Assembly: GCA_965223905.1 (NCBI GenBank)
Contig: CBDCXV010000011.1
Location: 640,001-704,000, forward strand
DNA: 64,000 nucleotides
Reading direction: 5' to 3'
Source: Candidatus Latescibacterota bacterium
Lineage (GTDB): Bacteria > Latescibacterota > UBA2968 > UBA8231
Below are positions 1 to 64,000 of the stretch, piece after piece. The notes under the pieces were generated by a model. It had not been told where the DNA came from, made no database searches, and worked only from the letters and a program-made list of their open reading frames with translations. Position 1 is the stretch's first letter. Every line of letters starts with the position of its first letter. The translations under genes were made by a program, and so were the position numbers.

Positions 1-1059
1 CCCAAGGCGGAGAATCTCAACGAAGTCGCGGTCCCGGAGCTCGAGCGCCTCGCCGCCGCGGGGAAGCCGTTCTTTCTCTTCCTGCGGCACATGGATCCGC
101 ACGCTCCTTACCTGCCTCCCGCCCCTTTCGAGCGCCTGTTCTACAGCGGCGACGAGCTCGACGCGGACAACAAATCGATGGAACCGGTCTGGGCTTTCAA
201 GCCGTTTCGCGACTTCTTCGCCGAGTGGATGCCCCCCGGCCTGACGGACGCCGAATACGCCGTCGCCCAGTACGACGGCGCCCTCGCCTACATGGACGCC
301 TGTATCCAGCGCCTCCTGACCCGTCTCGACGAGCTGGGACTGCGGGACGACACCCTGGTGATATTCAACGGCGATCACGGCGAGACCCTCTACGAGCACG
401 AGTGCTGGTTCGATCACCACGGCCTCTACGAGAACACCTTGCACGTGCCGCTGATCATGCGCCTTCCCGGACGCCTCCCTGCCGGCCGCAGGGTTTCCGG
501 GTTCTCGCTGCACCAGGATCTCATGCCCACGATCCTGAAGCTGCTGGGAATCCCGGCGCGCAGAATCCCGTTCGACGGCACCTCGTTGCTGCCGCTGATC
601 ACGGGAGAACGGTCCTCGAACTACTCGGATTTCTACATCACCGAGTGCACCTGGATGCGCAAGCACGGGTGGCGCACCCCGGAATGGAAGCTGATCCAGG
701 CGCTTGAGCCCGACTTCCACTTCAAACCGGAGCTCGAGCTCTACAATCTCGTGCGCGACCCCCTTGAGCTCGAAAATCTAGCCGACAAGGAGCCGGACAT
801 CGTCGCCACCCTGCGCGGCAGGATGGAGGGCTGGGTGGCCAGAAGGGAGCGCGAGACCGGGCGCACCAATCCCATGTACACCAACCTCGAGTGGCACGGA
901 ACCGACAATCCGGGTCCATTCGAGAGCTCACAGCAGGCGTACGACACCCTCCATATCGGCTCGGTCAAGGCTGCCGACCGCCTGCAGGCGGGAAAGCGCC
1001 GCACCGCCAGGAGCAAGGGAAAGCGGAAAAAAGCGGGCTCCCGCTCATCGGGTGGCTAA
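1..1059 (+). CDS. Sulfatase family protein (5' end outside window)
   Basis: Frame 1 open from base 1 (PKAENLNE...FLRHMDPHAPY); motifs DPHAPY, YDGALAYMD, GDHGE, HVPLI, ELYNLxxDPxE. Confidence 0.85.
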   Translation, partial: PKAENLNEVAVPELERLAAAGKPFFLFLRHMDPHAPYLPPAPFERLFYSGDELDADNKSMEPVWAFKPFRDFFAEWMPPGLTDAEYAVAQYDGALAYMDACIQRLLTRLDELGLRDDTLVIFNGDHGETLYEHECWFDHHGLYENTLHVPLIMRLPGRLPAGRRVSGFSLHQDLMPTILKLLGIPARRIPFDGTSLLPLITGERSSNYSDFYITECTWMRKHGWRTPEWKLIQALEPDFHFKPELELYNLVRDPLELENLADKEPDIVATLRGRMEGWVARRERETGRTNPMYTNLEWHGTDNPGPFESSQQAYDTLHIGSVKAADRLQAGKRRTARSKGKRKKAGSRSSGG

Positions 1060-1174
1060 GCTGCATCCGGGAAGAGCAGGTAGGCGGAACTCCCCCTGAT
1101 CCTGGGTGCCGCATTCAGGGTCCGTTTGCTCTTCGGACGCGGTGAAACCGCGACGGTTCTGCGGGAGAAACCCT

Positions 1175-2308
1175 CTACTGGCTGGCGGCGAAGTCGCGCA
1201 TGAAATCGGCGAGGGCCCGGCAACCCTCTTCCGTCATGCCGTTGTAGAGCGAGGCGCGCAGCCCCCCCACGGAGCGGTGGCCCTGCAGCCCGACGAATCC
1301 CTGCTGTCCGGCCGCAGTTGAAAAGCGGCTCCGCAGCCGCGGGTCCGAGAGGTCGAAGGTGACGTTCATCGCCGACCGCGAGGAAGGCTCGGCGAAGCCC
1401 CGGTACACAGGATTGCCGTCGATGACGTCGTAGAGGATGCGCGCCTTGCGGTTGTTGCGCATTTCCGCGGCATGGAGGCCGCCGGACTCCTCCAGCCATC
1501 CGAGGACGAGATCGAGCACGAACACGGCGAACACCGGGGGGGTGTTGTAGAGAGAGACGGTGCCGGCATGGGTCGAATACCGGAAAATCGCCGGTATCGA
1601 GTCCTCCTCCCTCGAAAGGAGGTCGCGGCGCACAAAAACCAGCGTGCACCCGGCGACTCCGCCGTTCTTCTGGGTGCCGCCGTAGGCCACTCCGACCCGC
1701 TCCCAGGAGAAGGGCCGCGCCAGCAGGTCCGAGGTGAGGTCGACGGCCAGCGGAACCTCGCCGCTGTCGGGGTAACCGCGGTACTGGGTGCCGACGATGG
1801 TGTTGTTGCTGGTCAGGTGGAGGTACTCTGCGTCGGCATCGAGGCGGAGAGAGTCCTGCCCCGGGATGTAGCTGTATCCCCTGTCGGCGCTCGAAGCGGC
1901 GATCCGCGTCTTCCTGCCGAGACGCGCGGCCTCGGCCTCGGCCTTCCGCGACCAGGAGCCGGTATCGATATAGTTGGCCGAGCACCCCCGGCGCAGCAGG
2001 TTCATCGGCACCATGGCGAACTGCTGCGAGGCCCCTCCCCCCAGGAGCAGTACTTCGATGCCGTCCGGGATCCCGTAGAGCGCGCGGCAACGCGCCAGGG
2101 CCCGGTGGTGGATCTCCTCGTACTCCGGGCTGCGGTGGCTGATCTCGACGATCGAAAGGCCGTCGGGACTGGCGGCGAAGTGGTCCCCTACCTGCTCCCT
2201 GACAGGTTTCGGCAGCAGCGCCGGACCCGGGGAGAAGTTATAGCTGCTAGGCTCCCCGGCATCGGCCCTGCCGCCCTCCATCGCCGCGAGCGGTTCCGCG
2301 CTCGTCAC
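1175..2308 (-). CDS. serC: Phosphoserine aminotransferase
   Basis: YNFSPGPA, EISHRS, GGASQQF, NNTIVGT, GTQKN (PLP Lys), GHRSVGGLRASLYN; start uncertain (GTG 2308 overlapping the upstream stop, or ATG 2282). Confidence 0.93.
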   Translation of the reverse strand: MTSAEPLAAMEGGRADAGEPSSYNFSPGPALLPKPVREQVGDHFAASPDGLSIVEISHRSPEYEEIHHRALARCRALYGIPDGIEVLLLGGGASQQFAMVPMNLLRRGCSANYIDTGSWSRKAEAEAARLGRKTRIAASSADRGYSYIPGQDSLRLDADAEYLHLTSNNTIVGTQYRGYPDSGEVPLAVDLTSDLLARPFSWERVGVAYGGTQKNGGVAGCTLVFVRRDLLSREEDSIPAIFRYSTHAGTVSLYNTPPVFAVFVLDLVLGWLEESGGLHAAEMRNNRKARILYDVIDGNPVYRGFAEPSSRSAMNVTFDLSDPRLRSRFSTAAGQQGFVGLQGHRSVGGLRASLYNGMTEEGCRALADFMRDFAASQ

Positions 2309-2649
2309 ACGTGTTCCTGAAGGTCGAAGACCTGCTCCATCAGGGCCCACCACTCCCCTTCCTTTGCCTCCGGCACGCGCTCCTGGAAGGTCCTCATCAG
2401 TTCGTCCCATTCCGCGGCCTTGGGATTCTGCTCGATGTAGCGTGGAAAGTCGACGTCGGGTTCGAACTCGTCGACAGCCGTCATGTACATGAACATGCGG
2501 CGGCCGAGAAGGAAGATTTTCATGTCGGTGATGCCGACCTCCCCCAGTCCCTGGAGTGGCTCGGGCCAGGGGTTTCGGTGGTACTCCTTGTATTTCTCAA
2601 TGGTCCCGGCATCGTCGACGAGATTGAGGGTCAGGGCGTATACCTTCAC
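2305..2649 (-). CDS. L-rhamnose mutarotase family protein
   Basis: YKEYHRNPWPE, GITDMKIF, WWALMEQVFDL; 114 aa. Confidence 0.8.
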   Translation of the reverse strand: MKVYALTLNLVDDAGTIEKYKEYHRNPWPEPLQGLGEVGITDMKIFLLGRRMFMYMTAVDEFEPDVDFPRYIEQNPKAAEWDELMRTFQERVPEAKEGEWWALMEQVFDLQEHV

Positions 2650-2698
2650 GATTCAGCTCCGTTTCAGCTCTTGCCTGACAGCGGCGATTGTAGCGCGC

Positions 2699-3385
2699 CT
2701 AGTGAGAGAGGAGGTGGGCGGGCAGGTGGTCGGCGCGGTTCATGTACTCGACCACGACCCCGTCGTCGAAGTCGATTCTCGTGATCGCGGTGTTCTCGTG
2801 GTGGTACTGCAGACCCCAACTCGGCAGGTGATTCGCCAGCGCCTTTATCAGGGCGCTCATGAAATCGCCGTGCGACACGACCCCTACCCGCAACGGCTCG
2901 CTGGAACGGGAGGTGAGCTCCGCGGCCGCGGCCAGGGCCCTGCCGCGCCCCTCTCCCGGGGTTTCCTTGCCGCCCAGCCACCAGCCGCGATTCCCGATAC
3001 CATCGCACGCGAAACCGGAAAACCGACCGGCGATCTCCTCCCGGGTGCAACCCGGGAAACCTGTGGCCGTGCCGTCATCGTTGTCGAGGAAGATCCCCCC
3101 GATCTCGTGAACGTCGGTCCGGACCTGGGGGGTCAACCCCAGGGCCCGGGCGATCGGTTCGGCTGTCTGCAGAGCCCTGATCATCGGGCTGCAGCAGAGC
3201 ACGTCGAGTTTCGGTCCGCTGTCGCGCTCGGATTCCCTAAGGTGGCCTCCGGCGGCGAGGTGGGCGGCGGCGAGCCGTGCCTGCTCTACACCCAGTTCCG
3301 TCAGTTCCGGATCGGCGACTCGAGCGGTGACGTCTTTCAGGGCGTTGTTGAACGATTGTCCGTGGCGGATCAGGAACAGCTTCAT
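2699..3385 (-). CDS. Histidine phosphatase (phosphoglycerate mutase) family protein
   Basis: LIRHGQS, SPMIRALQTA, VSHG, NTAIT motifs. Confidence 0.9.
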   Translation of the reverse strand: MKLFLIRHGQSFNNALKDVTARVADPELTELGVEQARLAAAHLAAGGHLRESERDSGPKLDVLCCSPMIRALQTAEPIARALGLTPQVRTDVHEIGGIFLDNDDGTATGFPGCTREEIAGRFSGFACDGIGNRGWWLGGKETPGEGRGRALAAAAELTSRSSEPLRVGVVSHGDFMSALIKALANHLPSWGLQYHHENTAITRIDFDDGVVVEYMNRADHLPAHLLSH

Positions 3386-3496
3386 GCAGTCGCGTCGGAT
3401 GCTTGACACCCGGATTGGGCAAATCTACAATCCCCGCCTTCCGCGGCGGGAAATTGCGATTCAATTGACCATGTAGAACGAAAAGTAAGAACGAAA

Positions 3497-4996
3497 ATGA
3501 ATATTACTGTAACGCGTGGTGAAATTCAAAAGCGCAAGGAGCCAGCGCTGATCCTCAACCTGTTCGAGGGCGTCGAGCGGCCGGGAGGAGCCACCGGCGC
3601 CGTCGACCGGGAGATCGGGGGGCTGATCAGCAGGGCGGTTGCCGACGGGGATTTCGCCGGCAAGAAGAACGAGACCTTGTTGCTGTACACCCATGGCCGC
3701 ATCGAGGCGCCCCGCGTCCTCGTCGTCGGACTCGGCAGGAAGGAATCGTTCGACGCAGAGACCGCGCGCCAGGCCGCGGGAACCGCGGCAGCGGCGCTTC
3801 AGGACCTCCGGGTCGAGAGAGCGGCGACCATACTCCACGGCGCAGGCGAGGCCGGACTCGACGTCGAGGAGGCGGCCCAGGCGGTCGCCGAGGCGAGCAT
3901 CCTCGCCTGTTACCGCTTCGACCAGTACCGGACCCGGGAAATAAAGGCCTCGCGGCTGCGCGCCCTCGCCATCGTCGAGTTCGACCAGTCGAAGCTCGCC
4001 GCGGCCCGCCGCGGAAACAGGACAGGCCGCGCCATTGCAGAAGCCGCTTCCCTCGCCCGCGACCTCGCCAACCACCCAGGCAACACCGCAACCCCGACCT
4101 ACCTGGCGAGCATCGCCCGCAGGATCGCGCGCAACCGCAGCCTGCGCTGCCAGGTTCTCGACGAAACCGGCATGCGCCGGCTGGGCATGGGGGCGCTGTT
4201 GGGGGTGACCCGCGGCAGCAGCGAACCTGCGCGGTTCATCGTCCTGGAGCACAACGGCTCCAAGGCCGGAAAACCTCTGGTTTTCGTCGGCAAGGGGGTG
4301 ACCTTCGACAGCGGCGGCATTTCACTGAAGCCGGGCGACCGCATGGGCGACATGAAGTTCGACATGTCCGGAGCCGCGGCGGTGATCGGGGCGATGCAGG
4401 CGGTTTCCGACCTCGACCTTCCCCATCACATCGTCGGCCTGGTGCCGGCGACGGAGAACCTCCCGGGAGGCAGAGCGTTCAAGCCCGGGGACGTCCTGAA
4501 GACGATCACGGGGAAAACCATAGAGATCGACAACACCGACGCCGAGGGGCGGCTCATCCTCGCCGATGCACTCGGGTATGCGCGCCGGCTGAAACCGGCC
4601 GCCATCGTCGATCTGGCGACCCTGACCGGTGCTTGCGTCGTCGCCCTGGGATCGCACGCCGCGGGCATGCTCGGTAACGACGAGGAACTCAAGGAGAAGG
4701 TGCTGAGAGCGGGGGAAGAGACCGGTGAGCGCGTCTGGCCGCTGCCGCTGTGGCCGGAGTACCGCGATCAGATCAAGAGCCCGGTCGCCGACATGAAGAA
4801 CACCGGCGGGCGCTCCGGGGGGGCCATCACCGCAGCGGCCCTCCTGCAGGAGTTTGTCGATTCCCCCTGGGTCCATCTCGATATCGCCGGCACCGCCTGG
4901 ACCACCCGGACAAAACCCTACATACCCAAGGGGGGCGTCGGCTTCGGGGTCCGCCTGCTGACCCGGCTCGCCAGGGACTGGAAGCAATCGGGATAG
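3497..4996 (+). CDS. pepA: Leucyl aminopeptidase (M17)
   Basis: VGKGVTFDSGG, MKFDMSG, NTDAEGRLILAD, ATLTGA, WVHLDIAG. Confidence 0.96.
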   Translation: MNITVTRGEIQKRKEPALILNLFEGVERPGGATGAVDREIGGLISRAVADGDFAGKKNETLLLYTHGRIEAPRVLVVGLGRKESFDAETARQAAGTAAAALQDLRVERAATILHGAGEAGLDVEEAAQAVAEASILACYRFDQYRTREIKASRLRALAIVEFDQSKLAAARRGNRTGRAIAEAASLARDLANHPGNTATPTYLASIARRIARNRSLRCQVLDETGMRRLGMGALLGVTRGSSEPARFIVLEHNGSKAGKPLVFVGKGVTFDSGGISLKPGDRMGDMKFDMSGAAAVIGAMQAVSDLDLPHHIVGLVPATENLPGGRAFKPGDVLKTITGKTIEIDNTDAEGRLILADALGYARRLKPAAIVDLATLTGACVVALGSHAAGMLGNDEELKEKVLRAGEETGERVWPLPLWPEYRDQIKSPVADMKNTGGRSGGAITAAALLQEFVDSPWVHLDIAGTAWTTRTKPYIPKGGVGFGVRLLTRLARDWKQSG

Positions 4997-5029
4997 CGCC
5001 CCGGCCCCTGCCGCTTCCAGCCGGATGCG

Positions 5030-5563
5030 ATGATCCTTTCCGACGCCGCCATTCGCGACCTGCTCTCCACCGGAGAGTTGGGGGTCGATCCCCACACCCC
5101 GGACCAGATCCAGCCCGCTTCCATCGACCTGCGCCTCAGCGATCACTTCCTCAAGGTGGACGAGAACCGCCTCGAAGTGATGCGGCTCGATCAGGAGATC
5201 ACCTACCAGGAGCTGCACCAGGAGGAAATCGTGATACCGCCGCACTCCTTCCTGCTGGCGGGGACCCTCGAGTCGATCCGGCTGCCCGACAACCTGACCG
5301 CCTTCGTCGAGGGGCGCAGCTCCATCGGCCGCATCGGCCTCTTCATCCAGAATGCCGGCTGGGTCGATCCCGGTTTCTCCGGCACCCTGACCCTGGAGCT
5401 GTTCAACGCCAACAGGCTGCCGATTCGCCTGCGCAGCGGCAGGCGCATCTGCCAGCTGGTGTTCGCCCGGCTCGACCGCTCCGCCTCCAACCCCTACAGC
5501 GGCAAGTATCAATTCCAGACCAGGGCCACCGGCAGCCGCATCGCCCTGGACCGCGACAGATAA
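5030..5563 (+). CDS. dcd: dCTP deaminase
   Basis: IQPASIDLRL, EGRSSIGRIG, AGWVDPGFSG, YSGKYQ. Confidence 0.95.
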   Translation: MILSDAAIRDLLSTGELGVDPHTPDQIQPASIDLRLSDHFLKVDENRLEVMRLDQEITYQELHQEEIVIPPHSFLLAGTLESIRLPDNLTAFVEGRSSIGRIGLFIQNAGWVDPGFSGTLTLELFNANRLPIRLRSGRRICQLVFARLDRSASNPYSGKYQFQTRATGSRIALDRDR

Positions 5564-5614
5564 GCACCTGGACCGGCGTTTTTCCGCGGGGACACCGCCG
5601 CTCCCGCAAGCGCA

Positions 5615-8515
5615 ATGAACCTTCCAAGACGGCGGGGCTTCGCCCTGTCCGGGCGCCGCCGGGCTCTTGCCGCCGTGGCCCTGCTGGCCGCGGGTCTCGC
5701 CGGCTGGCTCGTCGCCGACAGCTTCGACGTGCTGATCGCCTTCTCCCACGAACGCCTCCAGGCCGCGGTCGAAGATCCGCGCTGGCAGCCGGAGTGGGGC
5801 TTCCGGGGACAGCTGTTCACCGCCCTCGCCGCGGCCGCCCTTCTGCTCGCTGCCCGCGCGGCGACCTCGGCGCCGAGGGGAGTCGATGCCCTCCTTCCGG
5901 CGGTCGGCCTGGTCTGGACCCTGCTCCTGCTGCGCCTCCTCGCCCTGTTGAATCCGGTCACCAACCTGTTTCCCTGGCTGACGCTGCTATGGTCTCCGCA
6001 TGCCGGCTGGGCGGTTGCCGGAGCTTGCTGCATCGCCGCGGCAAGGGGACTGGCCGGCTCGGGGGAGAGCTGGTCGAACCGCTTCCGGCAAGGCTTCCGC
6101 GCCCTGCCCGACTACGGCATCGCCGCGGCAGTCGCCTGCTTCGCCTTCCTGGCCTACGCGGCGTACGGCATCTACATCGGGCAGATGACCATGATGCACG
6201 GGGACGAGGGGCATTACCTGAGGGTTACCCAGAGCCTGCTTCGCGACGGCGACTTCGACCTCTCCGACAACCTGGGGGACAGGGACGTCGCCGAGTACCA
6301 CTCCGTTCAGTTCGACGTGCACAAAGCGCCGGCCTCACCCCCGGGAAAGATCCACTCCGTGCATCCGATCGGGCTCTCCCTCCTGCTCGTTCCCGCCTAT
6401 TGGACCGGGCTGGAGCTCTGGGCCAATCCGAGGCTGGCCTGCATCCTGTTCACGAACCTGCTGACCGCGGCCTCCTGCGGGCTCGCCTACCTTTGGCTCG
6501 TGCGCCTGCGGCTCCCCCGCTTCGCGGCCCTGTCGAGCGTCGCCGCGGCAGCCACGACGACCCCGCTTTTCCTCTACAGCACCCAGCTGTACCCCGAAAT
6601 CCCCGCCCTTCTGGCGGCGCTTTTCACACTGCTGCTGTTCAGCCACTGGCTCCTGCCGGGGGGAGGCTACGCCCGCCTGCCCGCCGAGCCCGTCCTGCTG
6701 CCGTTCCTCGCCCTGATCCCGGCAGGCCTGGTTCTCCTTCACCCTCGCTACGCGCCCCTCGGAATGCTGCTGGGCGGGCTCGTCGCCCTGCAGGCCTTCT
6801 TCAGCACCAGGAGAAAGACTGCCATTGCGGGGGTGGTCGCCGCGGCGGGCGCCTCCCTTGCTGGAGTCCTGGCCTACCACTTCGCCTACAGCGGCGACTG
6901 GATGGGACCGTTCCGCCCCGGCAACGCCTGGAACGAGAACGCCCTGGACCCGGCGACCTGGCTGGTGTCGCTGCCCGGCCACTGGCTGCACCGCACCAAG
7001 GGACTGGTCAACAACTCCCCGGTCTTTCTCATCGCCATTGCCGGCCTGTTGGCGCTGGTGCGCGCCGGAGACCGGCGCCTGCTTGTGGTCGCGGCCCTGT
7101 ACACGGCCACCGCGGGGGCGAACGGCATCCACCCGGACTGGGAATTCGGCTTCTGTCCGCCCGCGAGGTTCCTGGTGACCGCCCTGCCGGCCCTGCTCCC
7201 CTGCCTGGCCGCGGGCATTGCCGCCTCGGTGCGGTCCGCGACAGCCGTAGCCGCCTGCCTGCTCGCCCTGACTGTCAGCTGGGACAGCGTAGTTTCCGCG
7301 CTATTTGTACCGGAGCGCGCCTATGACGGGATCCACCTCGGCTTCCGGAAAATCGCCGGTTTCTACCCGTTCTCCATCCATTTCTTCGACGGAGAAATCA
7401 CCGGAATACCGTACCTCGCGGTATCGTTCTGGCTCGGCCTGCTGGCTCTGTCCTTGGCTGCCGGAATCTTTCAGTGCCGCGGCCCCCGCCTCGCCATCGC
7501 CGGCCTCGCCGCCCTGATGCCGGTAGCCTGGGGGTATTCGGACGCCGTCGGGGCCGCGATCCAGAAGCGCAGCTCGCCGGGACTTGGGGTCTTGACGGAG
7601 GCGGCAGACGGAGGCATTCGCGCCTGGCGGCGCTCCCGGATTCTGACCGCTGAATTCCACAAAAGCGAAACCGGAAGCGAGCGGGACGGACGCTACTCGG
7701 CAAAGGGCCCTTCGGATCCCCCCGGCCTGTTGGCCTCGTACCGCCTGCCGATGTGGCAGCGGGGGGTCTACCGGGCGGAGGTTCCGGTGGGGTCCCGCGA
7801 TCGGTCCGAGGACGCTCCGCACACTGCGGTAGTCAGCCGTCGCGACGTCCTGCCTGTCTCAGGACCCTGGGAACAGCGGCTGTTCAAGGCCATGGGGGCC
7901 GAGCAGGACACGAGCCTTCTGGCCCTGGCTTTCTATCTCGACCGACCCTCTTTCGGACACGCTTCCCTGCTGTTTTCAGGAGCCGGCGAGCTGTCGCTGG
8001 GTCCTTTGAAATTCAGCATGCTGCCGGTTCGTCTTGCCCTCGCCGCCGACGAGGTCCAGGTCTTCGACGAGCAGCACCGCCTGGGATCAGACGACATGGT
8101 CCTGGTCGCCACCGACCCTCTCGACCAGGGGCGCTACCTCCTCGACCTGCGGCTCAGCGGTTCGACGCTGCCGGCGCTTTTCGAGCGCCGGGCCGAGCCG
8201 ATCTTCGCCGCAATCTTCCCAGCGGCCAGCGGGGGTTTCGAGGCGGTCGAGCAGACCGCCCGGCGCTGGTTCTCCGAAGACCGCACCCGCGCCGAGGATA
8301 TTTCCGGGTTCACCATCCCCGTTGCAGAGGGGGTTTTCTCCCCTGCCTGGCTGTCGCTTCCGTTCACGGGCGGGGCCTACCGGCTCGCCTTTTCGCTCGC
8401 CGGCACACAGCGACTGCTGGTTGCAATCAAATACCAGGGGGACCACGAGATCCGCGTCGACCGGGTCCTGATACGAAAGCAGAAACTCCGCCACCAACCG
8501 AGAAAAGCAGGTTGA
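5615..8515 (+). CDS. Large polytopic membrane protein, GT-C (ArnT/PMT-like) glycosyltransferase-like, with soluble C-terminal region
   Basis: 966 aa, many hydrophobic segments, GDEGHYL..SLLRDGDFDLSDN acidic loop, YPE and PARF motifs. Confidence 0.55.
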   Translation: MNLPRRRGFALSGRRRALAAVALLAAGLAGWLVADSFDVLIAFSHERLQAAVEDPRWQPEWGFRGQLFTALAAAALLLAARAATSAPRGVDALLPAVGLVWTLLLLRLLALLNPVTNLFPWLTLLWSPHAGWAVAGACCIAAARGLAGSGESWSNRFRQGFRALPDYGIAAAVACFAFLAYAAYGIYIGQMTMMHGDEGHYLRVTQSLLRDGDFDLSDNLGDRDVAEYHSVQFDVHKAPASPPGKIHSVHPIGLSLLLVPAYWTGLELWANPRLACILFTNLLTAASCGLAYLWLVRLRLPRFAALSSVAAAATTTPLFLYSTQLYPEIPALLAALFTLLLFSHWLLPGGGYARLPAEPVLLPFLALIPAGLVLLHPRYAPLGMLLGGLVALQAFFSTRRKTAIAGVVAAAGASLAGVLAYHFAYSGDWMGPFRPGNAWNENALDPATWLVSLPGHWLHRTKGLVNNSPVFLIAIAGLLALVRAGDRRLLVVAALYTATAGANGIHPDWEFGFCPPARFLVTALPALLPCLAAGIAASVRSATAVAACLLALTVSWDSVVSALFVPERAYDGIHLGFRKIAGFYPFSIHFFDGEITGIPYLAVSFWLGLLALSLAAGIFQCRGPRLAIAGLAALMPVAWGYSDAVGAAIQKRSSPGLGVLTEAADGGIRAWRRSRILTAEFHKSETGSERDGRYSAKGPSDPPGLLASYRLPMWQRGVYRAEVPVGSRDRSEDAPHTAVVSRRDVLPVSGPWEQRLFKAMGAEQDTSLLALAFYLDRPSFGHASLLFSGAGELSLGPLKFSMLPVRLALAADEVQVFDEQHRLGSDDMVLVATDPLDQGRYLLDLRLSGSTLPALFERRAEPIFAAIFPAASGGFEAVEQTARRWFSEDRTRAEDISGFTIPVAEGVFSPAWLSLPFTGGAYRLAFSLAGTQRLLVAIKYQGDHEIRVDRVLIRKQKLRHQPRKAG

Positions 8516-8529
8516 CCGGGAGACCAAAG

Positions 8530-9552
8530 ATGATCGATGCCGGTGAAATACATCGCCAAAACCTCGTCGTGGATTCGCACAACGACAGCACCGTCGGCCA
8601 CATCCGGCGCGGCAACATCGGACTGGCAGGAGAGCGCTCCGCAGAACGCAGCCGCCGGGGCGGCGCCATTCGCCACCTGCGGGAGCAGATCGACCCTGCC
8701 GTCTCCCCGTTGCAGCTCGATATTCCCCGGATGCGCAAGGGCGGCATCGATGCCGCCTTTTTCGCCGTCGACGTCACCAACGCCTGGGACAATCACCTCC
8801 TCTACGCCCTCGACGGGCTGGCCTGGCTCAAGCGGGAGATCGCCGCCCACGGAGACGACATCGAGCTGGCCCTCACCGCCGGGGCCATCACCGCGGCCAG
8901 GGAACGGGGCAGGATCGCCGCGCTGCTCGCCGTGGAGAACAGCGACGCCCTGCAGCGCAGCGTGCAGATCATCGACTCCCTGTACGATATCGGGGTGCGC
9001 ACCATGACGCTGACCCACAGCACGCGCTCCCACGCCGGGGACGGCTGCGAGGTCGTCGGAGGAGGGGGCCTGACGGGATTCGGCCGCGAGTTGGTCGCGT
9101 CGATGAACCAGCGCGGGATGCTGATCGACGTGTCGCACCTGAACGACGCCGGGTTCCGGGATGTCCTCGAGCTCTCGAGCGACCCGGTGGTCGCTTCCCA
9201 CAGCTGCTGCCGTCGCCTCTGCGGGCATCCGCGCAACCTCACCGACGACCAGCTCCGCGCCCTCGGCGAAATGGGGGGCGTCGTCGGCCTGACCTTCGTG
9301 CCCCGGTTCCTCGCCGAGGAGAACCCCGGCCTGTCCCATCTTCTAGACCACATCGAGCACGCCGCCTCCGTGGCTGGTCCCGGGGCCGTCGGGCTCGGGT
9401 CGGATTTCGACGGCGGCGGCACCCTGCTGGAAAGCGCCGCGGACTTCCCCCGCATCACCGCCGGACTCGTCGACCGCGGGTTCGGGGAGGAGACCTTGGA
9501 AGGAATCCTCGGCGGCAACCACCTGCGCCTGCTCGCAGCGGCCATCCGGTGA
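8530..9552 (+). CDS. Membrane dipeptidase (M19) family protein
   Basis: VVDSHND, IDVSH, ASHS, HPRNLTDDQ, GLGSDFDG, GGNHLRL; ATG at 8530. Confidence 0.92.
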   Translation: MIDAGEIHRQNLVVDSHNDSTVGHIRRGNIGLAGERSAERSRRGGAIRHLREQIDPAVSPLQLDIPRMRKGGIDAAFFAVDVTNAWDNHLLYALDGLAWLKREIAAHGDDIELALTAGAITAARERGRIAALLAVENSDALQRSVQIIDSLYDIGVRTMTLTHSTRSHAGDGCEVVGGGGLTGFGRELVASMNQRGMLIDVSHLNDAGFRDVLELSSDPVVASHSCCRRLCGHPRNLTDDQLRALGEMGGVVGLTFVPRFLAEENPGLSHLLDHIEHAASVAGPGAVGLGSDFDGGGTLLESAADFPRITAGLVDRGFGEETLEGILGGNHLRLLAAAIR

Positions 9553-9781
9553 GCAGGCGGCTGCCGCCGGCTCATGGCGAACCCCCCGGTTTTCTCAGGG
9601 CAATCGGGGTCTAGATCGCGGGAAATACCCGAGGGCCCTGTGAGATCCGCCCGGGGCATCCGGGGCCGGTGGCCTGGCCGTGCTCGCCGGGAACAGCCTT
9701 CCGAAAGCGTGGACGGCCACCTGACGAACGACCGTCCGGAGGCTCAGTCGCCACCGCGGGAGGACGTTCACGGGCCGAGGT

Positions 9782-11284
9782 TCAGAGCGAGTACAGCTCG
9801 CCGTACTTGGTTTCCAGGTATGCGATCAGGGGAGCGGTCGACAGCGGCTCGCCTGCGACCTCTGCGACCAGCTCCTCAGCGGTGAGCCGGGACCCCCGGG
9901 AATGGATGTTGTCGCGCAGCCAGGCCAGCAGTCCGGCGAACTCCCCGCGGCGCACGTCCTGCATCAGGCCGGGCATCTCTCGGCGGGCGCAGGCGAAGAA
10001 CTGGGCCGCGTACAGGTTTCCCAGCGAGTAGGTCGGGAAATAGCCGATCGCTCCGGAAGACCAGTGGATGTCCTGGAGCACGCCGACGGCGTCGTTTTCC
10101 GGACGGATGCCGAGGAAATCCTCCATGCGGTCGTTCCAGCGCTCAGGCAACTCGGCAACGGCGAGCTCTCCGCCGACCAACTGCTGCTCCAGCTCGAAAC
10201 GGAGCAGGATGTGCAGGTTGTAGGTCACCTCGTCCGCCTCGACCCGGACAGGGGCGGCCTCGACGTGATTGACCGCGGCGTAGAACTGCTCGAGCTCCAC
10301 GTCCTCGAGCTGCCGGGGGAAGCGGCTCTTCAGCTTCGGCAGGTAATGCTCCCAGAACTCGCGGCTGCGCCCGATCATGTTCTCCCACAGGCGCGACTGC
10401 GACTCGTGGATGCCGAGAGAGACCGCCTGGCAGAGGGGAGTTCCCATCGCCTCCTGCGGCAGGCCCTGCTCGTACAGCCCGTGGCCGCATTCGTGGATGA
10501 TCCCGAACAGGGACTCGGCAAGGGCACCGGAGCTGTAGCGCGTCGTCAGGCGGACGTCGGTCGGGGCCAGAGCGGAACAGAAGGGGTGGACGGAGACGTC
10601 GAGGCGTCCCGCCTCCATGTCGAAACCGAGATCGGCCAGGACCTCGCGTCCGAACCCCTCCTGGGCCCCGACCGGGAACTCGCGGCCGAGCAGGTCCGGC
10701 CTTTGCCTCCCCTTGGCCAGGATCGCTTCGGCCAGGGGAATCAGCCGGTCGCGCAGTTCTTCCAGCAGGGGCGCGACCTCCTCGACCCGCGCCTGCGGCT
10801 CGTACTCGTCGAGGAAGGCGTTGTAGATCGAACCCTCGTACCCGACCAGGCCGGCGACCCTCCCCTGCAGCTCGAGAATCCGGGTCAGCCAGGGGGCGAA
10901 GGTGCCGAACTCGGACCTTTGCCGCGCCTCGACCCAGGCCTCGTGAGCGCGGGCCTGCGTCACGGACAGCTCGACGACGAGCTGCCGCGGGATCTTCAGA
11001 GCCCGGTCCTGCTCGCGCCCGACCAGGCGCAGGTTGGCTGCGGCGTCCGCTTCGAGAGAATCCCCCGACAGCTCTCCCACGAGGTCGACGAGGAGGCCCG
11101 CAGTCAGCTTCTCGTGATACAGCCCGGCGAGGAGGCCGATACTGCGCGCCCGCTCCCCGGCGCCCCGCCGCGGCATGCTGGTTTCCTGGTCCCAGCCCAG
11201 CAGCGCCCGGGCGTGGCCGAGATCGGTCAATTCTCGGGCGAGGCGTAGAAACTCCGTATACTTGGGGCTCACCTGCGGCACCAT
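9782..11284 (-). CDS. Carboxypeptidase Taq (M32)
   Basis: LLGWDQET, HPF, HECGHGLYEQ, HESQSRLWEN, QDIHWS, GYFPTYSLG; start 11284 or GTG 11272. Confidence 0.94.
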   Translation of the reverse strand: MVPQVSPKYTEFLRLARELTDLGHARALLGWDQETSMPRRGAGERARSIGLLAGLYHEKLTAGLLVDLVGELSGDSLEADAAANLRLVGREQDRALKIPRQLVVELSVTQARAHEAWVEARQRSEFGTFAPWLTRILELQGRVAGLVGYEGSIYNAFLDEYEPQARVEEVAPLLEELRDRLIPLAEAILAKGRQRPDLLGREFPVGAQEGFGREVLADLGFDMEAGRLDVSVHPFCSALAPTDVRLTTRYSSGALAESLFGIIHECGHGLYEQGLPQEAMGTPLCQAVSLGIHESQSRLWENMIGRSREFWEHYLPKLKSRFPRQLEDVELEQFYAAVNHVEAAPVRVEADEVTYNLHILLRFELEQQLVGGELAVAELPERWNDRMEDFLGIRPENDAVGVLQDIHWSSGAIGYFPTYSLGNLYAAQFFACARREMPGLMQDVRRGEFAGLLAWLRDNIHSRGSRLTAEELVAEVAGEPLSTAPLIAYLETKYGELYSL

Positions 11285-11306
11285 TCCAGAGAGAGGCTTC
11301 CGAGTC

Positions 11307-12539
11307 ATGAAAATCGCGCAAGCGGAAGAAATCGTTCTCAACATCCCATTCTATGCCGAACACGTAACCCGCGCCATGCAGAGGGCGCTGACCCACAACG
11401 AGCGGGTACACGTCTACCGGGTGGAGCTCGACGACGGCAGCGTCGGGTACGGAGACGGAGCCAGCGGCGGCGACCTCGAACGCCTGAACGGGGCAAACCC
11501 GCTGGCCGTCATTCAGGACGACGGCCTGGGACAGGGTCTGCAGATGGCGGTGATCGACGCCGTCGGCAGGGCCACCGGAACGCCTGCGCACGCCCTGATC
11601 GGAACCAGGGTCCGGGACCGCTGCCCGATCTCCTGGTGGGACATCGACATGTCTCCCGCCGACTGGGCCCTGGAGGCCAAGGAGTCGGTAGCCAGGGGGT
11701 ACACTTGCTTCAAGATGAAGGCGCGGCCCTGGTGGGACATCGTCGAGCAGGTCGAAACCGTGAGCGAGGTGGTGCCGGCGGATTACAAGTTCGACATCGA
11801 TTTCAACGGCTTCCTGCTAAATCCGGCGCGCGCCGAAGTGATGCTGCAACGGCTCGACGAGGTCCCCAACGTGGGCATGTACGAAAGCCCATTCTATCTA
11901 GGCACTGACCTCACCGGCGCCCGCATCCTGCGCGAGCGGGTGCGCAAACCGATCGTCGAGCACTTCCGCGAAGAGGTCCTGCACGCCCACTGCAGCGACG
12001 GCTTCGTCGTCGGCGGGGGCATCACCGGGTGCAGGACGCAGAACGCCCTGGCCGCGAGCTTCAACAAGCCGTTCTGGCTGCAGCTGGTCGGAACCGGACT
12101 TACCACCGCCTTCGCCGTGCAGCTGGGCTCGACCCTGTCCCACGCGCAGCTGCCCTACATAACCTGCAGCGAGCTGTGGGAGCACGACCTGCTGAGCGAA
12201 CGCCTCGAGATCGTCGACGGGTACGCGGCAGTCTCGGACGCCCCCGGGCTGGGGGTCGATGTCGACGAGTCCGCCATCGAGCGCTACCGCGTCGATCCCG
12301 GGGCGACGATTCCGACTCAACAGTACCGGGAGCGCAAGCGCATTCTGCGGATCAGCTGGCCAGGGGCCGGTGGCGGCAGGCGCACCCTGGATTTCACCGA
12401 CGAATCGCAATACCAGCAGGCCTTCTACAAGGGCAGCATCCCCGGGTTCGAGCGCGGCGTCGGCCTGGAGGTCATAGAAGACGACGGCAGCCCCGGCTTT
12501 GCCAGGAAGCACGAGAAACTGCTCGCCTCGGGGCGCTAG
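11307..12539 (+). CDS. Enolase superfamily (mandelate racemase/muconate cycloisomerase-like) protein
   Basis: FKMK, IDFNG, YESP, PGLGVDVDE motifs. Confidence 0.8.
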   Translation: MKIAQAEEIVLNIPFYAEHVTRAMQRALTHNERVHVYRVELDDGSVGYGDGASGGDLERLNGANPLAVIQDDGLGQGLQMAVIDAVGRATGTPAHALIGTRVRDRCPISWWDIDMSPADWALEAKESVARGYTCFKMKARPWWDIVEQVETVSEVVPADYKFDIDFNGFLLNPARAEVMLQRLDEVPNVGMYESPFYLGTDLTGARILRERVRKPIVEHFREEVLHAHCSDGFVVGGGITGCRTQNALAASFNKPFWLQLVGTGLTTAFAVQLGSTLSHAQLPYITCSELWEHDLLSERLEIVDGYAAVSDAPGLGVDVDESAIERYRVDPGATIPTQQYRERKRILRISWPGAGGGRRTLDFTDESQYQQAFYKGSIPGFERGVGLEVIEDDGSPGFARKHEKLLASGR

Positions 12540-12685
12540 TGCCTGCCCGGCAGTCGGAAAAGTCCCGATCGATACCCCCGGACAGGACTGGAAGGTCTGC
12601 GCATCTCGCAGGCAAAGGCAGCAAGCTGATACCGGCCTAGTCGAGAAATCCCGCGCGTCAGGCTGCGCAGGGTCCCTGCCGCGGG

Positions 12686-13681
12686 CTACAGATCTTCGTA
12701 GGCTGTCAGGCGGTAGCCGATGCCGACGTAATCGAGAAGCCGCGTCAGGCTGCGCAGGGCGACGCCGAAGCCGTCAACGCCGCTGTAACCCCCGAACTGC
12801 CCTCCGCCCCTGAGATGGGGCTCGAGGTCGAGGAAGACCCCCGGGACCCCGAGGCGCCTGAGCTTTCTGTCGAGAGCGGGGATGCGGTTCCTGAAATCGA
12901 GCAGAATCGCCTCGTGCCCCGAGTCCCCGCGGTCCGCGGGGACGAAGTTTTCCAGCCGCTCCTCGTCGACGAATCCCTTCCACTCCAGGGCGGGATCGAT
13001 CCTGTAGTCCTTCACGTGCAGCCAGCCGATGCCGTTTCGCATCGCCCGGTACTGTTCGAAGGTCTCGACCGCGGTCAGGTTCTGACTCGACAGGTTGCCG
13101 CCGTCGAAGATCAGCAACAGGTGGGGGTTCTTCACCTTGCGGTGAAGGGCGCGCAGCAGGTGTCCGGACTGCCCGACGAGATTCGCTTCCACCTCCAGTC
13201 CGAAGAAGACGCCGCGGCGCTGGCAGAGCGAGGCGATCTCCCCCAGCCTGTCGGCCGCGGCGTCGACGTGCCCGGCAGGGTCGTCGCCGCGGGGATGGTA
13301 GAAGGAGAATCCCCTGATCAGCCTGGTCTCGAACTCTTCGGCGAGATCGATGGCGCGGGCGACCTCCTCTTTCAGGTAGCGGCGGAACGGCACGTACTGG
13401 TTGCTCGAGCCGTCCTCGCGATCGAGGAGCTTCACCTTGCCGATGGGGGAGCCGATGGAGGAGACGCGAACCCCGTAGCGGGCGTGCAGCTTCCGCAGGC
13501 TGCCGATCTCCGCGCGCGACAGCTGCATGACGTTCTTGACCCCCTGTCCGGCATCGATCCAGCGCAAGCTGTAGTAGCTCATTCCGAGGGCGGCCAGCAT
13601 GGTCAGCTGCGCCTCGGCCTTCTTGTCTTCGGGACCTTCGTCGGCGAAGCCGCTGAGGATGACTTCCGGACGCTCGGGCAT
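12686..13681 (-). CDS. Sugar phosphate isomerase/epimerase (xylose-isomerase-like TIM barrel)
   Basis: LSGFADE, SIGSPIGK, IRGFSFY, FDGGN, LHVKD, LEPHL. Confidence 0.85.
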   Translation of the reverse strand: MPERPEVILSGFADEGPEDKKAEAQLTMLAALGMSYYSLRWIDAGQGVKNVMQLSRAEIGSLRKLHARYGVRVSSIGSPIGKVKLLDREDGSSNQYVPFRRYLKEEVARAIDLAEEFETRLIRGFSFYHPRGDDPAGHVDAAADRLGEIASLCQRRGVFFGLEVEANLVGQSGHLLRALHRKVKNPHLLLIFDGGNLSSQNLTAVETFEQYRAMRNGIGWLHVKDYRIDPALEWKGFVDEERLENFVPADRGDSGHEAILLDFRNRIPALDRKLRRLGVPGVFLDLEPHLRGGGQFGGYSGVDGFGVALRSLTRLLDYVGIGYRLTAYEDL

Positions 13682-13914
13682 GGGTACACTTTCCCTGGCA
13701 AGGGTGAAGCCGACTGCCGCGTTCGCTAGCCCGAAGGCAGGCAACCCCTGGCGAGCGCGAACGCGCCCTCGGCACGGGCTGCCCCGGCAGTGGGGGTGGG
13801 CGGAATATAACCCGCAATCGGCAGCGGCACTGTCCGCGGCCCAAAAATGGACACAAACCGCATGCCGCCCCTTTCTTGCCGCAAACACCCCGGACCGCCC
13901 TCGTGAAAGCTGCG

Positions 13915-16101
13915 ATGAAACCTCTTGCCACCATTCACGTACTCCCCGATCTGCCGGCGCCGCTGGCCCCCCTGTGGGACCTCAGCTACAACCTCTGGTG
14001 GAGCTGGAGCACGGAGGTTCTCGAGCTGTTCTTCGACATCGACCCCGAGGTTTGGTTCGAGTCGGGACGAAACCCCCTGCGCTTCCTAGCCTCTTTGAGC
14101 CAGGACCGCCTGGCCGCGGCCGATGCAAACGGCGAGCTCGCCGCCCGCATCGCCAGGCTGACCTCCGCGTTCGAGGAGTACGTGTCGAGAAAGACCTGGT
14201 TCGACGAGAGGTACGGTGAGAACGGTTTGCAGATCGCCTATTTCTCGCTGGAATTCGGAATCGCCAGATCCCTGCCGATCTATTCGGGGGGCCTCGGGGT
14301 GCTCGCCGGGGACCACCTGAAGTCGGCGAGCAACCTCGGCCTCCCCCTGGCCGGGGTCGGTCTCCTGTATCGCCAGGGGTACTTCCGGCAGACGCTCAAC
14401 CCGGACGGCTGGCAGCTCGAGACCTATCCCGAGAACGACTTCGACCGCCTTCCGGTCCAACCGGTCACCGACTCCTCGGGGGCCGCCCTGACCGTCGAGG
14501 TCCCCTACCCTCACGGCGCCGTAGCCGCCCGGATATGGCGCGCCGACGTCGACCGGGAGGGTCTCGGCCCTCACCCGGGAGCAGCTCCTCGGGCTCGGAC
14601 ACGCCGACCCCGGCGACCACGACAGCGATTTCTGCATGACCGTGCTCGCCCTGAGGCTGTCCGCCCAGGCCAACGGCGTCAGCCGGCTGCACGGGGAGGT
14701 GGCGCGGTCGATGTGGGGTCACCTGTGGCCCGACCTCGCCCCTTCCGAGGTACCGATCGCGGCGATTGCCAACGGGGTGCACAGCCAGACCTGGGCGTCC
14801 CCGCAGATGGCTGGGCTGCTCGACCGCGAGGCAGGGTCTCTGCCTGGCGCTTCTCCCCCGACTGCGGAAAGGACATGGAGGCGGTTCGCCGGATCCCCGA
14901 CGGAGAGCTGTGGCAGATCCGCCAGGTCCGCCGCCAGCGCCTGCTCGACTTCACGCGGCGTCACCTGCGGAGTCAGTTCCGGCGCCAGGGCGTCCCCCCG
15001 GCCAAGGCGGAGCGATCCCTGCAAAGGCTGGACGACAGCGTCTTCACCCTCGGTTTCGCCCGCCGCTTCGCCACCTACAAGCGCGGCACCCTGCTGCTGA
15101 GAAACCCCGACCGCCTCGCGGCCCTGATGGAGAGCGACCGGCAGCCGCTGCAGGTACTGTTCGCCGGCAAGGCCCATCCCCACGACCACGCCGGCAAGGA
15201 GCTGATCCGCGACATCGTGGCGCTGTCGCGCCAGGAGCCGTTCGCCGGGCGCCTGTTCTTCCTCGAGGACTACGACATCAACATCGCCCGCTTCATGTTC
15301 CAGGGTTGCGACGTCTGGCTCAACAACCCGAGACGCCCCCAGGAAGCGAGCGGCACCAGCGGCATGAAGGCGGCGATCAACGGCACCCTGAACATCAGCG
15401 TCCTCGACGGCTGGTGGGAGGAGGCCTGCGAGCTGCATCCCGGATGGGTTATCGGCCGCGGCGAGGTGTACGAAGACGCCGACTACAAGGACGAAGTCGA
15501 GTCGAATGCCCTCTACGACCTGCTAGAAACCGAGGTGATCCCCCTGTTCTACTCCCGCTCGCAGGACGGGATGCCCCATGGCTGGATCGAGCGCATCAAG
15601 GAGTCGCTGGCGACGCTCGTTCCGCAGTACAACACCAACCGCATGGTGCGCGAGTACCTCGAGGATCTCTAGACGCCCAACCACAGACGCTGGGAACAGC
15701 TCAACGGCGAGCGCGAGCGGATCGCCAGGTTGAGCGAGTGGAAGGCCGGTATCCGCTCCGCCTGGTCGGAGGTGCGGATCGAGGAGGTCGAAGCCGACTC
15801 GCCGCAGCGGCCGAAAGTCGGCGCCCGCATACCTGTCTCGGCGAGCGTCCGCCTCGGATCCCTGGCACCGCATGACGTTCGCGTCGAGCTGTTTGCCGGC
15901 CGCGTCAACGCCCGGCAGGAGATCGTGCAGGGAGAATCCACGGCGCTGCAGTACTCGAACTCCGATGGAGACGACAGGCACACCTTCACCGGAAGCTACC
16001 GCTGCTCGACCCCGGGATCCCACGGCTACACCCTGCGGGTCCTGCCCGACCACCCCGGTCTGCAAAACCCCCTGGAGATGGGGCTGGTGCGCTGGGCATA
16101 G
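13915..16101 (+). pseudogene. glgP: Alpha-glucan phosphorylase, disrupted
   Basis: NLWWSW, YSGGLGVLAGDHLKSAS, ANGVSRLHG, FARRFATYKR, EASGTSGMKA all present; internal deletion/frame change at ~14551, frameshift ~14850, in-frame TAG 15670-15672. Confidence 0.88.
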
Positions 16102-16119
16102 GGACAACCTCATCCTGCG

Positions 16120-16494
16120 ATGCCGAACAGGGTGGTGACGGACGCTTCAGGCTACATAGTCCGGCCTGCCGGAGAGGGGGACGCCGGCTCGGTGGTAGGT
16201 TTGTCAGAACTATGGGCGGAAGAAGGCTGTACGACCGGCTATGCCCCGTTGTCTGAAGGGGACGGGCATTTCCGGTCCTGGCTGGAGGGCGGCTATTTTT
16301 TCGACCCGGCGACCTACAGGAGGTTGCTTGCCGAGTGCCGGCTTCCGGATCGAGCGGAAAGGTGTCCTGGGAGGCGGAGGGATTCCGCGAACCCCGCGCA
16401 GGAGGTCTACCCAATTTTCTTTGCTGTCAGAAACGAGCCTTCCAGAAGAGCAGCGCTCGGCGGCGGGATCCACGCGGAATTGCGCGCGCAGTAA
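16120..16494 (+). pseudogene. Possible GNAT acetyltransferase N-terminal remnant
   Basis: YIVRPAGEGDAGSVVGL resembles a GNAT start, but no acetyl-CoA motif A follows. Confidence 0.25.
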
Positions 16495-17880
16495 TCAGAA
16501 CTCAGGCTCCTGCTCTCTGCGGTACCCAGGAGCGAGGTTCTCGAAGGAGGCGCAGGCGGCGTTCCACATCAGCTCCACCGAGTCGGTGGGCCCGTTGCGC
16601 TGCTTGCCAATGATGATCTCTGCAGTCCCCTCCTGGCTGCCCGCCTCGTCCGATTTGACGTACAGGTCGGGGCGGTAGATGAACATCACGACGTCGGCGT
16701 CCTGCTCGAGCGAGCCGCTCTCCCTCAGGTCGGACAGCTGCGGCCGCCCCCCCGTGCGCGCCTCGGGTGCCCGCGACAGTTGCGACAGGGCGAGCACCGG
16801 TATGTCGAGCTCCTTGGCGAGCCCCTTCAACCCGCGCGAGATCTGCGCCACCTCCTGCTCGCGGCTGTTGACGTTCACGTGGGTTCCCATCAGCTGCAGG
16901 TAGTCTATGACGATCAGGTCGACGCCGTGCTCGCGCTTCAGGCGCCGGGCCTTGGCCCGCGTCTCGAGGATGGTGATGCCCGGGGTATCGTCGACGTAGA
17001 TCGGGGCCTGGGCCAACTTGCCTACCTGCCTCGTCAGGCGGAGCCAGTCGTCGTCGCGCAGGCGGCCGGTTCTCAGCTTGTGCAGATCGACCCGGGTCTC
17101 GAGGCAGAGCAGCCGCTGCGCGACCTGCTGCTTGGACATCTCGAGGCTGAAGATCGCCACCCCGGCCCCGGTCTCGACCGCGGCGTTGCGGGCCATGCCC
17201 AGGGCCAGGGCCGTCTTGCCGACGCTCGGACGCGCCGCGAGGATGACGAGATCCCCCGCCTGCAGGCCGGATGTCAGGTCGTTGAGATCGGAAAAGCCGG
17301 TGTCGACGCCGGAGACCGCGGAGTCGCGGTTGTGGGCCCGCTCAATCTGCTCGTACGTGTCCTCCAGGACCGCCTTGATGCTCTCGAAGCCGCTCGTAAG
17401 CCGCCTTTCCGAGAGGGAGAAGATCCGCTGCTCTGCCCAGTCGAGGAGCTCGTACACCTCGGTCCGGCCCTCGAAGGCCCGGTCGGAAACCAGCGCCGCG
17501 GTTTCGATCAGGGAGCGGCTCAGTCCCCTGTCGAGGACGATGTTTGCGTGGTGAACGATGTTGGCCGCGGTGGCGACCTCGGCCGCCAGGGTCGACAGGT
17601 AGACCAGGCCTCCCACCTCCTCGAGCTCGCCCCGTTTCTTGAGCTCCTCGCTGACGGTGAGCTGGTCGATCCCCTCGCTGCGATCGAAGAGGGAGATCAT
17701 GGCGGAGAAGATCCTGGCGTGGGGATTGTGGTAGAAGCAGCCCTCGTCGAGAATCTCGATGGCGCGCCCGACCGCCCGCTGATCGATCAGCATGGCGCCG
17801 ATGACCGCCTGCTCGACGTCGACGGCCTGCGGCGGCAGGCGGTCGAGGCCGCGGCCGTTCTCCGGCCTCCCCTGGTTCAC
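16495..17880 (-). CDS. dnaB: Replicative DNA helicase
   Basis: LPPQAVDVEQ, AARPSVGKT, FSLEMS, IDYLQL, SDLRESGSLEQDAD, KQRNGP; GTG start after GGAG. Confidence 0.97.
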   Translation of the reverse strand: MNQGRPENGRGLDRLPPQAVDVEQAVIGAMLIDQRAVGRAIEILDEGCFYHNPHARIFSAMISLFDRSEGIDQLTVSEELKKRGELEEVGGLVYLSTLAAEVATAANIVHHANIVLDRGLSRSLIETAALVSDRAFEGRTEVYELLDWAEQRIFSLSERRLTSGFESIKAVLEDTYEQIERAHNRDSAVSGVDTGFSDLNDLTSGLQAGDLVILAARPSVGKTALALGMARNAAVETGAGVAIFSLEMSKQQVAQRLLCLETRVDLHKLRTGRLRDDDWLRLTRQVGKLAQAPIYVDDTPGITILETRAKARRLKREHGVDLIVIDYLQLMGTHVNVNSREQEVAQISRGLKGLAKELDIPVLALSQLSRAPEARTGGRPQLSDLRESGSLEQDADVVMFIYRPDLYVKSDEAGSQEGTAEIIIGKQRNGPTDSVELMWNAACASFENLAPGYRREQEPEF

Positions 17881-17905
17881 GGCGATTCTCCCCTTTCCGG
17901 AACGG

Positions 17906-18637
17906 TCACAGCTCCACTCCGTCGTACTGGCGCCGGAGCCACTTGATGTCCTCCCACGTCTGCCGTTTGAAACCGGCATTGCGCAGCAGGGCGGCAGGGT
18001 GATAGGTGACGATCACGGGAATCCCCTCGTACTGGTGCAGGGTGCGGCGCAGCTCCCCAAGCGGCGATGTCGTCTTGAGCAGCGCCTGCGAGGCGACGCG
18101 CCCGAGGGCGCAGATGATGCGCGGCTGCACGATCTCTATCTGCCGCTTGAGGTAGGGCTCGCACTGGTCGACCTCCTCGGGCAGGGGATCGCGGTTGTTC
18201 GGAGGCCGGCACTTCAGCACGTTGCAGATGTAGACGTCCTCTCGCCGCAGCCGCATCGCCTCGATGATCCGGGTCAGCAGTCCGCCCGCCTCCCCGACGA
18301 ACGGCAGCCCCTGCCGGTCCTCCTCGGCCCCCGGGGCCTCCCCGACGAACATGATGCCGGCCTCGGGATTCCCCGAGCCGAACACGAAATTCTGCCGCGA
18401 ATGCCCCAGCGGACAGGCGGTGCAGTTGCAGATCTCCGAGTGGAAGGCGTCGAGCACGGCGGCGGCGCCTGCCTGCCCGACTTCCCCTCCCGTCGCTTCC
18501 GGGAGGGGTTCTGCATCTCCCAGGCCGGCGGGGAGAACGAAGTCCGGCCCCTCGAATGCCACGAGGTCGTCGAGGAACCGCGCCGCAAGGCCGAGGGAAT
18601 CGCCGCCGCTGCCAGGGCGCTCTTCTGTCGCTGCCAT
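17906..18637 (-). CDS. Uracil-DNA glycosylase family 4
   Basis: [33 protein letters not shown]. Confidence 0.93.
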
Positions 18638-18699
18638 CGAGATGAAGTTCGGTGTGGGGGTGGTTTCAGGACGGAAAATGAGGGGGGTGCAGCACCCTG

Positions 18700-19938
18700 T
18701 CAACCGGATTTCCGGCGGCGCGCAAGCAGCTCGCGAGCGCGGTCGAGCAGCCGGTCGGCCACCTCCATTTTGCTCATCTTCGGAAGCGCCTCTTCCCTGC
18801 CGTCGGCATCGATCAGGGTTACGACATTGGTGTCGACGGCGAACCCGGCCCCCTCCTCCCGGAGGTTGTTGAGGGCGATGAGGTCGCTCTTCTTGCGGGC
18901 GAGCTTGGCGCGCGCCCGGGCGCTGCCATCCTCTGTCTCCATGGCGAAGGAGACGACCACGCGATTCCCCTTGCTCGCCCCCAGCTCCGCGGCGATGTCC
19001 GGGTTCGGGACCAGCTCCAGGGCGATCCGGCCGGGCGCCCGCTTGATCTTGTCTTCGGAATACCCCGCGGCGCGATAGTCGGCTACGGCCGCGGCCATGA
19101 CGGCGATGTCGGCCTCCCGGAACCACTCCCGGGCCACGTCCAGCATCTCCACGGCGCTGCGCACCTGGGCCACCTGCGCCTTCCCCGGAGGCTGGAGGTC
19201 CGTCGGTCCGCTGATAAGCTTCACCGCGGCGCCCCGGCGGACAGCCCTGGCGGCAACGGCGTAGCCCATCTTTCCGGTCGAGCGGTTGCTGATGAAGCGG
19301 ACCGGATCGAGATCCTCACAGGTAGGTCCCGCGGTGACCAGCACGGTGAGCCCTGCAAGGTCCCCTGACTCGCCCGGCGCCCGTCTCCGGTGCGTCTCCA
19401 GGAAATCCTCCACCTGACCGACTACCGCCTCCGGGCTCGCCATGCGCCCCTTGCCGTGCGCCCCGGAAGCCAGCTCCCCTTCCTCCGGATCGATCCAGCC
19501 GACTCCTTGCTGCCGCAGGAGGCGGGCGTTGCGCTGCACGTGGGGGTTTTCGAGCATCCCCTCTTCCATCGCCGGGGCGAGCAGGACAGGCGCCGCAGCC
19601 GTCAGCAGCACGGAAGAGAGCAGGTCGTCGCCGATGCCGTTGGCCATCTTCCCGATGGTGTTGGCCGTCGCCGGGGCGATCAGCAGCAGCTCCGCCCACT
19701 CACCGAGGCCGACGTGGAGGACGGGGAACTCGTCGCTGCGTTCGAACAGATCGATGTGAACGGCGTGGCGGGTCACGACCTCGAGGGTGGTCGCGGTGAC
19801 GAAACGGGCCGCGGCCGCGGTCATGGCGGCGCGAACCTCGGCCCCGGAGGTGACCAGCAGTCTGGCGATCAGGGGTGTCTTGTAAGCGGCAATGCCGCCG
19901 CTTACCCCGAGAAGGATCCTGCGTCCCTCGAGTCCCAT
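18700..19938 (-). CDS. coaBC: Bifunctional phosphopantothenoylcysteine decarboxylase/ligase
   Basis: [42 protein letters not shown]. Confidence 0.96.
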
Positions 19939-19942
19939 CGTT

Positions 19943-20500
19943 TCACCCGCTGCCGGGGAGGCGCTGGGCGATGCGGTCGGCCACCTGCCGCGCCGCATCC
20001 TTTCCCGAATCGATAACGAGGTCGTAGATCGACAGATCGCGGATATCGATGCCGTGGTGATCGCGATAGCGGGTCCGCTCCGACTGCTCCCTGTGCACCA
20101 TCTCCTGCAGCGCCTCCTCGACGGACTGGCCGTCGCGGTTGCCGACGCGGTCGGCCCGCACCGCCATGTCGGCGAATATCCACACCTTCAGCGCCGGAAG
20201 CTGCGCCCGCACGACCATCCAGCCGGTGAGGCGGCCTTCGAGTATCATCCCCCCGCAGCGGGTGCGGACCGCCTCGGTCATGCGGGCGTCGAGGCCGCGG
20301 TCGAGTTCGGGATCGCACTCGGCGCGGCGGCAGAAGACGGCCATGGATTCCCCGGCTTCCGCGGCCATCTCCCGGAACGTCCTGCCGGCGTCGAGGTGCC
20401 GCCATCCGGTGCGCCTTCCCAGGAGCTCGCACACGGTGCTGGTGCCGGAGCCGGGAAACCCCCCTATGGTCACGACGTCAATCGCCTTGGTACAGGCCAT
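19943..20500 (-). CDS. cmk: Cytidylate kinase, archaeal/short type
   Basis: TIGGFPGSGTSTV P-loop, FREMAAE, LEGRLTGW, DLSIYDLVIDS. Confidence 0.75.
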   Translation of the reverse strand: MACTKAIDVVTIGGFPGSGTSTVCELLGRRTGWRHLDAGRTFREMAAEAGESMAVFCRRAECDPELDRGLDARMTEAVRTRCGGMILEGRLTGWMVVRAQLPALKVWIFADMAVRADRVGNRDGQSVEEALQEMVHREQSERTRYRDHHGIDIRDLSIYDLVIDSGKDAARQVADRIAQRLPGSG

Positions 20501-20511
20501 GGTCGCCGCGG

Positions 20512-21405
20512 TCACGCCAGGTTCTGGACCTGCTCCCGCATCCGCTCGATCTCCTCCTTGACCGCCAGCACCTCGTGTACGATCTCCGTTGCAGTCGCCT
20601 TCGAGCCGATGGTGTTGGCCTCCCGGTGCATCTCCTGAAGCAGGAAATTGAGGCGCTTGCCGACGTCGCCGCCGGCCTTCAGGGTTTCCGCGAACTGCCC
20701 GGTGTGGCTGCGGAAGCGCACGAGCTCTTCGGCTACGTCGCTCCGTTCCGCCATCAGCACCACTTCCGTCACGAGGCGGTCCTCGTCGATCGCGCCCGGC
20801 TCGAGCAGGGAGGCCACCTTTTCGCGCAGGCGGGTCAGATGCTTCTCCCTGCAGCCGGCAGCCAGGACCTCCATCTCCCCCTGCCGTTTTTTCAGGGAAT
20901 CGACGCGGGTGCGCAGATCCGCGGCGAGGGCCTGCCCCTCCGTCATCCTCATCTCGTTGCATTCCCGAAGTGCCTCTTCGACGGCCGCCAGCACCAGGGG
21001 TGCAGCACTATCCGCATCGAGTTGGACCGGGTCGTTGCGAAACACGCCCGGCATCCCCGCCACCGATCCGAGGGAAATCGCCGGTTCGATACCCTCGGCC
21101 TCGGCGAGCCGTCTCAACCCGGCGATGTATCGCCTCGCCGCCTCCAGGTCGAGTACCGGTCCGGCGTCGTCGACCCCCGGGGATTCCTCGAGCTCGACGA
21201 GAACCGTCACCTTGCCCCGCGCCAGGACCTCCTGAACGCGCTCGCCGATGGCGCTCTCCATGTCGCGGAGTGGAGCGGGACAGCGAACCTGGACGTCGAG
21301 AAATCGCCCGTTGAGCGAGCGCACCGTCGCCCTAACCGCGGCACCGGGCCCTTCCGCCCTGCCGCTGCCGAAGCCTGTCATGCTGATGATTTTTCCGCAA
21401 CTCAT
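20512..21405 (-). CDS. yicC: YicC/YloC family endoribonuclease
   Basis: SMTGFG, RSLNGRFLD, RGKV, GKRLNFLLQEMHREANTIGSK, REQVQN. Confidence 0.93.
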   Translation of the reverse strand: MSCGKIISMTGFGSGRAEGPGAAVRATVRSLNGRFLDVQVRCPAPLRDMESAIGERVQEVLARGKVTVLVELEESPGVDDAGPVLDLEAARRYIAGLRRLAEAEGIEPAISLGSVAGMPGVFRNDPVQLDADSAAPLVLAAVEEALRECNEMRMTEGQALAADLRTRVDSLKKRQGEMEVLAAGCREKHLTRLREKVASLLEPGAIDEDRLVTEVVLMAERSDVAEELVRFRSHTGQFAETLKAGGDVGKRLNFLLQEMHREANTIGSKATATEIVHEVLAVKEEIERMREQVQNLA

Positions 21406-21459
21406 GCCATTGACCTCGGTAGAAAACCGGCGCCAGGCCCGCAAACTCCCGGGCCGGGG

Positions 21460-22734
21460 CTAAGGTCCCGAACCTGGGTCCACCTGTACCCGCAACGGTC
21501 TGGAAAACCCTCCGAGAAACGTCCCCCCGGAGCCCTCGATTCCCACTTTCCAGAGGCCCTCGGACCCGGTGATCCAGAGCTGCCGATGACTGGCGTCGAC
21601 ATCGAGATCCCGCCCCTCCCCGACCGGAAGGCTCTCCCAATGTACGCGAAGGGCGCCGTCGCGGCCGAAGGCGGCGACCCCGTTTTCCCCCAGGACCCAG
21701 CAGTCTCCGGTGGCCGCATCGACCTCCAATGCGACCCCGGTTGCGAAGGGAAGCTCGATCTCCACCGCGGGGAAGCCGACCTCCAGTCTCGCAAGGCGGT
21801 TCCCGTCGATCAGCACCCAGGCCTCGGAGGGAAATCGCCGGCCCTGGTCATCCTCTCCTTCCGAGGCGGGTGAGGTGGCGATCGCACCCGGTGAATCCAG
21901 CCCGGTCCAGGCCGCTATCCGAGTGCCGTCGCGGTGGTAGAGCAGCACCCGGGGTTCGACGCTGTCGACGATCCAGCAGGCGTCGAGGGCCGCGGCGAGC
22001 GCCGACGGTTCCTCGAAGTGGGCGTCCACGGCAGTCAGCCGCAGGGAATCGGAGGCCGCGGCGAGATCGGCCCACCAGACGCGGTCCCCCTCCGCTTCGA
22101 TCATCCAGCCGAGACCATCGGCCGCGGCGAACTCCCCCACCCCCTCGATGTCACCGGGGATTTCCTGCAACTCCCCTTCCGGGTCGATCCGGTAGAGTCC
22201 GCCGAATCTCAGGTCGCCGACCCAGCAGGCGCGGTCCTCGCCTGTCACGGCAATCGAAGCGAGGGAGGGAAACCGGCCCTGTGCGAAAACCGAGCTGCGG
22301 CCGTCCGGGGCCAGGCGCCAGACCAACCCACTGCCGGGGTCCCCCACCCAGGCGAACGCGGTCCCGGGAGTGGCGCGTTCGGTCACTCCGGAATCCCGCT
22401 CCCCTTCCCCGGCGATCACGAGGCCGAGCCGGTACTCGTAGACGGTGCCGTTGACGACATCGCGGTCTTCGTAGGAGGTCTGCCCGGAGGCGAGGGCCAC
22501 GGCTGTTTCCCCCGATCCGGCGGTCCGGCGATACATCCGCAGTCCGACCAGATCCTCGAAGTAGGTGAAATCCCAGGTCAGGGTGACCCGCTGGTCGCCT
22601 GCGGTGGCCTCGAGTGCAGTGACCCTGTCGATGGGGTTTTCCACCATCGGGTCGAAGGGGTTGCGGTGCTGGCGGTCGCTGCAGGCCAGAGCGAGCCAGG
22701 CCAGCGCAAGGCATGCCGCAGAGCGCAGGCGCAC
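21460..22734 (-). CDS. Lipoprotein with FN3-like domain and beta-propeller
   Basis: Lipobox LALAC then NPFDP; VTLTW..YEDRDVVNGTVYEYRL; repeated WV(G/D) blades; start uncertain (22734 or 22782). Confidence 0.6.
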   Translation of the reverse strand: MRLRSAACLALAWLALACSDRQHRNPFDPMVENPIDRVTALEATAGDQRVTLTWDFTYFEDLVGLRMYRRTAGSGETAVALASGQTSYEDRDVVNGTVYEYRLGLVIAGEGERDSGVTERATPGTAFAWVGDPGSGLVWRLAPDGRSSVFAQGRFPSLASIAVTGEDRACWVGDLRFGGLYRIDPEGELQEIPGDIEGVGEFAAADGLGWMIEAEGDRVWWADLAAASDSLRLTAVDAHFEEPSALAAALDACWIVDSVEPRVLLYHRDGTRIAAWTGLDSPGAIATSPASEGEDDQGRRFPSEAWVLIDGNRLARLEVGFPAVEIELPFATGVALEVDAATGDCWVLGENGVAAFGRDGALRVHWESLPVGEGRDLDVDASHRQLWITGSEGLWKVGIEGSGGTFLGGFSRPLRVQVDPGSGP

Positions 22735-22754
22735 GGGGGGAATGGCAGTCACGT

Positions 22755-23465
22755 TCAGAAAAACAGCAGGTAGACGGACCATACCAGCCCCGCTTCCATT
22801 ACGGCGAAGGCGGCCCCGGCGATGCGGTCGTAGCGCTCCGCCTCTTCGAAGTGGTTCTGCTGGCGCTGCCGACCCGCGGATTTGAGATAGGTTTCGTACG
22901 CGTCGTCCGCCCGGTCCTTGCTGAAGCGGGCGACCGCGGCCGCAGAAACCGTTACCGCGGCGCTGAGGTAGAGGGGCGCCGAAAACCGGGACCGATCCCC
23001 CGGCTCCCGGTCGCCGCCTGATCTGCCCTGATGCCGTGACAGCGGGCTCCGAAGAGCCTGCCCCGGCCCCGGGAACGGCAGCTGCCGGTGCCCATCCCGT
23101 TCTGCATCCGCAATGAACAGGGACGCCAGCGGCGCCTGCGCCGAAACCCTTGACCGATTCCCCTGCTGCCAATCGCCCACGGCTCTGTCCTGCTGCCGGG
23201 ACAGCGGGTTCCCAAGGGCCTGCCCCGGCCCCGAGAACCGCGGCTGCCCATCCTGTTCTGCATGCGCCGGTATCCCGGCTGCGACCAGAGGCGGAGCCCC
23301 TTCATAAAGAAACGGGCCGAGCCGTGAAAACGTCTTGCTCGAGAAGGCCGCCGCAGGCTCGGCCCTGGATTCCCCGGCGAGCGCGGTTCTGTCGAAGGCG
23401 TACCCCGGCAGCGCCGCCAGCTGAATAGCTGCCAGCGCCGAACCGAGCCGGTGCAGGGCGTCCAT
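22755..23465 (-). CDS. Hypothetical membrane-anchored protein with internal duplication
   Basis: Signal-like N-terminus, C-terminal ADDAYETY...YDRIA plus hydrophobic helix; sits inside the minus-strand operon. Confidence 0.5.
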   Translation of the reverse strand: MDALHRLGSALAAIQLAALPGYAFDRTALAGESRAEPAAAFSSKTFSRLGPFLYEGAPPLVAAGIPAHAEQDGQPRFSGPGQALGNPLSRQQDRAVGDWQQGNRSRVSAQAPLASLFIADAERDGHRQLPFPGPGQALRSPLSRHQGRSGGDREPGDRSRFSAPLYLSAAVTVSAAAVARFSKDRADDAYETYLKSAGRQRQQNHFEEAERYDRIAGAAFAVMEAGLVWSVYLLFF

Positions 23466-23524
23466 CCGCCGAGGCCGCGGGCCTGCCCCTGCTTCGAAAC
23501 CTCGCTTGTCCCGGAGGCGCACCC

Positions 23525-24649
23525 CTATCTCCTCCCGAAGAGGTAGATTGTTCCCGAGTCGGTCGCCAGGGCGACGGCGTCGCGCACTGCGACCACCGGC
23601 CCGGAGACCGGTCCGTCGAGCCTGAACTTCCACTCGAGATTTCCGGTATCGATGCGCAGGGCGTAGAGGAACTGGTCATTGCCTGCCGCGAACAGGATCC
23701 GCCCGGAAGCGGCCGGGGTGGAGCGGATCGCCGCGCCGGTCTCGAAGCGCCAGGCGATCTCCCCGGTTGCCGCGTCGATCCCGTACAGCTTGCGGTCCGA
23801 GCAGCCGGCAACGACCATCCCTTCCCCTGCCGCCAGCCCGGGCGCGGGAAGGGATGAGAGCGCCGCTTTCCAGAGGAGGTCGCCGGAAGCGCCGGCCAGG
23901 GCGAAGACGTCCCCGGTTGCGGATGCGGCGAACACGCGCCCTTCGGCCACCGCGGGACGCCCGCAGAATCCCGAGCCCAGGGCGCGGGTCCAGCGCTCGC
24001 TGCCGTCGGCGAGCCGCAGGGCGGTGACCGCGCCCTCGCTGTCGCAGATGTAGGCGACGCTGTCGGCAAGCGAAGGGGGAGTGACCCATCTCGCCGCGGG
24101 CTCTCGCGACCACAGCTCGCCGCCGTCGGCCAGGGAGAGCGAAAGCAGCGGCCCGTTCTCCCGCACGATCAGCAGGGTGTCTCCCCGCACTACCGGTGCG
24201 GAGCAGAACCTGCCCGGGCGGCTCCAGACGGTTTCGCCGCTGCGCCTGTCGACGGCGCGCAATGCCGGCTTGCGGCCGAGCTCCCCGAGCAGCAGCAGCT
24301 CAGAAGAGGTCCCGGCGACCGCGGCCGGACCGCAGATAGAGTTGTCGAAGCCCTTCCGGGACAGGGGGAGCCCGCTGCGGCGGTCTAGGACCGCCAGGGT
24401 AGCGGTCTTCGTCAACTGCAGCATCAGCTCCCCGGAGAGCAGGGCCCCTCCGAGGGGAGCGCTGTCTATCTGCTGGCGCCAGCGCAGCCGCAAGGGCGGC
24501 TCCGGACCGTCGCTGCGAAAGGAGGAGCCGCTCGGGGAGCCGCTCTCCTGCAGCCACTGGCTCGCATCTCCGATGGTCGAGGGCAGGAAAAGCAGTTTCG
24601 GCTGGCAGCCCCACAGCGCCAGGAGTGCCGGCAGTCCGGCGGCGCTCAA
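23525..24649 (-). CDS. PQQ-like beta-propeller lipoprotein (BamB-like)
   Basis: Lipobox LWGC; repeated ALxxxxGxxxW blades; start uncertain. Confidence 0.8.
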   Translation of the reverse strand: MSAAGLPALLALWGCQPKLLFLPSTIGDASQWLQESGSPSGSSFRSDGPEPPLRLRWRQQIDSAPLGGALLSGELMLQLTKTATLAVLDRRSGLPLSRKGFDNSICGPAAVAGTSSELLLLGELGRKPALRAVDRRSGETVWSRPGRFCSAPVVRGDTLLIVRENGPLLSLSLADGGELWSREPAARWVTPPSLADSVAYICDSEGAVTALRLADGSERWTRALGSGFCGRPAVAEGRVFAASATGDVFALAGASGDLLWKAALSSLPAPGLAAGEGMVVAGCSDRKLYGIDAATGEIAWRFETGAAIRSTPAASGRILFAAGNDQFLYALRIDTGNLEWKFRLDGPVSGPVVAVRDAVALATDSGTIYLFGRR

Positions 24650-24771
24650 CTTTACAACCCGTAGAAAAAGCCCATCCGGGCAGCGGCCGGCCCCCACGGC
24701 CTCCACGGCCCCGCCTCGCCCGCCGCGCCACCTCACCAACGGGCTGAAAAAAAACGCCGGCGTTCCGACGC

Positions 24772-27615
24772 TCAGAAATCCCATCCGAAAAAAAAGTCCC
24801 AATGGGTGTTGTCCCCGATCGATTTGAAATCGGTGCGGCGCGAGGCGTCCAGCCGGAAAACGAAGACGCCGCCCAGTGCGACGCGGACGCCCGTCCCGAA
24901 GCTGCCGCGCCAGTCGCCGAAGCGGTCGTTCCAGGCGTTGCCGGCATCGACGAACAAGGCGCCGCGAAAGGCGCTCAGGTCGATGTTTCCGAACGGGAAC
25001 GCCAGCACGATGCGGTCGAGCAGTGGAAAGCGAAGCTCGTGGTTTGCGAGAAGGAGGTTGTTCCCCCAGAGCGAGCGCCACGGGTATCCCCTGAGGGTCC
25101 AGCTGCCGCCCAGGGAGAAGAACTCCGGCACTTCCCCGCGGCTGTGCCTGGCCATGTAGCGCACTGCGAAGCTGCTGCGCCGGGACAGGCGCAGGTAGCG
25201 GCGATAGTCCCCGAAGAGGGTCACGTTGAAGCGGCGGGAGCTCTTGAAGTCGACGCTCTGGCCTGCCCCGAAACTGTAGCGGGTACCCTCCAGCGGCCCG
25301 GTGGGAATCCAGAAGCTGCCGTCGTGGGTGTAGCTGACGTGGTTCGACATCAGCCAGCCCTTGAGCCTGCGGCCCTGGAAGCTCCGGTCGATATCGGCGT
25401 GGCGGACCGAAAGCCGGGTCACGATGCGGTTGTTGCGGCTGAAGGGATAGCTGAACTCGGTGTAGGCGCCGGTACGCTTCTCGCGCACGAAGCGGCCGAA
25501 GCGGCTGGAGAAGCGATCGTTGAGGCGGTATACCCCCCAGGCGATGTTGAGCTGACGGGCGAGGTGGAGGCGGCCCAAGGCGAGATTGAGGCCGTTGAAA
25601 AAACCGACGTCGCTGCCGGATATGTGAGACAGGACGAAGTAGAACTGGTCGTTCCCGAGGATGTCGCTCAAGGCGATCTGGATACCGCCAGAGGTCCCGA
25701 AAACCGGGTCCTGCGATATCTGGCTCTGCGCGATGTCGAGGCTGAGGTGCTTGCGGTAGCGGCTCTTGACGATGGCCCCGGAAGCGCCCGATCCCTCGAG
25801 GGTCCAGCCCGAGTCCGCGGCCGCGGCGAGGGAGTCGAGGTCCGTGGGCTCTCCGGGCACGGATTCCTCGTCGCTGCCGGGTGGTTCGAGGTCGAGCCGG
25901 TAGATCTGAAAGCCGCCGCCCTCGAAACCGGTATAGAGAAGCCCGCTTTCGTCAGGCAGCCAGGCCGGGTCGAAAACGCCGGTGAGAACCCTCGTCAGTC
26001 TGCGCAGGCTCGCCGCCCCGGGGTCCTGCAGGTCGAGCTGAAACAGGTCGTACCTCCCGTCCCGATCCGAACTGAAGGCAATGCGGCTGCCGTCGGGGGA
26101 CCACGCCGGGTGCAGGTCGTTGTTCTTCCCCCGGGTCAGCGGGCGCACCTTCCGGGCAGCGAGATCGTACTCGAAGAGGTTGTAGTACCCCTCGCGGCCC
26201 GCAGCCTCCCAGCGGTCCGAGCTGAAAACCAGGCGGTCATCGGCGGGATGCCAGTCCGGGTCCCGGTCGTGAAACAGGTCGGCGGTCAGGCGCGTAAGCT
26301 CACCGCTGGCGACGTTCACCACGTGCAGGTCGGAAATCCCCCCCTTGCCGGCTCCGGAAAAGGCTATGCGGCCCCCCTCCGGCGACCAGGTCGGGCTCGA
26401 TATGGCGACGACGTTTTCGAACCGCATTGTCGCCGCCAGGCGTCCGGCGCCCAAGTTCCAGACGTGCAGGCGGTCGCGTCCCATGCGCTTGGCGGAGAAG
26501 GCGAGGAAGCGGCCGTCGGGAGAAACGGCGAGACTGCTGTTCAGCTCGTGAAGGGATTCGTACTGCGGCAGCCGCGTGCCGGCGACGACGACCTCCGGCT
26601 CGGCACCGACCCCCTGCAGAGGCGCCCGGGCGATCTGGGAATGCCCGCGGTGATTGTGAAAAAACAGCACCTCCGGCTCTCCGCCGTCTGACTTGCCGCC
26701 AGGGGCGATCTCCGGCTTTAGATTGAAACCGGCATGGGTGACCGCCTGGGAAATCTCCCCGGGGGGATCGCTGCTTTCAATATCGGGCAGGTAGGTCTTG
26801 CGGAGGTAATAGGCCCACTTCTCGTCGAACTCGGCGAGCGGATCGCCGGTGGTGATCTCGAACACCTCGGCGAACTCCTCGGACCGCCACCAGTTGCCGA
26901 GAAGGCGGACGAAGACATCCTCGCCGTAGCGGGCGGCCATGAATTCGCAGATCGACTGCCCCTCCTTGTACATCTGGAAGGTGCCATGGATGCGGTGCAT
27001 CTGCGCGATCGGCACCAGGCGCTGGGAGAACAGGGCGTCGCGGATGATCATGTCGCCGTAGCTGTCCCACGACCCGGACCAGTACTCGGCCAGCCCCTCG
27101 GAGAACCACAGCGGTCCGCGCCGGAAGCGGGCGGCACCCCTGGCCTTGAGCACGGTACGGATGCGGTCGAACATGAACACGTGCACGAGCTCGTGAACGA
27201 GGACGCGCTCGAACTCGGGAAGCGACCCGCTTAGCGGCAGGGCCACGCGCCCCTTCAGGGACTCGGTGAACCCGGCCACCCCTTCGGGAAGGAAGCCCGG
27301 TATGATGTTGGTCTGCTCGAAATAGACGTGCGACGAGTAGACGATCAGGGGTATGCGGCGCTGCACGGTATGGCCGGAAACCTGCTCGACGGTGCGGTAT
27401 CCCTCTTCGGCCATGCGGGCGGCATAGGAGGCGAGCTCCTGCTCTTCGGGATAGAAGTACAGGTCGAAGTGGGGGGTCTCCATCTTCTGCCAGTCGAACT
27501 CGTCGAACTGGACCTTGTTCTTGCCGAACTGGTACAGCTGCGCGCTCCCCCGCTCCGGGCCTGAAAGGCCTGCGGAGAGGAGAATGAGCCAGCAGAAAAT
27601 GCGCCCGGTCCGCAT
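24772..27615 (-). CDS. Omp85/BamA-TamA family outer-membrane protein with N-terminal HExxH peptidase-like domain and PD40 propeller
   Basis: Signal peptide, FGKNKVQ, HELVH..WFSEGLAEY, PTWSPEG/PAWSPDG repeats, LRGY, FVDAG, terminal GWDF. Confidence 0.85.
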   Translation of the reverse strand: MRTGRIFCWLILLSAGLSGPERGSAQLYQFGKNKVQFDEFDWQKMETPHFDLYFYPEEQELASYAARMAEEGYRTVEQVSGHTVQRRIPLIVYSSHVYFEQTNIIPGFLPEGVAGFTESLKGRVALPLSGSLPEFERVLVHELVHVFMFDRIRTVLKARGAARFRRGPLWFSEGLAEYWSGSWDSYGDMIIRDALFSQRLVPIAQMHRIHGTFQMYKEGQSICEFMAARYGEDVFVRLLGNWWRSEEFAEVFEITTGDPLAEFDEKWAYYLRKTYLPDIESSDPPGEISQAVTHAGFNLKPEIAPGGKSDGGEPEVLFFHNHRGHSQIARAPLQGVGAEPEVVVAGTRLPQYESLHELNSSLAVSPDGRFLAFSAKRMGRDRLHVWNLGAGRLAATMRFENVVAISSPTWSPEGGRIAFSGAGKGGISDLHVVNVASGELTRLTADLFHDRDPDWHPADDRLVFSSDRWEAAGREGYYNLFEYDLAARKVRPLTRGKNNDLHPAWSPDGSRIAFSSDRDGRYDLFQLDLQDPGAASLRRLTRVLTGVFDPAWLPDESGLLYTGFEGGGFQIYRLDLEPPGSDEESVPGEPTDLDSLAAAADSGWTLEGSGASGAIVKSRYRKHLSLDIAQSQISQDPVFGTSGGIQIALSDILGNDQFYFVLSHISGSDVGFFNGLNLALGRLHLARQLNIAWGVYRLNDRFSSRFGRFVREKRTGAYTEFSYPFSRNNRIVTRLSVRHADIDRSFQGRRLKGWLMSNHVSYTHDGSFWIPTGPLEGTRYSFGAGQSVDFKSSRRFNVTLFGDYRRYLRLSRRSSFAVRYMARHSRGEVPEFFSLGGSWTLRGYPWRSLWGNNLLLANHELRFPLLDRIVLAFPFGNIDLSAFRGALFVDAGNAWNDRFGDWRGSFGTGVRVALGGVFVFRLDASRRTDFKSIGDNTHWDFFFGWDF

Positions 27616-27617
27616 CG

Positions 27618-28706
27618 CTACCCCGGTCCAAGCAGACCGCCGAAGCCGGCGGCGGCGGTCAGGGGGCGGCGGATGTCGACCTTCCTGCCTTCGCGGAGGC
27701 CGTCGCGGAACGCCTCGCTCGCCGACACGCCGGAGGTGGTTCGGGTCTGCACGTACGGGTTCAGGTGGCGGTAGTATGCCTGCAGGCGGCTGTCCCCCTT
27801 CCACACGAGGTCATTGGAACCTCCGGGGCGCCAGGCGTTGGCCGCGGCCTCGGCTTCGCGGGGGAGCTTGTCGTGGAATCCCTGCGCGACTCCGGCATAG
27901 AAGCGCATGCGCTCGCGATTTCCGGTAAGACCGTTGTCGCGGCGGTACTGATTCCACAGCCGCGGCAGCAGCGTCCCGAGGTAGTCGTGGACGTAGGAGG
28001 CCATGGAGAGGTTGGTCGGGGTGCCGAACAGCTGCAGCACGGTTCCCATCCTGTCGCGCTGGGGGTGGTAGGTTCGCGCCCACAGCACCTCGACGAAGAA
28101 GAACTCGTTGAGGATCGCCGCCACCCACAGTTCCCACGTCGACCGCCGCCCCTTGACCTCGCCGATGGCCATGCAGTCGAAGTTGCGCTCGCGGTCAAGG
28201 GCCACGAGATCGACGTTGTACTCGAGCAGCATCCTGCGAGCCTTGTTCACCGCGGCCTGGGCCTCATGCTCGTTGGGACTGGTTGCCAGCGAGAGGATTT
28301 TCTTGAGGACGCGGACGATGCGCTCATCCTTTTCCCCCGCAGGCCGTTCACCGGTTGGAACCGAGCTGGCGCGAGGGGAGCAGCGCAGGATTTCGCAGGC
28401 GCGCCGGAAGGCCGGACCGTGCGGCGGTTCGTCGGCGTCGAGGACCTCCTGCGCGTACTGGTGGGCCATCTCGTGGCGCAGGGTATCCATGACCTCGAGC
28501 CAGGGATCGCGGCGCACGTGCTCGACGGAGATGGTGATGCGGCGCATGGCAGGGTCCCAACTGCCCAGCTGCCGGCAACCGGAAGCGAGCGTGATGAGCG
28601 GCCTTCGCAGGCGGCCCCCGGCGTACTCCTCGTTGTACTGGGAGAACCACAGGTAGAGCTTGCGGTTCCAGGCCGCCAGCAGTCCGGCGGCGATCTCCGG
28701 CTTCAT
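27618..28706 (-). CDS. SprT-like zinc-dependent protein fused to a DUF2786-like domain
   Basis: HEMAHQ, PHGPAF..AC, KILSLATSPNEHEAQAA. Confidence 0.8.
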   Translation of the reverse strand: MKPEIAAGLLAAWNRKLYLWFSQYNEEYAGGRLRRPLITLASGCRQLGSWDPAMRRITISVEHVRRDPWLEVMDTLRHEMAHQYAQEVLDADEPPHGPAFRRACEILRCSPRASSVPTGERPAGEKDERIVRVLKKILSLATSPNEHEAQAAVNKARRMLLEYNVDLVALDRERNFDCMAIGEVKGRRSTWELWVAAILNEFFFVEVLWARTYHPQRDRMGTVLQLFGTPTNLSMASYVHDYLGTLLPRLWNQYRRDNGLTGNRERMRFYAGVAQGFHDKLPREAEAAANAWRPGGSNDLVWKGDSRLQAYYRHLNPYVQTRTTSGVSASEAFRDGLREGRKVDIRRPLTAAAGFGGLLGPG

Positions 28707-28726
28707 CCCTGCACCGCGATACTCCC

Positions 28727-29596
28727 TCAGCGCAGGGAGCGGATGAACGCCGGGGTGAAGCTGCCTGTCGCCACCTCGTCGACCGGCCCCTTCATCGTCA
28801 GGTCGAAATCGTCGGAGACCTCGATCTCGAGGGCGCCCCCCGGAGCCTGCACGGTGACCGGGCTGCCCACCAGTCCGAGGCGGACCGCGGCGCTGGCCGC
28901 GGCGCAGGATGAGGAGCCGGACGCCTGGGTCTCCCCTGCCCCCCTTTCCCAGATGAGGATGTAGATCGATTGCGGTCCGAGCGGAACGGCGAGCTGGACG
29001 TTGATGCGGCGCGGAAACAGCTCGTGGTTCTCGAGCCGGGGGCCGAGGTCGAGAAGCTCGCGGCGCGACCACTCCTGCCCCTTCTCTCTGAACAGGACGC
29101 AGTGCGGGTTGCCGACGCTGACCCCGGTGAACCGGAGCTCCCTGCCGTCTACCGGGATCGGCTGGTCGATCAGCTCCTCTGCGGCCAGGGTGCAGGGCAG
29201 GTCCGCCGGGCGGAAAGAGGCGCCCCCCATCGCGACCGTAGCGGCGCCGGCGTCTCCGTGGCGGTCGATGTGCAGCTCGATCTCGACGAGGCCGCCCACG
29301 GTATCTACGGTGAAGCGCCTGCGGCGGGTCCTTCCGGTCGAATGCAGGTAGCGCCCGAGAATGCGCAGGCCGTTCCCGGACTTTTCAGCTTCGCTGCCGT
29401 CGGGGTTGTATATTCTGACGCCGAAGTCCGCTGTTGCGGTGGGGGCGACGGCGAGGATACCGTCGCTTCCCAGACCCCGGTTGCGGTCGCACAGCGCCCT
29501 TATGGCACCTGGTGTGAGCTCGAAATCGAGATCGCCGGGATCGAGGGCGATGTAGTCGTTTCCGAGCCCGTGACCCTTGAAGAATCCGTTTCTCAC
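28727..29596 (-). CDS. dapF: Diaminopimelate epimerase
   Basis: FFKGHGLGNDY, YNPDGSEAE, VSVGNPH, WERGAGET; canonical catalytic Cys positions read EKSGNG and QASGSS. Confidence 0.85.
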   Translation of the reverse strand: MRNGFFKGHGLGNDYIALDPGDLDFELTPGAIRALCDRNRGLGSDGILAVAPTATADFGVRIYNPDGSEAEKSGNGLRILGRYLHSTGRTRRRRFTVDTVGGLVEIELHIDRHGDAGAATVAMGGASFRPADLPCTLAAEELIDQPIPVDGRELRFTGVSVGNPHCVLFREKGQEWSRRELLDLGPRLENHELFPRRINVQLAVPLGPQSIYILIWERGAGETQASGSSSCAAASAAVRLGLVGSPVTVQAPGGALEIEVSDDFDLTMKGPVDEVATGSFTPAFIRSLR

Positions 29597-29632
29597 GCCG
29601 CCGCCCCTTGTGACCATTGGCTGTTGTTTTCC

Positions 29633-30550
29633 ATGAAGTTGGACGACGAGGACAGAACGGTCAACGACGCTTCCGCTGGGGGTGAAGCCAGCCTCCGGCC
29701 CGCCATCGACGTCCGCCTGCTGTGCGCCTTTACCGCCGAGGCGCAGCCGCTGGTCAGGGGCTTGCGGCTCAAGCCTGCGCCTGCCGGGAGACAGGGGGGG
29801 CCGCGGCTCTGGGAAGGGCATTGGCAGGGTGTCGACCTGTCGCTGATCTCGTGGGGCCAAGGAGCCGCGGGCGCTGAGGCCGCGGTGCGAACGTTCCGCG
29901 GCGAAGGAGAAGGCCGCCTGCCCTGCGCCTGGCTCAACGTCGGCATCGCCGGCCATCAACGGCACCCGGTGGGAACCCCGCTGCTGGCGCACAAGATCAG
30001 CCGGCGCGACCTGGAGACCGCCAGCTTCTACCCGATGTTCTCCTTCACTCCCCCTTGTCCCACGGTCGAGGTCGCCACGGTCGCCCGGGAGGAGCGGGAG
30101 TACCCCGCCGACGCCGCGTACGACATGGAAGCCCACCCCTTCTTTGCCGCTGCCAGCGACCAGACGACGCCGGAGCTGATTCACTGCTTCAAGGTCGTAT
30201 CCGACAACCCTTCCACCCCGGCGGCGACGGTGACCGCGGCCAGGGCGAGGGCCCTTATCGGCGCCCACCTGCAGCTCGTCGCCGATATCATCGCGGAGCT
30301 CGCGGCGCTCCTGCGCCTCCCCGGGCCGCTGACCCCGGCCGACCCGGAATACCGGTGCCTGCTGGAACGCTGGCACTTCACCGAGACGCAGGGGCACCAG
30401 CTGCGGCTGCTGCTGCAACGCCTGCGGGCCGCGGCTCCCGGCATCGAAGTCGTGGCCGGCTTCCAGGGGCAGGGCCCGCGCACGGGGGCGGAGGTGATCC
30501 GCCTCCTGAAGAATCGCCTGGCACTGTCGCTTCCAGGCCGGATGGGGTGA
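29633..30550 (+). CDS. Nucleoside phosphorylase-like protein
   Basis: CAFTAEAQPL, WLNVGIAG, YDMEA, KVVSDN resemble PNP/MTA-nucleosidase motifs. Confidence 0.6.
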   Translation: MKLDDEDRTVNDASAGGEASLRPAIDVRLLCAFTAEAQPLVRGLRLKPAPAGRQGGPRLWEGHWQGVDLSLISWGQGAAGAEAAVRTFRGEGEGRLPCAWLNVGIAGHQRHPVGTPLLAHKISRRDLETASFYPMFSFTPPCPTVEVATVAREEREYPADAAYDMEAHPFFAAASDQTTPELIHCFKVVSDNPSTPAATVTAARARALIGAHLQLVADIIAELAALLRLPGPLTPADPEYRCLLERWHFTETQGHQLRLLLQRLRAAAPGIEVVAGFQGQGPRTGAEVIRLLKNRLALSLPGRMG

Positions 30551-30552
30551 CG

Positions 30553-31566
30553 ATGTTCGATTTCCTCTACGTCGAGGAAGCGGTGCGCGACTGCGAGCGC
30601 ACGCGGGAGATCTGCCGGCGCTTTCCCACCGCCACCATCGTCGACTGTGCCCGCTACGGCGAGATCTTCAACCGCTCCGGCCAGAGCTTCAGGCTCCAGA
30701 AACGCAACCCCGCCCTCATCCTCGCGGCAAAGCAGGGCCGGCGGGTGCTGCCGGCGCCCCCGGGCTACGGAATCGGCAGCAGCAGCAATTTCTACTTCTC
30801 CCACATGCTGAACTGCCTGTACGATTGCCGCTACTGTTTCCTTCAGGGAATGTACCGCTCCGCCCACATGGTGGTTTTCGTCAACTACGACGACTTCATG
30901 GCAGACATCGAGGAGGTGTTCCACGCGGACGCAGCCAGTGCAGAGCAGCTCGTGGAGCCCCATTTTTTCACCGGCTACGATTGCGACAGCCTGGCGATGG
31001 AGGGGATCACGGGATTCGTCGAAGACTTCCTGCCCTTTTTCGCTGCTCACCCGGAAGCGCTGTTCGAGCTGCGCACCAAGAGTGTGCGAACCGCCCCTCT
31101 GAAATCCGCACTCGGCAACGTCGTCGTCGCCTACAGCCTCAACCCGGGGGAGCTGGCCATGTACGAGAGTGGTGCTCCCCCGGTGCGCAGCCGCATCGCC
31201 GCCGCGGCTCGGCTTCAGCAAGCCGGATGGCCCGTCGGCCTGCGCTTCGATCCGCTGATCTGGTGCCCCGGTTTTCACCAGTCGTACCGGGGGCTTTTCG
31301 CCGAAACCTTTACCGAGGTGCGCGGGGACCGCGTCCATTCCGTCTCCCTCGGCACCCTGCGCCTGCCCCGCCCCTTCCACCGCCGCATGGAAGCGCTCTA
31401 CCCCGAAGAAGCGCTGTTCGCCCGCGGCCTCGAGGAAACCGCCGGGGAGACCGGGTATCCCGGCCGCCTTCGCGAAGAGATTCTCGGTTTCTGCCTGGAA
31501 GAGCTGCGGCGATACGTCCCGGAAGAGGTCCTGTTTCCGTGCCTGAGCACCTGCGCCCCGGAGTAG
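30553..31566 (+). CDS. Spore photoproduct lyase-like radical SAM protein
   Basis: NCLYDCRYCFLQG (CxxxCxxC), DCDSLA, ELRTKS, GLRFDP. Confidence 0.85.
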   Translation: MFDFLYVEEAVRDCERTREICRRFPTATIVDCARYGEIFNRSGQSFRLQKRNPALILAAKQGRRVLPAPPGYGIGSSSNFYFSHMLNCLYDCRYCFLQGMYRSAHMVVFVNYDDFMADIEEVFHADAASAEQLVEPHFFTGYDCDSLAMEGITGFVEDFLPFFAAHPEALFELRTKSVRTAPLKSALGNVVVAYSLNPGELAMYESGAPPVRSRIAAAARLQQAGWPVGLRFDPLIWCPGFHQSYRGLFAETFTEVRGDRVHSVSLGTLRLPRPFHRRMEALYPEEALFARGLEETAGETGYPGRLREEILGFCLEELRRYVPEEVLFPCLSTCAPE

Positions 31567-31570
31567 CAAA

Positions 31571-32275
31571 ATGAGCCGGACGGTCCTGGTGACCGGGGCC
31601 AGCGCAGGGATCGGCCGCGCCGTGTGCGAGGCTCGCCTGGAAGCCTGGGATCGGGTCGTCGGCCTCGCCCGCGATTTCGGCAAATTCCCCTGTCAGGGGC
31701 TGACAGGTTTCGATGCGGTCGAGATCGACCTCGCCGACCTCGACGCGCTGCCTGGCCGGCTGGCCGGGATCGCCGCGGCTCACCCGGAGATCGACGCCCT
31801 TGTCTGCAACGCCGGAGAGGCGGTGTTCGGCCACCTCGAGCAGTTTTCCTACGACCGGATTCGCCGCGCTCTCGACCTCAACTTCACAAGCCAGGTCTTT
31901 CTCGTGCGCGCCTTTCTCCCGGGGTTCCGGAGGCGCGGCAAGGGGGATGTCGTGATGATCGGTTCCGAAGCTGCGGTCAAGGGCGGACGCCGGGGTTCGC
32001 TCTACTGCGCCGCCAAGTTCGCCCTCCGCGGGTTCGCGCAATCGATGCGCGAGGAGACCGCGGCCAGCGGAATCCGCGTCGCCCTCGTCAATCCCGGAAT
32101 GGTGCGGACCGCCTTTCACGAAAACCTGGAGTTTCGCCCCGGATCCGAACCGGGCCAGCACCTTTTGCCGGTCGATGTCGCCGCCGCGGTATCACTGGTC
32201 CTCGATGCTCGGAAGGGCGCCGCCATCGATGAAATCTACCTCTCCCCGCAAAAGCGGGTCATCGACTTTGGATGA
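31571..32275 (+). CDS. Short-chain dehydrogenase/reductase
   Basis: VTGASAGIG, CNAG, YCAAKF, NPGMV. Confidence 0.93.
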   Translation: MSRTVLVTGASAGIGRAVCEARLEAWDRVVGLARDFGKFPCQGLTGFDAVEIDLADLDALPGRLAGIAAAHPEIDALVCNAGEAVFGHLEQFSYDRIRRALDLNFTSQVFLVRAFLPGFRRRGKGDVVMIGSEAAVKGGRRGSLYCAAKFALRGFAQSMREETAASGIRVALVNPGMVRTAFHENLEFRPGSEPGQHLLPVDVAAAVSLVLDARKGAAIDEIYLSPQKRVIDFG

Positions 32276-32453
32276 CGGGACTAACCGTTCTGTTTCAGTA
32301 TTGGTGAAGGAATGCCACTTTACCCGCAATCCAAAGCGCTCTCGGCAGGCTATCGAGCGGCTTTGGGGAGGGCATCGGAAGCATTCCCGGAGGAACGGTC
32401 CTCCCGGCCCATGCGCCGACCGGCTGTTGCCTGCACAGCCTGCGGGGTCGCCC

Positions 32454-33113
32454 TCAGAACCTGAAACCCAAACGGACGAAGGGCGTCGCCGAAGACGGAC
32501 CCCCGGCATCGCCATAGAGGGCGCCGGCGTCCATCCGGCGCTCGTGGTAGGAGTTGATGGCCTGTACCTGATCGCGCAGATGGAGAAGGGACCCGAACTT
32601 GGCCCACACCCCGATCGGCACCCAACCGGCCGCCCCATCCCTACCGGTCAGAATTCCGGTGGCCACCGCGGCAGCGGAGAAAAGCAACAGCGAGAATCCC
32701 TGGCGGGATTCCCCGATGTAGAAGAATCCCCCTCCCGGGATCAGCGTCTCGATCGTCAGGGCCGCCACAAGCGAACGGCGAGGCTGGTACGCCGCGAGGC
32801 GGATGGGGATGCGGCGGCTTCCGAGCTCCCGGATCGAGTGGAACTGATCGAGCGAGTAGGTCGCCGGACGCTCGTGCAGGGCGCCGATGACCTCGCGAAC
32901 CGAGATTTCCTCCCCTTCGATCGCGACGACCCGAATCGCCCGAACCTTTCCGGACTTGAGAACCACCTCCCCCCAGGATTCGTCTTCGGCGATCTTTTCC
33001 AAGGTCGCCACTATGAAGTCATCGTCGCCGTAGATAGCCTTCGGAAACACTGACAAACCCATGACGAGGACTGCAATTATCATGTTGCAGCACAGCAATT
33101 TCCTTCGGCACAT
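32454..33113 (-). CDS. Hypothetical exported/membrane protein
   Basis: Hydrophobic N-terminus, LIPGGGFFYIG motif and helices; start uncertain. Confidence 0.5.
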   Translation of the reverse strand: MCRRKLLCCNMIIAVLVMGLSVFPKAIYGDDDFIVATLEKIAEDESWGEVVLKSGKVRAIRVVAIEGEEISVREVIGALHERPATYSLDQFHSIRELGSRRIPIRLAAYQPRRSLVAALTIETLIPGGGFFYIGESRQGFSLLLFSAAAVATGILTGRDGAAGWVPIGVWAKFGSLLHLRDQVQAINSYHERRMDAGALYGDAGGPSSATPFVRLGFRF

Positions 33114-33287
33114 GTGAGTCTGCCTTTGAGATCGGGGAGGAGCGGTGTTTGCGGGACGGGTAGAGGTCTTTTCCTGTCTGTTTAGATTACCGGTGGCTCC
33201 CCGGAATTGTCAAGGTGGGCGCCGACACAAGCGCCCGCTTGCCGGAACGGAAAGCCCGAAAAAGCCAGGAGAGGATCTTTCTTGACC

Positions 33288-34124
33288 ATGAGACCCGAGC
33301 TGGCGGCCGCCGTAGCCGCGGCCCGTGAAGCAGGCCGGATTCTGCTGTCTCATTTCGGAGCCGCAAAGGAAATTCGCGACAAGGGGAAGGAGTCGGGCGG
33401 CCGGTCTTCCCGGTCTCCGGGAGCCGCCCGCTACGATCCGGTCACGCAGGCGGACCTGGAGGTTGACGCCTGTCTGCGCGAGCGGTTGACCGCTGCCAGT
33501 CCAGGCTGCGGCTGGCTCTCCGAGGAAAGCGTCGATTCCCCCAGCCGCATCGGGAAGCGTCGCCTGTGGATCGTCGACCCGATCGACGGCACCATCGAAT
33601 TCATCGACCGGATCGGAGAGTTCGGCACCTCCATTGCCTTGGTAGAGGATGGGGATCCGGTCGTGGCCGTCGTCTTCAACCCGGTGGCAGGGGAGCTGTT
33701 CAGCGCCGTGCGCGGGGGTGGCTGTTTTCTCAACGGCAAGCGGGTCTTCTGCACCGCGGCGAACCGGCTTGACCGGGCAACCTTGATCGTCAGTCGCAGC
33801 GAAACCGCCCGCGGCGAGATCGATCCGTTGCGCCCCCACTTTGCAAGGGTGCGTCCCGTCGGCAGCGTGGCCTACAAACTCGCCCTCGTTGCCGCGGGGC
33901 TCGGCGACCTCAATGTCAGCCTAAAGCCCAAAAACGAATGGGACGTATGTGCCGGTGACCTGCTCGTGCGCGAGGCCGGGGGCCGCATGCTCGATCTCGA
34001 AGGGCAGGTACGGCGTTATAATCAACTCTGCACGCTGGTCAAGCCCGGACTCGTGGCCGGCAACGAGTCCCTCACCGCGCAAATGCTCGAACTCCTGGCG
34101 CGGTTGCCGGAAGGCGCAGCATGA
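33288..34124 (+). CDS. Inositol monophosphatase/CysQ family protein
   Basis: PVTQAD, LSEE, WIVDPIDGT, EWDVCAG. Confidence 0.92.
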   Translation: MRPELAAAVAAAREAGRILLSHFGAAKEIRDKGKESGGRSSRSPGAARYDPVTQADLEVDACLRERLTAASPGCGWLSEESVDSPSRIGKRRLWIVDPIDGTIEFIDRIGEFGTSIALVEDGDPVVAVVFNPVAGELFSAVRGGGCFLNGKRVFCTAANRLDRATLIVSRSETARGEIDPLRPHFARVRPVGSVAYKLALVAAGLGDLNVSLKPKNEWDVCAGDLLVREAGGRMLDLEGQVRRYNQLCTLVKPGLVAGNESLTAQMLELLARLPEGAA

Positions 34125-35842
34125 GAGGCAGCCCCGCAAACGCCGAGATCGTCGATTTCCTCAACCGCCACGGCGCCTTGATGGAACTCAACGGTGACAA
34201 CCCGTTCCGCGTGCGCGCCATGACCAATGCGGCGCGCATGATCGAGGAACTCGGCGTCGATGCCGCAGCCATGGCAGCCGACGGCAGACTGACCGAAATC
34301 GAAGGGATCGGCAAGGGGGTGGAGGAACTGGTTACCGAGTTCGTCCGTACCGGATCGGCGGCTGCCCACGAGGACCTGAAGAGAAAGATCCCCGAAAGCC
34401 TGCTCGAAGTTCTGCGGATTCCGGGGCTCGGAACCAGGAAGGTCAGGGCACTCTACGACGGCGCCGGAATCGAATCTGTCGAGGAACTCGAAAAGGCCTG
34501 CCGGGACGGCCGCCTGGACCGGCTCGGCGGTTTTGGGGCAAAGACTCGGGAGAACATTCTCGCCTCGATCGACCGCCTGCGGGAGTTTGGAAAAAGCTGG
34601 CTGCTACACGAGGCCGCAGCCCAGGCCGGGGAGTTGTGCGAGGCCTTGCGCGCCCTGCCGGCGACGAAGAGGGCCGGCATTGCCGGCAGCCTGCGGCGCT
34701 GCAGGGAGACCGTCAAGGATATCGACATCGTCGCCGGCAGCGACGACCCGGCCGCGGTCTCGGCTGCGTTTGCCGGCCATCACACGGTGCGCGAAGTGAT
34801 CGCCAGGGGGGACACAAAGACCTCGGTGCGCTTGCACAGCGGCATCCAGGCCGACTTGCGGATCGTAGCGGACGCCCGGTTCCCCGCCCTTCTCCATCAC
34901 TTCACCGGCAGCAAGGACCACAACGTCGCCATGCGGTCGCGGGCCCTCGGCCGGGGCATGCGCCTGAACGAGTACGGGCTCTTCACCGGATCCGGAGAGG
35001 CCGTACCCTGTGCGGGCGAGGCCGATCTCTTCGCCGCCCTCGGGCTGAGCTACATCCCTCCGGAGCTGCGCGAGGGCCTCGGCGAGGTCGAGGCCGCCGC
35101 CGAAGGAACGCTTCCCGACCTCATCCTGCCCGGGGACATTCGCGGCATGCTGCACGTGCACACCTCGTACAGCGACGGTAGGGACAGCGTCCCCGAGATG
35201 GCCGCGGCGGTCCGCGGGCGCGGTTATTCCTATCTCGGCATCTGCGACCACAGCCAATCCGCGGGGTACGTGTTCGGACTAAAGCCGGAGGAGGTGGCCG
35301 AACAGCACCGGGAGATCGATGCCTTGAACGAGACCTGGAAAAACTTCCGGGTTTTCAAGGGTATCGAATGCGACATCCGGCGGGACGGCAGTCTCGATTA
35401 CGATGACGAGCTGCTCGCGGGGTTCGATTTCGTCGTCGCCGCCGTCCACAACGGGATGAACATGGACGAGACCAGGCAGACGGAGCGGGTTATCCGCGCC
35501 ATCGAGCACCCCCGCACCCGCATCCTCGCCCATCCCGAGGGCAGGATCCTCAATCAGCGACGGGGCTGGGAGATCGATATGGACGCGGTCATCGAAGCCG
35601 CCGCGGGCAACGGCGTAGCCCTCGAGCTGAACGCGCAGCCGAACCGGCTCGATCTCGACTGGCGCTGGATCAGGAAGGCCCGGGACCGGGGCGTCCGGAT
35701 CGCCATCAACACCGACGCCCACCGGATCGGCCATCTCGATTTCATCGGGCTGGGGGTGAGCCTGGGCCGCAAGGGCTGGCTCGAAGCGGCCGACGTGATC
35801 AATACGCTCGAAACCGGTGCCATCGCCGACCTCTTGGGTTGA
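34121..35842 (+). CDS. polX: DNA polymerase X with PHP exonuclease domain
   Basis: NPFRVRA, AGSLRR..KDID, HFTGSKDHN, HVHTSYSDG, ELNAQPNRLD, NTDAH. Confidence 0.95.
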   Translation: MRGSPANAEIVDFLNRHGALMELNGDNPFRVRAMTNAARMIEELGVDAAAMAADGRLTEIEGIGKGVEELVTEFVRTGSAAAHEDLKRKIPESLLEVLRIPGLGTRKVRALYDGAGIESVEELEKACRDGRLDRLGGFGAKTRENILASIDRLREFGKSWLLHEAAAQAGELCEALRALPATKRAGIAGSLRRCRETVKDIDIVAGSDDPAAVSAAFAGHHTVREVIARGDTKTSVRLHSGIQADLRIVADARFPALLHHFTGSKDHNVAMRSRALGRGMRLNEYGLFTGSGEAVPCAGEADLFAALGLSYIPPELREGLGEVEAAAEGTLPDLILPGDIRGMLHVHTSYSDGRDSVPEMAAAVRGRGYSYLGICDHSQSAGYVFGLKPEEVAEQHREIDALNETWKNFRVFKGIECDIRRDGSLDYDDELLAGFDFVVAAVHNGMNMDETRQTERVIRAIEHPRTRILAHPEGRILNQRRGWEIDMDAVIEAAAGNGVALELNAQPNRLDLDWRWIRKARDRGVRIAINTDAHRIGHLDFIGLGVSLGRKGWLEAADVINTLETGAIADLLG

Positions 35843-35854
35843 GGCCGGCCAGGC

Positions 35855-35925
35855 TGCGTGGAACAGGGTGTGCCGCTGATCTCTTTCAAGAAGGGTCAGC
35901 GCAAGGAGGACGTCGCCAAGCAGCC
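35855..35925 (+). mobile_element. Short remnant of a putative IS-like transposase gene
   Basis: Peptide EQGVPLISFKKGQRKEDVAK resembles, from memory, a conserved GVPxxxFxKGQRKDDVA segment of an IS-associated protein family; sits at the island edge. Confidence 0.3.
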
Positions 35926-35928
35926 CGG

Positions 35929-36870
35929 TCACGGCTGGCGCGGGAGGTCGTCGGCTCGCCGGCCCGCGGTTTCGGCCTCCCCCAGGACCCATTTGCGGAA
36001 AGTCCGCACCTCGGGGCGCTGCCGGGCCGGCGCGGTGGTGATCAGGCAGCAGCGTTCAACCGCCTCGGCCTGGCGCTGGAAGACGGGGACCAGGGTTCTG
36101 CATTCCAGCTCCTGCGCGATCAGCCTCGAGCGTCCGATGGCGGCCCCGAGCCCGGCCACTGCGGCCTGGACCAGCATGCTGTAGAGGCGGAAGCCCGAGG
36201 CCCGCCACAGGTCGGGAGTGGACTGGCCCTGGCGGGCGAACCAGTACGACCAGTCGGCGTCCCATCCCAGGTCGTAGAGCAGGGGCCAGTGGTGCAGGCA
36301 GGCCGGTCGGCGGGGCCGTCCGCGCGCCGCGAGCAAGGCCGGGCTGCAGACCGGCAGCTGCTGCTCCTCGTAGAGCGTCTCCTCCAACAAGATGTCCTCA
36401 CGCCGCGTCAGCGGGCGCGGGGCCGCGGTCTCGCCAGTGTAGGCGAACCAGGCGTCGAAGTCGCGGCGGTCCGGATCGACGCCTCGGTGGTTGGTCTCGA
36501 CCTCGATGGCGATGCCGGGGTGGGCGGCCTTGAAGGTGGCCAGCCGCGGCACCAGCCACTTCTCGGCGACCGCCTCGACCGAGACGATGCGCACGCGGCG
36601 GGGCCAGCGGCGCTGCCGTTCGGAGACGCCGTGGAGATCGCCGAGGATGCGCTGCACCTCCTTCAGGTAGGCCTAGCCGCGGCGGTTGAGGCGCACGCCC
36701 CGATGGCGGCGGTCGAACAGGGGGACCTCGAGATGCTTCTCCAGCCTGCGGACGCGGTGGGCGACGGCGGGCGGGGTGACCCCGAGTTCGGCCCCGGCGC
36801 GGGCGAAGCTCTGGTGGCGGGCGGTGGCCTCGAAGAAGCGCAGGCTGTCGAGTGGGGGCAGGAGCAGCAC
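35929..36870 (-). pseudogene. LysR (GcvA-like) transcriptional regulator with premature stop
   Basis: PPLDSLRFFEATARHQSFARAG HTH, in-frame TAG at 36673-36675 (RRG*AYL), then WLVPRL..F substrate-binding domain. Confidence 0.85.
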
Positions 36871-37364
36871 GGCAGAGAAACCTCTGGAAGGGCTTGGACA
36901 AATGGCTGCTATGGGATCGCCCATTTTCGCGTGGGCGGCAGCCGGTATGCTAGCGGGAAACCGCGGCAGGAGGGGCAAGTCCCCGGGCCGCGGTTAGCAT
37001 CTTATGGGCAAATATAATATGTGCAAAGGCATAAATTTTAGGGATAATGGAAACAGGCCATGGACATAAAAAATATAGTGCAAATAAACCTTTCCTTTTT
37101 AGGAAAATCATGTACTCTCAAACATTTGGTGTAACCGTTCAGTCCCCTGGCTAATGAGCCCCAGGAGAGGAATGGTCGCAGGTTGGTATTAGCGAACGGC
37201 GGAGTGGGTTGGAGGCAGCAGCGAGGGCGCCGGCTGCTGGCGCACGGCGGCGTGACAGGCCATCCTGAGATAATCGAGGACGTTGCGCTGCTGCTGGCGC
37301 AGGGTATCGCGCACCGTGAGCAGGCGCTCTACGAAGCGGCTGCCTTCGGCACTGTGGGTGCCGA

Positions 37365-37422
37365 TTGGGGGTAAAAAAGCACTCCGTTATGGATTCCAGT
37401 ATCCGTGCTTTTTTACCCCCAA
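37365..37422. repeat. 58-bp palindromic insertion (18-bp perfect inverted repeat, 22-bp spacer)
   Basis: TTGGGGGTAAAAAAGCAC...GTGCTTTTTTACCCCCAA; absent from the homologous site of the inner IS66 (GTGCCGAAGCTGG). Confidence 0.85.
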
Positions 37423-37546
37423 AAGCTGGTGTGACGCCACAACATCCCATGACGAAGGGCTCGTTCGGGGTCGTTGTTGGTCGGCTCGACGCCTTCTCTG
37501 CGCACGAAGGTCCACAGGGCCGGCCCGAGGTCGAGGAGGTTGGCGC

Positions 37547-39170
37547 GTAACCGTTCAGTTCCCCTGGCAGGTTGGGGCGGGGGCGGAATGGTAGCAGGTT
37601 GACTATTAACGAATGGGGGAGTGGGTTGAAGGCAGCAGCGAGGGCGCCGGCTGCTTAGACACGGCGGCGTCACAGGCCATCCTGAGATAGTCGAGGACGT
37701 TGCGCTGCTGCTGGCGCAGGGTATCGCGCACCGTGAGCAGGCGCTCTACGAAACGGCTGCCTTCGGCACTGTGGGTGCCGAAGCTGGTGTGACGCCACAA
37801 CACGCCATGGCGAAGGGCTCGTTCGGCGTCGTTGTTGGTCGGCTCGACGCCGGGCCGGCGTGCGAAGGTCCACAGGGCCGGCCCGAGGTCGAGGAGATTG
37901 GCGCAGGTGGCCGCCGTCTTGGCGTCGGCGAACTGCTGCCCATAGCACAAATGAAACCGAAAGCGCAGACACAAATCGTCGATATAGTCCTGGAAGCGGG
38001 CGCGGGACAGGGTACCGTCGCGGACTTGATGCCACCAGGTAAACAGCTGCTCGCTGCGGTCCAACAGGTGTTGACCGACGCGCTCGGCCTCTCCGCCCCG
38101 GGCCACGAACTCCTCGAAGGCGCGCCGCAGGTGAGCCCAGCAGACTTGCCGGCGTCGCAGCGGCAGATGCGCGTAGGCCGAATAGCGATCGCAGCCGACC
38201 ACCGCCCGGTTATCCGCACCCAGCATCTCATCGACCCCGTCGCGGTTACGTCTTTTGCGGATGGAGAACACGGTGACGCCGTCCGTCACCGCGGTCCACA
38301 ACCAGGCCTTGGCGCGGCGCTGGCGCCAGCCGGTCTCGTCGACGTTGACGATGCCCTGTCGGCGAACGAAGGCGCGCGCCTCCTCGACCGCACCCGCCAG
38401 GGCCGTGGCCACTTCCTGTTCCAGCCGGCTGACGGTACCCAGCGACACCTCCAGGCCGAAGGCGTCGGACAACAGCGCCCGGATGTTGCGCTTGCTCAGC
38501 CGGTAGGCCCCGGCCAACAGGCCGACCCAGGCTTGCACGCTGGGACCGAAGGTGTGCCGCGATACGCCCTCGGGCCAACCGGCTTCGGTCAGGCGGTCGC
38601 AGTGACCGCAGCGCAGGGTGTGCAACTGATACTCGATGACCTCGGCCCGCACCGGCGGGATGACGACTGCCTGGTGACGCTGCGGATGGGGATCGTCTCC
38701 CGTCAACAGGTGCCCGCATCCGTGGCACGTACTCGGCTTGACCGGGATCAGTTCGTCCACCTGCTCCACCGATACCCACGAGCGGCCGTGTCCTTCGTGC
38801 CCGGGCTGTCCGCCCGGCGAGCGCCCCGAGGATCGGCGTCGGGAGGCGTCGGTGCGAGGCGAGGAGGAAGCGCCCGATTCCGACGAGGCGGCCCGGGCAC
38901 CGCGGCGGGACCGCCCCTTGCGGCGGGCCAATTCCCGCTCCAGCTCGGCGATCCGCGCCGTCTGTTGTTCCACGATTTGCTCGAGCTGGACAATGCGCTG
39001 ACGCAAGTCGCCTTCGGAAATCGCACTCTCAGGGGGTCTCTTCATGGGGTCGCCGTATCCAGGGAAATCTGCAACACACAACCGATTCCCGAAGATACCG
39101 ACGAACCCCAAAACCCGCGTAGGTATTTCTTTATATGCTCAAACTACTGCAGGGGGGACTGAACGGTTAC
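37547..39170 (-). mobile_element. Intact single-gene IS66-family element (ISBst12-like)
   Basis: Terminal IRs GTAACCGTTCAG / CTGAACGGTTAC; 8-bp TSD GTTGGCGC at 37539-37546 and 39171-39178. Confidence 0.95.
37606..39045 (-). CDS. IS66 family transposase
   Basis: GGQPGHEG, CxxC zinc finger, VDETGW, CWAHL, EPTNNDAERALR. Confidence 0.95.
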   Translation of the reverse strand: MKRPPESAISEGDLRQRIVQLEQIVEQQTARIAELERELARRKGRSRRGARAASSESGASSSPRTDASRRRSSGRSPGGQPGHEGHGRSWVSVEQVDELIPVKPSTCHGCGHLLTGDDPHPQRHQAVVIPPVRAEVIEYQLHTLRCGHCDRLTEAGWPEGVSRHTFGPSVQAWVGLLAGAYRLSKRNIRALLSDAFGLEVSLGTVSRLEQEVATALAGAVEEARAFVRRQGIVNVDETGWRQRRAKAWLWTAVTDGVTVFSIRKRRNRDGVDEMLGADNRAVVGCDRYSAYAHLPLRRRQVCWAHLRRAFEEFVARGGEAERVGQHLLDRSEQLFTWWHQVRDGTLSRARFQDYIDDLCLRFRFHLCYGQQFADAKTAATCANLLDLGPALWTFARRPGVEPTNNDAERALRHGVLWRHTSFGTHSAEGSRFVERLLTVRDTLRQQQRNVLDYLRMACDAAVSKQPAPSLLPSTHSPIR

Positions 39171-39516
39171 GTTGGCGCAGGTGGCCGCGGTCTTGGCGTC
39201 GGCAAACTGCTGACCATACCCCAGGTAATTATGAAACCGCCCACGCACGTCGCTGCCGTAGACCTGGAAGCTGGACCGTTGCAGGGTGCCGTCGCGGACC
39301 CGGTGCCACCAGGTAAACAATTGCTCGCTGACATCCAACAGCCGTTGGCCGACCCAGGCGGCCTCTTCGTCCCGGGTCACGAACTCCTCGAAGGTGCGCC
39401 GAAGATGAGCCCAGCACACTTGCCGGCGTCGCGGCGACAGATGTCCTTAGGCCGAATTTCAACTCCTGGTTCGATGTCTGGAGACGGACCTACCTCAAAA
39501 AGGAGGGTCTTCCTGA

Positions 39517-39792
39517 ATGCAAAACCTTTTTCTGTTGCTGGTCCTTATTTTGGCTGGCTCTGTCAGTCCGGGGGGATCCATATGCTGTCCCTTTCCCCTC
39601 CCTAACGGGCTTGAAGTGGGTGATCGTTGGACCTATTGGTGGAACTATCCGCATGGGCAGGACAGTTTAATCACCGTCGTTGGCAGCCACGAATTGGGGG
39701 AGCAGATTTATTTCTAATTGAATGACGGGGGCTTATACCGGGTAGATGAAGAGCATCGGACCTGGAAATACGATCCCATTTTGGAAAGCGAG
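39517..39792 (+). pseudogene. A-like secreted protein remnant (A0, divergent)
   Basis: AGGAGG RBS, signal peptide, LEVGDRWTY (cf. LAVGNSWTY), in-frame TAA 39715-39717, joined to B sequence at ~39793. Confidence 0.55.
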
Positions 39793-40941
39793 GCGGTGCA
39801 CCTGATCGACCGAGGCCGTCACCGTCACCAGTATCTGCTGGAACGGCGTGCTCACGACGGAAGCGATGGGATCTCATTCGGCCGCTACCTCCTTTATCAT
39901 GAGTGCGACGAAGATCCGGGCCTTTTTATCTGGAGGCGCAGTACTACATATCCTGCAACTTGGCCCACACACCGCATCAGGGACGCCCAGGAACGTCGGC
40001 AACCGCTGCTGATCGTGGCCGACGATCGGCGCATCCGGGACGCGCGCGATAGCATGCCGAAGCGGAATATAGATATATACCAGGATATGCTCTTCGATCC
40101 GTTTCCGGTGGTGGGAACCACCACTTTTGTGATTGGGAGCACCACTTTTTCCCAGGGGCCGGTCGATGCGGTTTATTCCGACAGGGCCGACATCGGTCTG
40201 CGCCAGACCACTTCTAGCGGGAACTTTGATGGCGAGCAGGTGGACCCAGGGGAAGTCGGCTTGGCGATCACCAACATCACCCGCACCGAGGTCACGGGCA
40301 GGGCGGATCGGATCAGAGTGGACGTCATCTTTCTTCCCAGGGCTCCGGCCAACTTCACCGTGGAGGGGGGCGACGGGGCGGCCACCCTGCGCTTGGACGA
40401 TCCGGACGACTTCAGCCTCGATAGATGGGAGTATCAACAACAAGGCGGGAGCGACTGGGTGGAGATTCCCGTCGACGACGACCAATTGACCCGTGACGAG
40501 GCGACGGGGACCCTCTCGTATCCGGTGATGGGCCTGACCCACGGGGAGATGTACAGCTTCTAGGTGCGGGCGCACAACGCCGCGGGGTGGGGGCCGGCCG
40601 CGGGGCCGGTCGAGGTGACGCTCAACACGGCGCCGGAGGTCCTGGGTGACCGGAGTCCCTCGTTCGATGAGAACAGCGAGCAGCCGGTGGCCACGTACAC
40701 GGCCACCGACGCGGAAGGCGACGCGATCACGTGGTCCCTGACGGGGGCAGATTCCGCGGCGTTCGATCTCCCCGCCGACGCTACAGGCAATTCGTTTGAC
40801 CTTACGTTCGGGACGGCGCCGAACTACGAAAATCCGACCGATGCCAACCTGGACACGGTCTACGAGGTCACGGTGGTGGCCACCGACGACGGTATGCCGC
40901 CGCTGCCTGCGAACTATAGTAACAGGACCAGGTGCGCATGA
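39793..40941 (+). pseudogene. C-terminal half of B protease (B0) with FN3 and cadherin-like domains
   Basis: Highly similar to B2/B3/B4; lacks the catalytic HExxH region; GAG>TAG at 40561-40563. Confidence 0.85.
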
Positions 40942-41010
40942 ATCACATCGGGCACCTGCGGTTTACAAATATTTCGTTAACGCGAACGATGGAAGAGAGG
41001 ATAAAGCATC

Positions 41011-41820
41011 ATGGAAACGAAGAAGATGATGATCAGCCTGACCCTGGCCGCCCTGCTCGGGCTGGGCGGGGCGCTGCCGGCCGCAGGCACCGACTATGCG
41101 GTTTCGGACTACCTGCCCCTGGCCGTGGGCAACTCCTGGACCTACGAACATTCTGTCGTTGGGAATCCACCTTACGATGACGATGAAAGGGACTTATGGG
41201 ACAGGACTCAATGGTCTACGTACACGGCACAATACCCTTCGATTCCCCAATTCACGATCACGGTGGAGCGCACCGAGGTGATCGACGGTAAGACCTATTT
41301 CGTGATCAGCGGCATGCCCGCCAACTGGCCGCCGGCGCCGCCGCATTTCATCGCCGGCAAGAAGCTGCGCTGGGAGGGCACCCACCTTATGGAACGCACC
41401 TCGGATGGAGAGCATGCGATCTTTCGCTTCGACGGCACTACCTCGACGATGGTCCCTTGGGAAGGAATGGATCTGTACGAGACGGAATACGCGATCCCGA
41501 CGGTAGAGGGGGACAATCAAGTCAAGGTGGTGGCGGGATGGGAACCGGTGCCATGGTATTCGTTCACGTTCTGGGGAAACGATGAAGGAGGGCGTGGGTG
41601 CGGCTTTCTTTGGGGGTATGGTTCCGGCGGATGCGGTTGGAGGATTAGCGGATCCGATGTTGCCATAGTATCCCAAAACCGTGTGGCTCCCCTTCGGGGG
41701 GTAATCGGCGGCAACCGGGTGGAATTTTCCGATGCGTTGATCCCCACCTCTTCGTCGTCCTCTTCCTGGGGCAGAATCAAGAATACGTTTTTCGCCCATG
41801 ACGGGAGGACCAGCCCATGA
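41011..41820 (+). CDS. Cassette gene A1: secreted protein (PLAVGNSWTY motif, SSWGRIK tail)
   Basis: Signal peptide, 269 aa, paralog of A2-A4; stop overlaps B1 start (ATGA). Confidence 0.85.
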   Translation: METKKMMISLTLAALLGLGGALPAAGTDYAVSDYLPLAVGNSWTYEHSVVGNPPYDDDERDLWDRTQWSTYTAQYPSIPQFTITVERTEVIDGKTYFVISGMPANWPPAPPHFIAGKKLRWEGTHLMERTSDGEHAIFRFDGTTSTMVPWEGMDLYETEYAIPTVEGDNQVKVVAGWEPVPWYSFTFWGNDEGGRGCGFLWGYGSGGCGWRISGSDVAIVSQNRVAPLRGVIGGNRVEFSDALIPTSSSSSSWGRIKNTFFAHDGRTSP

Positions 41821-42368
41821 GTCGCCCTTTCTTGTTCATCGCCCTCCTGCCGTTCCTCGGGGCGCACTCGGTCCTGGCCACTGGGTCCCCAGACACCTGG
41901 GATCGATCAATGACTCTGGACGTGGTCCTGGTCACATTTCAAGATGCGACCACGGCCAACCCCATGACCCCTATGTCCTGCGTGAGCAATAACACGCCTC
42001 AGGTATGTGATTATCATAACCATGACCTTCCCTACGGGTACAACGCGAATAGGGAGCCGTCGAGCTCAAGTTACCTGCTGCGGGACTTCGAGCGGCTTTT
42101 CAGTGGTGGCTACGGTACCCTGCCGGATTTTGTCGGGACCAGTCAGACGGTCGCCGATGACAACCATACGCTGCCGGAGGTGTTCGGCAGTGTGCGGGCC
42201 TACTTCGATTCCGTATCCAACGGGATGCTCGAACTGAACGTGCGCATGATCAATCCTGCTGATTCGCAGGGCAATCCCCGCTGGATCGAGCTGCCGCGCA
42301 CCAAAGCCGAATACGCCCGGATTACCATAAATAATCGAACAAGGCGGCCTGATGACGGGTACGCATGA
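41817..42368 (+). pseudogene. Cassette gene B1: N-terminal fragment of the M6-like protease
   Basis: LDVVLVTFQD, EVFGSVRAYFDSVSNG as in B2-B4; ends after RTRRPD at the junction motif. Confidence 0.8.
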
Positions 42369-42440
42369 ATCACACCAAGAGCGGACAGTTATCTCCTTTA
42401 AGGACAGTAATCAAAAATTAAAAGGACGGAGGAAAGCATC

Positions 42441-43250
42441 ATGGGAAAGAAGAAAATGATGGGCATTAGCCTGACCTTGGCCGCTCTGCTCGTAGCAAGC
42501 TGGGCGCTGCCGGCCGCAGCCACCGACTACGCGGCCTCGAACTACCTGCCGCTGGCCGTGGGCAACTCGTGGACCTACGGACATTCTGTCGTAGGGCTTA
42601 CGCCCTACGATGAGGATAAGAGCCATTGGCCTACGTACACGGCGCAGTTCCCTAAGAGACCCCAATTCACGATCACGGTGGAGCGCACGGAGGTGATTGA
42701 CAGCAAGACCTACTTCGTGATCAGCGACATGCCGGACCACTGGCCGCCGGCGCCGCCGCATTTCATCGTCGGCAAGAAGCTGCGCTGGGAAGGCACCCAC
42801 CTTATGGAACGCACCTCGGATGGAGAGCATGCGATCTTTCGCTTCGACGGCACTGCCTCGGACTACACTACCTCGACGATGGTCCCTTGGGAAGGAATGG
42901 ATCTGTACGAGACGGAATACGCGATCCCGACGGTAGAGGGGGACAATCAAGTCAAGGTGGTGGCGGGATGGGAACCGGTGCCATGGTATTCGTTCACGTT
43001 CTGGGGCAACGATGAAGGGGGGCGTGGATGCGGCTTTGTTTGGGGGTATGGTTCCAACGGATGCGGTTGGGGGATTAGCGGATCCGATGTTGCCGTGCTA
43101 TTCGAAAACGATGCGACTCCCCTTCGGGGGGTAATCGGCGGCAACCGGGTAGAATTTTCCGATGCGTTGATCCCCACCTCTTCGTCGTCCTCTTCCTGGG
43201 GCAGAATCAAGAATACGTTTTTCGCCCATGACGGGAGGACCAGCCCATGA
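42441..43250 (+). CDS. Cassette gene A2: secreted protein
   Basis: 269 aa; 3' half nearly identical to A1; ATGA overlap with B2. Confidence 0.85.
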   Translation: MGKKKMMGISLTLAALLVASWALPAAATDYAASNYLPLAVGNSWTYGHSVVGLTPYDEDKSHWPTYTAQFPKRPQFTITVERTEVIDSKTYFVISDMPDHWPPAPPHFIVGKKLRWEGTHLMERTSDGEHAIFRFDGTASDYTTSTMVPWEGMDLYETEYAIPTVEGDNQVKVVAGWEPVPWYSFTFWGNDEGGRGCGFVWGYGSNGCGWGISGSDVAVLFENDATPLRGVIGGNRVEFSDALIPTSSSSSSWGRIKNTFFAHDGRTSP

Positions 43251-44272
43251 GTCGCCATTTCTTATGGATCGCCCTCCTGCCGTTCCTCGGGGCGCACTCG
43301 GTCCTGGCCACTGGGTCCCCAGACACCTGGGATCGATCAATGACTCTGGACGTGGTCCTGGTCACTTTTCAAGATGCGACCACTGGAACCGGGGTATATC
43401 ACTTGCACGACCGGCCCTACGGCACCAATCCCGGGGAGTCGGCCGATTCCATATACACGTTGCGCGACTTCGAGCGGCTCTTCAGTGGCGGGTACGGCGT
43501 CCTGCCGGATTTTGTCGGGACCAATCAGACGGTGGGTGACGGCCATGTGCTGCCGGAGGTTTTCGGCAGTGTGCGGGCCTACTTCGATTCCGTATCCAAC
43601 GGAATGTTCCAGTTGAACGTGCGCATGATCAATCCTGCTGACTCGGAGGGTTATCCCCGCTGGATCGAGCTGCCGCGCCCCAAGGCCGAATACGCCACGA
43701 TTATGATAAATGATCGAACCCGTCGGCCTGATGGAGGATTACGGGGGGATCTTTTCTGGGACGATGCCTACGAGACGGCGATGGACTCGGTGCGCTGCTG
43801 GAACCCTTCTTCGAACGTCCCGGGGGCAAACTGCGGGGTTTCGGCGATTTCCACGTACGCAATTACCGGAATCGGCCCTGGCGCCACCGTGGCTCAGCGA
43901 GTGGGGCACAAGGTGGCCTACCTGTATTCGGGAGCCACCTTCAAGGGGAGATCTCCTGCCGGTCTGCTGCATCCGAATGCCGATCTCCATACAGAGACCC
44001 ATCCGAGTAGTTCAGATGAAGTCGGTTACCGCTACGTGATGGGGGAGCGGGAGGGCAGCCATAACGATGACAACCGAACCATTGACGAGTTCGCTCCGAT
44101 TTACACCCATGCCCACGAAATCGGCCACCTGTTGGGGCTTTATCACGGTGGGGGCGGGGTAAGTGTTCCCAATCCGTACATGCCTGGCTCAACCTCTACC
44201 GCCCGGGGGGGGCAATATGCTCCACTGGGTGTTGATGCAAGGCAACGGAGCGGGGCCGGAAGTGATAAATAA

Positions 44273-45735
44273 GGCTATATCCGGATTCTTCAAAGGGCAT
44301 TTTATAGCGTTTACAGAGGGAGATTTCGAGGGTTTCACACTGTACGGAATCGGGCCGGAATCTGCGCCGGGATATCGAGGTCTCCGACACACAGATAAAT
44401 CAGGTCGGCAAAGGCATCCAGAGATTTAAATCCACTGGCGCGGTTCTTGAGCATGCGCACGACGCGGTTGAGGCCTTCGGCGGCGGCGTTGGTCAGGTGC
44501 GTACCGATGAAGGCGGTGATGCCGGCCGCCTGCTTTCGCACGGTGCCGACGAACCTGCGCAAGGGTTCCAGGCGGCTGCGCAGGGCCGCCGTCGTCCACT
44601 TCTTGAGGAAGCGTTCGGCGGCCCAGCGCGCCTTGTAGCGCCAGAAGTGCTCGAACTCGTCCTTCAGGCGCCAGGCGCGGTAGATGCGGCGGTTGGCCTT
44701 CTCCAGGGTTTGGAGCGTGCGCCGGTCCTTTCGCGAGCGCTGGGCGGAGTGATGCAGCAGCACCCAGCGCAGGCCCTTGAGCAGCTTGCGGTCCTCGCCG
44801 CAGGCTTGGCGCCACTGCTCCTTGCGCACCTCGTCGACGGCTTCGTTGAGGGCCTTGACGACGTGGAACCGGTCCAGGACCAACTCGGCGTTGGGACAGT
44901 GCCGGCCGATGGCGCCGATGAAGGTCTCGCTCAGGTCGCAGCAGGCCCAGCGGATGCGGTCCTTCTGGGAGGCGCTGAGATGGTCGCGGAAGAACGCGTC
45001 GATGGTTTCCCGTGCCTTGCCCTGGCCGACCCACACCACGCGGGAGCGTTCCAGGTCGTAGACCAGGGTGGCATATTTATGGCCCTTGGCGTAGGAGATC
45101 TCGTCGATGCCCACCGTCTTCAGCCCGCGGATGCGATGCCCCGTACGCCGGCGCTCGATGAGCCGGTGCAGCTGATCCGACAGCGTCGACGGGGCCAGAC
45201 CCAGCAGGCGTGCGGCGGCGGCCTGCGTCATCCACTGGCAGTAGGTCAGCAGCAGGTATTCGAAGCGGTAGCTGACCCGGGCCGAGCGCGCCGCCCAGGG
45301 GGCCTCCTCGAGGCGACGGCCGTGGGTAGGGCAGCGGATCTCCCGGGGGGCGTGGTGCAGCCACACGGTACGGCCGCCGACGCGGACATCGCGCCAGCGG
45401 CGGGGCTCCAGGACCTGAACGATGCGGCCCCGGAGCCCGCACTCGGGACAGCGGCAGCCGTTCTTTTGGGGCTTGACCTTGACGACGACAGCCGCTTCTT
45501 CCCCGCGTCCTTCGAACCACACGCTCACCGCGCGAAACCCCTTGAAGTTGAGCAGCTTGGAGACGAACTTCATAGCGGTCATAGGTCGCCTTCTCTCTTT
45601 CCCTTTGGGGAGTGCTTGATGGGGATACACCAAGCATAGGGAACGACCTATGGCCTTGTCATGTACTCAGAGGAACAGCAAAGGCTCAGGTACTGCCGTA
45701 CTTACGTTTCGGCGTTGAAAAACCCGGATAGAACC
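44273..45735 (-). mobile_element. ISL3-family insertion sequence
   Basis: Imperfect IRs GGCTATATCCGGATTCTTCAA / GGTTCTATCCGGGTTTTTCAA (rc); 8-bp TSD ATAAATAA at 44265-44272 and 45736-45743. Confidence 0.95.
44335..45582 (-). CDS. ISL3 family transposase
   Basis: CPECG zinc finger, VGIDEIS, LDRFHVVK, TNAAAEGLN..GF; start 45582 or upstream. Confidence 0.95.
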   Translation of the reverse strand: MTAMKFVSKLLNFKGFRAVSVWFEGRGEEAAVVVKVKPQKNGCRCPECGLRGRIVQVLEPRRWRDVRVGGRTVWLHHAPREIRCPTHGRRLEEAPWAARSARVSYRFEYLLLTYCQWMTQAAAARLLGLAPSTLSDQLHRLIERRRTGHRIRGLKTVGIDEISYAKGHKYATLVYDLERSRVVWVGQGKARETIDAFFRDHLSASQKDRIRWACCDLSETFIGAIGRHCPNAELVLDRFHVVKALNEAVDEVRKEQWRQACGEDRKLLKGLRWVLLHHSAQRSRKDRRTLQTLEKANRRIYRAWRLKDEFEHFWRYKARWAAERFLKKWTTAALRSRLEPLRRFVGTVRKQAAGITAFIGTHLTNAAAEGLNRVVRMLKNRASGFKSLDAFADLIYLCVGDLDIPAQIPARFRTV

Positions 45736-47088
45736 ATAAATAACGGCTACCATACGCCCTACCGCTCCTGCCCCCCTCCAATCAATCCCTTCTACCAGTG
45801 GGACCTTGGGTGGATCACCCCGACCCCTATCACCGGATCCCAAGACAATTATGAAATAGAGCCCGGCACGGTGCAGCTTATCACCCGGGGCGATATCGAG
45901 TACCCTGCTGGAGCGTCGTTCGCACGATGGTCAAGGCCCCCCTCACGACAGCGGAAGAGGAATCTCATTCGGCCGCTACATCCTTTACCATGAGTACGCC
46001 GAAGATCCGGGTCTTTTTATCTGGAGGCGCAGTACTACATATCCTGCAACTTGGACCACACACCGCATCAATAACGCCCAGGAACGTCGGCAACCGCTGC
46101 TGATCGTAGCCGACGACCGTCGTATTGGCAACGCGCGCGATCAAGAACAAAACCCGAGTATACCCGAATACCAGGACATGCTGTTCGATCCTTTTCCGGT
46201 GGTGGGAACCACCACTTTTACGATTGGGAGCACCACTTTAACCCAGGGGCCGGTCAATGAGGTTTTTTCCGACAGGGCCGCCATCGGTCTGCGCCAGACC
46301 ACTTCTAGTGGGAACTTTGATGGCGAGCAGGTGGACCCCGGCGAGGTGGGGTTTGCGGTCACCGACATTACCCGCACCGAGGTCACGGGCAGGGCGGACC
46401 GGATCAGAGTGGACGTCATTCTTCTTCCCTCGGCTCCGTCGAACCTGACGGTGGCAGCCGGCGGCGGCGCGGCCATCCTGAGCTGGGACGATCCGGACGA
46501 CTTCAGCCTCGATAGATGGGAGTATCAACAACAGGGCGAGAGCGACTGGGTGGAGGTTCCCGTCGACGACGACCAATTGACCCGTGACGAGGCGACGGGG
46601 ACCCTCTCGTATCCGGTGATGGGTCTGACCCACGGGGAGATGTACAGCTTCGAGGTGCGGGCGCACAACGCCGCGGGGTGGGGGCCGGCCGCGGGGCCGG
46701 TCGAGGTGACGCTCAACACGGCGCCGGTGGTTTCAGGACCTGGAACCCCCTCGTTCGATGAGAACGGCGAGCAACCGGTGGCCACGTACACGGCCACCGA
46801 CGCACAGGAGGACGGGATCACCTGGTCGCTGACGGGGGCAGATTCCGCGGCGTTCGATCTCCCCACCGAGGCTACGGGCAATTCGTTTGACCTTTCGTTC
46901 CGGTCAGCGCCCGACTACGAGAATCCGACCGATGCCAACCTGGACACGGTCTACGAGGTCATGGTGGTGGCCACCGACGACGGTGTGCCGCCGCTGCCTG
47001 GGAGCTAACAGGAACAGATGCGCATGAATCACCCGGATCGGAGACCCTAAACTTTAACTCTTCAATTTGAACGATGGAGGAAAGCATC

Positions 47089-47838
47089 ATGGAAAAGAAA
47101 AAAATGATGGGCATCAGCCTGACTCTGGCCGTCCTGCTCGGTCTGGGCGGGGCGCAGCCGGCCGCGGCCACGGACTACCAAGCTTCGGACTACCTGCCCT
47201 TGGCGGTGGGCAACTCGTGGACCTACGAGCACGATTACTACGATCCAGGCATAGACGAAAGCCAATGGTCTGCATACACGGCTCAGTATCCCTCGGACCC
47301 TCAGTTCACGATCACGGTGGAGCGCACCGAGGTGATCGACGGCAAGACCTACTACGTGCTCAGCGACATGCCGGACCACTGGCCGCCGGCGCCGCCGCAT
47401 TTCATCGCCGGCAGGAAGCTGCGCTGGGAGGGCACCCACCTGATGGAGCGCACCTCGAACGGCGAGCAGGCGATCTTCCGCTTTGACGGGACGGACTACC
47501 AAGTCTCTACGGATGAGGGGGATTTCCAGGTCACGGTGAGAACGTCGTATTCAAATCCAGTACCAAAGTATGGTTTCGACTTTAATGGTGGAGTAGGGGG
47601 TGGAGTCCGATTCCTTGCGGGCTATGGTATCGAGAGAGCTGTTCAAATTCGCTTCAGTATCGATGTCACAACGTTCATTAACGAGGTAAGACCAGTCCGG
47701 GCGGTGATCGGGGGACGTCAGGTGGAACATGCCGACGCGGAGAAGACCCCGATCGACACCTCTTCCTCATCGTCTTCCTGGGGTGGGGTGAAGCAGACGT
47801 ATTTCGCCCATGCTCCTGAAGGGAGGACCAGCCGATGA
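47089..47838 (+). CDS. Cassette gene A3: secreted protein
   Basis: Same constant blocks as A1/A2, different variable segments, SSWGGVK tail; ATG 47089 after GGAGG. Confidence 0.85.
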   Translation: MEKKKMMGISLTLAVLLGLGGAQPAAATDYQASDYLPLAVGNSWTYEHDYYDPGIDESQWSAYTAQYPSDPQFTITVERTEVIDGKTYYVLSDMPDHWPPAPPHFIAGRKLRWEGTHLMERTSNGEQAIFRFDGTDYQVSTDEGDFQVTVRTSYSNPVPKYGFDFNGGVGGGVRFLAGYGIERAVQIRFSIDVTTFINEVRPVRAVIGGRQVEHADAEKTPIDTSSSSSSWGGVKQTYFAHAPEGRTSR

Positions 47839-50063
47839 GTCGCCCTTTCTTGTGCATCGCCCTCCTGCCGGTGCTCTGGGCGTATTCGGCTGAGGCCGCC
47901 GGGTCAGCTTTTACCGGGAGGGCGTCTACTACCGCAGAGACGTTCCCCTGTACGCTGGACGTGGTGCTGGTCACTTTTCAAGATGCGACCACCGGAAGCG
48001 GGAATTATCACTTGTATGACCGGCCTTACGGCACCAACCCCGGGGAACCGGCCGGTTCCAGCTACACGCGGAGCGACTTCGAACGGTTGTTCGTCGGGGA
48101 CACGGTCACCGTGGCAGGCGGCCATGTGCTGCCGGAGGTGTTCGGCAGTGTGCGCGCCTATTACGACTCCGTATCCAACGGGGACTTCGAGCTGAACGTG
48201 TGCATGATCAACCCGGCCGGTGAGGACGGCTATCCCCGCTGGATCGAGCTGCCGCACACCAAGGCCCACTATGCCGAGATAACCAGCATTCCTCTTAGCA
48301 GAACGCACCAAGAATTCTTCGACGAGCTCTACGACACGGGGATGGACTCGGTGCGCTGCTGGAACCCTACGCCATTTCCAACCGATCCTGACCCGCCGAC
48401 CTGCGGGAGGAATTCAGCGGTAACCGGGTACGCCATAACCGACATCGGCCCTGACAACTCCGTGGATCAGCGGCTGCGCCACAAGGTGGTCTACCTGTAT
48501 TCCGGTGCCACCTTTAAAGGCAGAGATCCCGCCGGCCTGCTGCATCCGCAAGCGGACTTGCATACCCGGACCAATCCGAGCCGATCATCTCACGTCGGCT
48601 ACCGCTACGTGATGGGGGAGCGGGAGGGCAGCCACCGGAATGAAAACCGCAGCATTGACGAGTTCGCCCCGATTTACACCCACGTTCACGAAATCGGTCA
48701 TTTGCTGGGCCTCCCTCACGGCGGGGGTAAGGTGAGTGGCTCCAACCCCAATCCTTACGTGCCTGGCACGAACTATGCAACTCCCAAGGGGGCCAATCTG
48801 CTGGAATGGACCTTGATGCAAGGCAACGGGTCCGGGCCGGAAGTGGAAGAAAACGGCTACCATACGCCCTATCGCTCCTGTCCCAATCCGATTAATCCCT
48901 TTTATCTGATGGACTTGGAATGGATTGACCCGCCCACCCCTATCACCGAATCCCAGGACAATTTCGAAATAGGGCCCGGGACGGTACACCTGATCGACCG
49001 GGGACGTCACCAGTATCTGCTGGAACGGCGTTCCCACGACGGAAGCGATGGAATCTCATTCGGCCGCTACATCCTTTTTCACGAGTTCCAAGAGGATCCG
49101 GGTCTTTTTATCTGGCGACGAAGAACCTTTGCAACCCAACCGCTGCTGATCGTGGCCGACGGCCGGCGCATCCGGAACGCGCGCGATCAAGAACAAAACC
49201 CGAATATCCCCGAATACCAGGACATGCTTCTTCGATCCATTTCCGGTTGAAGCTACCCCTGTGACGGGAGGGAGCGTCAATTTTACCCAGTCGGCGGTCG
49301 ATGCGGTTTATGACAACATGGCCGACGTCGGTCTGCGCCAGACGACGGAGAATGAAGATCCCCCGGGGGATGCTGGTCGCCAAACAGATCCCATGGAGGT
49401 GGGTGTGGGTTTTGCGCTCACCAACATCACCCGCACCGATGTCACGGGCAGGGCGGATCGGATCAGGGTGGACGTCACTTTTCTTCCCAGGGCTCCGGCC
49501 AACCTCACCATAGAAGCCGGCGACGGCTCGGCCATCCTGCGCTGGGACGATCCGGACGACTTCACCCTCGATAGATGGGAGTATCGGCAGGGCGGGGGCG
49601 GCTGGGTGGAAGTTCCCGTCGACGACGACCAATTGATCCGCGTCGAGGCGACGGGAACCTTCAGGTATCCGGTGGACGGTCTGACCAACGGGGAGATGTA
49701 CAGCTTCGAGGTGCGGGCGCACAACGCCGCGGGGTGGGGCCGGTGGCGGGGCCTGTCGAGGTGACGCTCAACACGGCGCCGGTGGTTTCAGGTCCTGAGA
49801 CCCCCTCGTTCGATGAGAACAGCGAGCAGCCGGTGGCCACGTACACGGCCACCGACGCGGACGGAGACGCGATCACCTGGTCCCTGACGGGGGCGGATTC
49901 GGCGGCGTTCGATCTCCCCACCGACGCTACAGGCAATTCGTTTGACCTTTCGTTCGGGACGGCGCCGAACTACGAGCAACCGGCCGATGCCAACCTGGAC
50001 ACGGTCTACGAGGTCACGGTGCAGGCCACCGACGACGGTATGCCGCCGCTGCCTGCGAGCTAA
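47835..50063 (+). pseudogene. Cassette gene B3: M6-like metalloprotease-FN3-cadherin with two single-base indels
   Basis: HEIGHLLGLPH, WTLMQG; +1 T at ~49228 and -1 G at ~49737 relative to paralogs (may be sequencing errors). Confidence 0.8.
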
Positions 50064-50143
50064 CAGGACCAAGTGCAGCATGAATCACATCGGGCACCTG
50101 CGGTTTACGAATATTTCGTTAACGCGAACGAAGGAGGAGCAAC

Positions 50144-50908
50144 ATGGAAGCGAAGAATAAAATGAACATCAGCCTGACCCTGGCCGTCCTGCTCGGACTC
50201 GGCTGGGCGCTGCCGGCCGCGGCCACCGACTATGCGGTTTCGGACTACCAGCCGCTGGCCGTGGGCAACTCGTGGACCTACGAGCATTCTCACTCTGGCC
50301 TGGATAGAAGCCAATGGTCCGCTTACACCGCACAGTTCCCTAGGACACCCCAGTTCACGATCACGGTGGAGCGCACCGAGGTGATCGACGGCAAGACCTA
50401 CTACGTGATCAGCGACATGCCGGACAACTGGCCGCCGGCTCCGCTGCTTTTCATCGCCGGCAGGAAGCTGCGCTGGGAGGGCACCCACCTGATGGAGCGC
50501 ACCGGGGACGGCGAGCAGGCGCTCTTCCGCTTTCCCGCCGAGACGGACTACGAGGTCTCAACGGACGAAGGGCTTATTGAGGTCTCGGGGCTCATGTGGA
50601 GCAGTCATCCTGTGCCGTTATATACGTTCGAATATCCTGTTCCCAGCCTGGTGGGGGGAATAGGGGGAAGCGGGTTCCTTGCGGGGTATGGCATGGATGG
50701 ATGCGGTGATGAAATCTTCTCAATCGATGTCCCCCTATTTGGAAACGGTGTATTTGCGATCCGGGCGGTGATCGGGGGGCGTCAGGTGGAATATGCCGAC
50801 GCTTGGAGGGGGAGGACCCCGATCGACACCTCTTCCTCATCGTCTTCCTGGGGTGGGGTGAAGCAGACGTTGTTCTCCCATGCTCCTGAAGGGAGGAACA
50901 GCCGATGA
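50144..50908 (+). CDS. Cassette gene A4: secreted protein
   Basis: 254 aa, AGGAGG RBS, tail nearly identical to A3, ATGA overlap with B4. Confidence 0.85.
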   Translation: MEAKNKMNISLTLAVLLGLGWALPAAATDYAVSDYQPLAVGNSWTYEHSHSGLDRSQWSAYTAQFPRTPQFTITVERTEVIDGKTYYVISDMPDNWPPAPLLFIAGRKLRWEGTHLMERTGDGEQALFRFPAETDYEVSTDEGLIEVSGLMWSSHPVPLYTFEYPVPSLVGGIGGSGFLAGYGMDGCGDEIFSIDVPLFGNGVFAIRAVIGGRQVEYADAWRGRTPIDTSSSSSSWGGVKQTLFSHAPEGRNSR

Positions 50909-53900
50909 GTCGCCCTTTCTTGTGTATCGCCCTTCTGCCGCTGCTCTGGGCGAGTTCTGTTGAGGCTGCCGGGTCGCGGAATACTTGGAGATCCCCCACT
51001 ACCCTGGACGTGGTGCTGGTCACTTTTCAAGATGCGACAACTGGAACCGGGGTTTATCACTTGCACGACCGGCCCTACGGCACCAACCCCGGGGAGCCGG
51101 CCGACTCCAGCTACACGTTGCGCGACTTCGAGCGCCTCTTCAGTGGCGGGTACGGCGTCCTGCCGGATTTTGTCGGGACCAATCAGACGGTGGGTGGCGG
51201 CCATGTGCTGCCGGAGGTGTTCGGCAGTGTGCGGGCTTACTTCGACTCCGTATCCAACGGGATGTTCCAGTTGAACGTGCGCATGATCAACCCGACCGAT
51301 GAGGACGGCTATCCCCGCTGGATCGAGCTGCCCGAAACCAAGGCCCACTATGCTGAGATCTCCAGCACTTTAAGTAGACGCCGAACTTTCTTTAATGGAC
51401 TCTACGCCACGGCGATGGACTCGGTGCGCTGTTGGAACCCTACGCCATTTCCAACCGATCCTGACCCGCCAACCTGCGGGAGGAATTCAGCGGTAACCGG
51501 GTACGCCATTACCGACATCGGCCCTGACAACACCGTGGCTCAGCGGCGGCGCCACAAGGTGGTCTACCTGTATTCCGGTGCCACCTTCAAGGGAAGATCT
51601 CCTGCCGGCCTGCTGCATCCGCAAGCGGATTGGCACACAAGGACCACCCCGGGTATGGCCGACGACGTAGGTTACCGCTACGTGATGGGGGAGCGGGAGG
51701 GCAGCCATCGGAATGACAACCGAACCATTGACGAGTTTGCTCCGATTTTCACCCATGCCCACGAAATCGGCCACCTGTTGGGCCTCTACCACGGCGGGGG
51801 TTTGAAGAACGGACCTAATCCGTACATGCCTGACTCAACCTATATGAATGACGGGGCGGCCAACCTGCTGGACTGGGGTTTGATGCAAGGCGACGGAGCC
51901 GGGCCGGTAGTGGTAAACAGGGGCTATCATTCGGTCTATCGCTCCTGTCCCAATCCGATTAATCCCTTCTATCTGATGGACTTGGAGTGGATCGACCCGA
52001 CCGAGGTCATCGAGATCATTGGGAATCAGGACGACTACGAAATAGCGCCCGGGACGGTGCACCTGATCGACCGGGGCGCTCACGAGTATCTGCTGGAACG
52101 GCGTGCTCACGACGGGATAGACGGGATCTCATTCGGCCGCTACCTCCTTTATCATGAGTACGACGAAGATCCGGGTCTATTTATCTGGCGGCGTGAGACA
52201 TTGCCTAGATCCACGACTGCCCGAGAACGTGCGCAACCGCTGCTGATCGTGGCCGACGGCCGGCGCATCCGGGACGCGCGCGATAACGAGCCGACCCGGG
52301 ATATACATCGATACCAGGATATGCTCTTCGATCCGTTTCCGGTGGTGGGGGACACCACATTTATGATTGGGACCACCACCTTCACCCAGGGGCCGGTCAA
52401 TGAGGTTTATGACAACATGGGTGGCGCCGGTCTGCGCCAGACGACAGCTACCGGGAGGGATGGCGGTGAGCAAACAGATCCCATGGAGGTGGGTTTTGCG
52501 CTCACCAACATCACCCGCATCGATGTACCCGACGGGGCGGATGAGATCACGGTGGACGTCATCTTTCTTCCCAGGGCTCCGGCCAACCTCACCGTGGAAG
52601 CCGGCGATGGCTCCGCCATCCTGACTTGGAACGATCCGGACGACTTCACCCTCGATAGATGGGAGTATCGGCAGGGCGGGAGCGGCTGGGTGGAGGTTCC
52701 CGTCGACGACGACCAATTGATCCGCGTCGAGGCGACGGGGACCCTCTCGTATACGGTGATGGGCCTGACCAACGGGGAGATGTACAGCTTCGAGGTGCGG
52801 GCGCACAACGCCGCGGGGTGGGGGGCGGGCTCGGGACCTTTCGAGGTGACCCTCAACACCGCGCCGGAGGTCATGGGTGAGGCAAGTCCCTCGTTCGATG
52901 AGGACAGCGAGTCGACGGTGGCCACGTACACGGCCACCGACGCGGAAGGGGACGCGATCACGTGGTCGTTGACGGGGGCGGATGCCGCAGCTTTCAGCCC
53001 GCCCTCCGACGCAACGGGCAATTCGTTTGACCTTTCGTTTCGGTCACCGCCGAACTACGAGAATCCGACCGATGCCAACCTGGACACGGTCTACGAGGTC
53101 ACGGTGGTGGCCACCGACGACGGTATGCCGCCGCTGGATGCGAGTTATCCGGTGACGGTGCCCTTGAACAACGTCGACGAAGAGGGCACGGTGACTTTGT
53201 CCACGACTACGCCCCTGGTGGGTCATCCGTTGGGGAGCGCGCTCGGTGAACCGGATGGGGGCGTGACCGATCTCCGGTGGCAGTGGCAGCGCCGGTTGAG
53301 TGGTACGAAGAGGTGGGAAGACGTCTCTTCGAGCCGGGCCCGGTCCGAGGAATTCCATCAAGGGCAGGGGTATACGCCGAAACCGGGGGATGTGGGGTAT
53401 GAACTGCGGGCGACGGTCGGCTATACCGACGTGCATGGCCCGGGCAAGAGGGCGCAGAGCCCCGAGTCCGCCCCGGTGGTGGACGTGCCTTCGGCGCCTC
53501 GGAACCTGGAGGCGGCTGCGGGGAACGCCCGGGTGGATCTGAGGTGGGATCCGCCGCTCACCGACAACGGTTCGGCGCTGAGGGGGTATGGGTATCGCTA
53601 CGGCAGCGGCGGCAGTTGGACCCCGGGGACTCTGGGGCTGACGCCGAGTCACACGATCGATCAGTTGACCAACGGCACGGCCTACACCTTCGAGCTATGG
53701 GCGGTCAACGGGGCGGGGAACAGCGACCCCACCTCGGTGACGTCGACGCCGCTTGGAGTTCCCGACCCGCCGGTATTGAGCGTGGAGGAGGGGGACGGCC
53801 GGGTGCGGCTGCGGTTTGTACTGGGGTCGGACAACGGGTCGGGGATCACGCGCCGGGACACGCGGGTGTATCGCCTGGTCGACGGGGCCAGGCTGTGGCC

Positions 53901-54282
53901 GTTCGGTGAGCTGTGGTTCGAGACGGCCGTCGACCCGAGCTCGTCGGATTACCCGCGTCGGTTCACCTCGGGGTACAGCGAGGGCTGGCAGGGTTTGACC
54001 AACGGGTTGGAGTACACCTTCGAGGTGCGGACGGTCAACGAGGTGGGGACCAGTGCCCTCGCCCGGGTCACGGCCACGCCCCGGGGGTCTCCTCCTCCCC
54101 GGCCGGTGACGGTCACCTACGGGGCGTCGTCCTACGCGGCGCAGGAAGGGGGCGAGGCGGCGACGGTGCGGCTTTCGGCGCCGGCGTCTCAGGCGCTGCG
54201 CATCCCGATTGCGGTCAATCCCCCGTCGGGGGACTACAGCCGTGATCCGGGCAGCGGCCACCCCTTGTCCTTCTCCCGTTGA
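50905..54282 (+). CDS. Cassette gene B4: secreted M6-like metalloprotease with FN3, cadherin-like and Ig-like stalk; ends in a truncated Calx-beta-like domain
   Basis: 1125-aa open frame, signal peptide, HEIGHLLGLYH, three LTNG..Y.FE FN3 motifs, PNYENPTD..D.VYEVTV cadherin-like motif; cut off by an IS5 remnant. Confidence 0.88.
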   Translation: MSRPFLCIALLPLLWASSVEAAGSRNTWRSPTTLDVVLVTFQDATTGTGVYHLHDRPYGTNPGEPADSSYTLRDFERLFSGGYGVLPDFVGTNQTVGGGHVLPEVFGSVRAYFDSVSNGMFQLNVRMINPTDEDGYPRWIELPETKAHYAEISSTLSRRRTFFNGLYATAMDSVRCWNPTPFPTDPDPPTCGRNSAVTGYAITDIGPDNTVAQRRRHKVVYLYSGATFKGRSPAGLLHPQADWHTRTTPGMADDVGYRYVMGEREGSHRNDNRTIDEFAPIFTHAHEIGHLLGLYHGGGLKNGPNPYMPDSTYMNDGAANLLDWGLMQGDGAGPVVVNRGYHSVYRSCPNPINPFYLMDLEWIDPTEVIEIIGNQDDYEIAPGTVHLIDRGAHEYLLERRAHDGIDGISFGRYLLYHEYDEDPGLFIWRRETLPRSTTARERAQPLLIVADGRRIRDARDNEPTRDIHRYQDMLFDPFPVVGDTTFMIGTTTFTQGPVNEVYDNMGGAGLRQTTATGRDGGEQTDPMEVGFALTNITRIDVPDGADEITVDVIFLPRAPANLTVEAGDGSAILTWNDPDDFTLDRWEYRQGGSGWVEVPVDDDQLIRVEATGTLSYTVMGLTNGEMYSFEVRAHNAAGWGAGSGPFEVTLNTAPEVMGEASPSFDEDSESTVATYTATDAEGDAITWSLTGADAAAFSPPSDATGNSFDLSFRSPPNYENPTDANLDTVYEVTVVATDDGMPPLDASYPVTVPLNNVDEEGTVTLSTTTPLVGHPLGSALGEPDGGVTDLRWQWQRRLSGTKRWEDVSSSRARSEEFHQGQGYTPKPGDVGYELRATVGYTDVHGPGKRAQSPESAPVVDVPSAPRNLEAAAGNARVDLRWDPPLTDNGSALRGYGYRYGSGGSWTPGTLGLTPSHTIDQLTNGTAYTFELWAVNGAGNSDPTSVTSTPLGVPDPPVLSVEEGDGRVRLRFVLGSDNGSGITRRDTRVYRLVDGARLWPFGELWFETAVDPSSSDYPRRFTSGYSEGWQGLTNGLEYTFEVRTVNEVGTSALARVTATPRGSPPPRPVTVTYGASSYAAQEGGEAATVRLSAPASQALRIPIAVNPPSGDYSRDPGSGHPLSFSR

Positions 54283-54420
54283 CGATCCCGGTTCTTTGGT
54301 CGAAGGAGAGGCCTGAACCATCGTCGCGTCCATGATAGTACCCTCCCTGACCAGCAAACCCCGGTACGAGGGTCGGGACTCCCGGTGCATCCAGGGGGAT
54401 CGAGCTGGTGATCTGCTATG
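54273..54420 (-). mobile_element. Degraded IS5-family transposase remnant
   Basis: GLLVREGTIMDATMVQASPSTK, then (frameshifted) NRDRQR, matching the IS5 GTIVDAT..PSSTKN..RD motif. Confidence 0.7.
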
Positions 54421-54429
54421 TGTGAGGTG

Positions 54430-54678
54430 TGTCGCAAAATGCGACTCGCGTTCCAAATTGCAACACATTCCCCGTCCTGCTTCTTATTCTTTTCTATAAC
54501 TTATTGATAAACAAACAGTTGCAGTTTCTTCTGCCACAGGGCATTCGGTCTTCGGAGCGATGTACGTGTCGCATTCTGCAACGCTTCCCCAAATCTTGCA
54601 AGGAGACTCACATACGATATAACTCTTGCATTTGCAATAAGTTAGTCCGCTTTCTAACAGATTGGCACAGGATTTGCA
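54430..54678 (+). promoter_or_regulatory. Sigma54 promoter module copy 1 (UAS palindromes, IHF site, -24/-12)
   Basis: TGGCACAGGATTTGCA 54663-54678; IHF consensus TATCAATAAGTTA (rc) 54497-54509; GTCGCA-N3-TGCGAC-type palindromes at ~54430, ~54450, ~54567. Confidence 0.85.
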
Positions 54679-54741
54679 GACAAGTCTTGATATGCAAGAC
54701 TCTTCCCGTCGCTGCTGAACGATTGAGGAGAGGAAAACACC

Positions 54742-54890
54742 ATGGAAACGAAAAGATGATGGAAACGAAAAAGATGATCAGCCTGACCCTGGCCGAGCTG
54801 CTCGCAGTGAGCTGGGCCTGGGGGGCCGTAGCTGCCGACTGTGAGGCCGCGGACTACCTGCCGCCGGCCGTGGGCAACTCGTGTATTTAC
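54742..54890 (+). pseudogene. Cassette gene A5 N-terminal remnant
   Basis: METKKMISLTLA..ADYLPPAVGNSCIY; duplicated start segment; homology to A genes lost after ~54890. Confidence 0.75.
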
Positions 54891-55203
54891 AAAGATTCTG
54901 CCCATTCGGCCATTGGGGATACCAAGGCTGCCCAGGCGGGGCTGATTCTGGAGACGTACGCGGATTCAGCCGGTGACCTCGCCGAGGCGCCGCCGGCAGG
55001 GGTGATCCTGAAAGGCGGTCAGATCGACAGCAGCACGGTGGAGGTGGGCGCCTTTGATGACTCCCTCCTGAATGAAGGAGGAAAAATGAGGCTCCTCCGG
55101 AGAATCTGTGGGTTGAGGAGGGGAGGCCTTGACGATGGGGATAGAGGGTCGAGACGGCCTGCGCGTCGAGGGGATCGATGCGGGATCCCCAATGCGTGAG
55201 GAC

Positions 55204-55452
55204 TGTCGCAAAATGGGACATTCGTTGAAAAATGCGACACATTCCCCGTCCCGTCTCCGAATATTTCCTATAACTTGTTCAAAAACTTACAGTTGAAGTC
55301 TCCCCGCAACAGGGCATTCGGTCGTCGGGCGCGATGGGCGTGTCGCATTTTGAAACACTTCCCGAAATTTTGCCAGGAAACCCACATACGATATAACTCC
55401 CGCATATACCGTATGTTAGTCTGTTTTCAAAAAAATTGGCACAGAATTTGCA
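55204..55452 (+). promoter_or_regulatory. Sigma54 promoter module copy 2
   Basis: TGGCACAGAATTTGCA 55437-55452; TGTCGCAAAATGGGACA, GTTGAAAAATGCGAC and TGTCGCATTTTGAAACA palindromes; colinear with copy 1. Confidence 0.8.
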
Positions 55453-55678
55453 AACCGGATCTTAACAAGCAGGGAGGGTACAGCGCGCCCGAACCCGGTG
55501 ATCTACGGATAGGAGAGGTAGGCGCCCAATAGCAGAGATAAAGGGGGCAAGGGGGGATATTTTTGCTCCCAAACAAATTTAGGTATTGGTATTGACAAGG
55601 GCATATTGGCGGGGTTTCTTGTACGGGCCAAGCGAAACCCTTCGCAGTTAGGCGCAATTAAACTTAGGGCGCGGTGTG

Positions 55679-55733
55679 TAGCGAATGATGGAGTGGGTTT
55701 TGGCAGCGGCGAAGGCGTCCTGTGCTCGTGCAC
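55679..55733 (-). mobile_element. Short IS66 transposase 3'-end remnant
   Basis: AGCGAATGATGGAGTGGGTTTTGGCAGCGGCGAAGGCG aligns to outer IS66 37191-37245. Confidence 0.5.
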
Positions 55734-56129
55734 TTCCCCGCGCTCATGCAAAAGGGCCCGAATCACGTAAGCGGTGGCGGTGTCTGGACGCTTGTTTTGG
55801 CAACCAGAGGGTCATCTTGTGTGCGATGATATCAGTAGAGTAGTCCATAACTTGGGACGTGAAATTCAGATGCTTGCCCCGGTACCCATAGGAGGCTATT
55901 CGATGAAATGTCGTGGGATGAGATTGCCAATGTTCATGCTCGTTTTTTGGTTGGCTATTCAGCCGCTGTGGCCGTCCATGAAATCGATGAGCCCGATTCT
56001 CTCCGGTTATTTACTTTGGCGAAGGAGATAATGATGGGAATATTCACATGGGTAGAAATTTTGAGAATACAGCCTACGTACATATGAAATAATAAGCCAA
56101 TGGCGTATTTGCGTGAAAGGAGAAGCATC

Positions 56130-57086
56130 ATGGTGAAACGAATGATGGCTTTTGCACTTCTGAACTGGATTGTTGCTGTTCTGCTGCTGGTCGGCCTGCC
56201 TTCCTGGGGACATGAACCCGACGGGGTGGTCTACGAGGCGTTCGAGTGGCCTCCCGGCATGGAGCCTGTGATTGACGGCGTCGAGGAGCAGTGGTGGCTT
56301 TCTGAGTACGTCATTCCAATCTCGCGGAGCCGAAACGAGGAGGGTGAATTTGCCGACACCACAAACAGCACGGTGTACTCCGAGATTCTGGTGAGCTGGA
56401 GCGACGCCACCAACCGGCTCTACATCATGGAATGGCGATTCGACGATTCATGGACCGAGGGGGATCTATTTCTCCTGAAGCTGGATGGAGATCATGGCGG
56501 CGAGCAAATCTGGTACAGTCCGAAAGAATACGGAGACGCCCGTAGCGATGGATGGAGCAATCGCTACGGCCAGATGTACGCGGTGGAAGTTCCCGAATAC
56601 GGCGAGAGGAACCTGTCCCACTTCACCCCGGCCACCTGGCACATCGAGCACATTGACATCGCGTATTCGTATCCCCGCATAGGGGCGACCATTGGATGGC
56701 CATCCCATTTCGATTTCACTTCGCCGCTGTACATCGAGTCAAGTTGGGTCCTGTGGGATGTTTTCAGATGGAATAACCCGGAAGAGTCCGTCGTCACGGA
56801 CCTGGAAGAGGGCAAGATCATCGGCCTCGGATGGCACCATGTCGACGTGGACGAGAACGATCCCAACATATCCACTGTATGGAGAAGCAGTGGGTGGAAT
56901 GCGGAGATCGATTCGTGGGAATACTTCATAACCGGCGCGACCCTTTCTGATTTTCTGCTTGTGCGAGAAGACATTTTCTATGGCCATACGTTCTGCTTCC
57001 AAGATTGCCCTGACGATGGGTATGAACCCTCCGTTGTAGCTAAGCGATCCTTGGGCGCTATCAAACATTCGTTCCCGGTTCCATAA
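56130..57086 (+). CDS. Secreted protein, CBM9/DOMON-like, with KRSLGAIK tail
   Basis: Signal peptide, PVIDG..EQW, LEEGKIIGLG..VDVD; start context AAGCATCATG shared with A1-A3. Confidence 0.6.
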   Translation: MVKRMMAFALLNWIVAVLLLVGLPSWGHEPDGVVYEAFEWPPGMEPVIDGVEEQWWLSEYVIPISRSRNEEGEFADTTNSTVYSEILVSWSDATNRLYIMEWRFDDSWTEGDLFLLKLDGDHGGEQIWYSPKEYGDARSDGWSNRYGQMYAVEVPEYGERNLSHFTPATWHIEHIDIAYSYPRIGATIGWPSHFDFTSPLYIESSWVLWDVFRWNNPEESVVTDLEEGKIIGLGWHHVDVDENDPNISTVWRSSGWNAEIDSWEYFITGATLSDFLLVREDIFYGHTFCFQDCPDDGYEPSVVAKRSLGAIKHSFPVP

Positions 57087-57120
57087 TCCGTTTAATTCCC
57101 TCTTAAAAGAAAGAAAGAAC

Positions 57121-60100
57121 ATGATTGCCGTTTGGATGTTGCTCGCTGTTGTCGGCTCCACCTCCGTCGTCTGGAGCCAGGACTTTGTGTGTGGTTGGGA
57201 AGGCGATCCCGTCCCCGTCGAGGGCACACGGGGTGGCTCCACGGCTCCCTACGATCCCACCAAGTTCCAGCGCAACACGCAGGAAGTGCTGATTCTGCTG
57301 GGAAAATTTCAGGGGGAAAACGACCGGGCAGTGGTCAATCTGAGCGACCGGTACGGCGCCGACAATCAGAGCTTCACCTCCTTGCTCACCAGGGATCACA
57401 ACGGCAGTCTGACCGACTACTTCCTGGAGATGTCCCTGGACGCTCTGACGCTGACTCCATCGGAGCCGATCAGCACGAAATTCTACGAATCGGACGACGA
57501 TAGTATCGACGATTATGTCGGCTCCGATTGCGAGGACGGCTGGGGACCGGGCGTCGAGAGATTCGTGCGGGAGGTAATACAGGAGGCCGAGGGGGATTTC
57601 GATTTCACCCTAGCCGATGTAGTAGGGGTGGTCACGCCTCCCCAGTTCGGATGGGAATGCGGCCGCAACGGCACCATTTTCAAGAACCTCGCCCTAGAGG
57701 ACGAAGACGGAAACGCCTTTACCGTCGACGGCCTCTCTTCAATCGAAGCGGTGATGACCGCGGACTACCGGACCAGCATGGCATTCATGGTCTCGGTATT
57801 CGCGCACGAGTACGGCCACATCATGGGACTGCCGGAGCTGTACGACCGAGACCGGATTACTCAGCCCGAGGACGGGGACGACCCCATACCCCATGATGAT
57901 GTGAACAGTCTGGAGTCGGCCGGGATCGGCCTCTGGGGCATCATGGGGCAGGGAGGATTGGGATGGAACTTAACCATTAATTCCGGGCCCAATATCATGA
58001 GCGCCTGGTCACGTGCCCAGGTAGGCTGGTCCGTTCCGCAGGTGGTCAACGACGACCGGCTGAACATCCAGCTGGCCGACATCCACCTGCATCGGAACAA
58101 CATGTACAAGGTGCCCATCGCCGAGAACGAGTACTTCCTGATTGCCAACCGGCAGAACCGGCACAGTTCCACCCCGATGCTGGGAAGTTACTACGAAGAC
58201 CTGGCTCCGGGGGAAGGCGGCCTGGCTATATGGCACGTCGACGACAACATTACGGCCTACCCCGACGCCGTGAGACATGAGAAGCACAAGCGGGTCGACC
58301 TGGAATGCGCCGACGGGTTGTATAGCGACCGGGGACATCCGTCTTCGATGCCCGATCCGGTTTCGGGAGGCGACAACCTCGACTTCGACGCCTGCGGTGT
58401 GAGAGACGCCCAGAACAATTGCGATACTGCCCTGGATCAGTATAACGGCAACAACGGCGACGGCATCGACCTGTGGGACGGCCGCGCTCCCCGGGTTCGT
58501 TTCGCTCCTGACACCAACCCCACGACTCATGCGTATGAGAGAAGAAGTTGGGACGGCGCCGCATCCAGTATGCTACACAATCAGAACGTGTTCAGCGGAG
58601 TGCACATCGAAAACATTCGAAAGCTGACGGCCACGCCGGGACGATGTCCTTCGATGTCCGGTTCGCACCGCTCCCGCCGAAGTCTCTGGACAAGGCGGTC
58701 GGTGAGGGTCTCGTCGCTCTGACCTGGGAACCGCCGGACTCGAATCCCGCGATCACCCCGGACCCGGCTCCGGTTGCCTCGTACAAGGTGCGCTACCGGC
58801 CCAGCTCGTCCACGTCCGTTACGGACTGGAACGAGGTGTCGCTGAGCCCCAGCTCCGCTTGTTCAAACTCTATGTGCTCCCACACGGTGACCGGTCTGAC
58901 CAACAATACCGAGTACACGTTCGAGGTGTTCGCCGTATCGGAGGGGCTCTCCGGCGCCACTGGAAAGAACGGCGCGGTCGTGCGCATCAACGGCACGCCG
59001 GAGATCAGCATTTCCGGGAAGGCGGTGGCGAAGTTTCCCGAGGTGATCCGGCCCCAGAGCGAGTGGCCGACATTCGTGGCCCGGTACGAGAAGAGCGGCT
59101 CGTACACCTGGTCCCTGAGCGGAGACGACCACACCCATTTCCGGCTTGAGCCCGAGAACGATACCACCGCAGGGTACCGGGAGCTGCACTTCGTGAAAAC
59201 GTCCGCGCCGAACTTCGAGCAGCCCGGCGACAAGAACACCGACCGGTTGTACCTGGTGACCCTCCACGCCATTCCCGACGGAACCGGGCCGCGCTCTCAA
59301 AATCGCTACATGAAGCCAGTCGTGGTCGAGATCGAGAACGCGGACGATCCCGGCGTCGTCACCCTGTCGAACACGGACCTGCATGCCGGAGACAGGGTGA
59401 CCGCCTCGCTGGCAGACGTAGACCGCGTCAAGGAGGAGACGGTGACCTGGCAGTGGTTCCAGGTAACCTACGTGAACGAGGGGTACAACATGCTTGACCC
59501 TATCCCAGGGGCTACCTCGGCCACGTACACGACGGACGGCGGCGACGTCGGGTTCAAGCTCAGCGCCAAGGCCAACTACATGGACGAGCACATCAAACCA
59601 GACAAGCCGGAGGAAATACACGACGCATACGGCCAAACGGACCTCGTCCGGGGCCCTGTCATTCAGAAGGCGACGGTCCCATTCGCCGAAGGGGGCTCGG
59701 GCACGGTTCATGAATGCGTGGTCCACGACGCGGACGGCAACGTGACGCAGGCGTCCTGGTCTCTGGACCCGGAGCGAAACTTGGATGAAGCCGCCTTTTC
59801 CATCGCAACCACCGGCGAGCTTGCCTTCGTGAGCCCGCCCGACTACGAAAATCCGACTGCGGTCAATCCGTCCGAGGACACGCTTCCCTATCGAAACATG
59901 TACGCCGTGAAGGTGTGGGCCGATGTGAACGGCATCCGGGTCAGCGGAACCATCAACGTGAACGTGACCGACATGGACGAGGACGGAGTGGTCACGATCT
60001 CTCCTGATCCTCCAATCGCAGGACAGCAGTTGAGGGCTACGTTGGTCGATGACGACGGCATCACAGTCGAGCCTTACTGGACCTGGGATCGACAATTTTC

Positions 60101-63100
60101 AGGAACAAGAGGAGGCAGCGATCCTCTTACTATAGAGGAAAGCTCTGTTTTCACTCCCAGCCAAAACTTCATTGGATCTCACTTACAACCAACTGTCAGA
60201 TACAGTGACCGACATGGAGTCAAAACCGTTGTCGGGCCTATGAGCAGCCCCGTGATCTACGTGCCTTCCGAGCCCAGGGAACTGACCGCTACGGCCGGCA
60301 ACGAGGTGGTGGACCTGTCGTGGATCGCTCCTGCCAAGGACAACTATTCTGATATTTCAGGGTATATCCTTCGCTGGGGCAGCGTCCCGGCCACGTCCGA
60401 CGGAAGCATCCCTGGCGACGACGAAATTACCTGGACCACTGTGAACCTGGGGGCGTCAATCACCAGCCATCAGGTGGAGAGCCTGAGCAACGGCACGGAG
60501 TACAGCTTCGAGGTGCGCGCCGTCAACGGGGCGGGGGCGGGGGCCTCCGCGAGCGTCACGGCGACGCCGGAGAGGGACACGCCGGGCCGGGTGGAGTGGA
60601 GCACGACTCAGCCGCAGGTGGGTCAGGAGCTGACGCCGACGCTCATCGACCCGGACAACCCGGCGCTGGCAGAGGCGCGCTGGCGCTGGCGCCGGCAGAG
60701 GTGGTCTCGGTCCGATGCCGGCGATTCGCTGTCGGCGCCGGTCCCCGGGTCGCGCTCCGGTGAATCGAAACTAGGAGTGATCGCCCGCACGCGTCAGTAT
60801 ACGCCCCGGGTGAGCGATCTCCATCAGTGGTTGTGGGTGGAAGTCACTTATACCGACGACTTCGACCGGCACCGGGTAAGCGCGACGGCGTCGAGGGCGG
60901 TGGGACCGGGTCCGCCGTGCGCCCCCGCCAACCTGAAGGCGGCGCCCGGGGATGGGCAGGTGACGCTGACTTGGGAGGCGGGCTGCAACAACGGGGGCAC
61001 CATCGACAGGTATCAATACCGTCGTCTGGACGCGCGGAAATGGGTGCGGGTGCCCGGGGACGGCTCGGCCCGTCGTCAGCAGGTGACGGGCCTGACCAAC
61101 GGGGAGGCGCACACGTTCGAGGTGCGGGCGGGGAACCGGCAGGAGTGGGGTCCTGCCGCCCAGGCCACGGCCACGCCCGCGGCGGCGGAGCGCACGGTGT
61201 CTTTCGCGGCGGCCGCGTATCAGGCGAGTGAAGGGGGGGAGGCGGCGACGGTGACGGTGCGGCTGTCGCCGTCTGCGTCGGAAGCGCTGCGCATCCCGAT
61301 TGCGGTCAATCCCCCGTCGGGCGACTTCACGGTGGCGGGGCTGACGGACGGAGCGCTGTCGTTTTCTTCGGGCGCGGAGCGGCAAACGTTTACGGTCGCG
61401 GCGAACCAGGACGACGACTGGGACGACGAAGAGGTGACGTTGGGTTTCGGCACGCCGCTGCCGGAGGGGGTGAGCGCCGGCGATCCTGCCCGCGCCACGG
61501 TGACCCTGTTCGACGACGACGATGCGCCCGGGGAGGTGACGGTTAGACCGGCGACGGCGCAGGTGGGCACGGAGCTGACGGCGACGCTGAGCGACGCGGA
61601 CGAGGTGGCAGAGGTGACGGGCTGGCAGTGGCATCGGCGGGCCTCGGATCAGGCGGCCTGGACCGCGATTTTGGGGGCCACGGCGGCGGCGTACAGGCCG
61701 GTGTCGGTCGATGCAGGGCAGTATCTGCAGGCGACGGTGAGCTACACGGACGGGCACGGTCCGGACAAGGGGGCCGCGAGCGCGGCCATCGGCCCGGTGA
61801 CGCCCCGTATTACGAGCCTGACGATCGCCTACGGGGACTCGACGTATCGGGCGAGGGAAGGAGGTTCCGTGACGGTGACGGTGAGGCTGTCGGAGGCGGC
61901 AGACCAGTTGCTGAAGATCCCGGTCGCGATCGAGGCGGACGAAGGCACCGAGCCGACCGATTTCAGCGACGATCTGTCCAACGACACGCTGTCGTTCACA
62001 CAACACGTTACTCTGCAAACGTTTACGATCACGGCGAACGAGGATGACGACACGGTCGACGAGAGGGTGCTTCTGGGGTTTGGGGATCTTCCGGAGGGGG
62101 TGGTTGCCGGCACGCCGGCGAGCGCCACGGTGACCCTCGTGGACGGCACCGGCACGGTGACTTTGATCTCAACGACGCCGCAGGTGGGCAGGCCGCTGAC
62201 GGCGGTGCTCACCGACCCGGATGGGGGCATCCATGTGAATACGTGGCATTGGCAGTGGCGGGCCCGGGATACGGACGAGTGGGAGCGCCCCCCCTGCCGA
62301 CGACCCGCTATCCGGGGCTGACCAGCTTTACGCCGCAAGCCGAGCATGTCGGGAAGCGGCTGCGGGTGACAGTCTACTACACCGACGCCCACGGCCCGAA
62401 CAAGAGCGCACAGAGCGGGGTGACCGAACCGGTGACGTCCCCGCCCCTGACGGTTGCCTTCAGCAGCTCCTCGTACCAGGCGACGGAAGGGGGCAGTGCG
62501 GCGACGGTGACGGTGCGGCTGTCGCCGGCGGCGGCGCAGCAGGAAGTCACCCTCCCGATCGTGTTCGATCCCCCCTCGGGCGACTACAGCCACGATCTGG
62601 GCACGGACAACACACTGACGTTCGCCCAAAACGTTTCCACTCAGTCGTTTTCGGTCACGGCGTCCGAGGATGCGGACACGGACGACGAAAGGGTGACGCT
62701 GAGCTTTGGCGCCCTGCCTTCGGGGGTCGTTGCGGGCACGCCGGCAAGTACGGCGGTGACCCTGATCGACGACGACACGCCCGACCCGGGCGATCCGCCC
62801 GATCCGCCGGACACCCCCGGCACGGTGCGCTTGTCGCCGACGTCGCCGGAAGTGGATCAGGAGGTGACGGCCACCCTGGTGGACGTCGACGGCCACTTGG
62901 AGGTGGTGGCCTGGCAGTGGCAGCGGCGGGCGGACGCCAGTTCGGGGTGGGTGAATATCGACCGGTCGGCGCGCATCCCCATTGCGGCCACGTCCCGCTA
63001 CACGCCGTCGTCGGCGGACCGGGGGCAGCAGCTGCGGGCGACGGTCGGCTACACGGACGGGCACGGGTCGGGCAAAAGCGCCCAGAGCGCGGCGACCTCG

Positions 63101-64000
63101 GCGGTGACGAAGCCGGACACCCCCGGCACGGTGCGCTTGTCGCCGACATCGCCGGAAGTGGATCAGGAGGTGACGGCCACCCTGGTGGACGTCGACGGCC
63201 ACTTGGAGGTGGTGGCCTGGCAGTGGCAGCGGCGGGCGGACGCCAGTTCGGGGTGGGTGAATATCGACCGGTCGGCGCGCATCCCCATTGCGGCCACGTC
63301 CCGCTACACGCCGTCGTCGGCGGACCGGGGGCAGCAGCTGCGGGCGACGGTCGGCTACACGGACGGGCACGGGTCGGGCAAAAGCGCCCAGAGCGCGGCG
63401 ACCTCGGCGGTGACGAAGCCGGACACCCCCGGCACGGTGCGCTTGTCGCCGACGTCGCCGGAAGTGGATCAGGAGGTGACGGCCACCCTGGTGGACGTCG
63501 ACGGCCACTTGGAGGTGGTGGCCTGGCAGTGGCAGCGGCGGGCGGACGCCAGTTCGGGGTGGGTGAATATCGACCGGTCGGCGCGCATCCCCATTGCGGC
63601 CACGTCCCGCTACACGCCGTCGTCGGCGGACCGGGGGCAGCAGCTGCGGGCGACGGTGAGCTACACGGACGGGCACGGGTCGGGCAAAAGCGCCCAGAGC
63701 GCGGCGACCTCGGCGGTGACGAAGCCGGACACCCCCGGCACGGTGCGCTTGTCGCCGACATCGCCGGAAGTGGATCAGGAGGTGACGGCCACCCTTGGTG
63801 GACGTCGACGGCCACTTGGAGGTGGTGGCCTGGCAGTGGCAGCGGCGGGCGGACGCCAGTTCGGGGTGGGTGAATATCGACCGGTCGGCGCGCATCCCCA
63901 TTGCGGCCACGTCCCGCTACACGCCGTCGTCGGCGGACCGGGGGCAGCAGCTGCGGGCGACGGTCGGCTACACGGACGGGCACGGGTCGGGCAAAAGCGC
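57121..64000 (+). CDS. Giant secreted M6 (immune inhibitor A-like) metalloprotease-adhesin with FN3, cadherin-like, Calx-beta-like and Ig-like repeats; frameshifted, runs off window
   Basis: GSLTDYFLEMS, HEYGHIMGLPELYD, WGIMGQG, EYFLIANRQ, GLAIWHVD; continues through frameshifts at ~58630, ~62290 (C run) and ~63795. Confidence 0.85.
62807..64000 (+). repeat. 306-bp (102-aa) near-identical tandem repeat, about 3.9 copies visible
   Basis: Units start CCGGACACCCCCGGC at 62807, 63113, 63419, 63725 and encode PDTPGTVRLSPTSPEV...WQWQR...YTP...LRATVGYTDGHG. Confidence 0.97.

Follow-up and report, generated by a model that had tools for sequence, protein, structure and literature searches.

In the serralysin and staphopain systems, the protease gene shares an operon with the gene of a small inhibitor of the beta-barrel type (periplasmic Inh/AprI and staphostatin, respectively), which serves the protection of the producer. 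Inhibitors of the Inh/AprI and staphostatin types comprise about 100–110 residues and are unrelated in sequence to the partner protein A described below. In the KLIKK-peptidase system of Tannerella forsythia, the potempins are outer-membrane lipoproteins of 98–132 residues whose fold is either 5-stranded (OB) or of the 8-stranded up-and-down type (PMC9890683).

The window, i.e., the whole 64-kb stretch of DNA that was analysed, carries several tandem copies of a two-gene unit, A–B, in which a small exported protein is encoded directly 5′ of a large M6-like protease; the array is mostly broken by now (Table 1). A literature search found no paper that names this A–B arrangement.

Architecture of the array

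Four A–B pairs are arranged head to tail and are accompanied by two remnants, B0 and A5. The stop codon of A overlaps the start codon of B as ATGA at all four junctions, so that the pairs described in the original prediction were recovered from the ORFs and junction sequences. The A copies share 55–83% identity with each other (tblastn, E 1e-70 to 1e-145). The units share 70–84% DNA identity, which marks them as old paralogues instead of near-identical strain alleles. The remnants A5 and B0 of the original prediction were borne out. A further remnant, A0 (39517–39717), was rejected as an A gene, since the profile covered only 17 residues in a six-frame search (6.4 bits, E 0.14). When matched to B4, B2 falls into three pieces (43247–44317, 45736–45903, and 45905–47038), and the frames of B3 span 47835–49232, 49225–49752, and 49731–50060.

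Table 1. Features of the array and its flanks in the window
Feature	Position	Strand	Remarks
IS66-family transposase	37606–39111	−	left border of array; Pfam DDE_Tnp_IS66 1.5e-33
Partial second IS66 copy	39135–39602		ORF 39135–39605 63% identical to 37897–38187
B0	39796–40917	+	5′-truncated remnant, B4 residues 385–748; tblastn 75% identity, E 2e-159
A1	41011–41820	+	intact, 269 aa; A-family HMM E 6e-98
B1 stub	41817–42368	+	183 aa; homologous to B4 residues 1–160 only; without HExxH
A2	42441–43250	+	intact, 269 aa
B2, 5′ part	43247–44272	+	B4 residues 1–346; HEIGHLLGLYH
ISL3-family IS inside B2	44273–45735	−	Pfam DDE_Tnp_ISL3 1.5e-66; NCBIfam transpos_ISL3 2.6e-87
B2, 3′ part	45736–47008	+	B4 residues 337–758; FN3 and weakly cadherin-like domain, then own stop
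A3	47089–47838	+	intact, 249 aa; 254 aa if alternative ATG at 47074 is used
B3	47835–50063	+	B4 residues 1–747 in three frames; HEIGHLLGLPH
A4	50144–50908	+	intact, 254 aa; copy used for structure model
B4	50905–54282	+	open ORF, 1125 aa; putative signal peptide, M6-like catalytic domain, FN3, further beta-domains
Regulatory repeat copy 1	54368–54681	+	palindromes TGTCGCAnnnTGCGACA at 54430 and 54567
A5 remnant	54759–54914	+	codons 1–53 of an A gene; tblastn E 3e-8, HMM E 2e-6
Regulatory repeat copy 2	55144–55455	+	77% identity with copy 1; palindrome positions 55204 and 55341
P328	56100–57086	+	secreted, 328 aa, no known family
Canonical M6-like metalloprotease	57121–64000	+	motif HEYGHIMGLPELYD; NCBIfam TIGR03296 1e-21

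B as a divergent M6-like protease

B is predicted from its sequence to be a large secreted zinc metalloprotease, M6-like and divergent, that is mounted on FN3, cadherin-like, and Calx-beta-like domains, with the enzyme domain at the N-terminal side (residues ~30–480). The motif HEIGHLLGL(Y/P)H occurs in B2, B3, and B4 (HEIGHLLGLYH, residues 286–296 of B4) and takes the form HEIGHLLGL(Y/N/H/P)H in the family, in agreement with the extended metzincin motif HExxHxxGxxH. H284, H286, E287, H290, G293, H296, and M327 are invariant in all 12 B-family sequences; M327, a candidate for the Met-turn residue beneath the zinc site, is located in an LMQG stretch 31 residues after H296, and Q328 is present in at least 90% of the B-family alignment. 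Both the zinc-binding motif and the downstream LMQG had been pointed out in B2–B4 and were found there, the LMQG of B2 in a shifted frame.

Pfam Peptidase_M6 (PF05547) matched no B copy, and the TIGR03296 scores of B4 (E 3e-6, 27.2 bits) and B3 (E 1.5e-8, 34.9 bits) lay below the cutoff of 110.8 bits; the B orthologue of L010 gave E 1.6e-12. When the profiles of the B family (12 sequences) and the canonical M6 family (5 sequences) were aligned by hhalign, the probability was 97.4% (E 1.3e-11) across 147 columns that start at HExxH, and the best Atlas match scored 0.96, with Peptidase_M6 carried by 27% of the cluster members. Together with the conservation of the motif, these matches sustain the initial view of B as an M6-like metalloprotease, and its motif is of the metzincin type. 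Compared with PDB sequences, the B profile gave weak best matches to karilysin and serralysin (E 0.007–0.013), at the level of the HEIGHLLGxxH motif only. An assignment of B as a serralysin was discarded, as features of RTX proteins or of T1SS export are missing in B and its alignment is with M6-like domains. Concerning the accessory domains that had been proposed, FN3 was verified in B4 (PF00041, E 8e-23), while the cadherin-like domain was limited to a sub-threshold Pfam match in the B2 tail (PF00028, E 0.006, 17.3 bits vs. a cutoff of 28.8). The signal peptides ascribed to A and B were judged by eye from sequence.

The partner family A

A constitutes a family outside Pfam, NCBIfam, and PDB, with about 250 residues, exported and beta-rich, in line with the secreted partner that had been anticipated. 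A1–A4 gave no Pfam match and A1, A3, and A4 no NCBIfam match; nothing better than E 0.068 was obtained for 34 A members against Pfam, and nothing better than E 0.13 for the A profile against PDB sequences. The mature protein of ~225 residues starts with a conserved N-terminus (...DYLPLAVGNSWTY), and the signal region contains no lipobox Cys. The C-terminus features a conserved tail, SWGxVK, with the general form [ST]WGx[ILV]K, 3–14 residues from the end. Among 2242 ORFs, 45 of the 51 matches of this motif were located 3–14 residues from the C-terminus, including seven ORFs without an A HMM match.

The AF2 model of A4, built from the 34-sequence alignment, predicted 13 strands with a pLDDT of 84.4. 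Its best Foldseek match, 4fvs_A, is not convincing (E 3e-3, TM 0.33), and the top matches listed contained no peptidase inhibitor; LolA-, YmcC-, and FABP-like carriers appeared instead. The modelled fold thus bears a weak resemblance to carriers including the YmcC/DUF3108-like fold.

A and B in related genomes

Two peptide patterns taken from A were used to search for related loci, and 26 of the 29 loci fetched, which contained a bona fide A-family ORF (L001–L026) and come mostly from MAGs of Latescibacterota and Gemmatimonadota, were counted. B was found directly after A in 14 of the 26. Since the peptide patterns came from A itself, this and the following counts of linkage over-represent close relatives. 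B was complete or near-complete in 11 of the 14 and represented by stubs alone in three. A canonical M6, S8, or M9 peptidase adjoined the A-family gene in a further five loci, and an adjacent peptidase was missing in the remaining seven. Except in L024, A was encoded 5′ of the peptidase (19 of 20 A–peptidase pairings). Sixteen junctions were surveyed in the relatives, and ATGA or TGATG was observed in L001, L003 (both), L004, L005, L006, L009, L010, L012, L014, L017, and one junction of L022; the other L022 junction reads TGAATG, with the ATG immediately after the stop. The conserved A–B linkage, which had been suggested as a check, was therefore found, and the two-gene cassette is real, start/stop-coupled, and kept in other genomes.

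Sigma-54 control and the canonical M6 module

A short sigma-54 activator gene without a sensor domain is positioned directly 5′ of A in L004, L005, L006, L009, L011, L017, and L026, and Pfam Sigma54_activat was confirmed for L026 and L012. A −24/−12 element was identified 128–163 nt before the ATG of A in L001, L002, L004, L005, L006, L010, L011, L012, and L017, standing behind locus-specific palindromes. The relatives thereby display the components of a sigma-54 operon with a dedicated activator, namely the TGGCAC-N5-TTGC type element, the repeats, and the AAA+ gene.

The window contains only two exact −24/−12 elements, at 54663–54677 in repeat copy 1 (82 nt before the A5 ATG) and at 55437–55451 in copy 2, and elements with palindromes precede only the A5 remnant and P328. 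The A1–A4 spacers of 69–80 nt contain no such element, and a search of the 64-kb window for activator genes (E ≤ 1e-8) gave no match. The sigma-54 promoters remaining in the window are those of the A5 remnant and the neighbouring canonical M6 module.

In this module, P328 occupies the place of A, 5′ of the canonical M6 gene, and ends in ...SLGAIKHSFPVP, similar to the A tail; the A HMM did not match P328. The canonical M6 gene is read in three frames (57121–58722, 58548–62321, and 62243 to the window end) and runs into a giant FN3/Calx-beta tail (Pfam fn3, Calx-beta). Its motif, HEYGHxMGLPE, is found in the window copy, L015, and L025. The sigma-54/activator control in relatives, the promoterless A1–A4, the C-terminal tail of A, and the downstream canonical M6 module were all absent from the original prediction.

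Decay and selection

ORF calls and mapping to B4 confirmed that the four A genes are open and that the B copies are mostly damaged. B0 has an in-frame TAG (40561–40563) where B4 has Glu, and an internal deletion in B1 joins the stub to the normal spacer before A2. B2 suffered a frameshift in a run of eight G from 44205, a second one of 1 nt near 45903, and the insertion of the ISL3 element, whose transposase spans 44335–45633 between inverted repeats (44270–44293 and 45715–45738) and which is flanked by the 8-bp duplication ATAAATAA (44265–44272 and 45736–45743). B3 displays a +1 frameshift near 49225 and a −1 frameshift near 49740. The 3′ end of B4 is cut, as its Calx-beta-like homology ends at 54240 and is not resumed in any frame. 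B0–B3 are dead, and in B4 the catalytic domain is complete while the C-terminal end is gone. The frameshifts of B3 and the G-run frameshift of B2 could be assembly errors.

The survival of A beyond B had been likened to polymorphic toxin loci. Considering that six small lesions occur in 9.6 kb of B, ~2.0 are expected in 3.2 kb of A, and by our own arithmetic from these lesion counts the probability of none in A is ~0.135, or ~0.045 without B4; B is 3–8 times as long as A, and the asymmetry is close to the gene-length expectation. In the relatives, an intact A with a B stub was encountered in five further cases (L002, L003 twice, L014, and L022) vs. two of an A stub with an intact peptidase.

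Pairwise dN/dS was 0.40–0.55 for A overall, with at most 0.86 in any segment, and 0.31–0.67 for the B pieces. These values indicate purifying to relaxed selection; positive selection was not seen at this resolution, and the description of the system as diversifying was not upheld. The values below 1 also imply that the B copies were functional during most of their divergence. A2 and A1 are nearly identical in the C-terminal half (dS 0.05), with a dS of 0.30 in the N-terminal half, and between the A1/A2 and A3/A4 groups dN reaches 0.43–0.47 in the C-terminal half vs. 0.11–0.15 in the N-terminal half.

Proposed origin of the array and role of A

The locus is interpreted as a mostly pseudogenised tandem array of a two-gene module of Latescibacterota and Gemmatimonadota; taken as a whole, with the origin of the array and the role of A included, this account is given slightly less than an even chance of being right. 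The duplicated segment would have been promoter-less, consisting of a leader of ~70 nt, A, and B residues 1–750, so the copies would depend on one upstream promoter. The upstream end of the array, where this promoter would be expected, is now filled by IS66 sequence.

By analogy with the potempins, it is tentatively suggested that A could be the cognate latency or escort factor of B. A would be produced ahead of B and coordinately with it, would meet and bind B in the periplasm, and would keep the protease harmless until export, comparable to the potempins and the serralysin inhibitors, while the common tail may dock A on a shared envelope component. That one homologous A-family fold is paired with M6-like, S8, and M9 enzymes makes an active-site inhibitor specific for one peptidase class less plausible. 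The latency or escort role is further weakened by the lack of a peptidase inhibitor among the top fold matches listed, by the seven loci without an adjacent peptidase, by the LRR and beta-propeller neighbours of some A-family genes, and by the L007 variant described below. A wider generalisation is offered as a speculation that we consider unlikely in its full extent: the A family and the other small proteins with the [ST]WGx[ILV]K tail might represent an undescribed class of dedicated partners of giant secreted enzymes in Latescibacterota and Gemmatimonadota, in which the beta-barrel body would provide latency or escort, the tail would act as a new sorting or docking signal for an envelope component, and each module would be governed by a sensor-less sigma-54 activator with private palindromes.

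It is rather improbable that A instead helps very large secreted proteins in general to be exported, displayed at the surface, or tethered, in which case the tail would be a docking or sorting signal for shared envelope machinery, no inhibition would be involved, and proteases would adjoin A merely as the commonest large cargo. The tail on the seven small ORFs without an A HMM match, one of which lies directly 5′ of the canonical M6 gene of L015 (16505–17281), and the similar end of P328 fit such an accessory, as do the neighbours of A-family genes, which comprise M6-like, canonical M6, S8, M9, LRR, and beta-propeller proteins, many with FlgD_ig or T9SS sorting domains. The A domain of L007 has its own dockerin-like segment and a T9SS sorting domain replacing the tail, suggesting an extracellular role, and the weak fold matches of the model to LolA-like carriers are equally compatible. 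However, tight coupling (genes that overlap or lie ≤42 nt apart) was restricted to peptidase genes, and A-family genes are separated by 49–568 nt from the LRR and beta-propeller genes beside them in L019–L021. Moreover, Pfam and NCBIfam searches revealed no recognisable T9SS domain in B-type proteins, and none of the known sorting-signal models matched A.

A small probability is assigned to A as an independent secreted binder of a hydrophobic ligand or substrate fragment, co-regulated in a sigma-54 regulon for feeding or host interaction without forming a complex with B. The weak likeness of the predicted fold to lipid and lipoprotein carriers (LolA, FABP, and the YmcC/DUF3108-like fold) and the A-only tandem runs without a peptidase in L013, L018, and L020 favour this role. 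A stop/start overlap usually reflects products required in a fixed proportion, and its retention across more than 10 genomes, as well as the nearly constant position of A upstream of the peptidase, speaks against an independent binder.

A polymorphic toxin/immunity array, with B as diversifying weapons and A as protectors selected after B loss, is very unlikely: the open A genes beside damaged B copies, the recurrence of intact A with B stubs in relatives, and the variable C-terminal half of A are in its favour, but target size approximately explains the asymmetry, the dN/dS of A stays below 1, A is exported and lies upstream instead of downstream of B, the enzyme domain of B is N-terminal with a conserved catalytic core and is no swappable C-terminal tip, and A1–A4 lack the promoter type used by the module elsewhere.

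Significance

Latescibacterota and Gemmatimonadota are largely uncultured, and the giant FN3, cadherin-like, and Calx-beta proteins in the MAGs of the relatives are usually listed merely as "eukaryote-like". The module offers a testable unit of surface-protease deployment, in which a protease and its small partner are combined with a sigma-54 promoter and an activator dedicated to it. It also brings forward a partner family of ~250 residues that no Pfam or NCBIfam model covers, as well as a short conserved C-terminal tail common to unrelated small proteins. If A were truly an inhibitor or escort, the potempin principle, by which a bacterium is protected from the peptidases that it secretes, would be extended to further phyla and to a new fold. 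The array in the window is itself less important, as it chiefly records duplication followed by decay.

Comparison with known systems

The array resembles polymorphic toxin arrays with orphan modules in its tandem diverged copies, open small partner genes, and truncated large genes. It differs from polymorphic toxin loci in the reversed order of A and B, the exported partner, the N-terminal enzyme, and the lack of a non-synonymous excess.

B shares with M6 (immune inhibitor A, InhA) the HExxH core and profile–profile homology to the canonical M6-like paralogue of the window and the relatives of this paralogue. It departs from curated M6 in scoring 27.2 bits against the cutoff of 110.8, with Pfam Peptidase_M6 silent, and in its HEIGHLLGLxH motif, in which the acidic GLPE-type third-ligand region of the canonical M6 here (HEYGHxMGLPE) is missing.

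A is distinguished from potempins by its length of 249–269 aa, 13 predicted strands, the lack of a lipobox Cys, and the SWGxVK tail, and no potempin was present among the listed Foldseek matches or the PDB profile matches of A. Potempin genes are described as co-transcribed with the peptidase (PMC9890683), and the coupling of A and B is known here from gene overlap. Both systems encode a small exported protein of beta-barrel type (predicted in the case of A) immediately 5′ of a large multidomain secreted peptidase, comprise several clustered pairs per genome, and contain partners that pair with peptidases of differing catalytic classes, and their hosts fall within the same broad bacterial group that uses T9SS-type sorting domains.

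Layout of the array

The array of A genes (small exported partners) and B genes (large secreted M6-like metalloproteases) was mapped by tblastn with A4, A1, and B4 as queries. To the right of two IS66 sequences it runs on the forward strand in the order B0 remnant, A1, B1 stub, A2, interrupted B2, A3, frameshifted B3, A4, B4, a regulatory repeat, the A5 remnant, a second regulatory repeat, P328 (a secreted 328-aa protein), and a canonical M6-like protease that extends into a giant FN3/Calx-beta tail as far as the window end. The ORFs of A1, A2, A3, and A4 are intact (269, 269, 249, and 254 aa), and each A stop codon overlaps the start of the next B as ATGA, in agreement with the original prediction; an A0 remnant, also proposed there, was rejected because the six-frame evidence from the A HMM was insufficient. 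The A copies are 55–83% identical by tblastn, and in a four-sequence alignment the identity to A4 is 73% for A3, 62% for A2, and 65% for A1.

Considering that the units are only 70–84% identical in DNA, are differently lesioned, and contain an IS flanked by its target duplication, an assembly concatenation of strain alleles appears an unlikely origin of the array. Multi-copy arrays of a comparable kind are also present in records of chromosome level (L003, L022, and L013/L015, related loci from other genomes). The window is mostly of high G+C (0.65–0.70 over most 2-kb bins), and the island holding the arrays lies below the rest at 0.55–0.62, possibly having been acquired by transfer. No tRNA gene was found by a tRNA scan of the window. 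As separate observations, elements of the IS66 and ISL3 families border or interrupt the island, and a 1010-aa protein elsewhere in the window combines Peptidase_MA_2, PD40 beta-propeller repeats, and an Omp85-type domain, an unusual mixture unconnected with the array.

The same layout recurs downstream, where P328, of no known family, precedes the canonical M6-like protease (HEYGHIMGLPELYD). The latter gene changes frame near 58.6 kb and again near 62.3 kb, which makes three frames in all, and may thus be broken or mis-assembled. A 306-bp tandem repeat (3.9 copies, 99% identity) lies inside the giant protein and continues past the window end, its last copy being in a shifted frame.

Features of the window and of related loci (tail ORF, ORF with the C-terminal tail motif and no A HMM match; propeller gene, Reg_prop beta-propeller with T9SS C-terminal sorting domain)
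Sequence	Feature	Position	Strand	Remark
Window	1010-aa protein	24772-27804	-	
Window	IS66 transposase	37606-39111	-	left of array
Window	IS66, partial second copy	39135-39602		
Window	Low-G+C island	40000-58000		
Window	A1, C-terminal half	41400-41820	+	
Window	A2, C-terminal half	42830-43250	+	
Window	B2, run of eight G	44205-44212	+	frameshift
Window	B2, 1-nt shift	near 45903	+	
Window	B3, +1 shift	near 49225	+	
Window	B3, -1 shift	near 49740	+	
Window	315-bp repeat, first copy	54368-54681		before A5 remnant
Window	315-bp repeat, second copy	55144-55455		before P328
Window	Second module	56100-64000	+	
Window	P328	56100-57086	+	
Window	306-bp tandem repeat	62806-64000		
L003	Propeller gene	8592-9812		
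L007	Tail ORF	2671-3345		
L010	Propeller gene	7969-9537		
L010	Propeller gene	18570-20114		
L012	Propeller gene	1538-3115		
L012	Propeller gene	7975-9549		
L013	Tail ORF	7959-9035		
L014	Propeller gene	8495-9536		
L015	Tail ORF	16505-17281		precedes canonical M6 gene directly
L015	Tail ORF	18779-19465		
L015	Tail ORF	19452-20144		
L018	Tail ORF	10758-11276		
L019	Tail ORF	13372-14283		

Conservation of the gene pair

Scanned once with the A alignment, species-representative genomes gave 29 loci, mostly from Latescibacterota MAGs and some from Gemmatimonadota, with three motif-only matches in other phyla; L027–L029 were set aside because only the N-terminal motif matched, leaving 26 loci. The A–B linkage is conserved across genomes, a B-type sequence directly following an A in 14 of the 26, although the linkage figures favour close relatives, the scan having relied on two peptide patterns drawn from A. 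B is complete or nearly so in L001, L004, L005, L006, L008, L009, L010, L012, L015, L017, and L022, and present only as stubs in L002, L003, and L014. Another peptidase stands beside the A-family gene in five more loci, either a canonical M6 (L024 and L025; also seen in L015), an S8 enzyme (L023, L026), or an M9 collagenase (L007). The remaining seven have no adjacent peptidase, and three of these (L019–L021) encode LRR or beta-propeller proteins with FlgD_ig nearby, at gaps of 49–568 nt. The stop/start overlap or abutment is conserved in relatives, and at least two A-family ORFs lie within 20 kb in L003, L009, L012, L013, L015, L016, L018, L020, and L022. Just upstream of A, several relatives carry a propeller gene whose product may be a third component or sensor of the module. 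The overall G+C of several Latescibacterota loci is 0.59–0.62.

Protease identity of B

Sequence alignment of 12 B proteins displayed an invariant H-x-HEIGH-x-LG-x-x-H motif, with an invariant Met 31 residues later. The NCBIfam M6 domain model TIGR03296 matched B at E-values of 3e-6 to 1.6e-12, far below its cutoff, and profile–profile comparison related B to the canonical M6-like paralogues (HEYGHxMGLPE) with 97.4% probability. The language-model atlas match of B scored 0.96, to a cluster with 27% Peptidase_M6 members, and PDB profile matches, to karilysin and serralysin, were weak and at motif level only. On this combined evidence B is a divergent M6-like enzyme with a metzincin-type motif, so that the predicted M6-like homology stands, but by curated thresholds B is not an M6 member. 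Single-sequence searches of PDB sequences with B4 residues 1–498 and the canonical M6 gave 0 matches. The FN3 assignment was borne out by Pfam (8e-23 in B4, where nothing else was seen), and the cadherin-like domains were reduced to one sub-threshold Pfam match in the B2 tail.

The A family and its tail

Pfam gave no match for A1–A4, and none better than E 0.068 among 34 A-family members; NCBIfam gave none for A1, A3, and A4, and the PDB sequence search none for the single A4 sequence or the profile. An AlphaFold2 model of A4 from a 34-row alignment reached pLDDT 84.4 and pTM 0.76 (pLDDT 35 with a 4-row alignment) and comprised a signal helix, about 13 beta-strands spread over residues 43–216, a Ser-rich linker of low confidence, and, at the C-terminus, a short helix. 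Foldseek against the PDB returned nothing at E ≤ 0.001, the best matches, at TM ~0.3, being the Parabacteroides lipoprotein 4fvs, YmcC-like 3fzx, LolA proteins, and FABPs. Atlas leads pointed to an unnamed Krumholzibacteriota cluster (0.89) and a DUF3108_like cluster (0.76).

The best-conserved parts of A are the mature N-terminus (LPLxVGNxWTY) and residues W236, G237, and K240 of the C-terminal tail, [ST]WGx[ILV]K. A scan of 2242 ORFs (stop to stop, at least 100 aa) of the window and all 29 loci found 51 instances of xWGx[IVLM]K, 45 of them 3–14 residues from the C-terminus. Seven tail-bearing ORFs had no A HMM match, one of these small ORFs having a CBM9-like match. P328 ends in ...SLGAIKHSFPVP, and in L007 the tail of the A domain is replaced by a T9SS sorting domain together with a dockerin-like segment. 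Given its presence on non-A ORFs, the similar end of P328, and the exchange in L007, the tail behaves as a module. No NCBIfam model matched it, and literature searched by written motif forms yielded no description. P328 was also considered as a distant A-family member and rejected: the A HMM did not match it, tblastn found nothing in the loci, and it resembles A solely in position and tail.

Sigma-54 regulation

In L004, L005, L006, L009, L011, L017, and L026, A is directly preceded by a same-strand gene for a sigma-54 activator, and activator remnants occur in further relatives. These activators are 331–362 aa long with the AAA+ domain starting at about residue 25–45, indicating that a sensor domain is absent; in L009 one copy is a fusion with a beta-propeller similar to those of the propeller genes. 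Between activator and A lie 3–5 tandem palindromes, varying by locus, then an AT-rich stretch, and relatives share a TTGGCACG-N4-(A/T)TGC element 128–163 nt before the A ATG. The exact form TGGCAC-N5-TTGC was found upstream of A in L026 alone, the other relatives using the former element. Palindromes of their own (GTCGTTCAAAATGAACGA, GGGCAAAAAGTTGCCCC, or GGGGAAAAATTTCCCC) were found in L004, L005, L006, L001, L002, and L017, in tandem upstream of the sigma-54 promoter and with an A-rich centre in all, and activator and binding site seem to have co-diversified among paralogous modules. A conserved leader of ~120–150 nt in L001, L002, L004–L006, L010–L012, and L017 has three predicted hairpins, the last covering the Shine-Dalgarno sequence of A; covariation was slight (compensatory change in 2 of 26 pairs).

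In the window, TGTCGCAnnnTGCGACA palindromes and the sole two exact TGGCAC-N5-TTGC matches of the 64 kb lie in a 315-bp repeat whose two copies are 77% identical, each holding two TGTCGCAnnnTGCGACA-type palindromes and one exact sigma-54 -24/-12 element. The second copy is ~650 nt upstream of the P328 start, a gap that may reflect a long leader or an unrecognised small gene. A small signal-peptide-like ORF, absent from the ORF list of the window, was noticed by eye to begin near 55.97 kb. A1–A4 are preceded only by spacers of 69–80 nt that resemble the last part of the leader. No sigma-54 activator gene was found in the window, and predicted sigma-70 promoters and terminators in the array were at or below shuffled expectation, with none in the spacers. 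We infer that the duplicated unit was promoter-less and that its copies relied on one upstream promoter, at an end that is now IS66 sequence. The array in the window is probably silent or nearly so.

Decay and selection

B0 lacks everything before B4 residue 385, and a TAG replaces a Glu codon of B4. B1 retains residues 1–160 and is then joined to the usual spacer between units, suggesting an internal deletion. B2 has three lesions. The first is a frameshift in a G run; seven G would restore the frame, and either slipped-strand variation or a sequencing error at the homopolymer could account for it. The second is an inserted ISL3 element (Pfam 1.5e-66, NCBIfam 2.6e-87), which has inverted repeats and is flanked by an 8-bp target duplication, and the third is a further 1-nt shift. 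B3 is shifted twice, by indels that may likewise be sequence errors. B4 is open for 1125 codons, and its similarity to the Calx-beta-like domain of the downstream giant protein ends at 54240 and resumes in no frame. B0, B2, and B3 each terminate near residue 750, at a stop of their own that is followed by the conserved spacer; full-length B relatives span 804–2068 aa, and as an 804-aa relative exists (L022), the short form may be natural.

Pairwise dN/dS is 0.40–0.55 for A (0.21–0.43 in the N-terminal half, 0.53–0.86 in the C-terminal half) and 0.31–0.67 for B pieces against B4, indicating that both genes evolved under constraint over most of their divergence, relative to which the breaks in B are recent. 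A1 and A2 are nearly identical in their C-terminal halves (dS 0.05), whereas dS is 0.30–0.35 in the N-terminal halves and in the 5' parts of the neighbouring B genes, a contrast that suggests recent local gene conversion between units.

The original prediction also held that A outlives B, as immunity genes outlive polymorphic toxins. A1–A4 are indeed open and B damaged, but gene length alone predicts about as much: with six small lesions in 9.6 kb of B, about 2 would be expected in 3.2 kb of A, giving a probability of ~0.135 for none in A, or 0.045 without B4. B is several times longer than A, and relatives contain five cases of intact A with a B stub against two of an A stub with an intact peptidase. 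The asymmetry needs no special explanation and is compatible with selection on A; the toxin analogy itself fails on gene order and domain position.

Proposed mechanism and comparison with known systems

A mechanism may be sketched around the observed coupled gene pair, its cross-genome conservation, the promoter architecture in relatives, and the protease motifs. A and B would both be exported by Sec, judging by eye from N-termini that begin with basic residues, have a hydrophobic core, and finish in an AxA-like motif; A would be translated first, in step with B, and would bind B as a cognate latency or escort factor, with the tail docking on a shared component. Binding to B is proposed tentatively, as somewhat less than an even chance. 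Predicted complexes of A4 (residues 28–254, 34-row alignment) with the B4 catalytic domain (25–480, 12-row alignment) scored 0.18 and 0.01, against a mark of 0.32, and weigh neither for nor against binding. The main rival, in which A serves large exported proteins in general as an accessory, is less probable still, at perhaps one chance among several.

The serralysin/Inh and staphopain/staphostatin pairs are analogous to the A–B module. Literature on Latescibacterota, sponge, metalloprotease/peptidase, FN3, and M6/InhA/T9SS yielded no description of such a module among the papers listed, and PMC12993501, checked by term search, does not mention one. The nearest described arrangement is the KLIKK-peptidase/potempin system (PMC9890683), in which a small beta-barrel lipoprotein, encoded immediately before a peptidase gene, inhibits that peptidase, the peptidases belonging to several catalytic classes. 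A, a putative latency or escort factor, differs from the potempins in size, fold, and non-lipidation and has its own tail.

Follow-up and report, generated by a model that had tools for sequence, protein, structure and literature searches.

Exchange of short tracts among tandem units of a metzincin-like protease gene and its upstream partner gene in an uncultured bacterium

A tandem array of two-gene units

The window analysed here is a 64,000-nt stretch of DNA, and its 39.8–54.3 kb part is a tandem array of five units (U0–U4) of a two-gene A–B module. Counted in cis over 39.8–54.9 kb, there are five copies of B, four full copies of A and one A fragment. The array is chromosomal. Its host, an uncultured bacterium of soil or sediment type, has as its nearest named relatives metagenome-assembled genomes (MAGs) labelled Gemmatimonadota and Latescibacterota. 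B is predicted to be a secreted, metzincin-like zinc protease with FN3 and cadherin-like domains, and A a Sec-exported β-barrel of ~250 aa (~227 residues when mature) without a lipobox cysteine. The two-gene A–B module is undescribed. The array and its borders contain the following features.

37131–39600, minus strand: IS66-family block at the border of the array, in place of the 5′ part of B0; internally repeated IS66-like remnants (self-BLAST repeats 37131–37364/37547–37781 and 37898–38183/39172–39457)
37606–39111, minus strand: IS66-family transposase gene (Pfam DDE_Tnp_IS66, E 1.5e-33)
39794–40941, plus strand: B0, a 5′-truncated 3′ fragment matching B4 residues ~385–748 at 75% identity (tblastn)
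41011–41820, plus strand: A1, intact, 269 aa, secreted; its stop overlaps the B1 start
41817–42368, plus strand: B1, cut after ~codon 183 by an internal deletion
42441–43250, plus strand: A2, intact partner gene, 269 aa
43247–44272, plus strand: B2, 5′ part; frameshift near the G8 run, about 44205–44212
43379–43560, plus strand: U4-like patch in B2, within a U1-like background
44273–45735, minus strand: ISL3-family insertion sequence inside B2, with 21–24-nt terminal inverted repeats
44335–45633, minus strand: ISL3 transposase (Pfam DDE_Tnp_ISL3, E 1.5e-66)
45744–47008, plus strand: B2, 3′ part; frameshift near 45903
46013–46070, 46280–46350 and 46486–46730, plus strand: U0-like patches in the 3′ part of B2
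46139–46171 and about 46740–46830, plus strand: U3-like patches in the 3′ part of B2
47074–47838, plus strand: A3, intact partner gene, 254 aa
47835–50063, plus strand: B3, a short-form B; frameshifts near 49228 and near 49736
48345–48440, plus strand: patch in B3 common to B4
50144–50908, plus strand: A4, intact partner gene, 254 aa; predicted to lie on the B4 active site
50905–54282, plus strand: B4, 1125 aa; signal peptide, metzincin motif, FN3, cadherin-like and further domains
54750–54900, plus strand: A5′, degenerate fragment from the 5′ end of one more A gene; local GC low (0.55–0.56)

In all four full units the stop codon of A overlaps the start codon of B as ATGA, and A1–A4 are all intact in the ORF list; A1 is 83% identical to A2 and 57–60% identical to A3 and A4. 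Only B4 is an uninterrupted ORF, B0–B3 being broken by truncation, a stop codon (in-frame TAG at 40561–40563 in B0), the ISL3 insertion and frameshifts. The array has, in addition, been reshaped by deletions and insertion sequences: the deletion in B1 joins the gene directly to the normal inter-unit spacer (GCATGAATCAC...), and the ISL3 element is flanked by an 8-bp target duplication, ATAAATAA, at 44265–44272 and 45736–45743. The repeat unit ends near 53147, inside B4, and A5′ was recognized by self-BLAST (41003–41155/54752–54900, 77%) and blastp. Each frameshift in B2 and B3 coincides with a short homopolymer (G8, CCC, TT or G4) and could be a sequencing error; the housekeeping genes that were checked (M17, M32, DnaB and CoaBC) match their Pfam models essentially end to end.

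Units are mosaics of one another

The first-pass annotation of this DNA had described the B copies as mosaics that share motifs incongruently, and all seven motifs that it quoted are present, exactly, in the copies that it named. RTRRPD is shared by B1 (42336–42353) and B2 (43715–43732), which also have their signal region in common; TTGTGVYHLHD and GGYGVLPDFVGTNQT by B2 (43379–43411 and 43487–43531) and B4 (51037–51069 and 51145–51189); WNPTPFPTDPDPPTCGRNSAVTG by B3 (48360–48428) and B4 (51433–51501); RRSTTYPATW.THRI and TSSGNFDGEQVD by B0 (39934–39978 and 40210–40245) and B2 (46025–46069 and 46301–46336); and DQEQNP.IPEY by B2 (46139–46171) and B3 (49185–49217). The near-identity of flanking DNA that had been reported holds for some blocks (90–100% in 100-nt windows) but not for whole units, which are 70.6–84.3% identical.

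Recombination was analysed in two quartet alignments, a 3′ quartet (U0, U2, U3 and U4; 3′ half of B) and a 5′ quartet (U1–U4; the A gene and the 5′ part of B). Informative sites in the 3′ quartet, 70 in number, were split 32/12/26 over the three topologies and lay in long runs (runs test, 0/10000). The 5′ quartet is mostly tree-like, one topology taking 108 of the 128 informative sites (108/13/7; runs test, 3/10000). The PHI permutation test gave 0/2000 for each alignment, so that the incongruent sharing lies far beyond chance, and a PHI-like test still gave 0/5000 in both quartets after columns within 8 of a gap had been dropped. In fixed 200-column blocks of the 3′ quartet, columns 400–800 favoured U0U2 against U3U4 (alternatives, p-AU ≤0.009) and block 800–1000 favoured U0U4 against U2U3 (p-AU of the former topology, 0.020), which rejects serial duplication along one tree. 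No topology was separated by the AU test in block 1000–1200 of the 5′ quartet, and the U2/U4 patch in that quartet rests on the pairwise tract test and an identity scan. Identical tracts were unusually long in five of the nine pairs, namely U1–U2, U2–U4 and U2–U3 (0/5000 permutations each), U0–U2 (2/5000) and U3–U4 (3/5000); the other four pairs were not significant. Along U2, the nearest relative in a 100-nt identity scan switches at least six times (U1>U4>U1>U3>U0>U3>U0>U3), and the U4-like patch at 43379–43560, at 93–97% identity, has U1-like sequence on both sides.

An account by serial duplication only, in which uneven rates, convergent selection on loops or misalignment take the place of recombination, is extremely improbable. 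Indels in several variable segments do make the alignment uncertain, and in a few windows dN equals or exceeds dS, so selection acts on some segments; however, the signal survives the removal of gap-adjacent columns, neighbouring fixed blocks significantly support opposite topologies, and relatives carry stretches of 94–266 residues identical to different copies in the window. Synonymous divergence is itself patchy, dS per 40-codon window ranging over 0.00–0.86 (U1–U2), 0.11–1.13 (U2–U4) and 0.04–0.89 (U3–U4). With dS in a single pair spanning about 0 to about 1, convergence of amino acids does not account for the sharing. No single tree relates the A–B units, and tracts that are tens to a few hundred bases long and differ in age have moved between them by homologous recombination. 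Tandem paralogs are known to undergo gene conversion, and patches bounded on both sides fit this process better than they fit single unequal crossovers, in support of the segmental gene conversion that the first-pass annotation had proposed.

Two details of that proposal fared less well. The exchanged segments had been called loops; in the AlphaFold model of B, DSSP coil takes in 70 of the 109 variable and 254 of the 414 conserved positions, which is no enrichment (Fisher p 0.66). The shuffling had also been assigned to the protease region, where it is indeed found but to which it is not confined, since it extends to the FN3/cadherin-like part and to the upstream A genes.

Related assemblies carry other chimeras

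Relatives were compared at the protein level only. In P0003, from another assembly, residues 1–266 match B4 and residues 475–592 match B3 without a single difference; P0002 is identical to B3 over residues 146–257 and to B4 over residues 382–550; and P0005 is identical to B3 over residues 249–457. P0058 consists of A4(1–94) and A3(90–247), both parts exact. The same cassettes are differently combined on at least three separate contigs. For six intact proteins, three segments, with borders picked after the mosaic painting had been viewed, yielded conflicting maximum-likelihood trees, each rejecting the other two (p-AU ≤0.0008). Judged from their protein sequences, the assemblies of close relatives thus hold different chimeras of the same cassettes, of A as well as of B, and the exchange is therefore recent and recurrent in the population.

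Switching by a metagenome assembler between paralogs or co-existing strains might in principle produce such mosaics; the relatives are all metagenome-assembled, and their contigs of 23–72 kb could be short-read assemblies. We regard this origin as very improbable. Exact matches between units reach 141 nt in U1/U2 and no more than 75 nt in the remaining pairs, and the shared patches are mostly 93–97% rather than 100% identical, which an assembler switch would not yield. The ISL3 insertion has clean ends as well as its 8-bp duplication, the protein has its record on a 2,195,907-base contig, and the recombined cassettes recur on the separate contigs mentioned above.

In cassette loci such as pilE/pilS, vlsE and msp2, a full gene stands beside partial or broken copies, and conserved blocks, variable segments and recombinant chimeras are found. 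A programmed system like pilE/pilS or vlsE, with B4 as the sole expressed gene and the broken upstream B copies as silent one-way donors, would agree with B4 alone being uninterrupted and B0–B3 being truncated or broken. It would also agree with the long-form P0004, which departs from B4 at residues ~100–250, where P0004 matches B2-type cassettes and B4 matches B3. We nevertheless consider it improbable. Unlike the copies in cassette loci, those of B occur as whole genes in relatives, where the short forms P0002, P0003, P0005 and P0006 are complete ORFs of 752–770 aa with signal peptides; each unit in the window has kept a start codon and signal peptide of its own as well as an intact A gene; exchange also takes place between short forms and in A genes; and the data give no direction of transfer. 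A silent donor should have no start or export signal and should never be complete, a description that fits neither B1–B3, each of which begins with ATG and a signal peptide, nor the short forms of relatives.

Partner A is modelled over the zinc site of B

In the zinc motif of B4, HEIGHLLGLYH, residues H286, E287, H290 and H296 are invariant in 52 sequences, and M327, kept in at least 90% of sequences, is a candidate Met-turn by sequence. The best PDB fold match of the B4 model (pLDDT 77) is InhA2 (4yu5; Foldseek E 8.4e-4, probability 1.00), at a TM of just 0.33 and an rmsd of 8.4. Like M6/immune inhibitor A, B is a predicted secreted multi-domain zinc protease. B stays below the gathering score of every Pfam peptidase family, and the M6 domain model TIGR03296 hits it with E 3.2e-6 and 27.2 bits, versus a curated cut-off of 110.8. 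We did not place B among the M6/thuringilysin proteases, on account of this sub-threshold score and of its third zinc ligand, a His; thuringilysins have Asp at this position (HExxHxxGxxD), according to the sections of PMC12237041 used here.

Pfam and profile searches assigned A to no known family, no PDB sequence matched it below E 0.18, and its fold matches were weak (YmcC-like/DUF3108, 3fzx, E 8e-4; LolA-like; TM about 0.3). Of 29 related loci, 17 have an A-like gene that ends at most 200 nt before B, and in one more locus (L008) it abuts B; the order of A upstream of B persists to about 30–35% B identity. The A–B complex was modelled with a score of 0.83 (median of three runs), the best of three controls scoring 0.00; 58 of 80 solved complexes attain the mark applied, against 2 of 110 mismatched pairs, a yardstick that is approximate for this model, which was built on our own alignments. 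Runs agree in at least 63% of contacts, with a partner pLDDT of at least 82, and the pass is unlikely to reflect memory of a solved complex, because A has no sequence relative in the PDB. The modelled interface includes H286, E287, H290, Y295 and H296. From this geometry we infer that A may cap the catalytic zinc site of B, as a cognate inhibitor or a pro-segment acting in trans would; the model supports binding and would suit an inhibitor and a chaperone alike.

Variable positions are concentrated in the modelled interface, both in B (20 of 39 versus 89 of 484 elsewhere; Fisher 1e-5) and in A (28 of 42 versus 33 of 185 elsewhere; Fisher 1.5e-9), an enrichment that may partly be a surface-versus-core effect. 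As the most variable segments of A and B form this predicted interface, recombination would reshuffle pieces that include the specificity determinants. Strict co-inheritance of the two interface halves would not fit P0003, if the genes are adjacent: its start is identical to B4, and P0057, the only A4-like protein seen on its contig, is merely ~70–85% identical in its A4-like C-half.

It is somewhat unlikely that A is no inhibitor and acts instead as a secretion or folding helper or an adaptor, or is unrelated to B activity, the variable interface then being an incidental surface. The missing family assignment and weak fold matches would leave room for such roles, as would the Atlas leads, which are below 0.9, and the complex score, which supports binding without showing it and is silent on function. 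Against them stand the zinc ligands and catalytic glutamate within the modelled interface, the conservation of gene order down to the B identities given above, and the operons of Tannerella, in which small β-barrel inhibitors are encoded upstream of peptidases in the same gene order (PMC9890683, in part).

Relation to known systems

As far as the excerpted account goes, KLIKK-peptidase genes of Tannerella forsythia lie directly downstream of small ORFs for exported β-barrel proteins, the potempins, each of which is a specific inhibitor of the peptidase encoded alongside it and enters the active-site cleft of that enzyme, and one genome holds several such modules (PMC9890683). The A–B module is similar in that A lies directly upstream of B (ATGA), is a predicted exported β-barrel and is modelled on the zinc site. 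Unlike A, potempins are described there as lipoproteins of 98–132 residues with OB or eight-stranded folds, and KLIKK peptidases belong to different catalytic classes; the same excerpt describes neither tandem mosaics nor orphan inhibitor copies (PMC9890683). We did not adopt A as a potempin homologue: no potempin appears among its listed fold matches (ranks to 50 of at least 500, with gaps), nor among PDB sequences below the E value given above.

A second parallel is GP63 (leishmanolysin) of Leishmania, a metzincin-type protease, surface-bound or secreted, whose genes form tandem multi-copy arrays and whose variation maps to the protein surface and is ascribed, in the passages available from PMC6367770, to intragenic recombination and mosaic gene conversion. 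Both systems combine tandem metzincin-type proteases with mosaic variation, the metzincin motif being the sequence feature compared here. GP63 differs in being eukaryotic and, in those passages, in having no paired partner gene and in a variation that is read as host immune evasion (PMC6367770).

Taken as a whole, an explanation by a tandem A–B array, tract exchange between its units and a partner A positioned over the zinc site of B is probable. Units have exchanged short tracts by homologous recombination, mostly as patches (gene conversion), and the variable interface segments of A and B would be reshuffled in the process. The loss of four of the five B genes, with all four full A genes kept, suggests that A is valuable without its own B, and A might persist after that loss by, for example, guarding against related proteases.

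Protective partner genes are likewise retained after loss of the active gene in the orphan toxin–immunity arrays of CDI and Rhs systems. The array differs from these in that its partner gene lies upstream, not downstream, and in that variation in B is spread across the protease body and not confined to a C-terminal tip. By analogy with toxin–immunity systems, the array could be a polymorphic protease/inhibitor arms-race locus, a tentative suggestion that we consider rather doubtful. If it were correct, B would be secreted against competitors or their surface proteins, and each A would be a cognate exported inhibitor shielding the producer. Recombination between units would then create new protease–inhibitor specificities by shuffling the interface, and orphan A genes would be retained to resist the proteases of relatives, which fits a genome that holds four of four full A genes while four of five B genes are dead.

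Layout and setting of the array

The array lies in a high-GC chromosome segment, with a GC content of 0.63–0.70 in the window and 0.58–0.65 in the 2-kb windows covering the array itself. Housekeeping genes for DnaB, CoaBC, an M17 peptidase and an M32 peptidase are present in the window, and the nearest named relatives of the DnaB come from MAGs labelled Gemmatimonadota (76%) and Latescibacterota (71%). Between 39.8 and 54.3 kb, a two-gene module, consisting of a small secreted partner gene (A) and a secreted protease gene (B), is repeated head-to-tail. In 4/4 full units the start codon of B is located inside the stop of A (ATGA). Pairwise identity of whole units (U0–U4) is only 70.6–84.3%.

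Members of the array (positions in the window, where delimited)
B0, 39794–40941: 3′ fragment that follows IS66 debris and contains an in-frame TAG (40561–40563)
A1/B1: B1 cut after approximately codon 183 and joined directly to the usual spacer
A2/B2: B2 interrupted by an ISL3 element (44273–45735) with an 8-bp target duplication, and carrying two frameshifts
A3/B3: two frameshifts in B3
A4/B4: B4 is the sole open B gene (1125 aa)
A5′, 54750–54900: short remnant of an A gene

At the upstream edge of the array (37131–39605) lie nested or duplicated IS66-family fragments (37131–37364/37547–37781, 89%; 37898–38183/39172–39457, 80%) which, together with the ISL3 copy, mark the array as a hot spot of mobile-element insertion. 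The spacers that lead from a B stop to the following A start (40942–41002, 42360–42432, 47009–47063 and 50064–50126) have a short conserved word in common, GCATGAATCAC. The B0–A1 spacer matches the B3–A4 spacer at 97% identity, the B2–A3 spacer is different, and the first 100–150 nt of A1 are nearest to A4 (91–92%). On sequence grounds, the likeness of the spacers and of the A1 5′ end suggests that the array grew by copying of a block that straddled a unit border. A consensus scan of 39000–56000 for promoters and terminators yielded 3 and 12 sites, respectively, not above shuffled sequences.

Short tracts are exchanged between units

The first-pass annotation had described the B copies as mosaics with swapped hypervariable loops, and all seven motif sharings it quoted were found in the copies it named. 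The incongruence of this sharing was borne out by quartet splits, PHI, AU tests on blocks and a tract test, all of which spoke against one tree. Across the 3′ half of B (U0, U2, U3 and U4), 70 parsimony-informative sites split 32/12/26 over the three topologies, in long runs; across A and the 5′ part of B (U1–U4), the split was 108/13/7. When site order was permuted, PHI gave 0/2000 in both quartets and the runs tests gave 0/10000 and 3/10000, and after removal of columns within 8 positions of any gap the result was still 0/5000 in both.

AU tests were run on fixed 200-column blocks, the borders of which were not picked from the data. In the 3′ quartet, blocks 400–800 preferred ((U0,U2),(U3,U4)) and rejected the alternatives (p-AU ≤ 0.009), and block 800–1000 preferred ((U0,U4),(U2,U3)) and rejected ((U0,U2),(U3,U4)) (p-AU 0.020); blocks 200–400 and 1000–1200 leaned to other trees (p 0.05–0.07). 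In the 5′ quartet, ((U1,U2),(U3,U4)) was strongly backed in four of seven blocks; one further block leaned to it, with the alternatives not rejected, and two were unresolved. A GENECONV-like tract test was significant in 5/9 copy pairs. Within copy pairs, dS per 40-codon window varied from 0.00 to 0.86 (U1–U2), 0.11 to 1.13 (U2–U4) and 0.04 to 0.89 (U3–U4), so the patchwork extends to silent sites. The nearest copy switches at least six times along U2, indicating patches rather than single crossovers.

The flanking blocks had also been called nearly identical at the DNA level; this holds for some 100-nt windows (90–100%), but exact matches extend to no more than 141 nt, and to no more than 75 nt outside U1/U2. 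As the exact repeats are short and the patches have diverged, a chimeric assembly of the window is unlikely. Together, these results demonstrate that the units have repeatedly exchanged short tracts by homologous recombination, alongside deletions and IS insertions. Tandem paralogs are well known to undergo gene conversion, and a mosaic by itself is no surprise; what makes this one of interest is the material being shuffled, a two-gene module that is undescribed.

Relatives in other assemblies are different chimeras

A search with B4 residues 1–545 found 54 proteins, of which five close relatives (61–87%) lie on other contigs. The close B relatives are different chimeras of the cassettes seen in the window: P0003 reproduces B4 exactly at residues 1–266 and B3 at 475–592, P0002 is identical to B3 over 146–257 and to B4 over 382–550, and P0005 is identical to B3 over 249–457. 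The A genes are chimeric likewise, P0058 being exactly A4(1–94) joined to A3(90–247) and P0099 a mix of A2 and A1. For six intact proteins, three segments gave conflicting maximum-likelihood trees, each rejecting the trees of the others at p-AU ≤ 0.0008, in a test that is partly data-driven, as the segment borders were chosen after painting. Short B forms are complete genes of 752–770 aa in the relatives and are thus not mere silent cassettes.

The module has a wide distribution among MAGs that carry the labels Latescibacterota and Gemmatimonadota. Of 29 related loci from species-representative genomes (≤55% identity to B4), 17 have an A-like gene no more than 200 nt upstream of B, and in one more (L008) A abuts B; this arrangement persists down to approximately 30–35% B identity. 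Self-BLAST of the 29 loci revealed that parts of the module are duplicated locally (for example, 2477–3451/9124–10111 in L003, 92.8%) and that FN3-type repeat arrays are present, with copies too divergent for recombination tests.

Five A-family genes were counted on a relative's contig of 23,815 bases and four on one of 7,393,604 bases; a further four contigs, of 47,884, 78,553, 230,230 and 846,342 bases, carry three each. A-like stretches outnumber B-like ones in the related loci L003, L011 and L017. Judged from these counts, A may often be in excess of B.

The protease and its partner

The motif HExxHxxGxxH is invariant in B (H286, E287, H290 and H296; 52 sequences), and FN3 is also present. 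B scored below every curated peptidase model in Pfam and NCBIfam, and its match to the M6 domain model was weak (27 bits, far under the cut-off of 110.8). The third zinc ligand of B is His, whereas in thuringilysins it is Asp (PMC12237041). The weak M6 match and this difference place B as a metzincin-like protease close to family M6 but outside it. For the AlphaFold model of B4 (pLDDT 77), the best solved match was the M6 zymogen InhA2 (E 8e-4, TM 0.33); when the B alignment was searched as a profile against the PDB, FN3 matches swamped the result, which was uninformative on the protease part. The term 'loops' for the variable regions gained no support from the B4 model: with rows B2m and B3c, two fragments translated partly out of frame, set aside, variable positions showed no excess in DSSP coil (70/109 versus 254/414, p 0.66) and variability did not follow pLDDT (Spearman rho −0.07).

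Gene A encodes a protein of 254–269 aa with a signal peptide and is without a family in Pfam and NCBIfam. In the ESM Atlas, the best score was 0.89 and a DUF3108-like lead reached only 0.76; a PDB sequence profile search gave nothing under E 0.18, and only 213 cluster representatives among 1.84 billion were found at E ≤ 0.001. The structure is modelled as a beta-barrel (pLDDT 80), for which the fold matches listed included weak YmcC-like/DUF3108 and LolA-like ones (TM ~0.3).

Every A protein has a seven-serine run followed by W-G-x-x-K near the C terminus (residues 229–240, for example in 50144–50908), and T229, S234, W236 and K240 are invariant in 89 sequences. Across the family the N-terminal half is conserved, with variation in the C-terminal half.

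Predicted complex of A and B

Complex prediction for B4(23–545) with A4(28–254) scored 0.83 (median of three runs), and the best of three controls scored 0.00; the score mark is reached by 58/80 solved complexes and 2/110 mismatched pairs, which are rough counts, as our own alignments served as input. The runs share at least 63% of contacts, with partner pLDDT ≥ 82. The modelled interface comprises residues 143–168, 209–211, 233–254, H286, E287, H290, Y295, H296 and 518–519 of B, and 47–51, 64–69, 150–163, 173–204 and 218–222 of A, so that in the model A covers the catalytic site of B like a lid. Variable positions make up 20/39 of the B interface versus 89/484 elsewhere (p 1e-5), and 28/42 of the A interface versus 33/185 elsewhere (p 1.5e-9), relative to all other positions, buried and exposed alike, and again with B2m and B3c set aside. 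Two of the seven quoted motifs, the RTRRPD region and TSSGNFDGEQVD, fall inside the interface. The model predicts that the most variable residues of A and B come together at the active site of the protease.

We suggest that A could serve B as an exported cognate inhibitor or as a pro-segment acting in trans, and that tract exchange between units would reshuffle part of the A–B specificity surface. If A is a cognate inhibitor, the array would represent a bacterial case of recombination-driven diversification of protease–inhibitor specificity, visible at the population level, and A4/B4 would offer a defined pair for in vitro testing.

The closest known module, as far as the consulted part of PMC9890683 describes it, is potempin/KLIKK-peptidase, which shares the A–B gene order and in which the potempin is a beta-barrel inhibitor in the cleft; potempins differ in being smaller lipoproteins than A, and that part of the source does not describe mosaics. 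No homology between A and potempins was found among the fold matches listed or in the PDB sequence search. The closest known evolutionary pattern is that of GP63 of Leishmania (PMC6367770). In the paper collection searched, no paper linked Latescibacterota or Latescibacteria to a metalloprotease or metallopeptidase, and the one paper that came up for immune inhibitor A together with gene conversion was irrelevant, judged by its listing.

Broken B genes beside intact A genes

Eight disabling lesions were counted in ~6.2 kb of B0–B3 versus none in 2.4 kb of A1–A3. At the B lesion rate approximately three would be expected in A1–A3, and by our own arithmetic the Poisson probability of zero is ~0.05. 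A would thus appear to be kept without its B.

In B2 the reading frame breaks at or close to homopolymers (G8 at 44205–44212, CCC at 45903–45905 and C6 at ~45935–45940), and in B3 it breaks at TT and G4. Slipped-strand changes or sequencing errors may account for frameshifts at such short homopolymers, although the housekeeping genes checked look intact.

Region downstream of the array

A low-GC stretch (0.55–0.56) extends from B4 to an FN3/Calx-beta gene (54283–58547); it includes the A5′ remnant, a direct repeat (54368–54681/55144–55455, 77%) and an ORF without a family (56100–57086), for which a divergent A was ruled out (hhalign probability 0.1%). The stretch also holds a second protease gene (57121–58722; TIGR03296, E 1e-21), a distant M6-like relative of B (hhalign 91.8% against the B profile) that does not belong to the array. 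The end of B4 lies inside a Calx-beta-like segment, and from its sequence B4 may be 3′-truncated. In the long-form relative P0004, the C-terminal part (residues ~1011–1426) is 78% identical to the FN3/Calx-beta gene at 58548–62321 (and 60282–61553) and matches the B4 tail at 42–45% only. This likeness implies either that a B4-like unit is fused in another genome to a gene that is separate here, or that 54.3–58.5 kb was inserted here.
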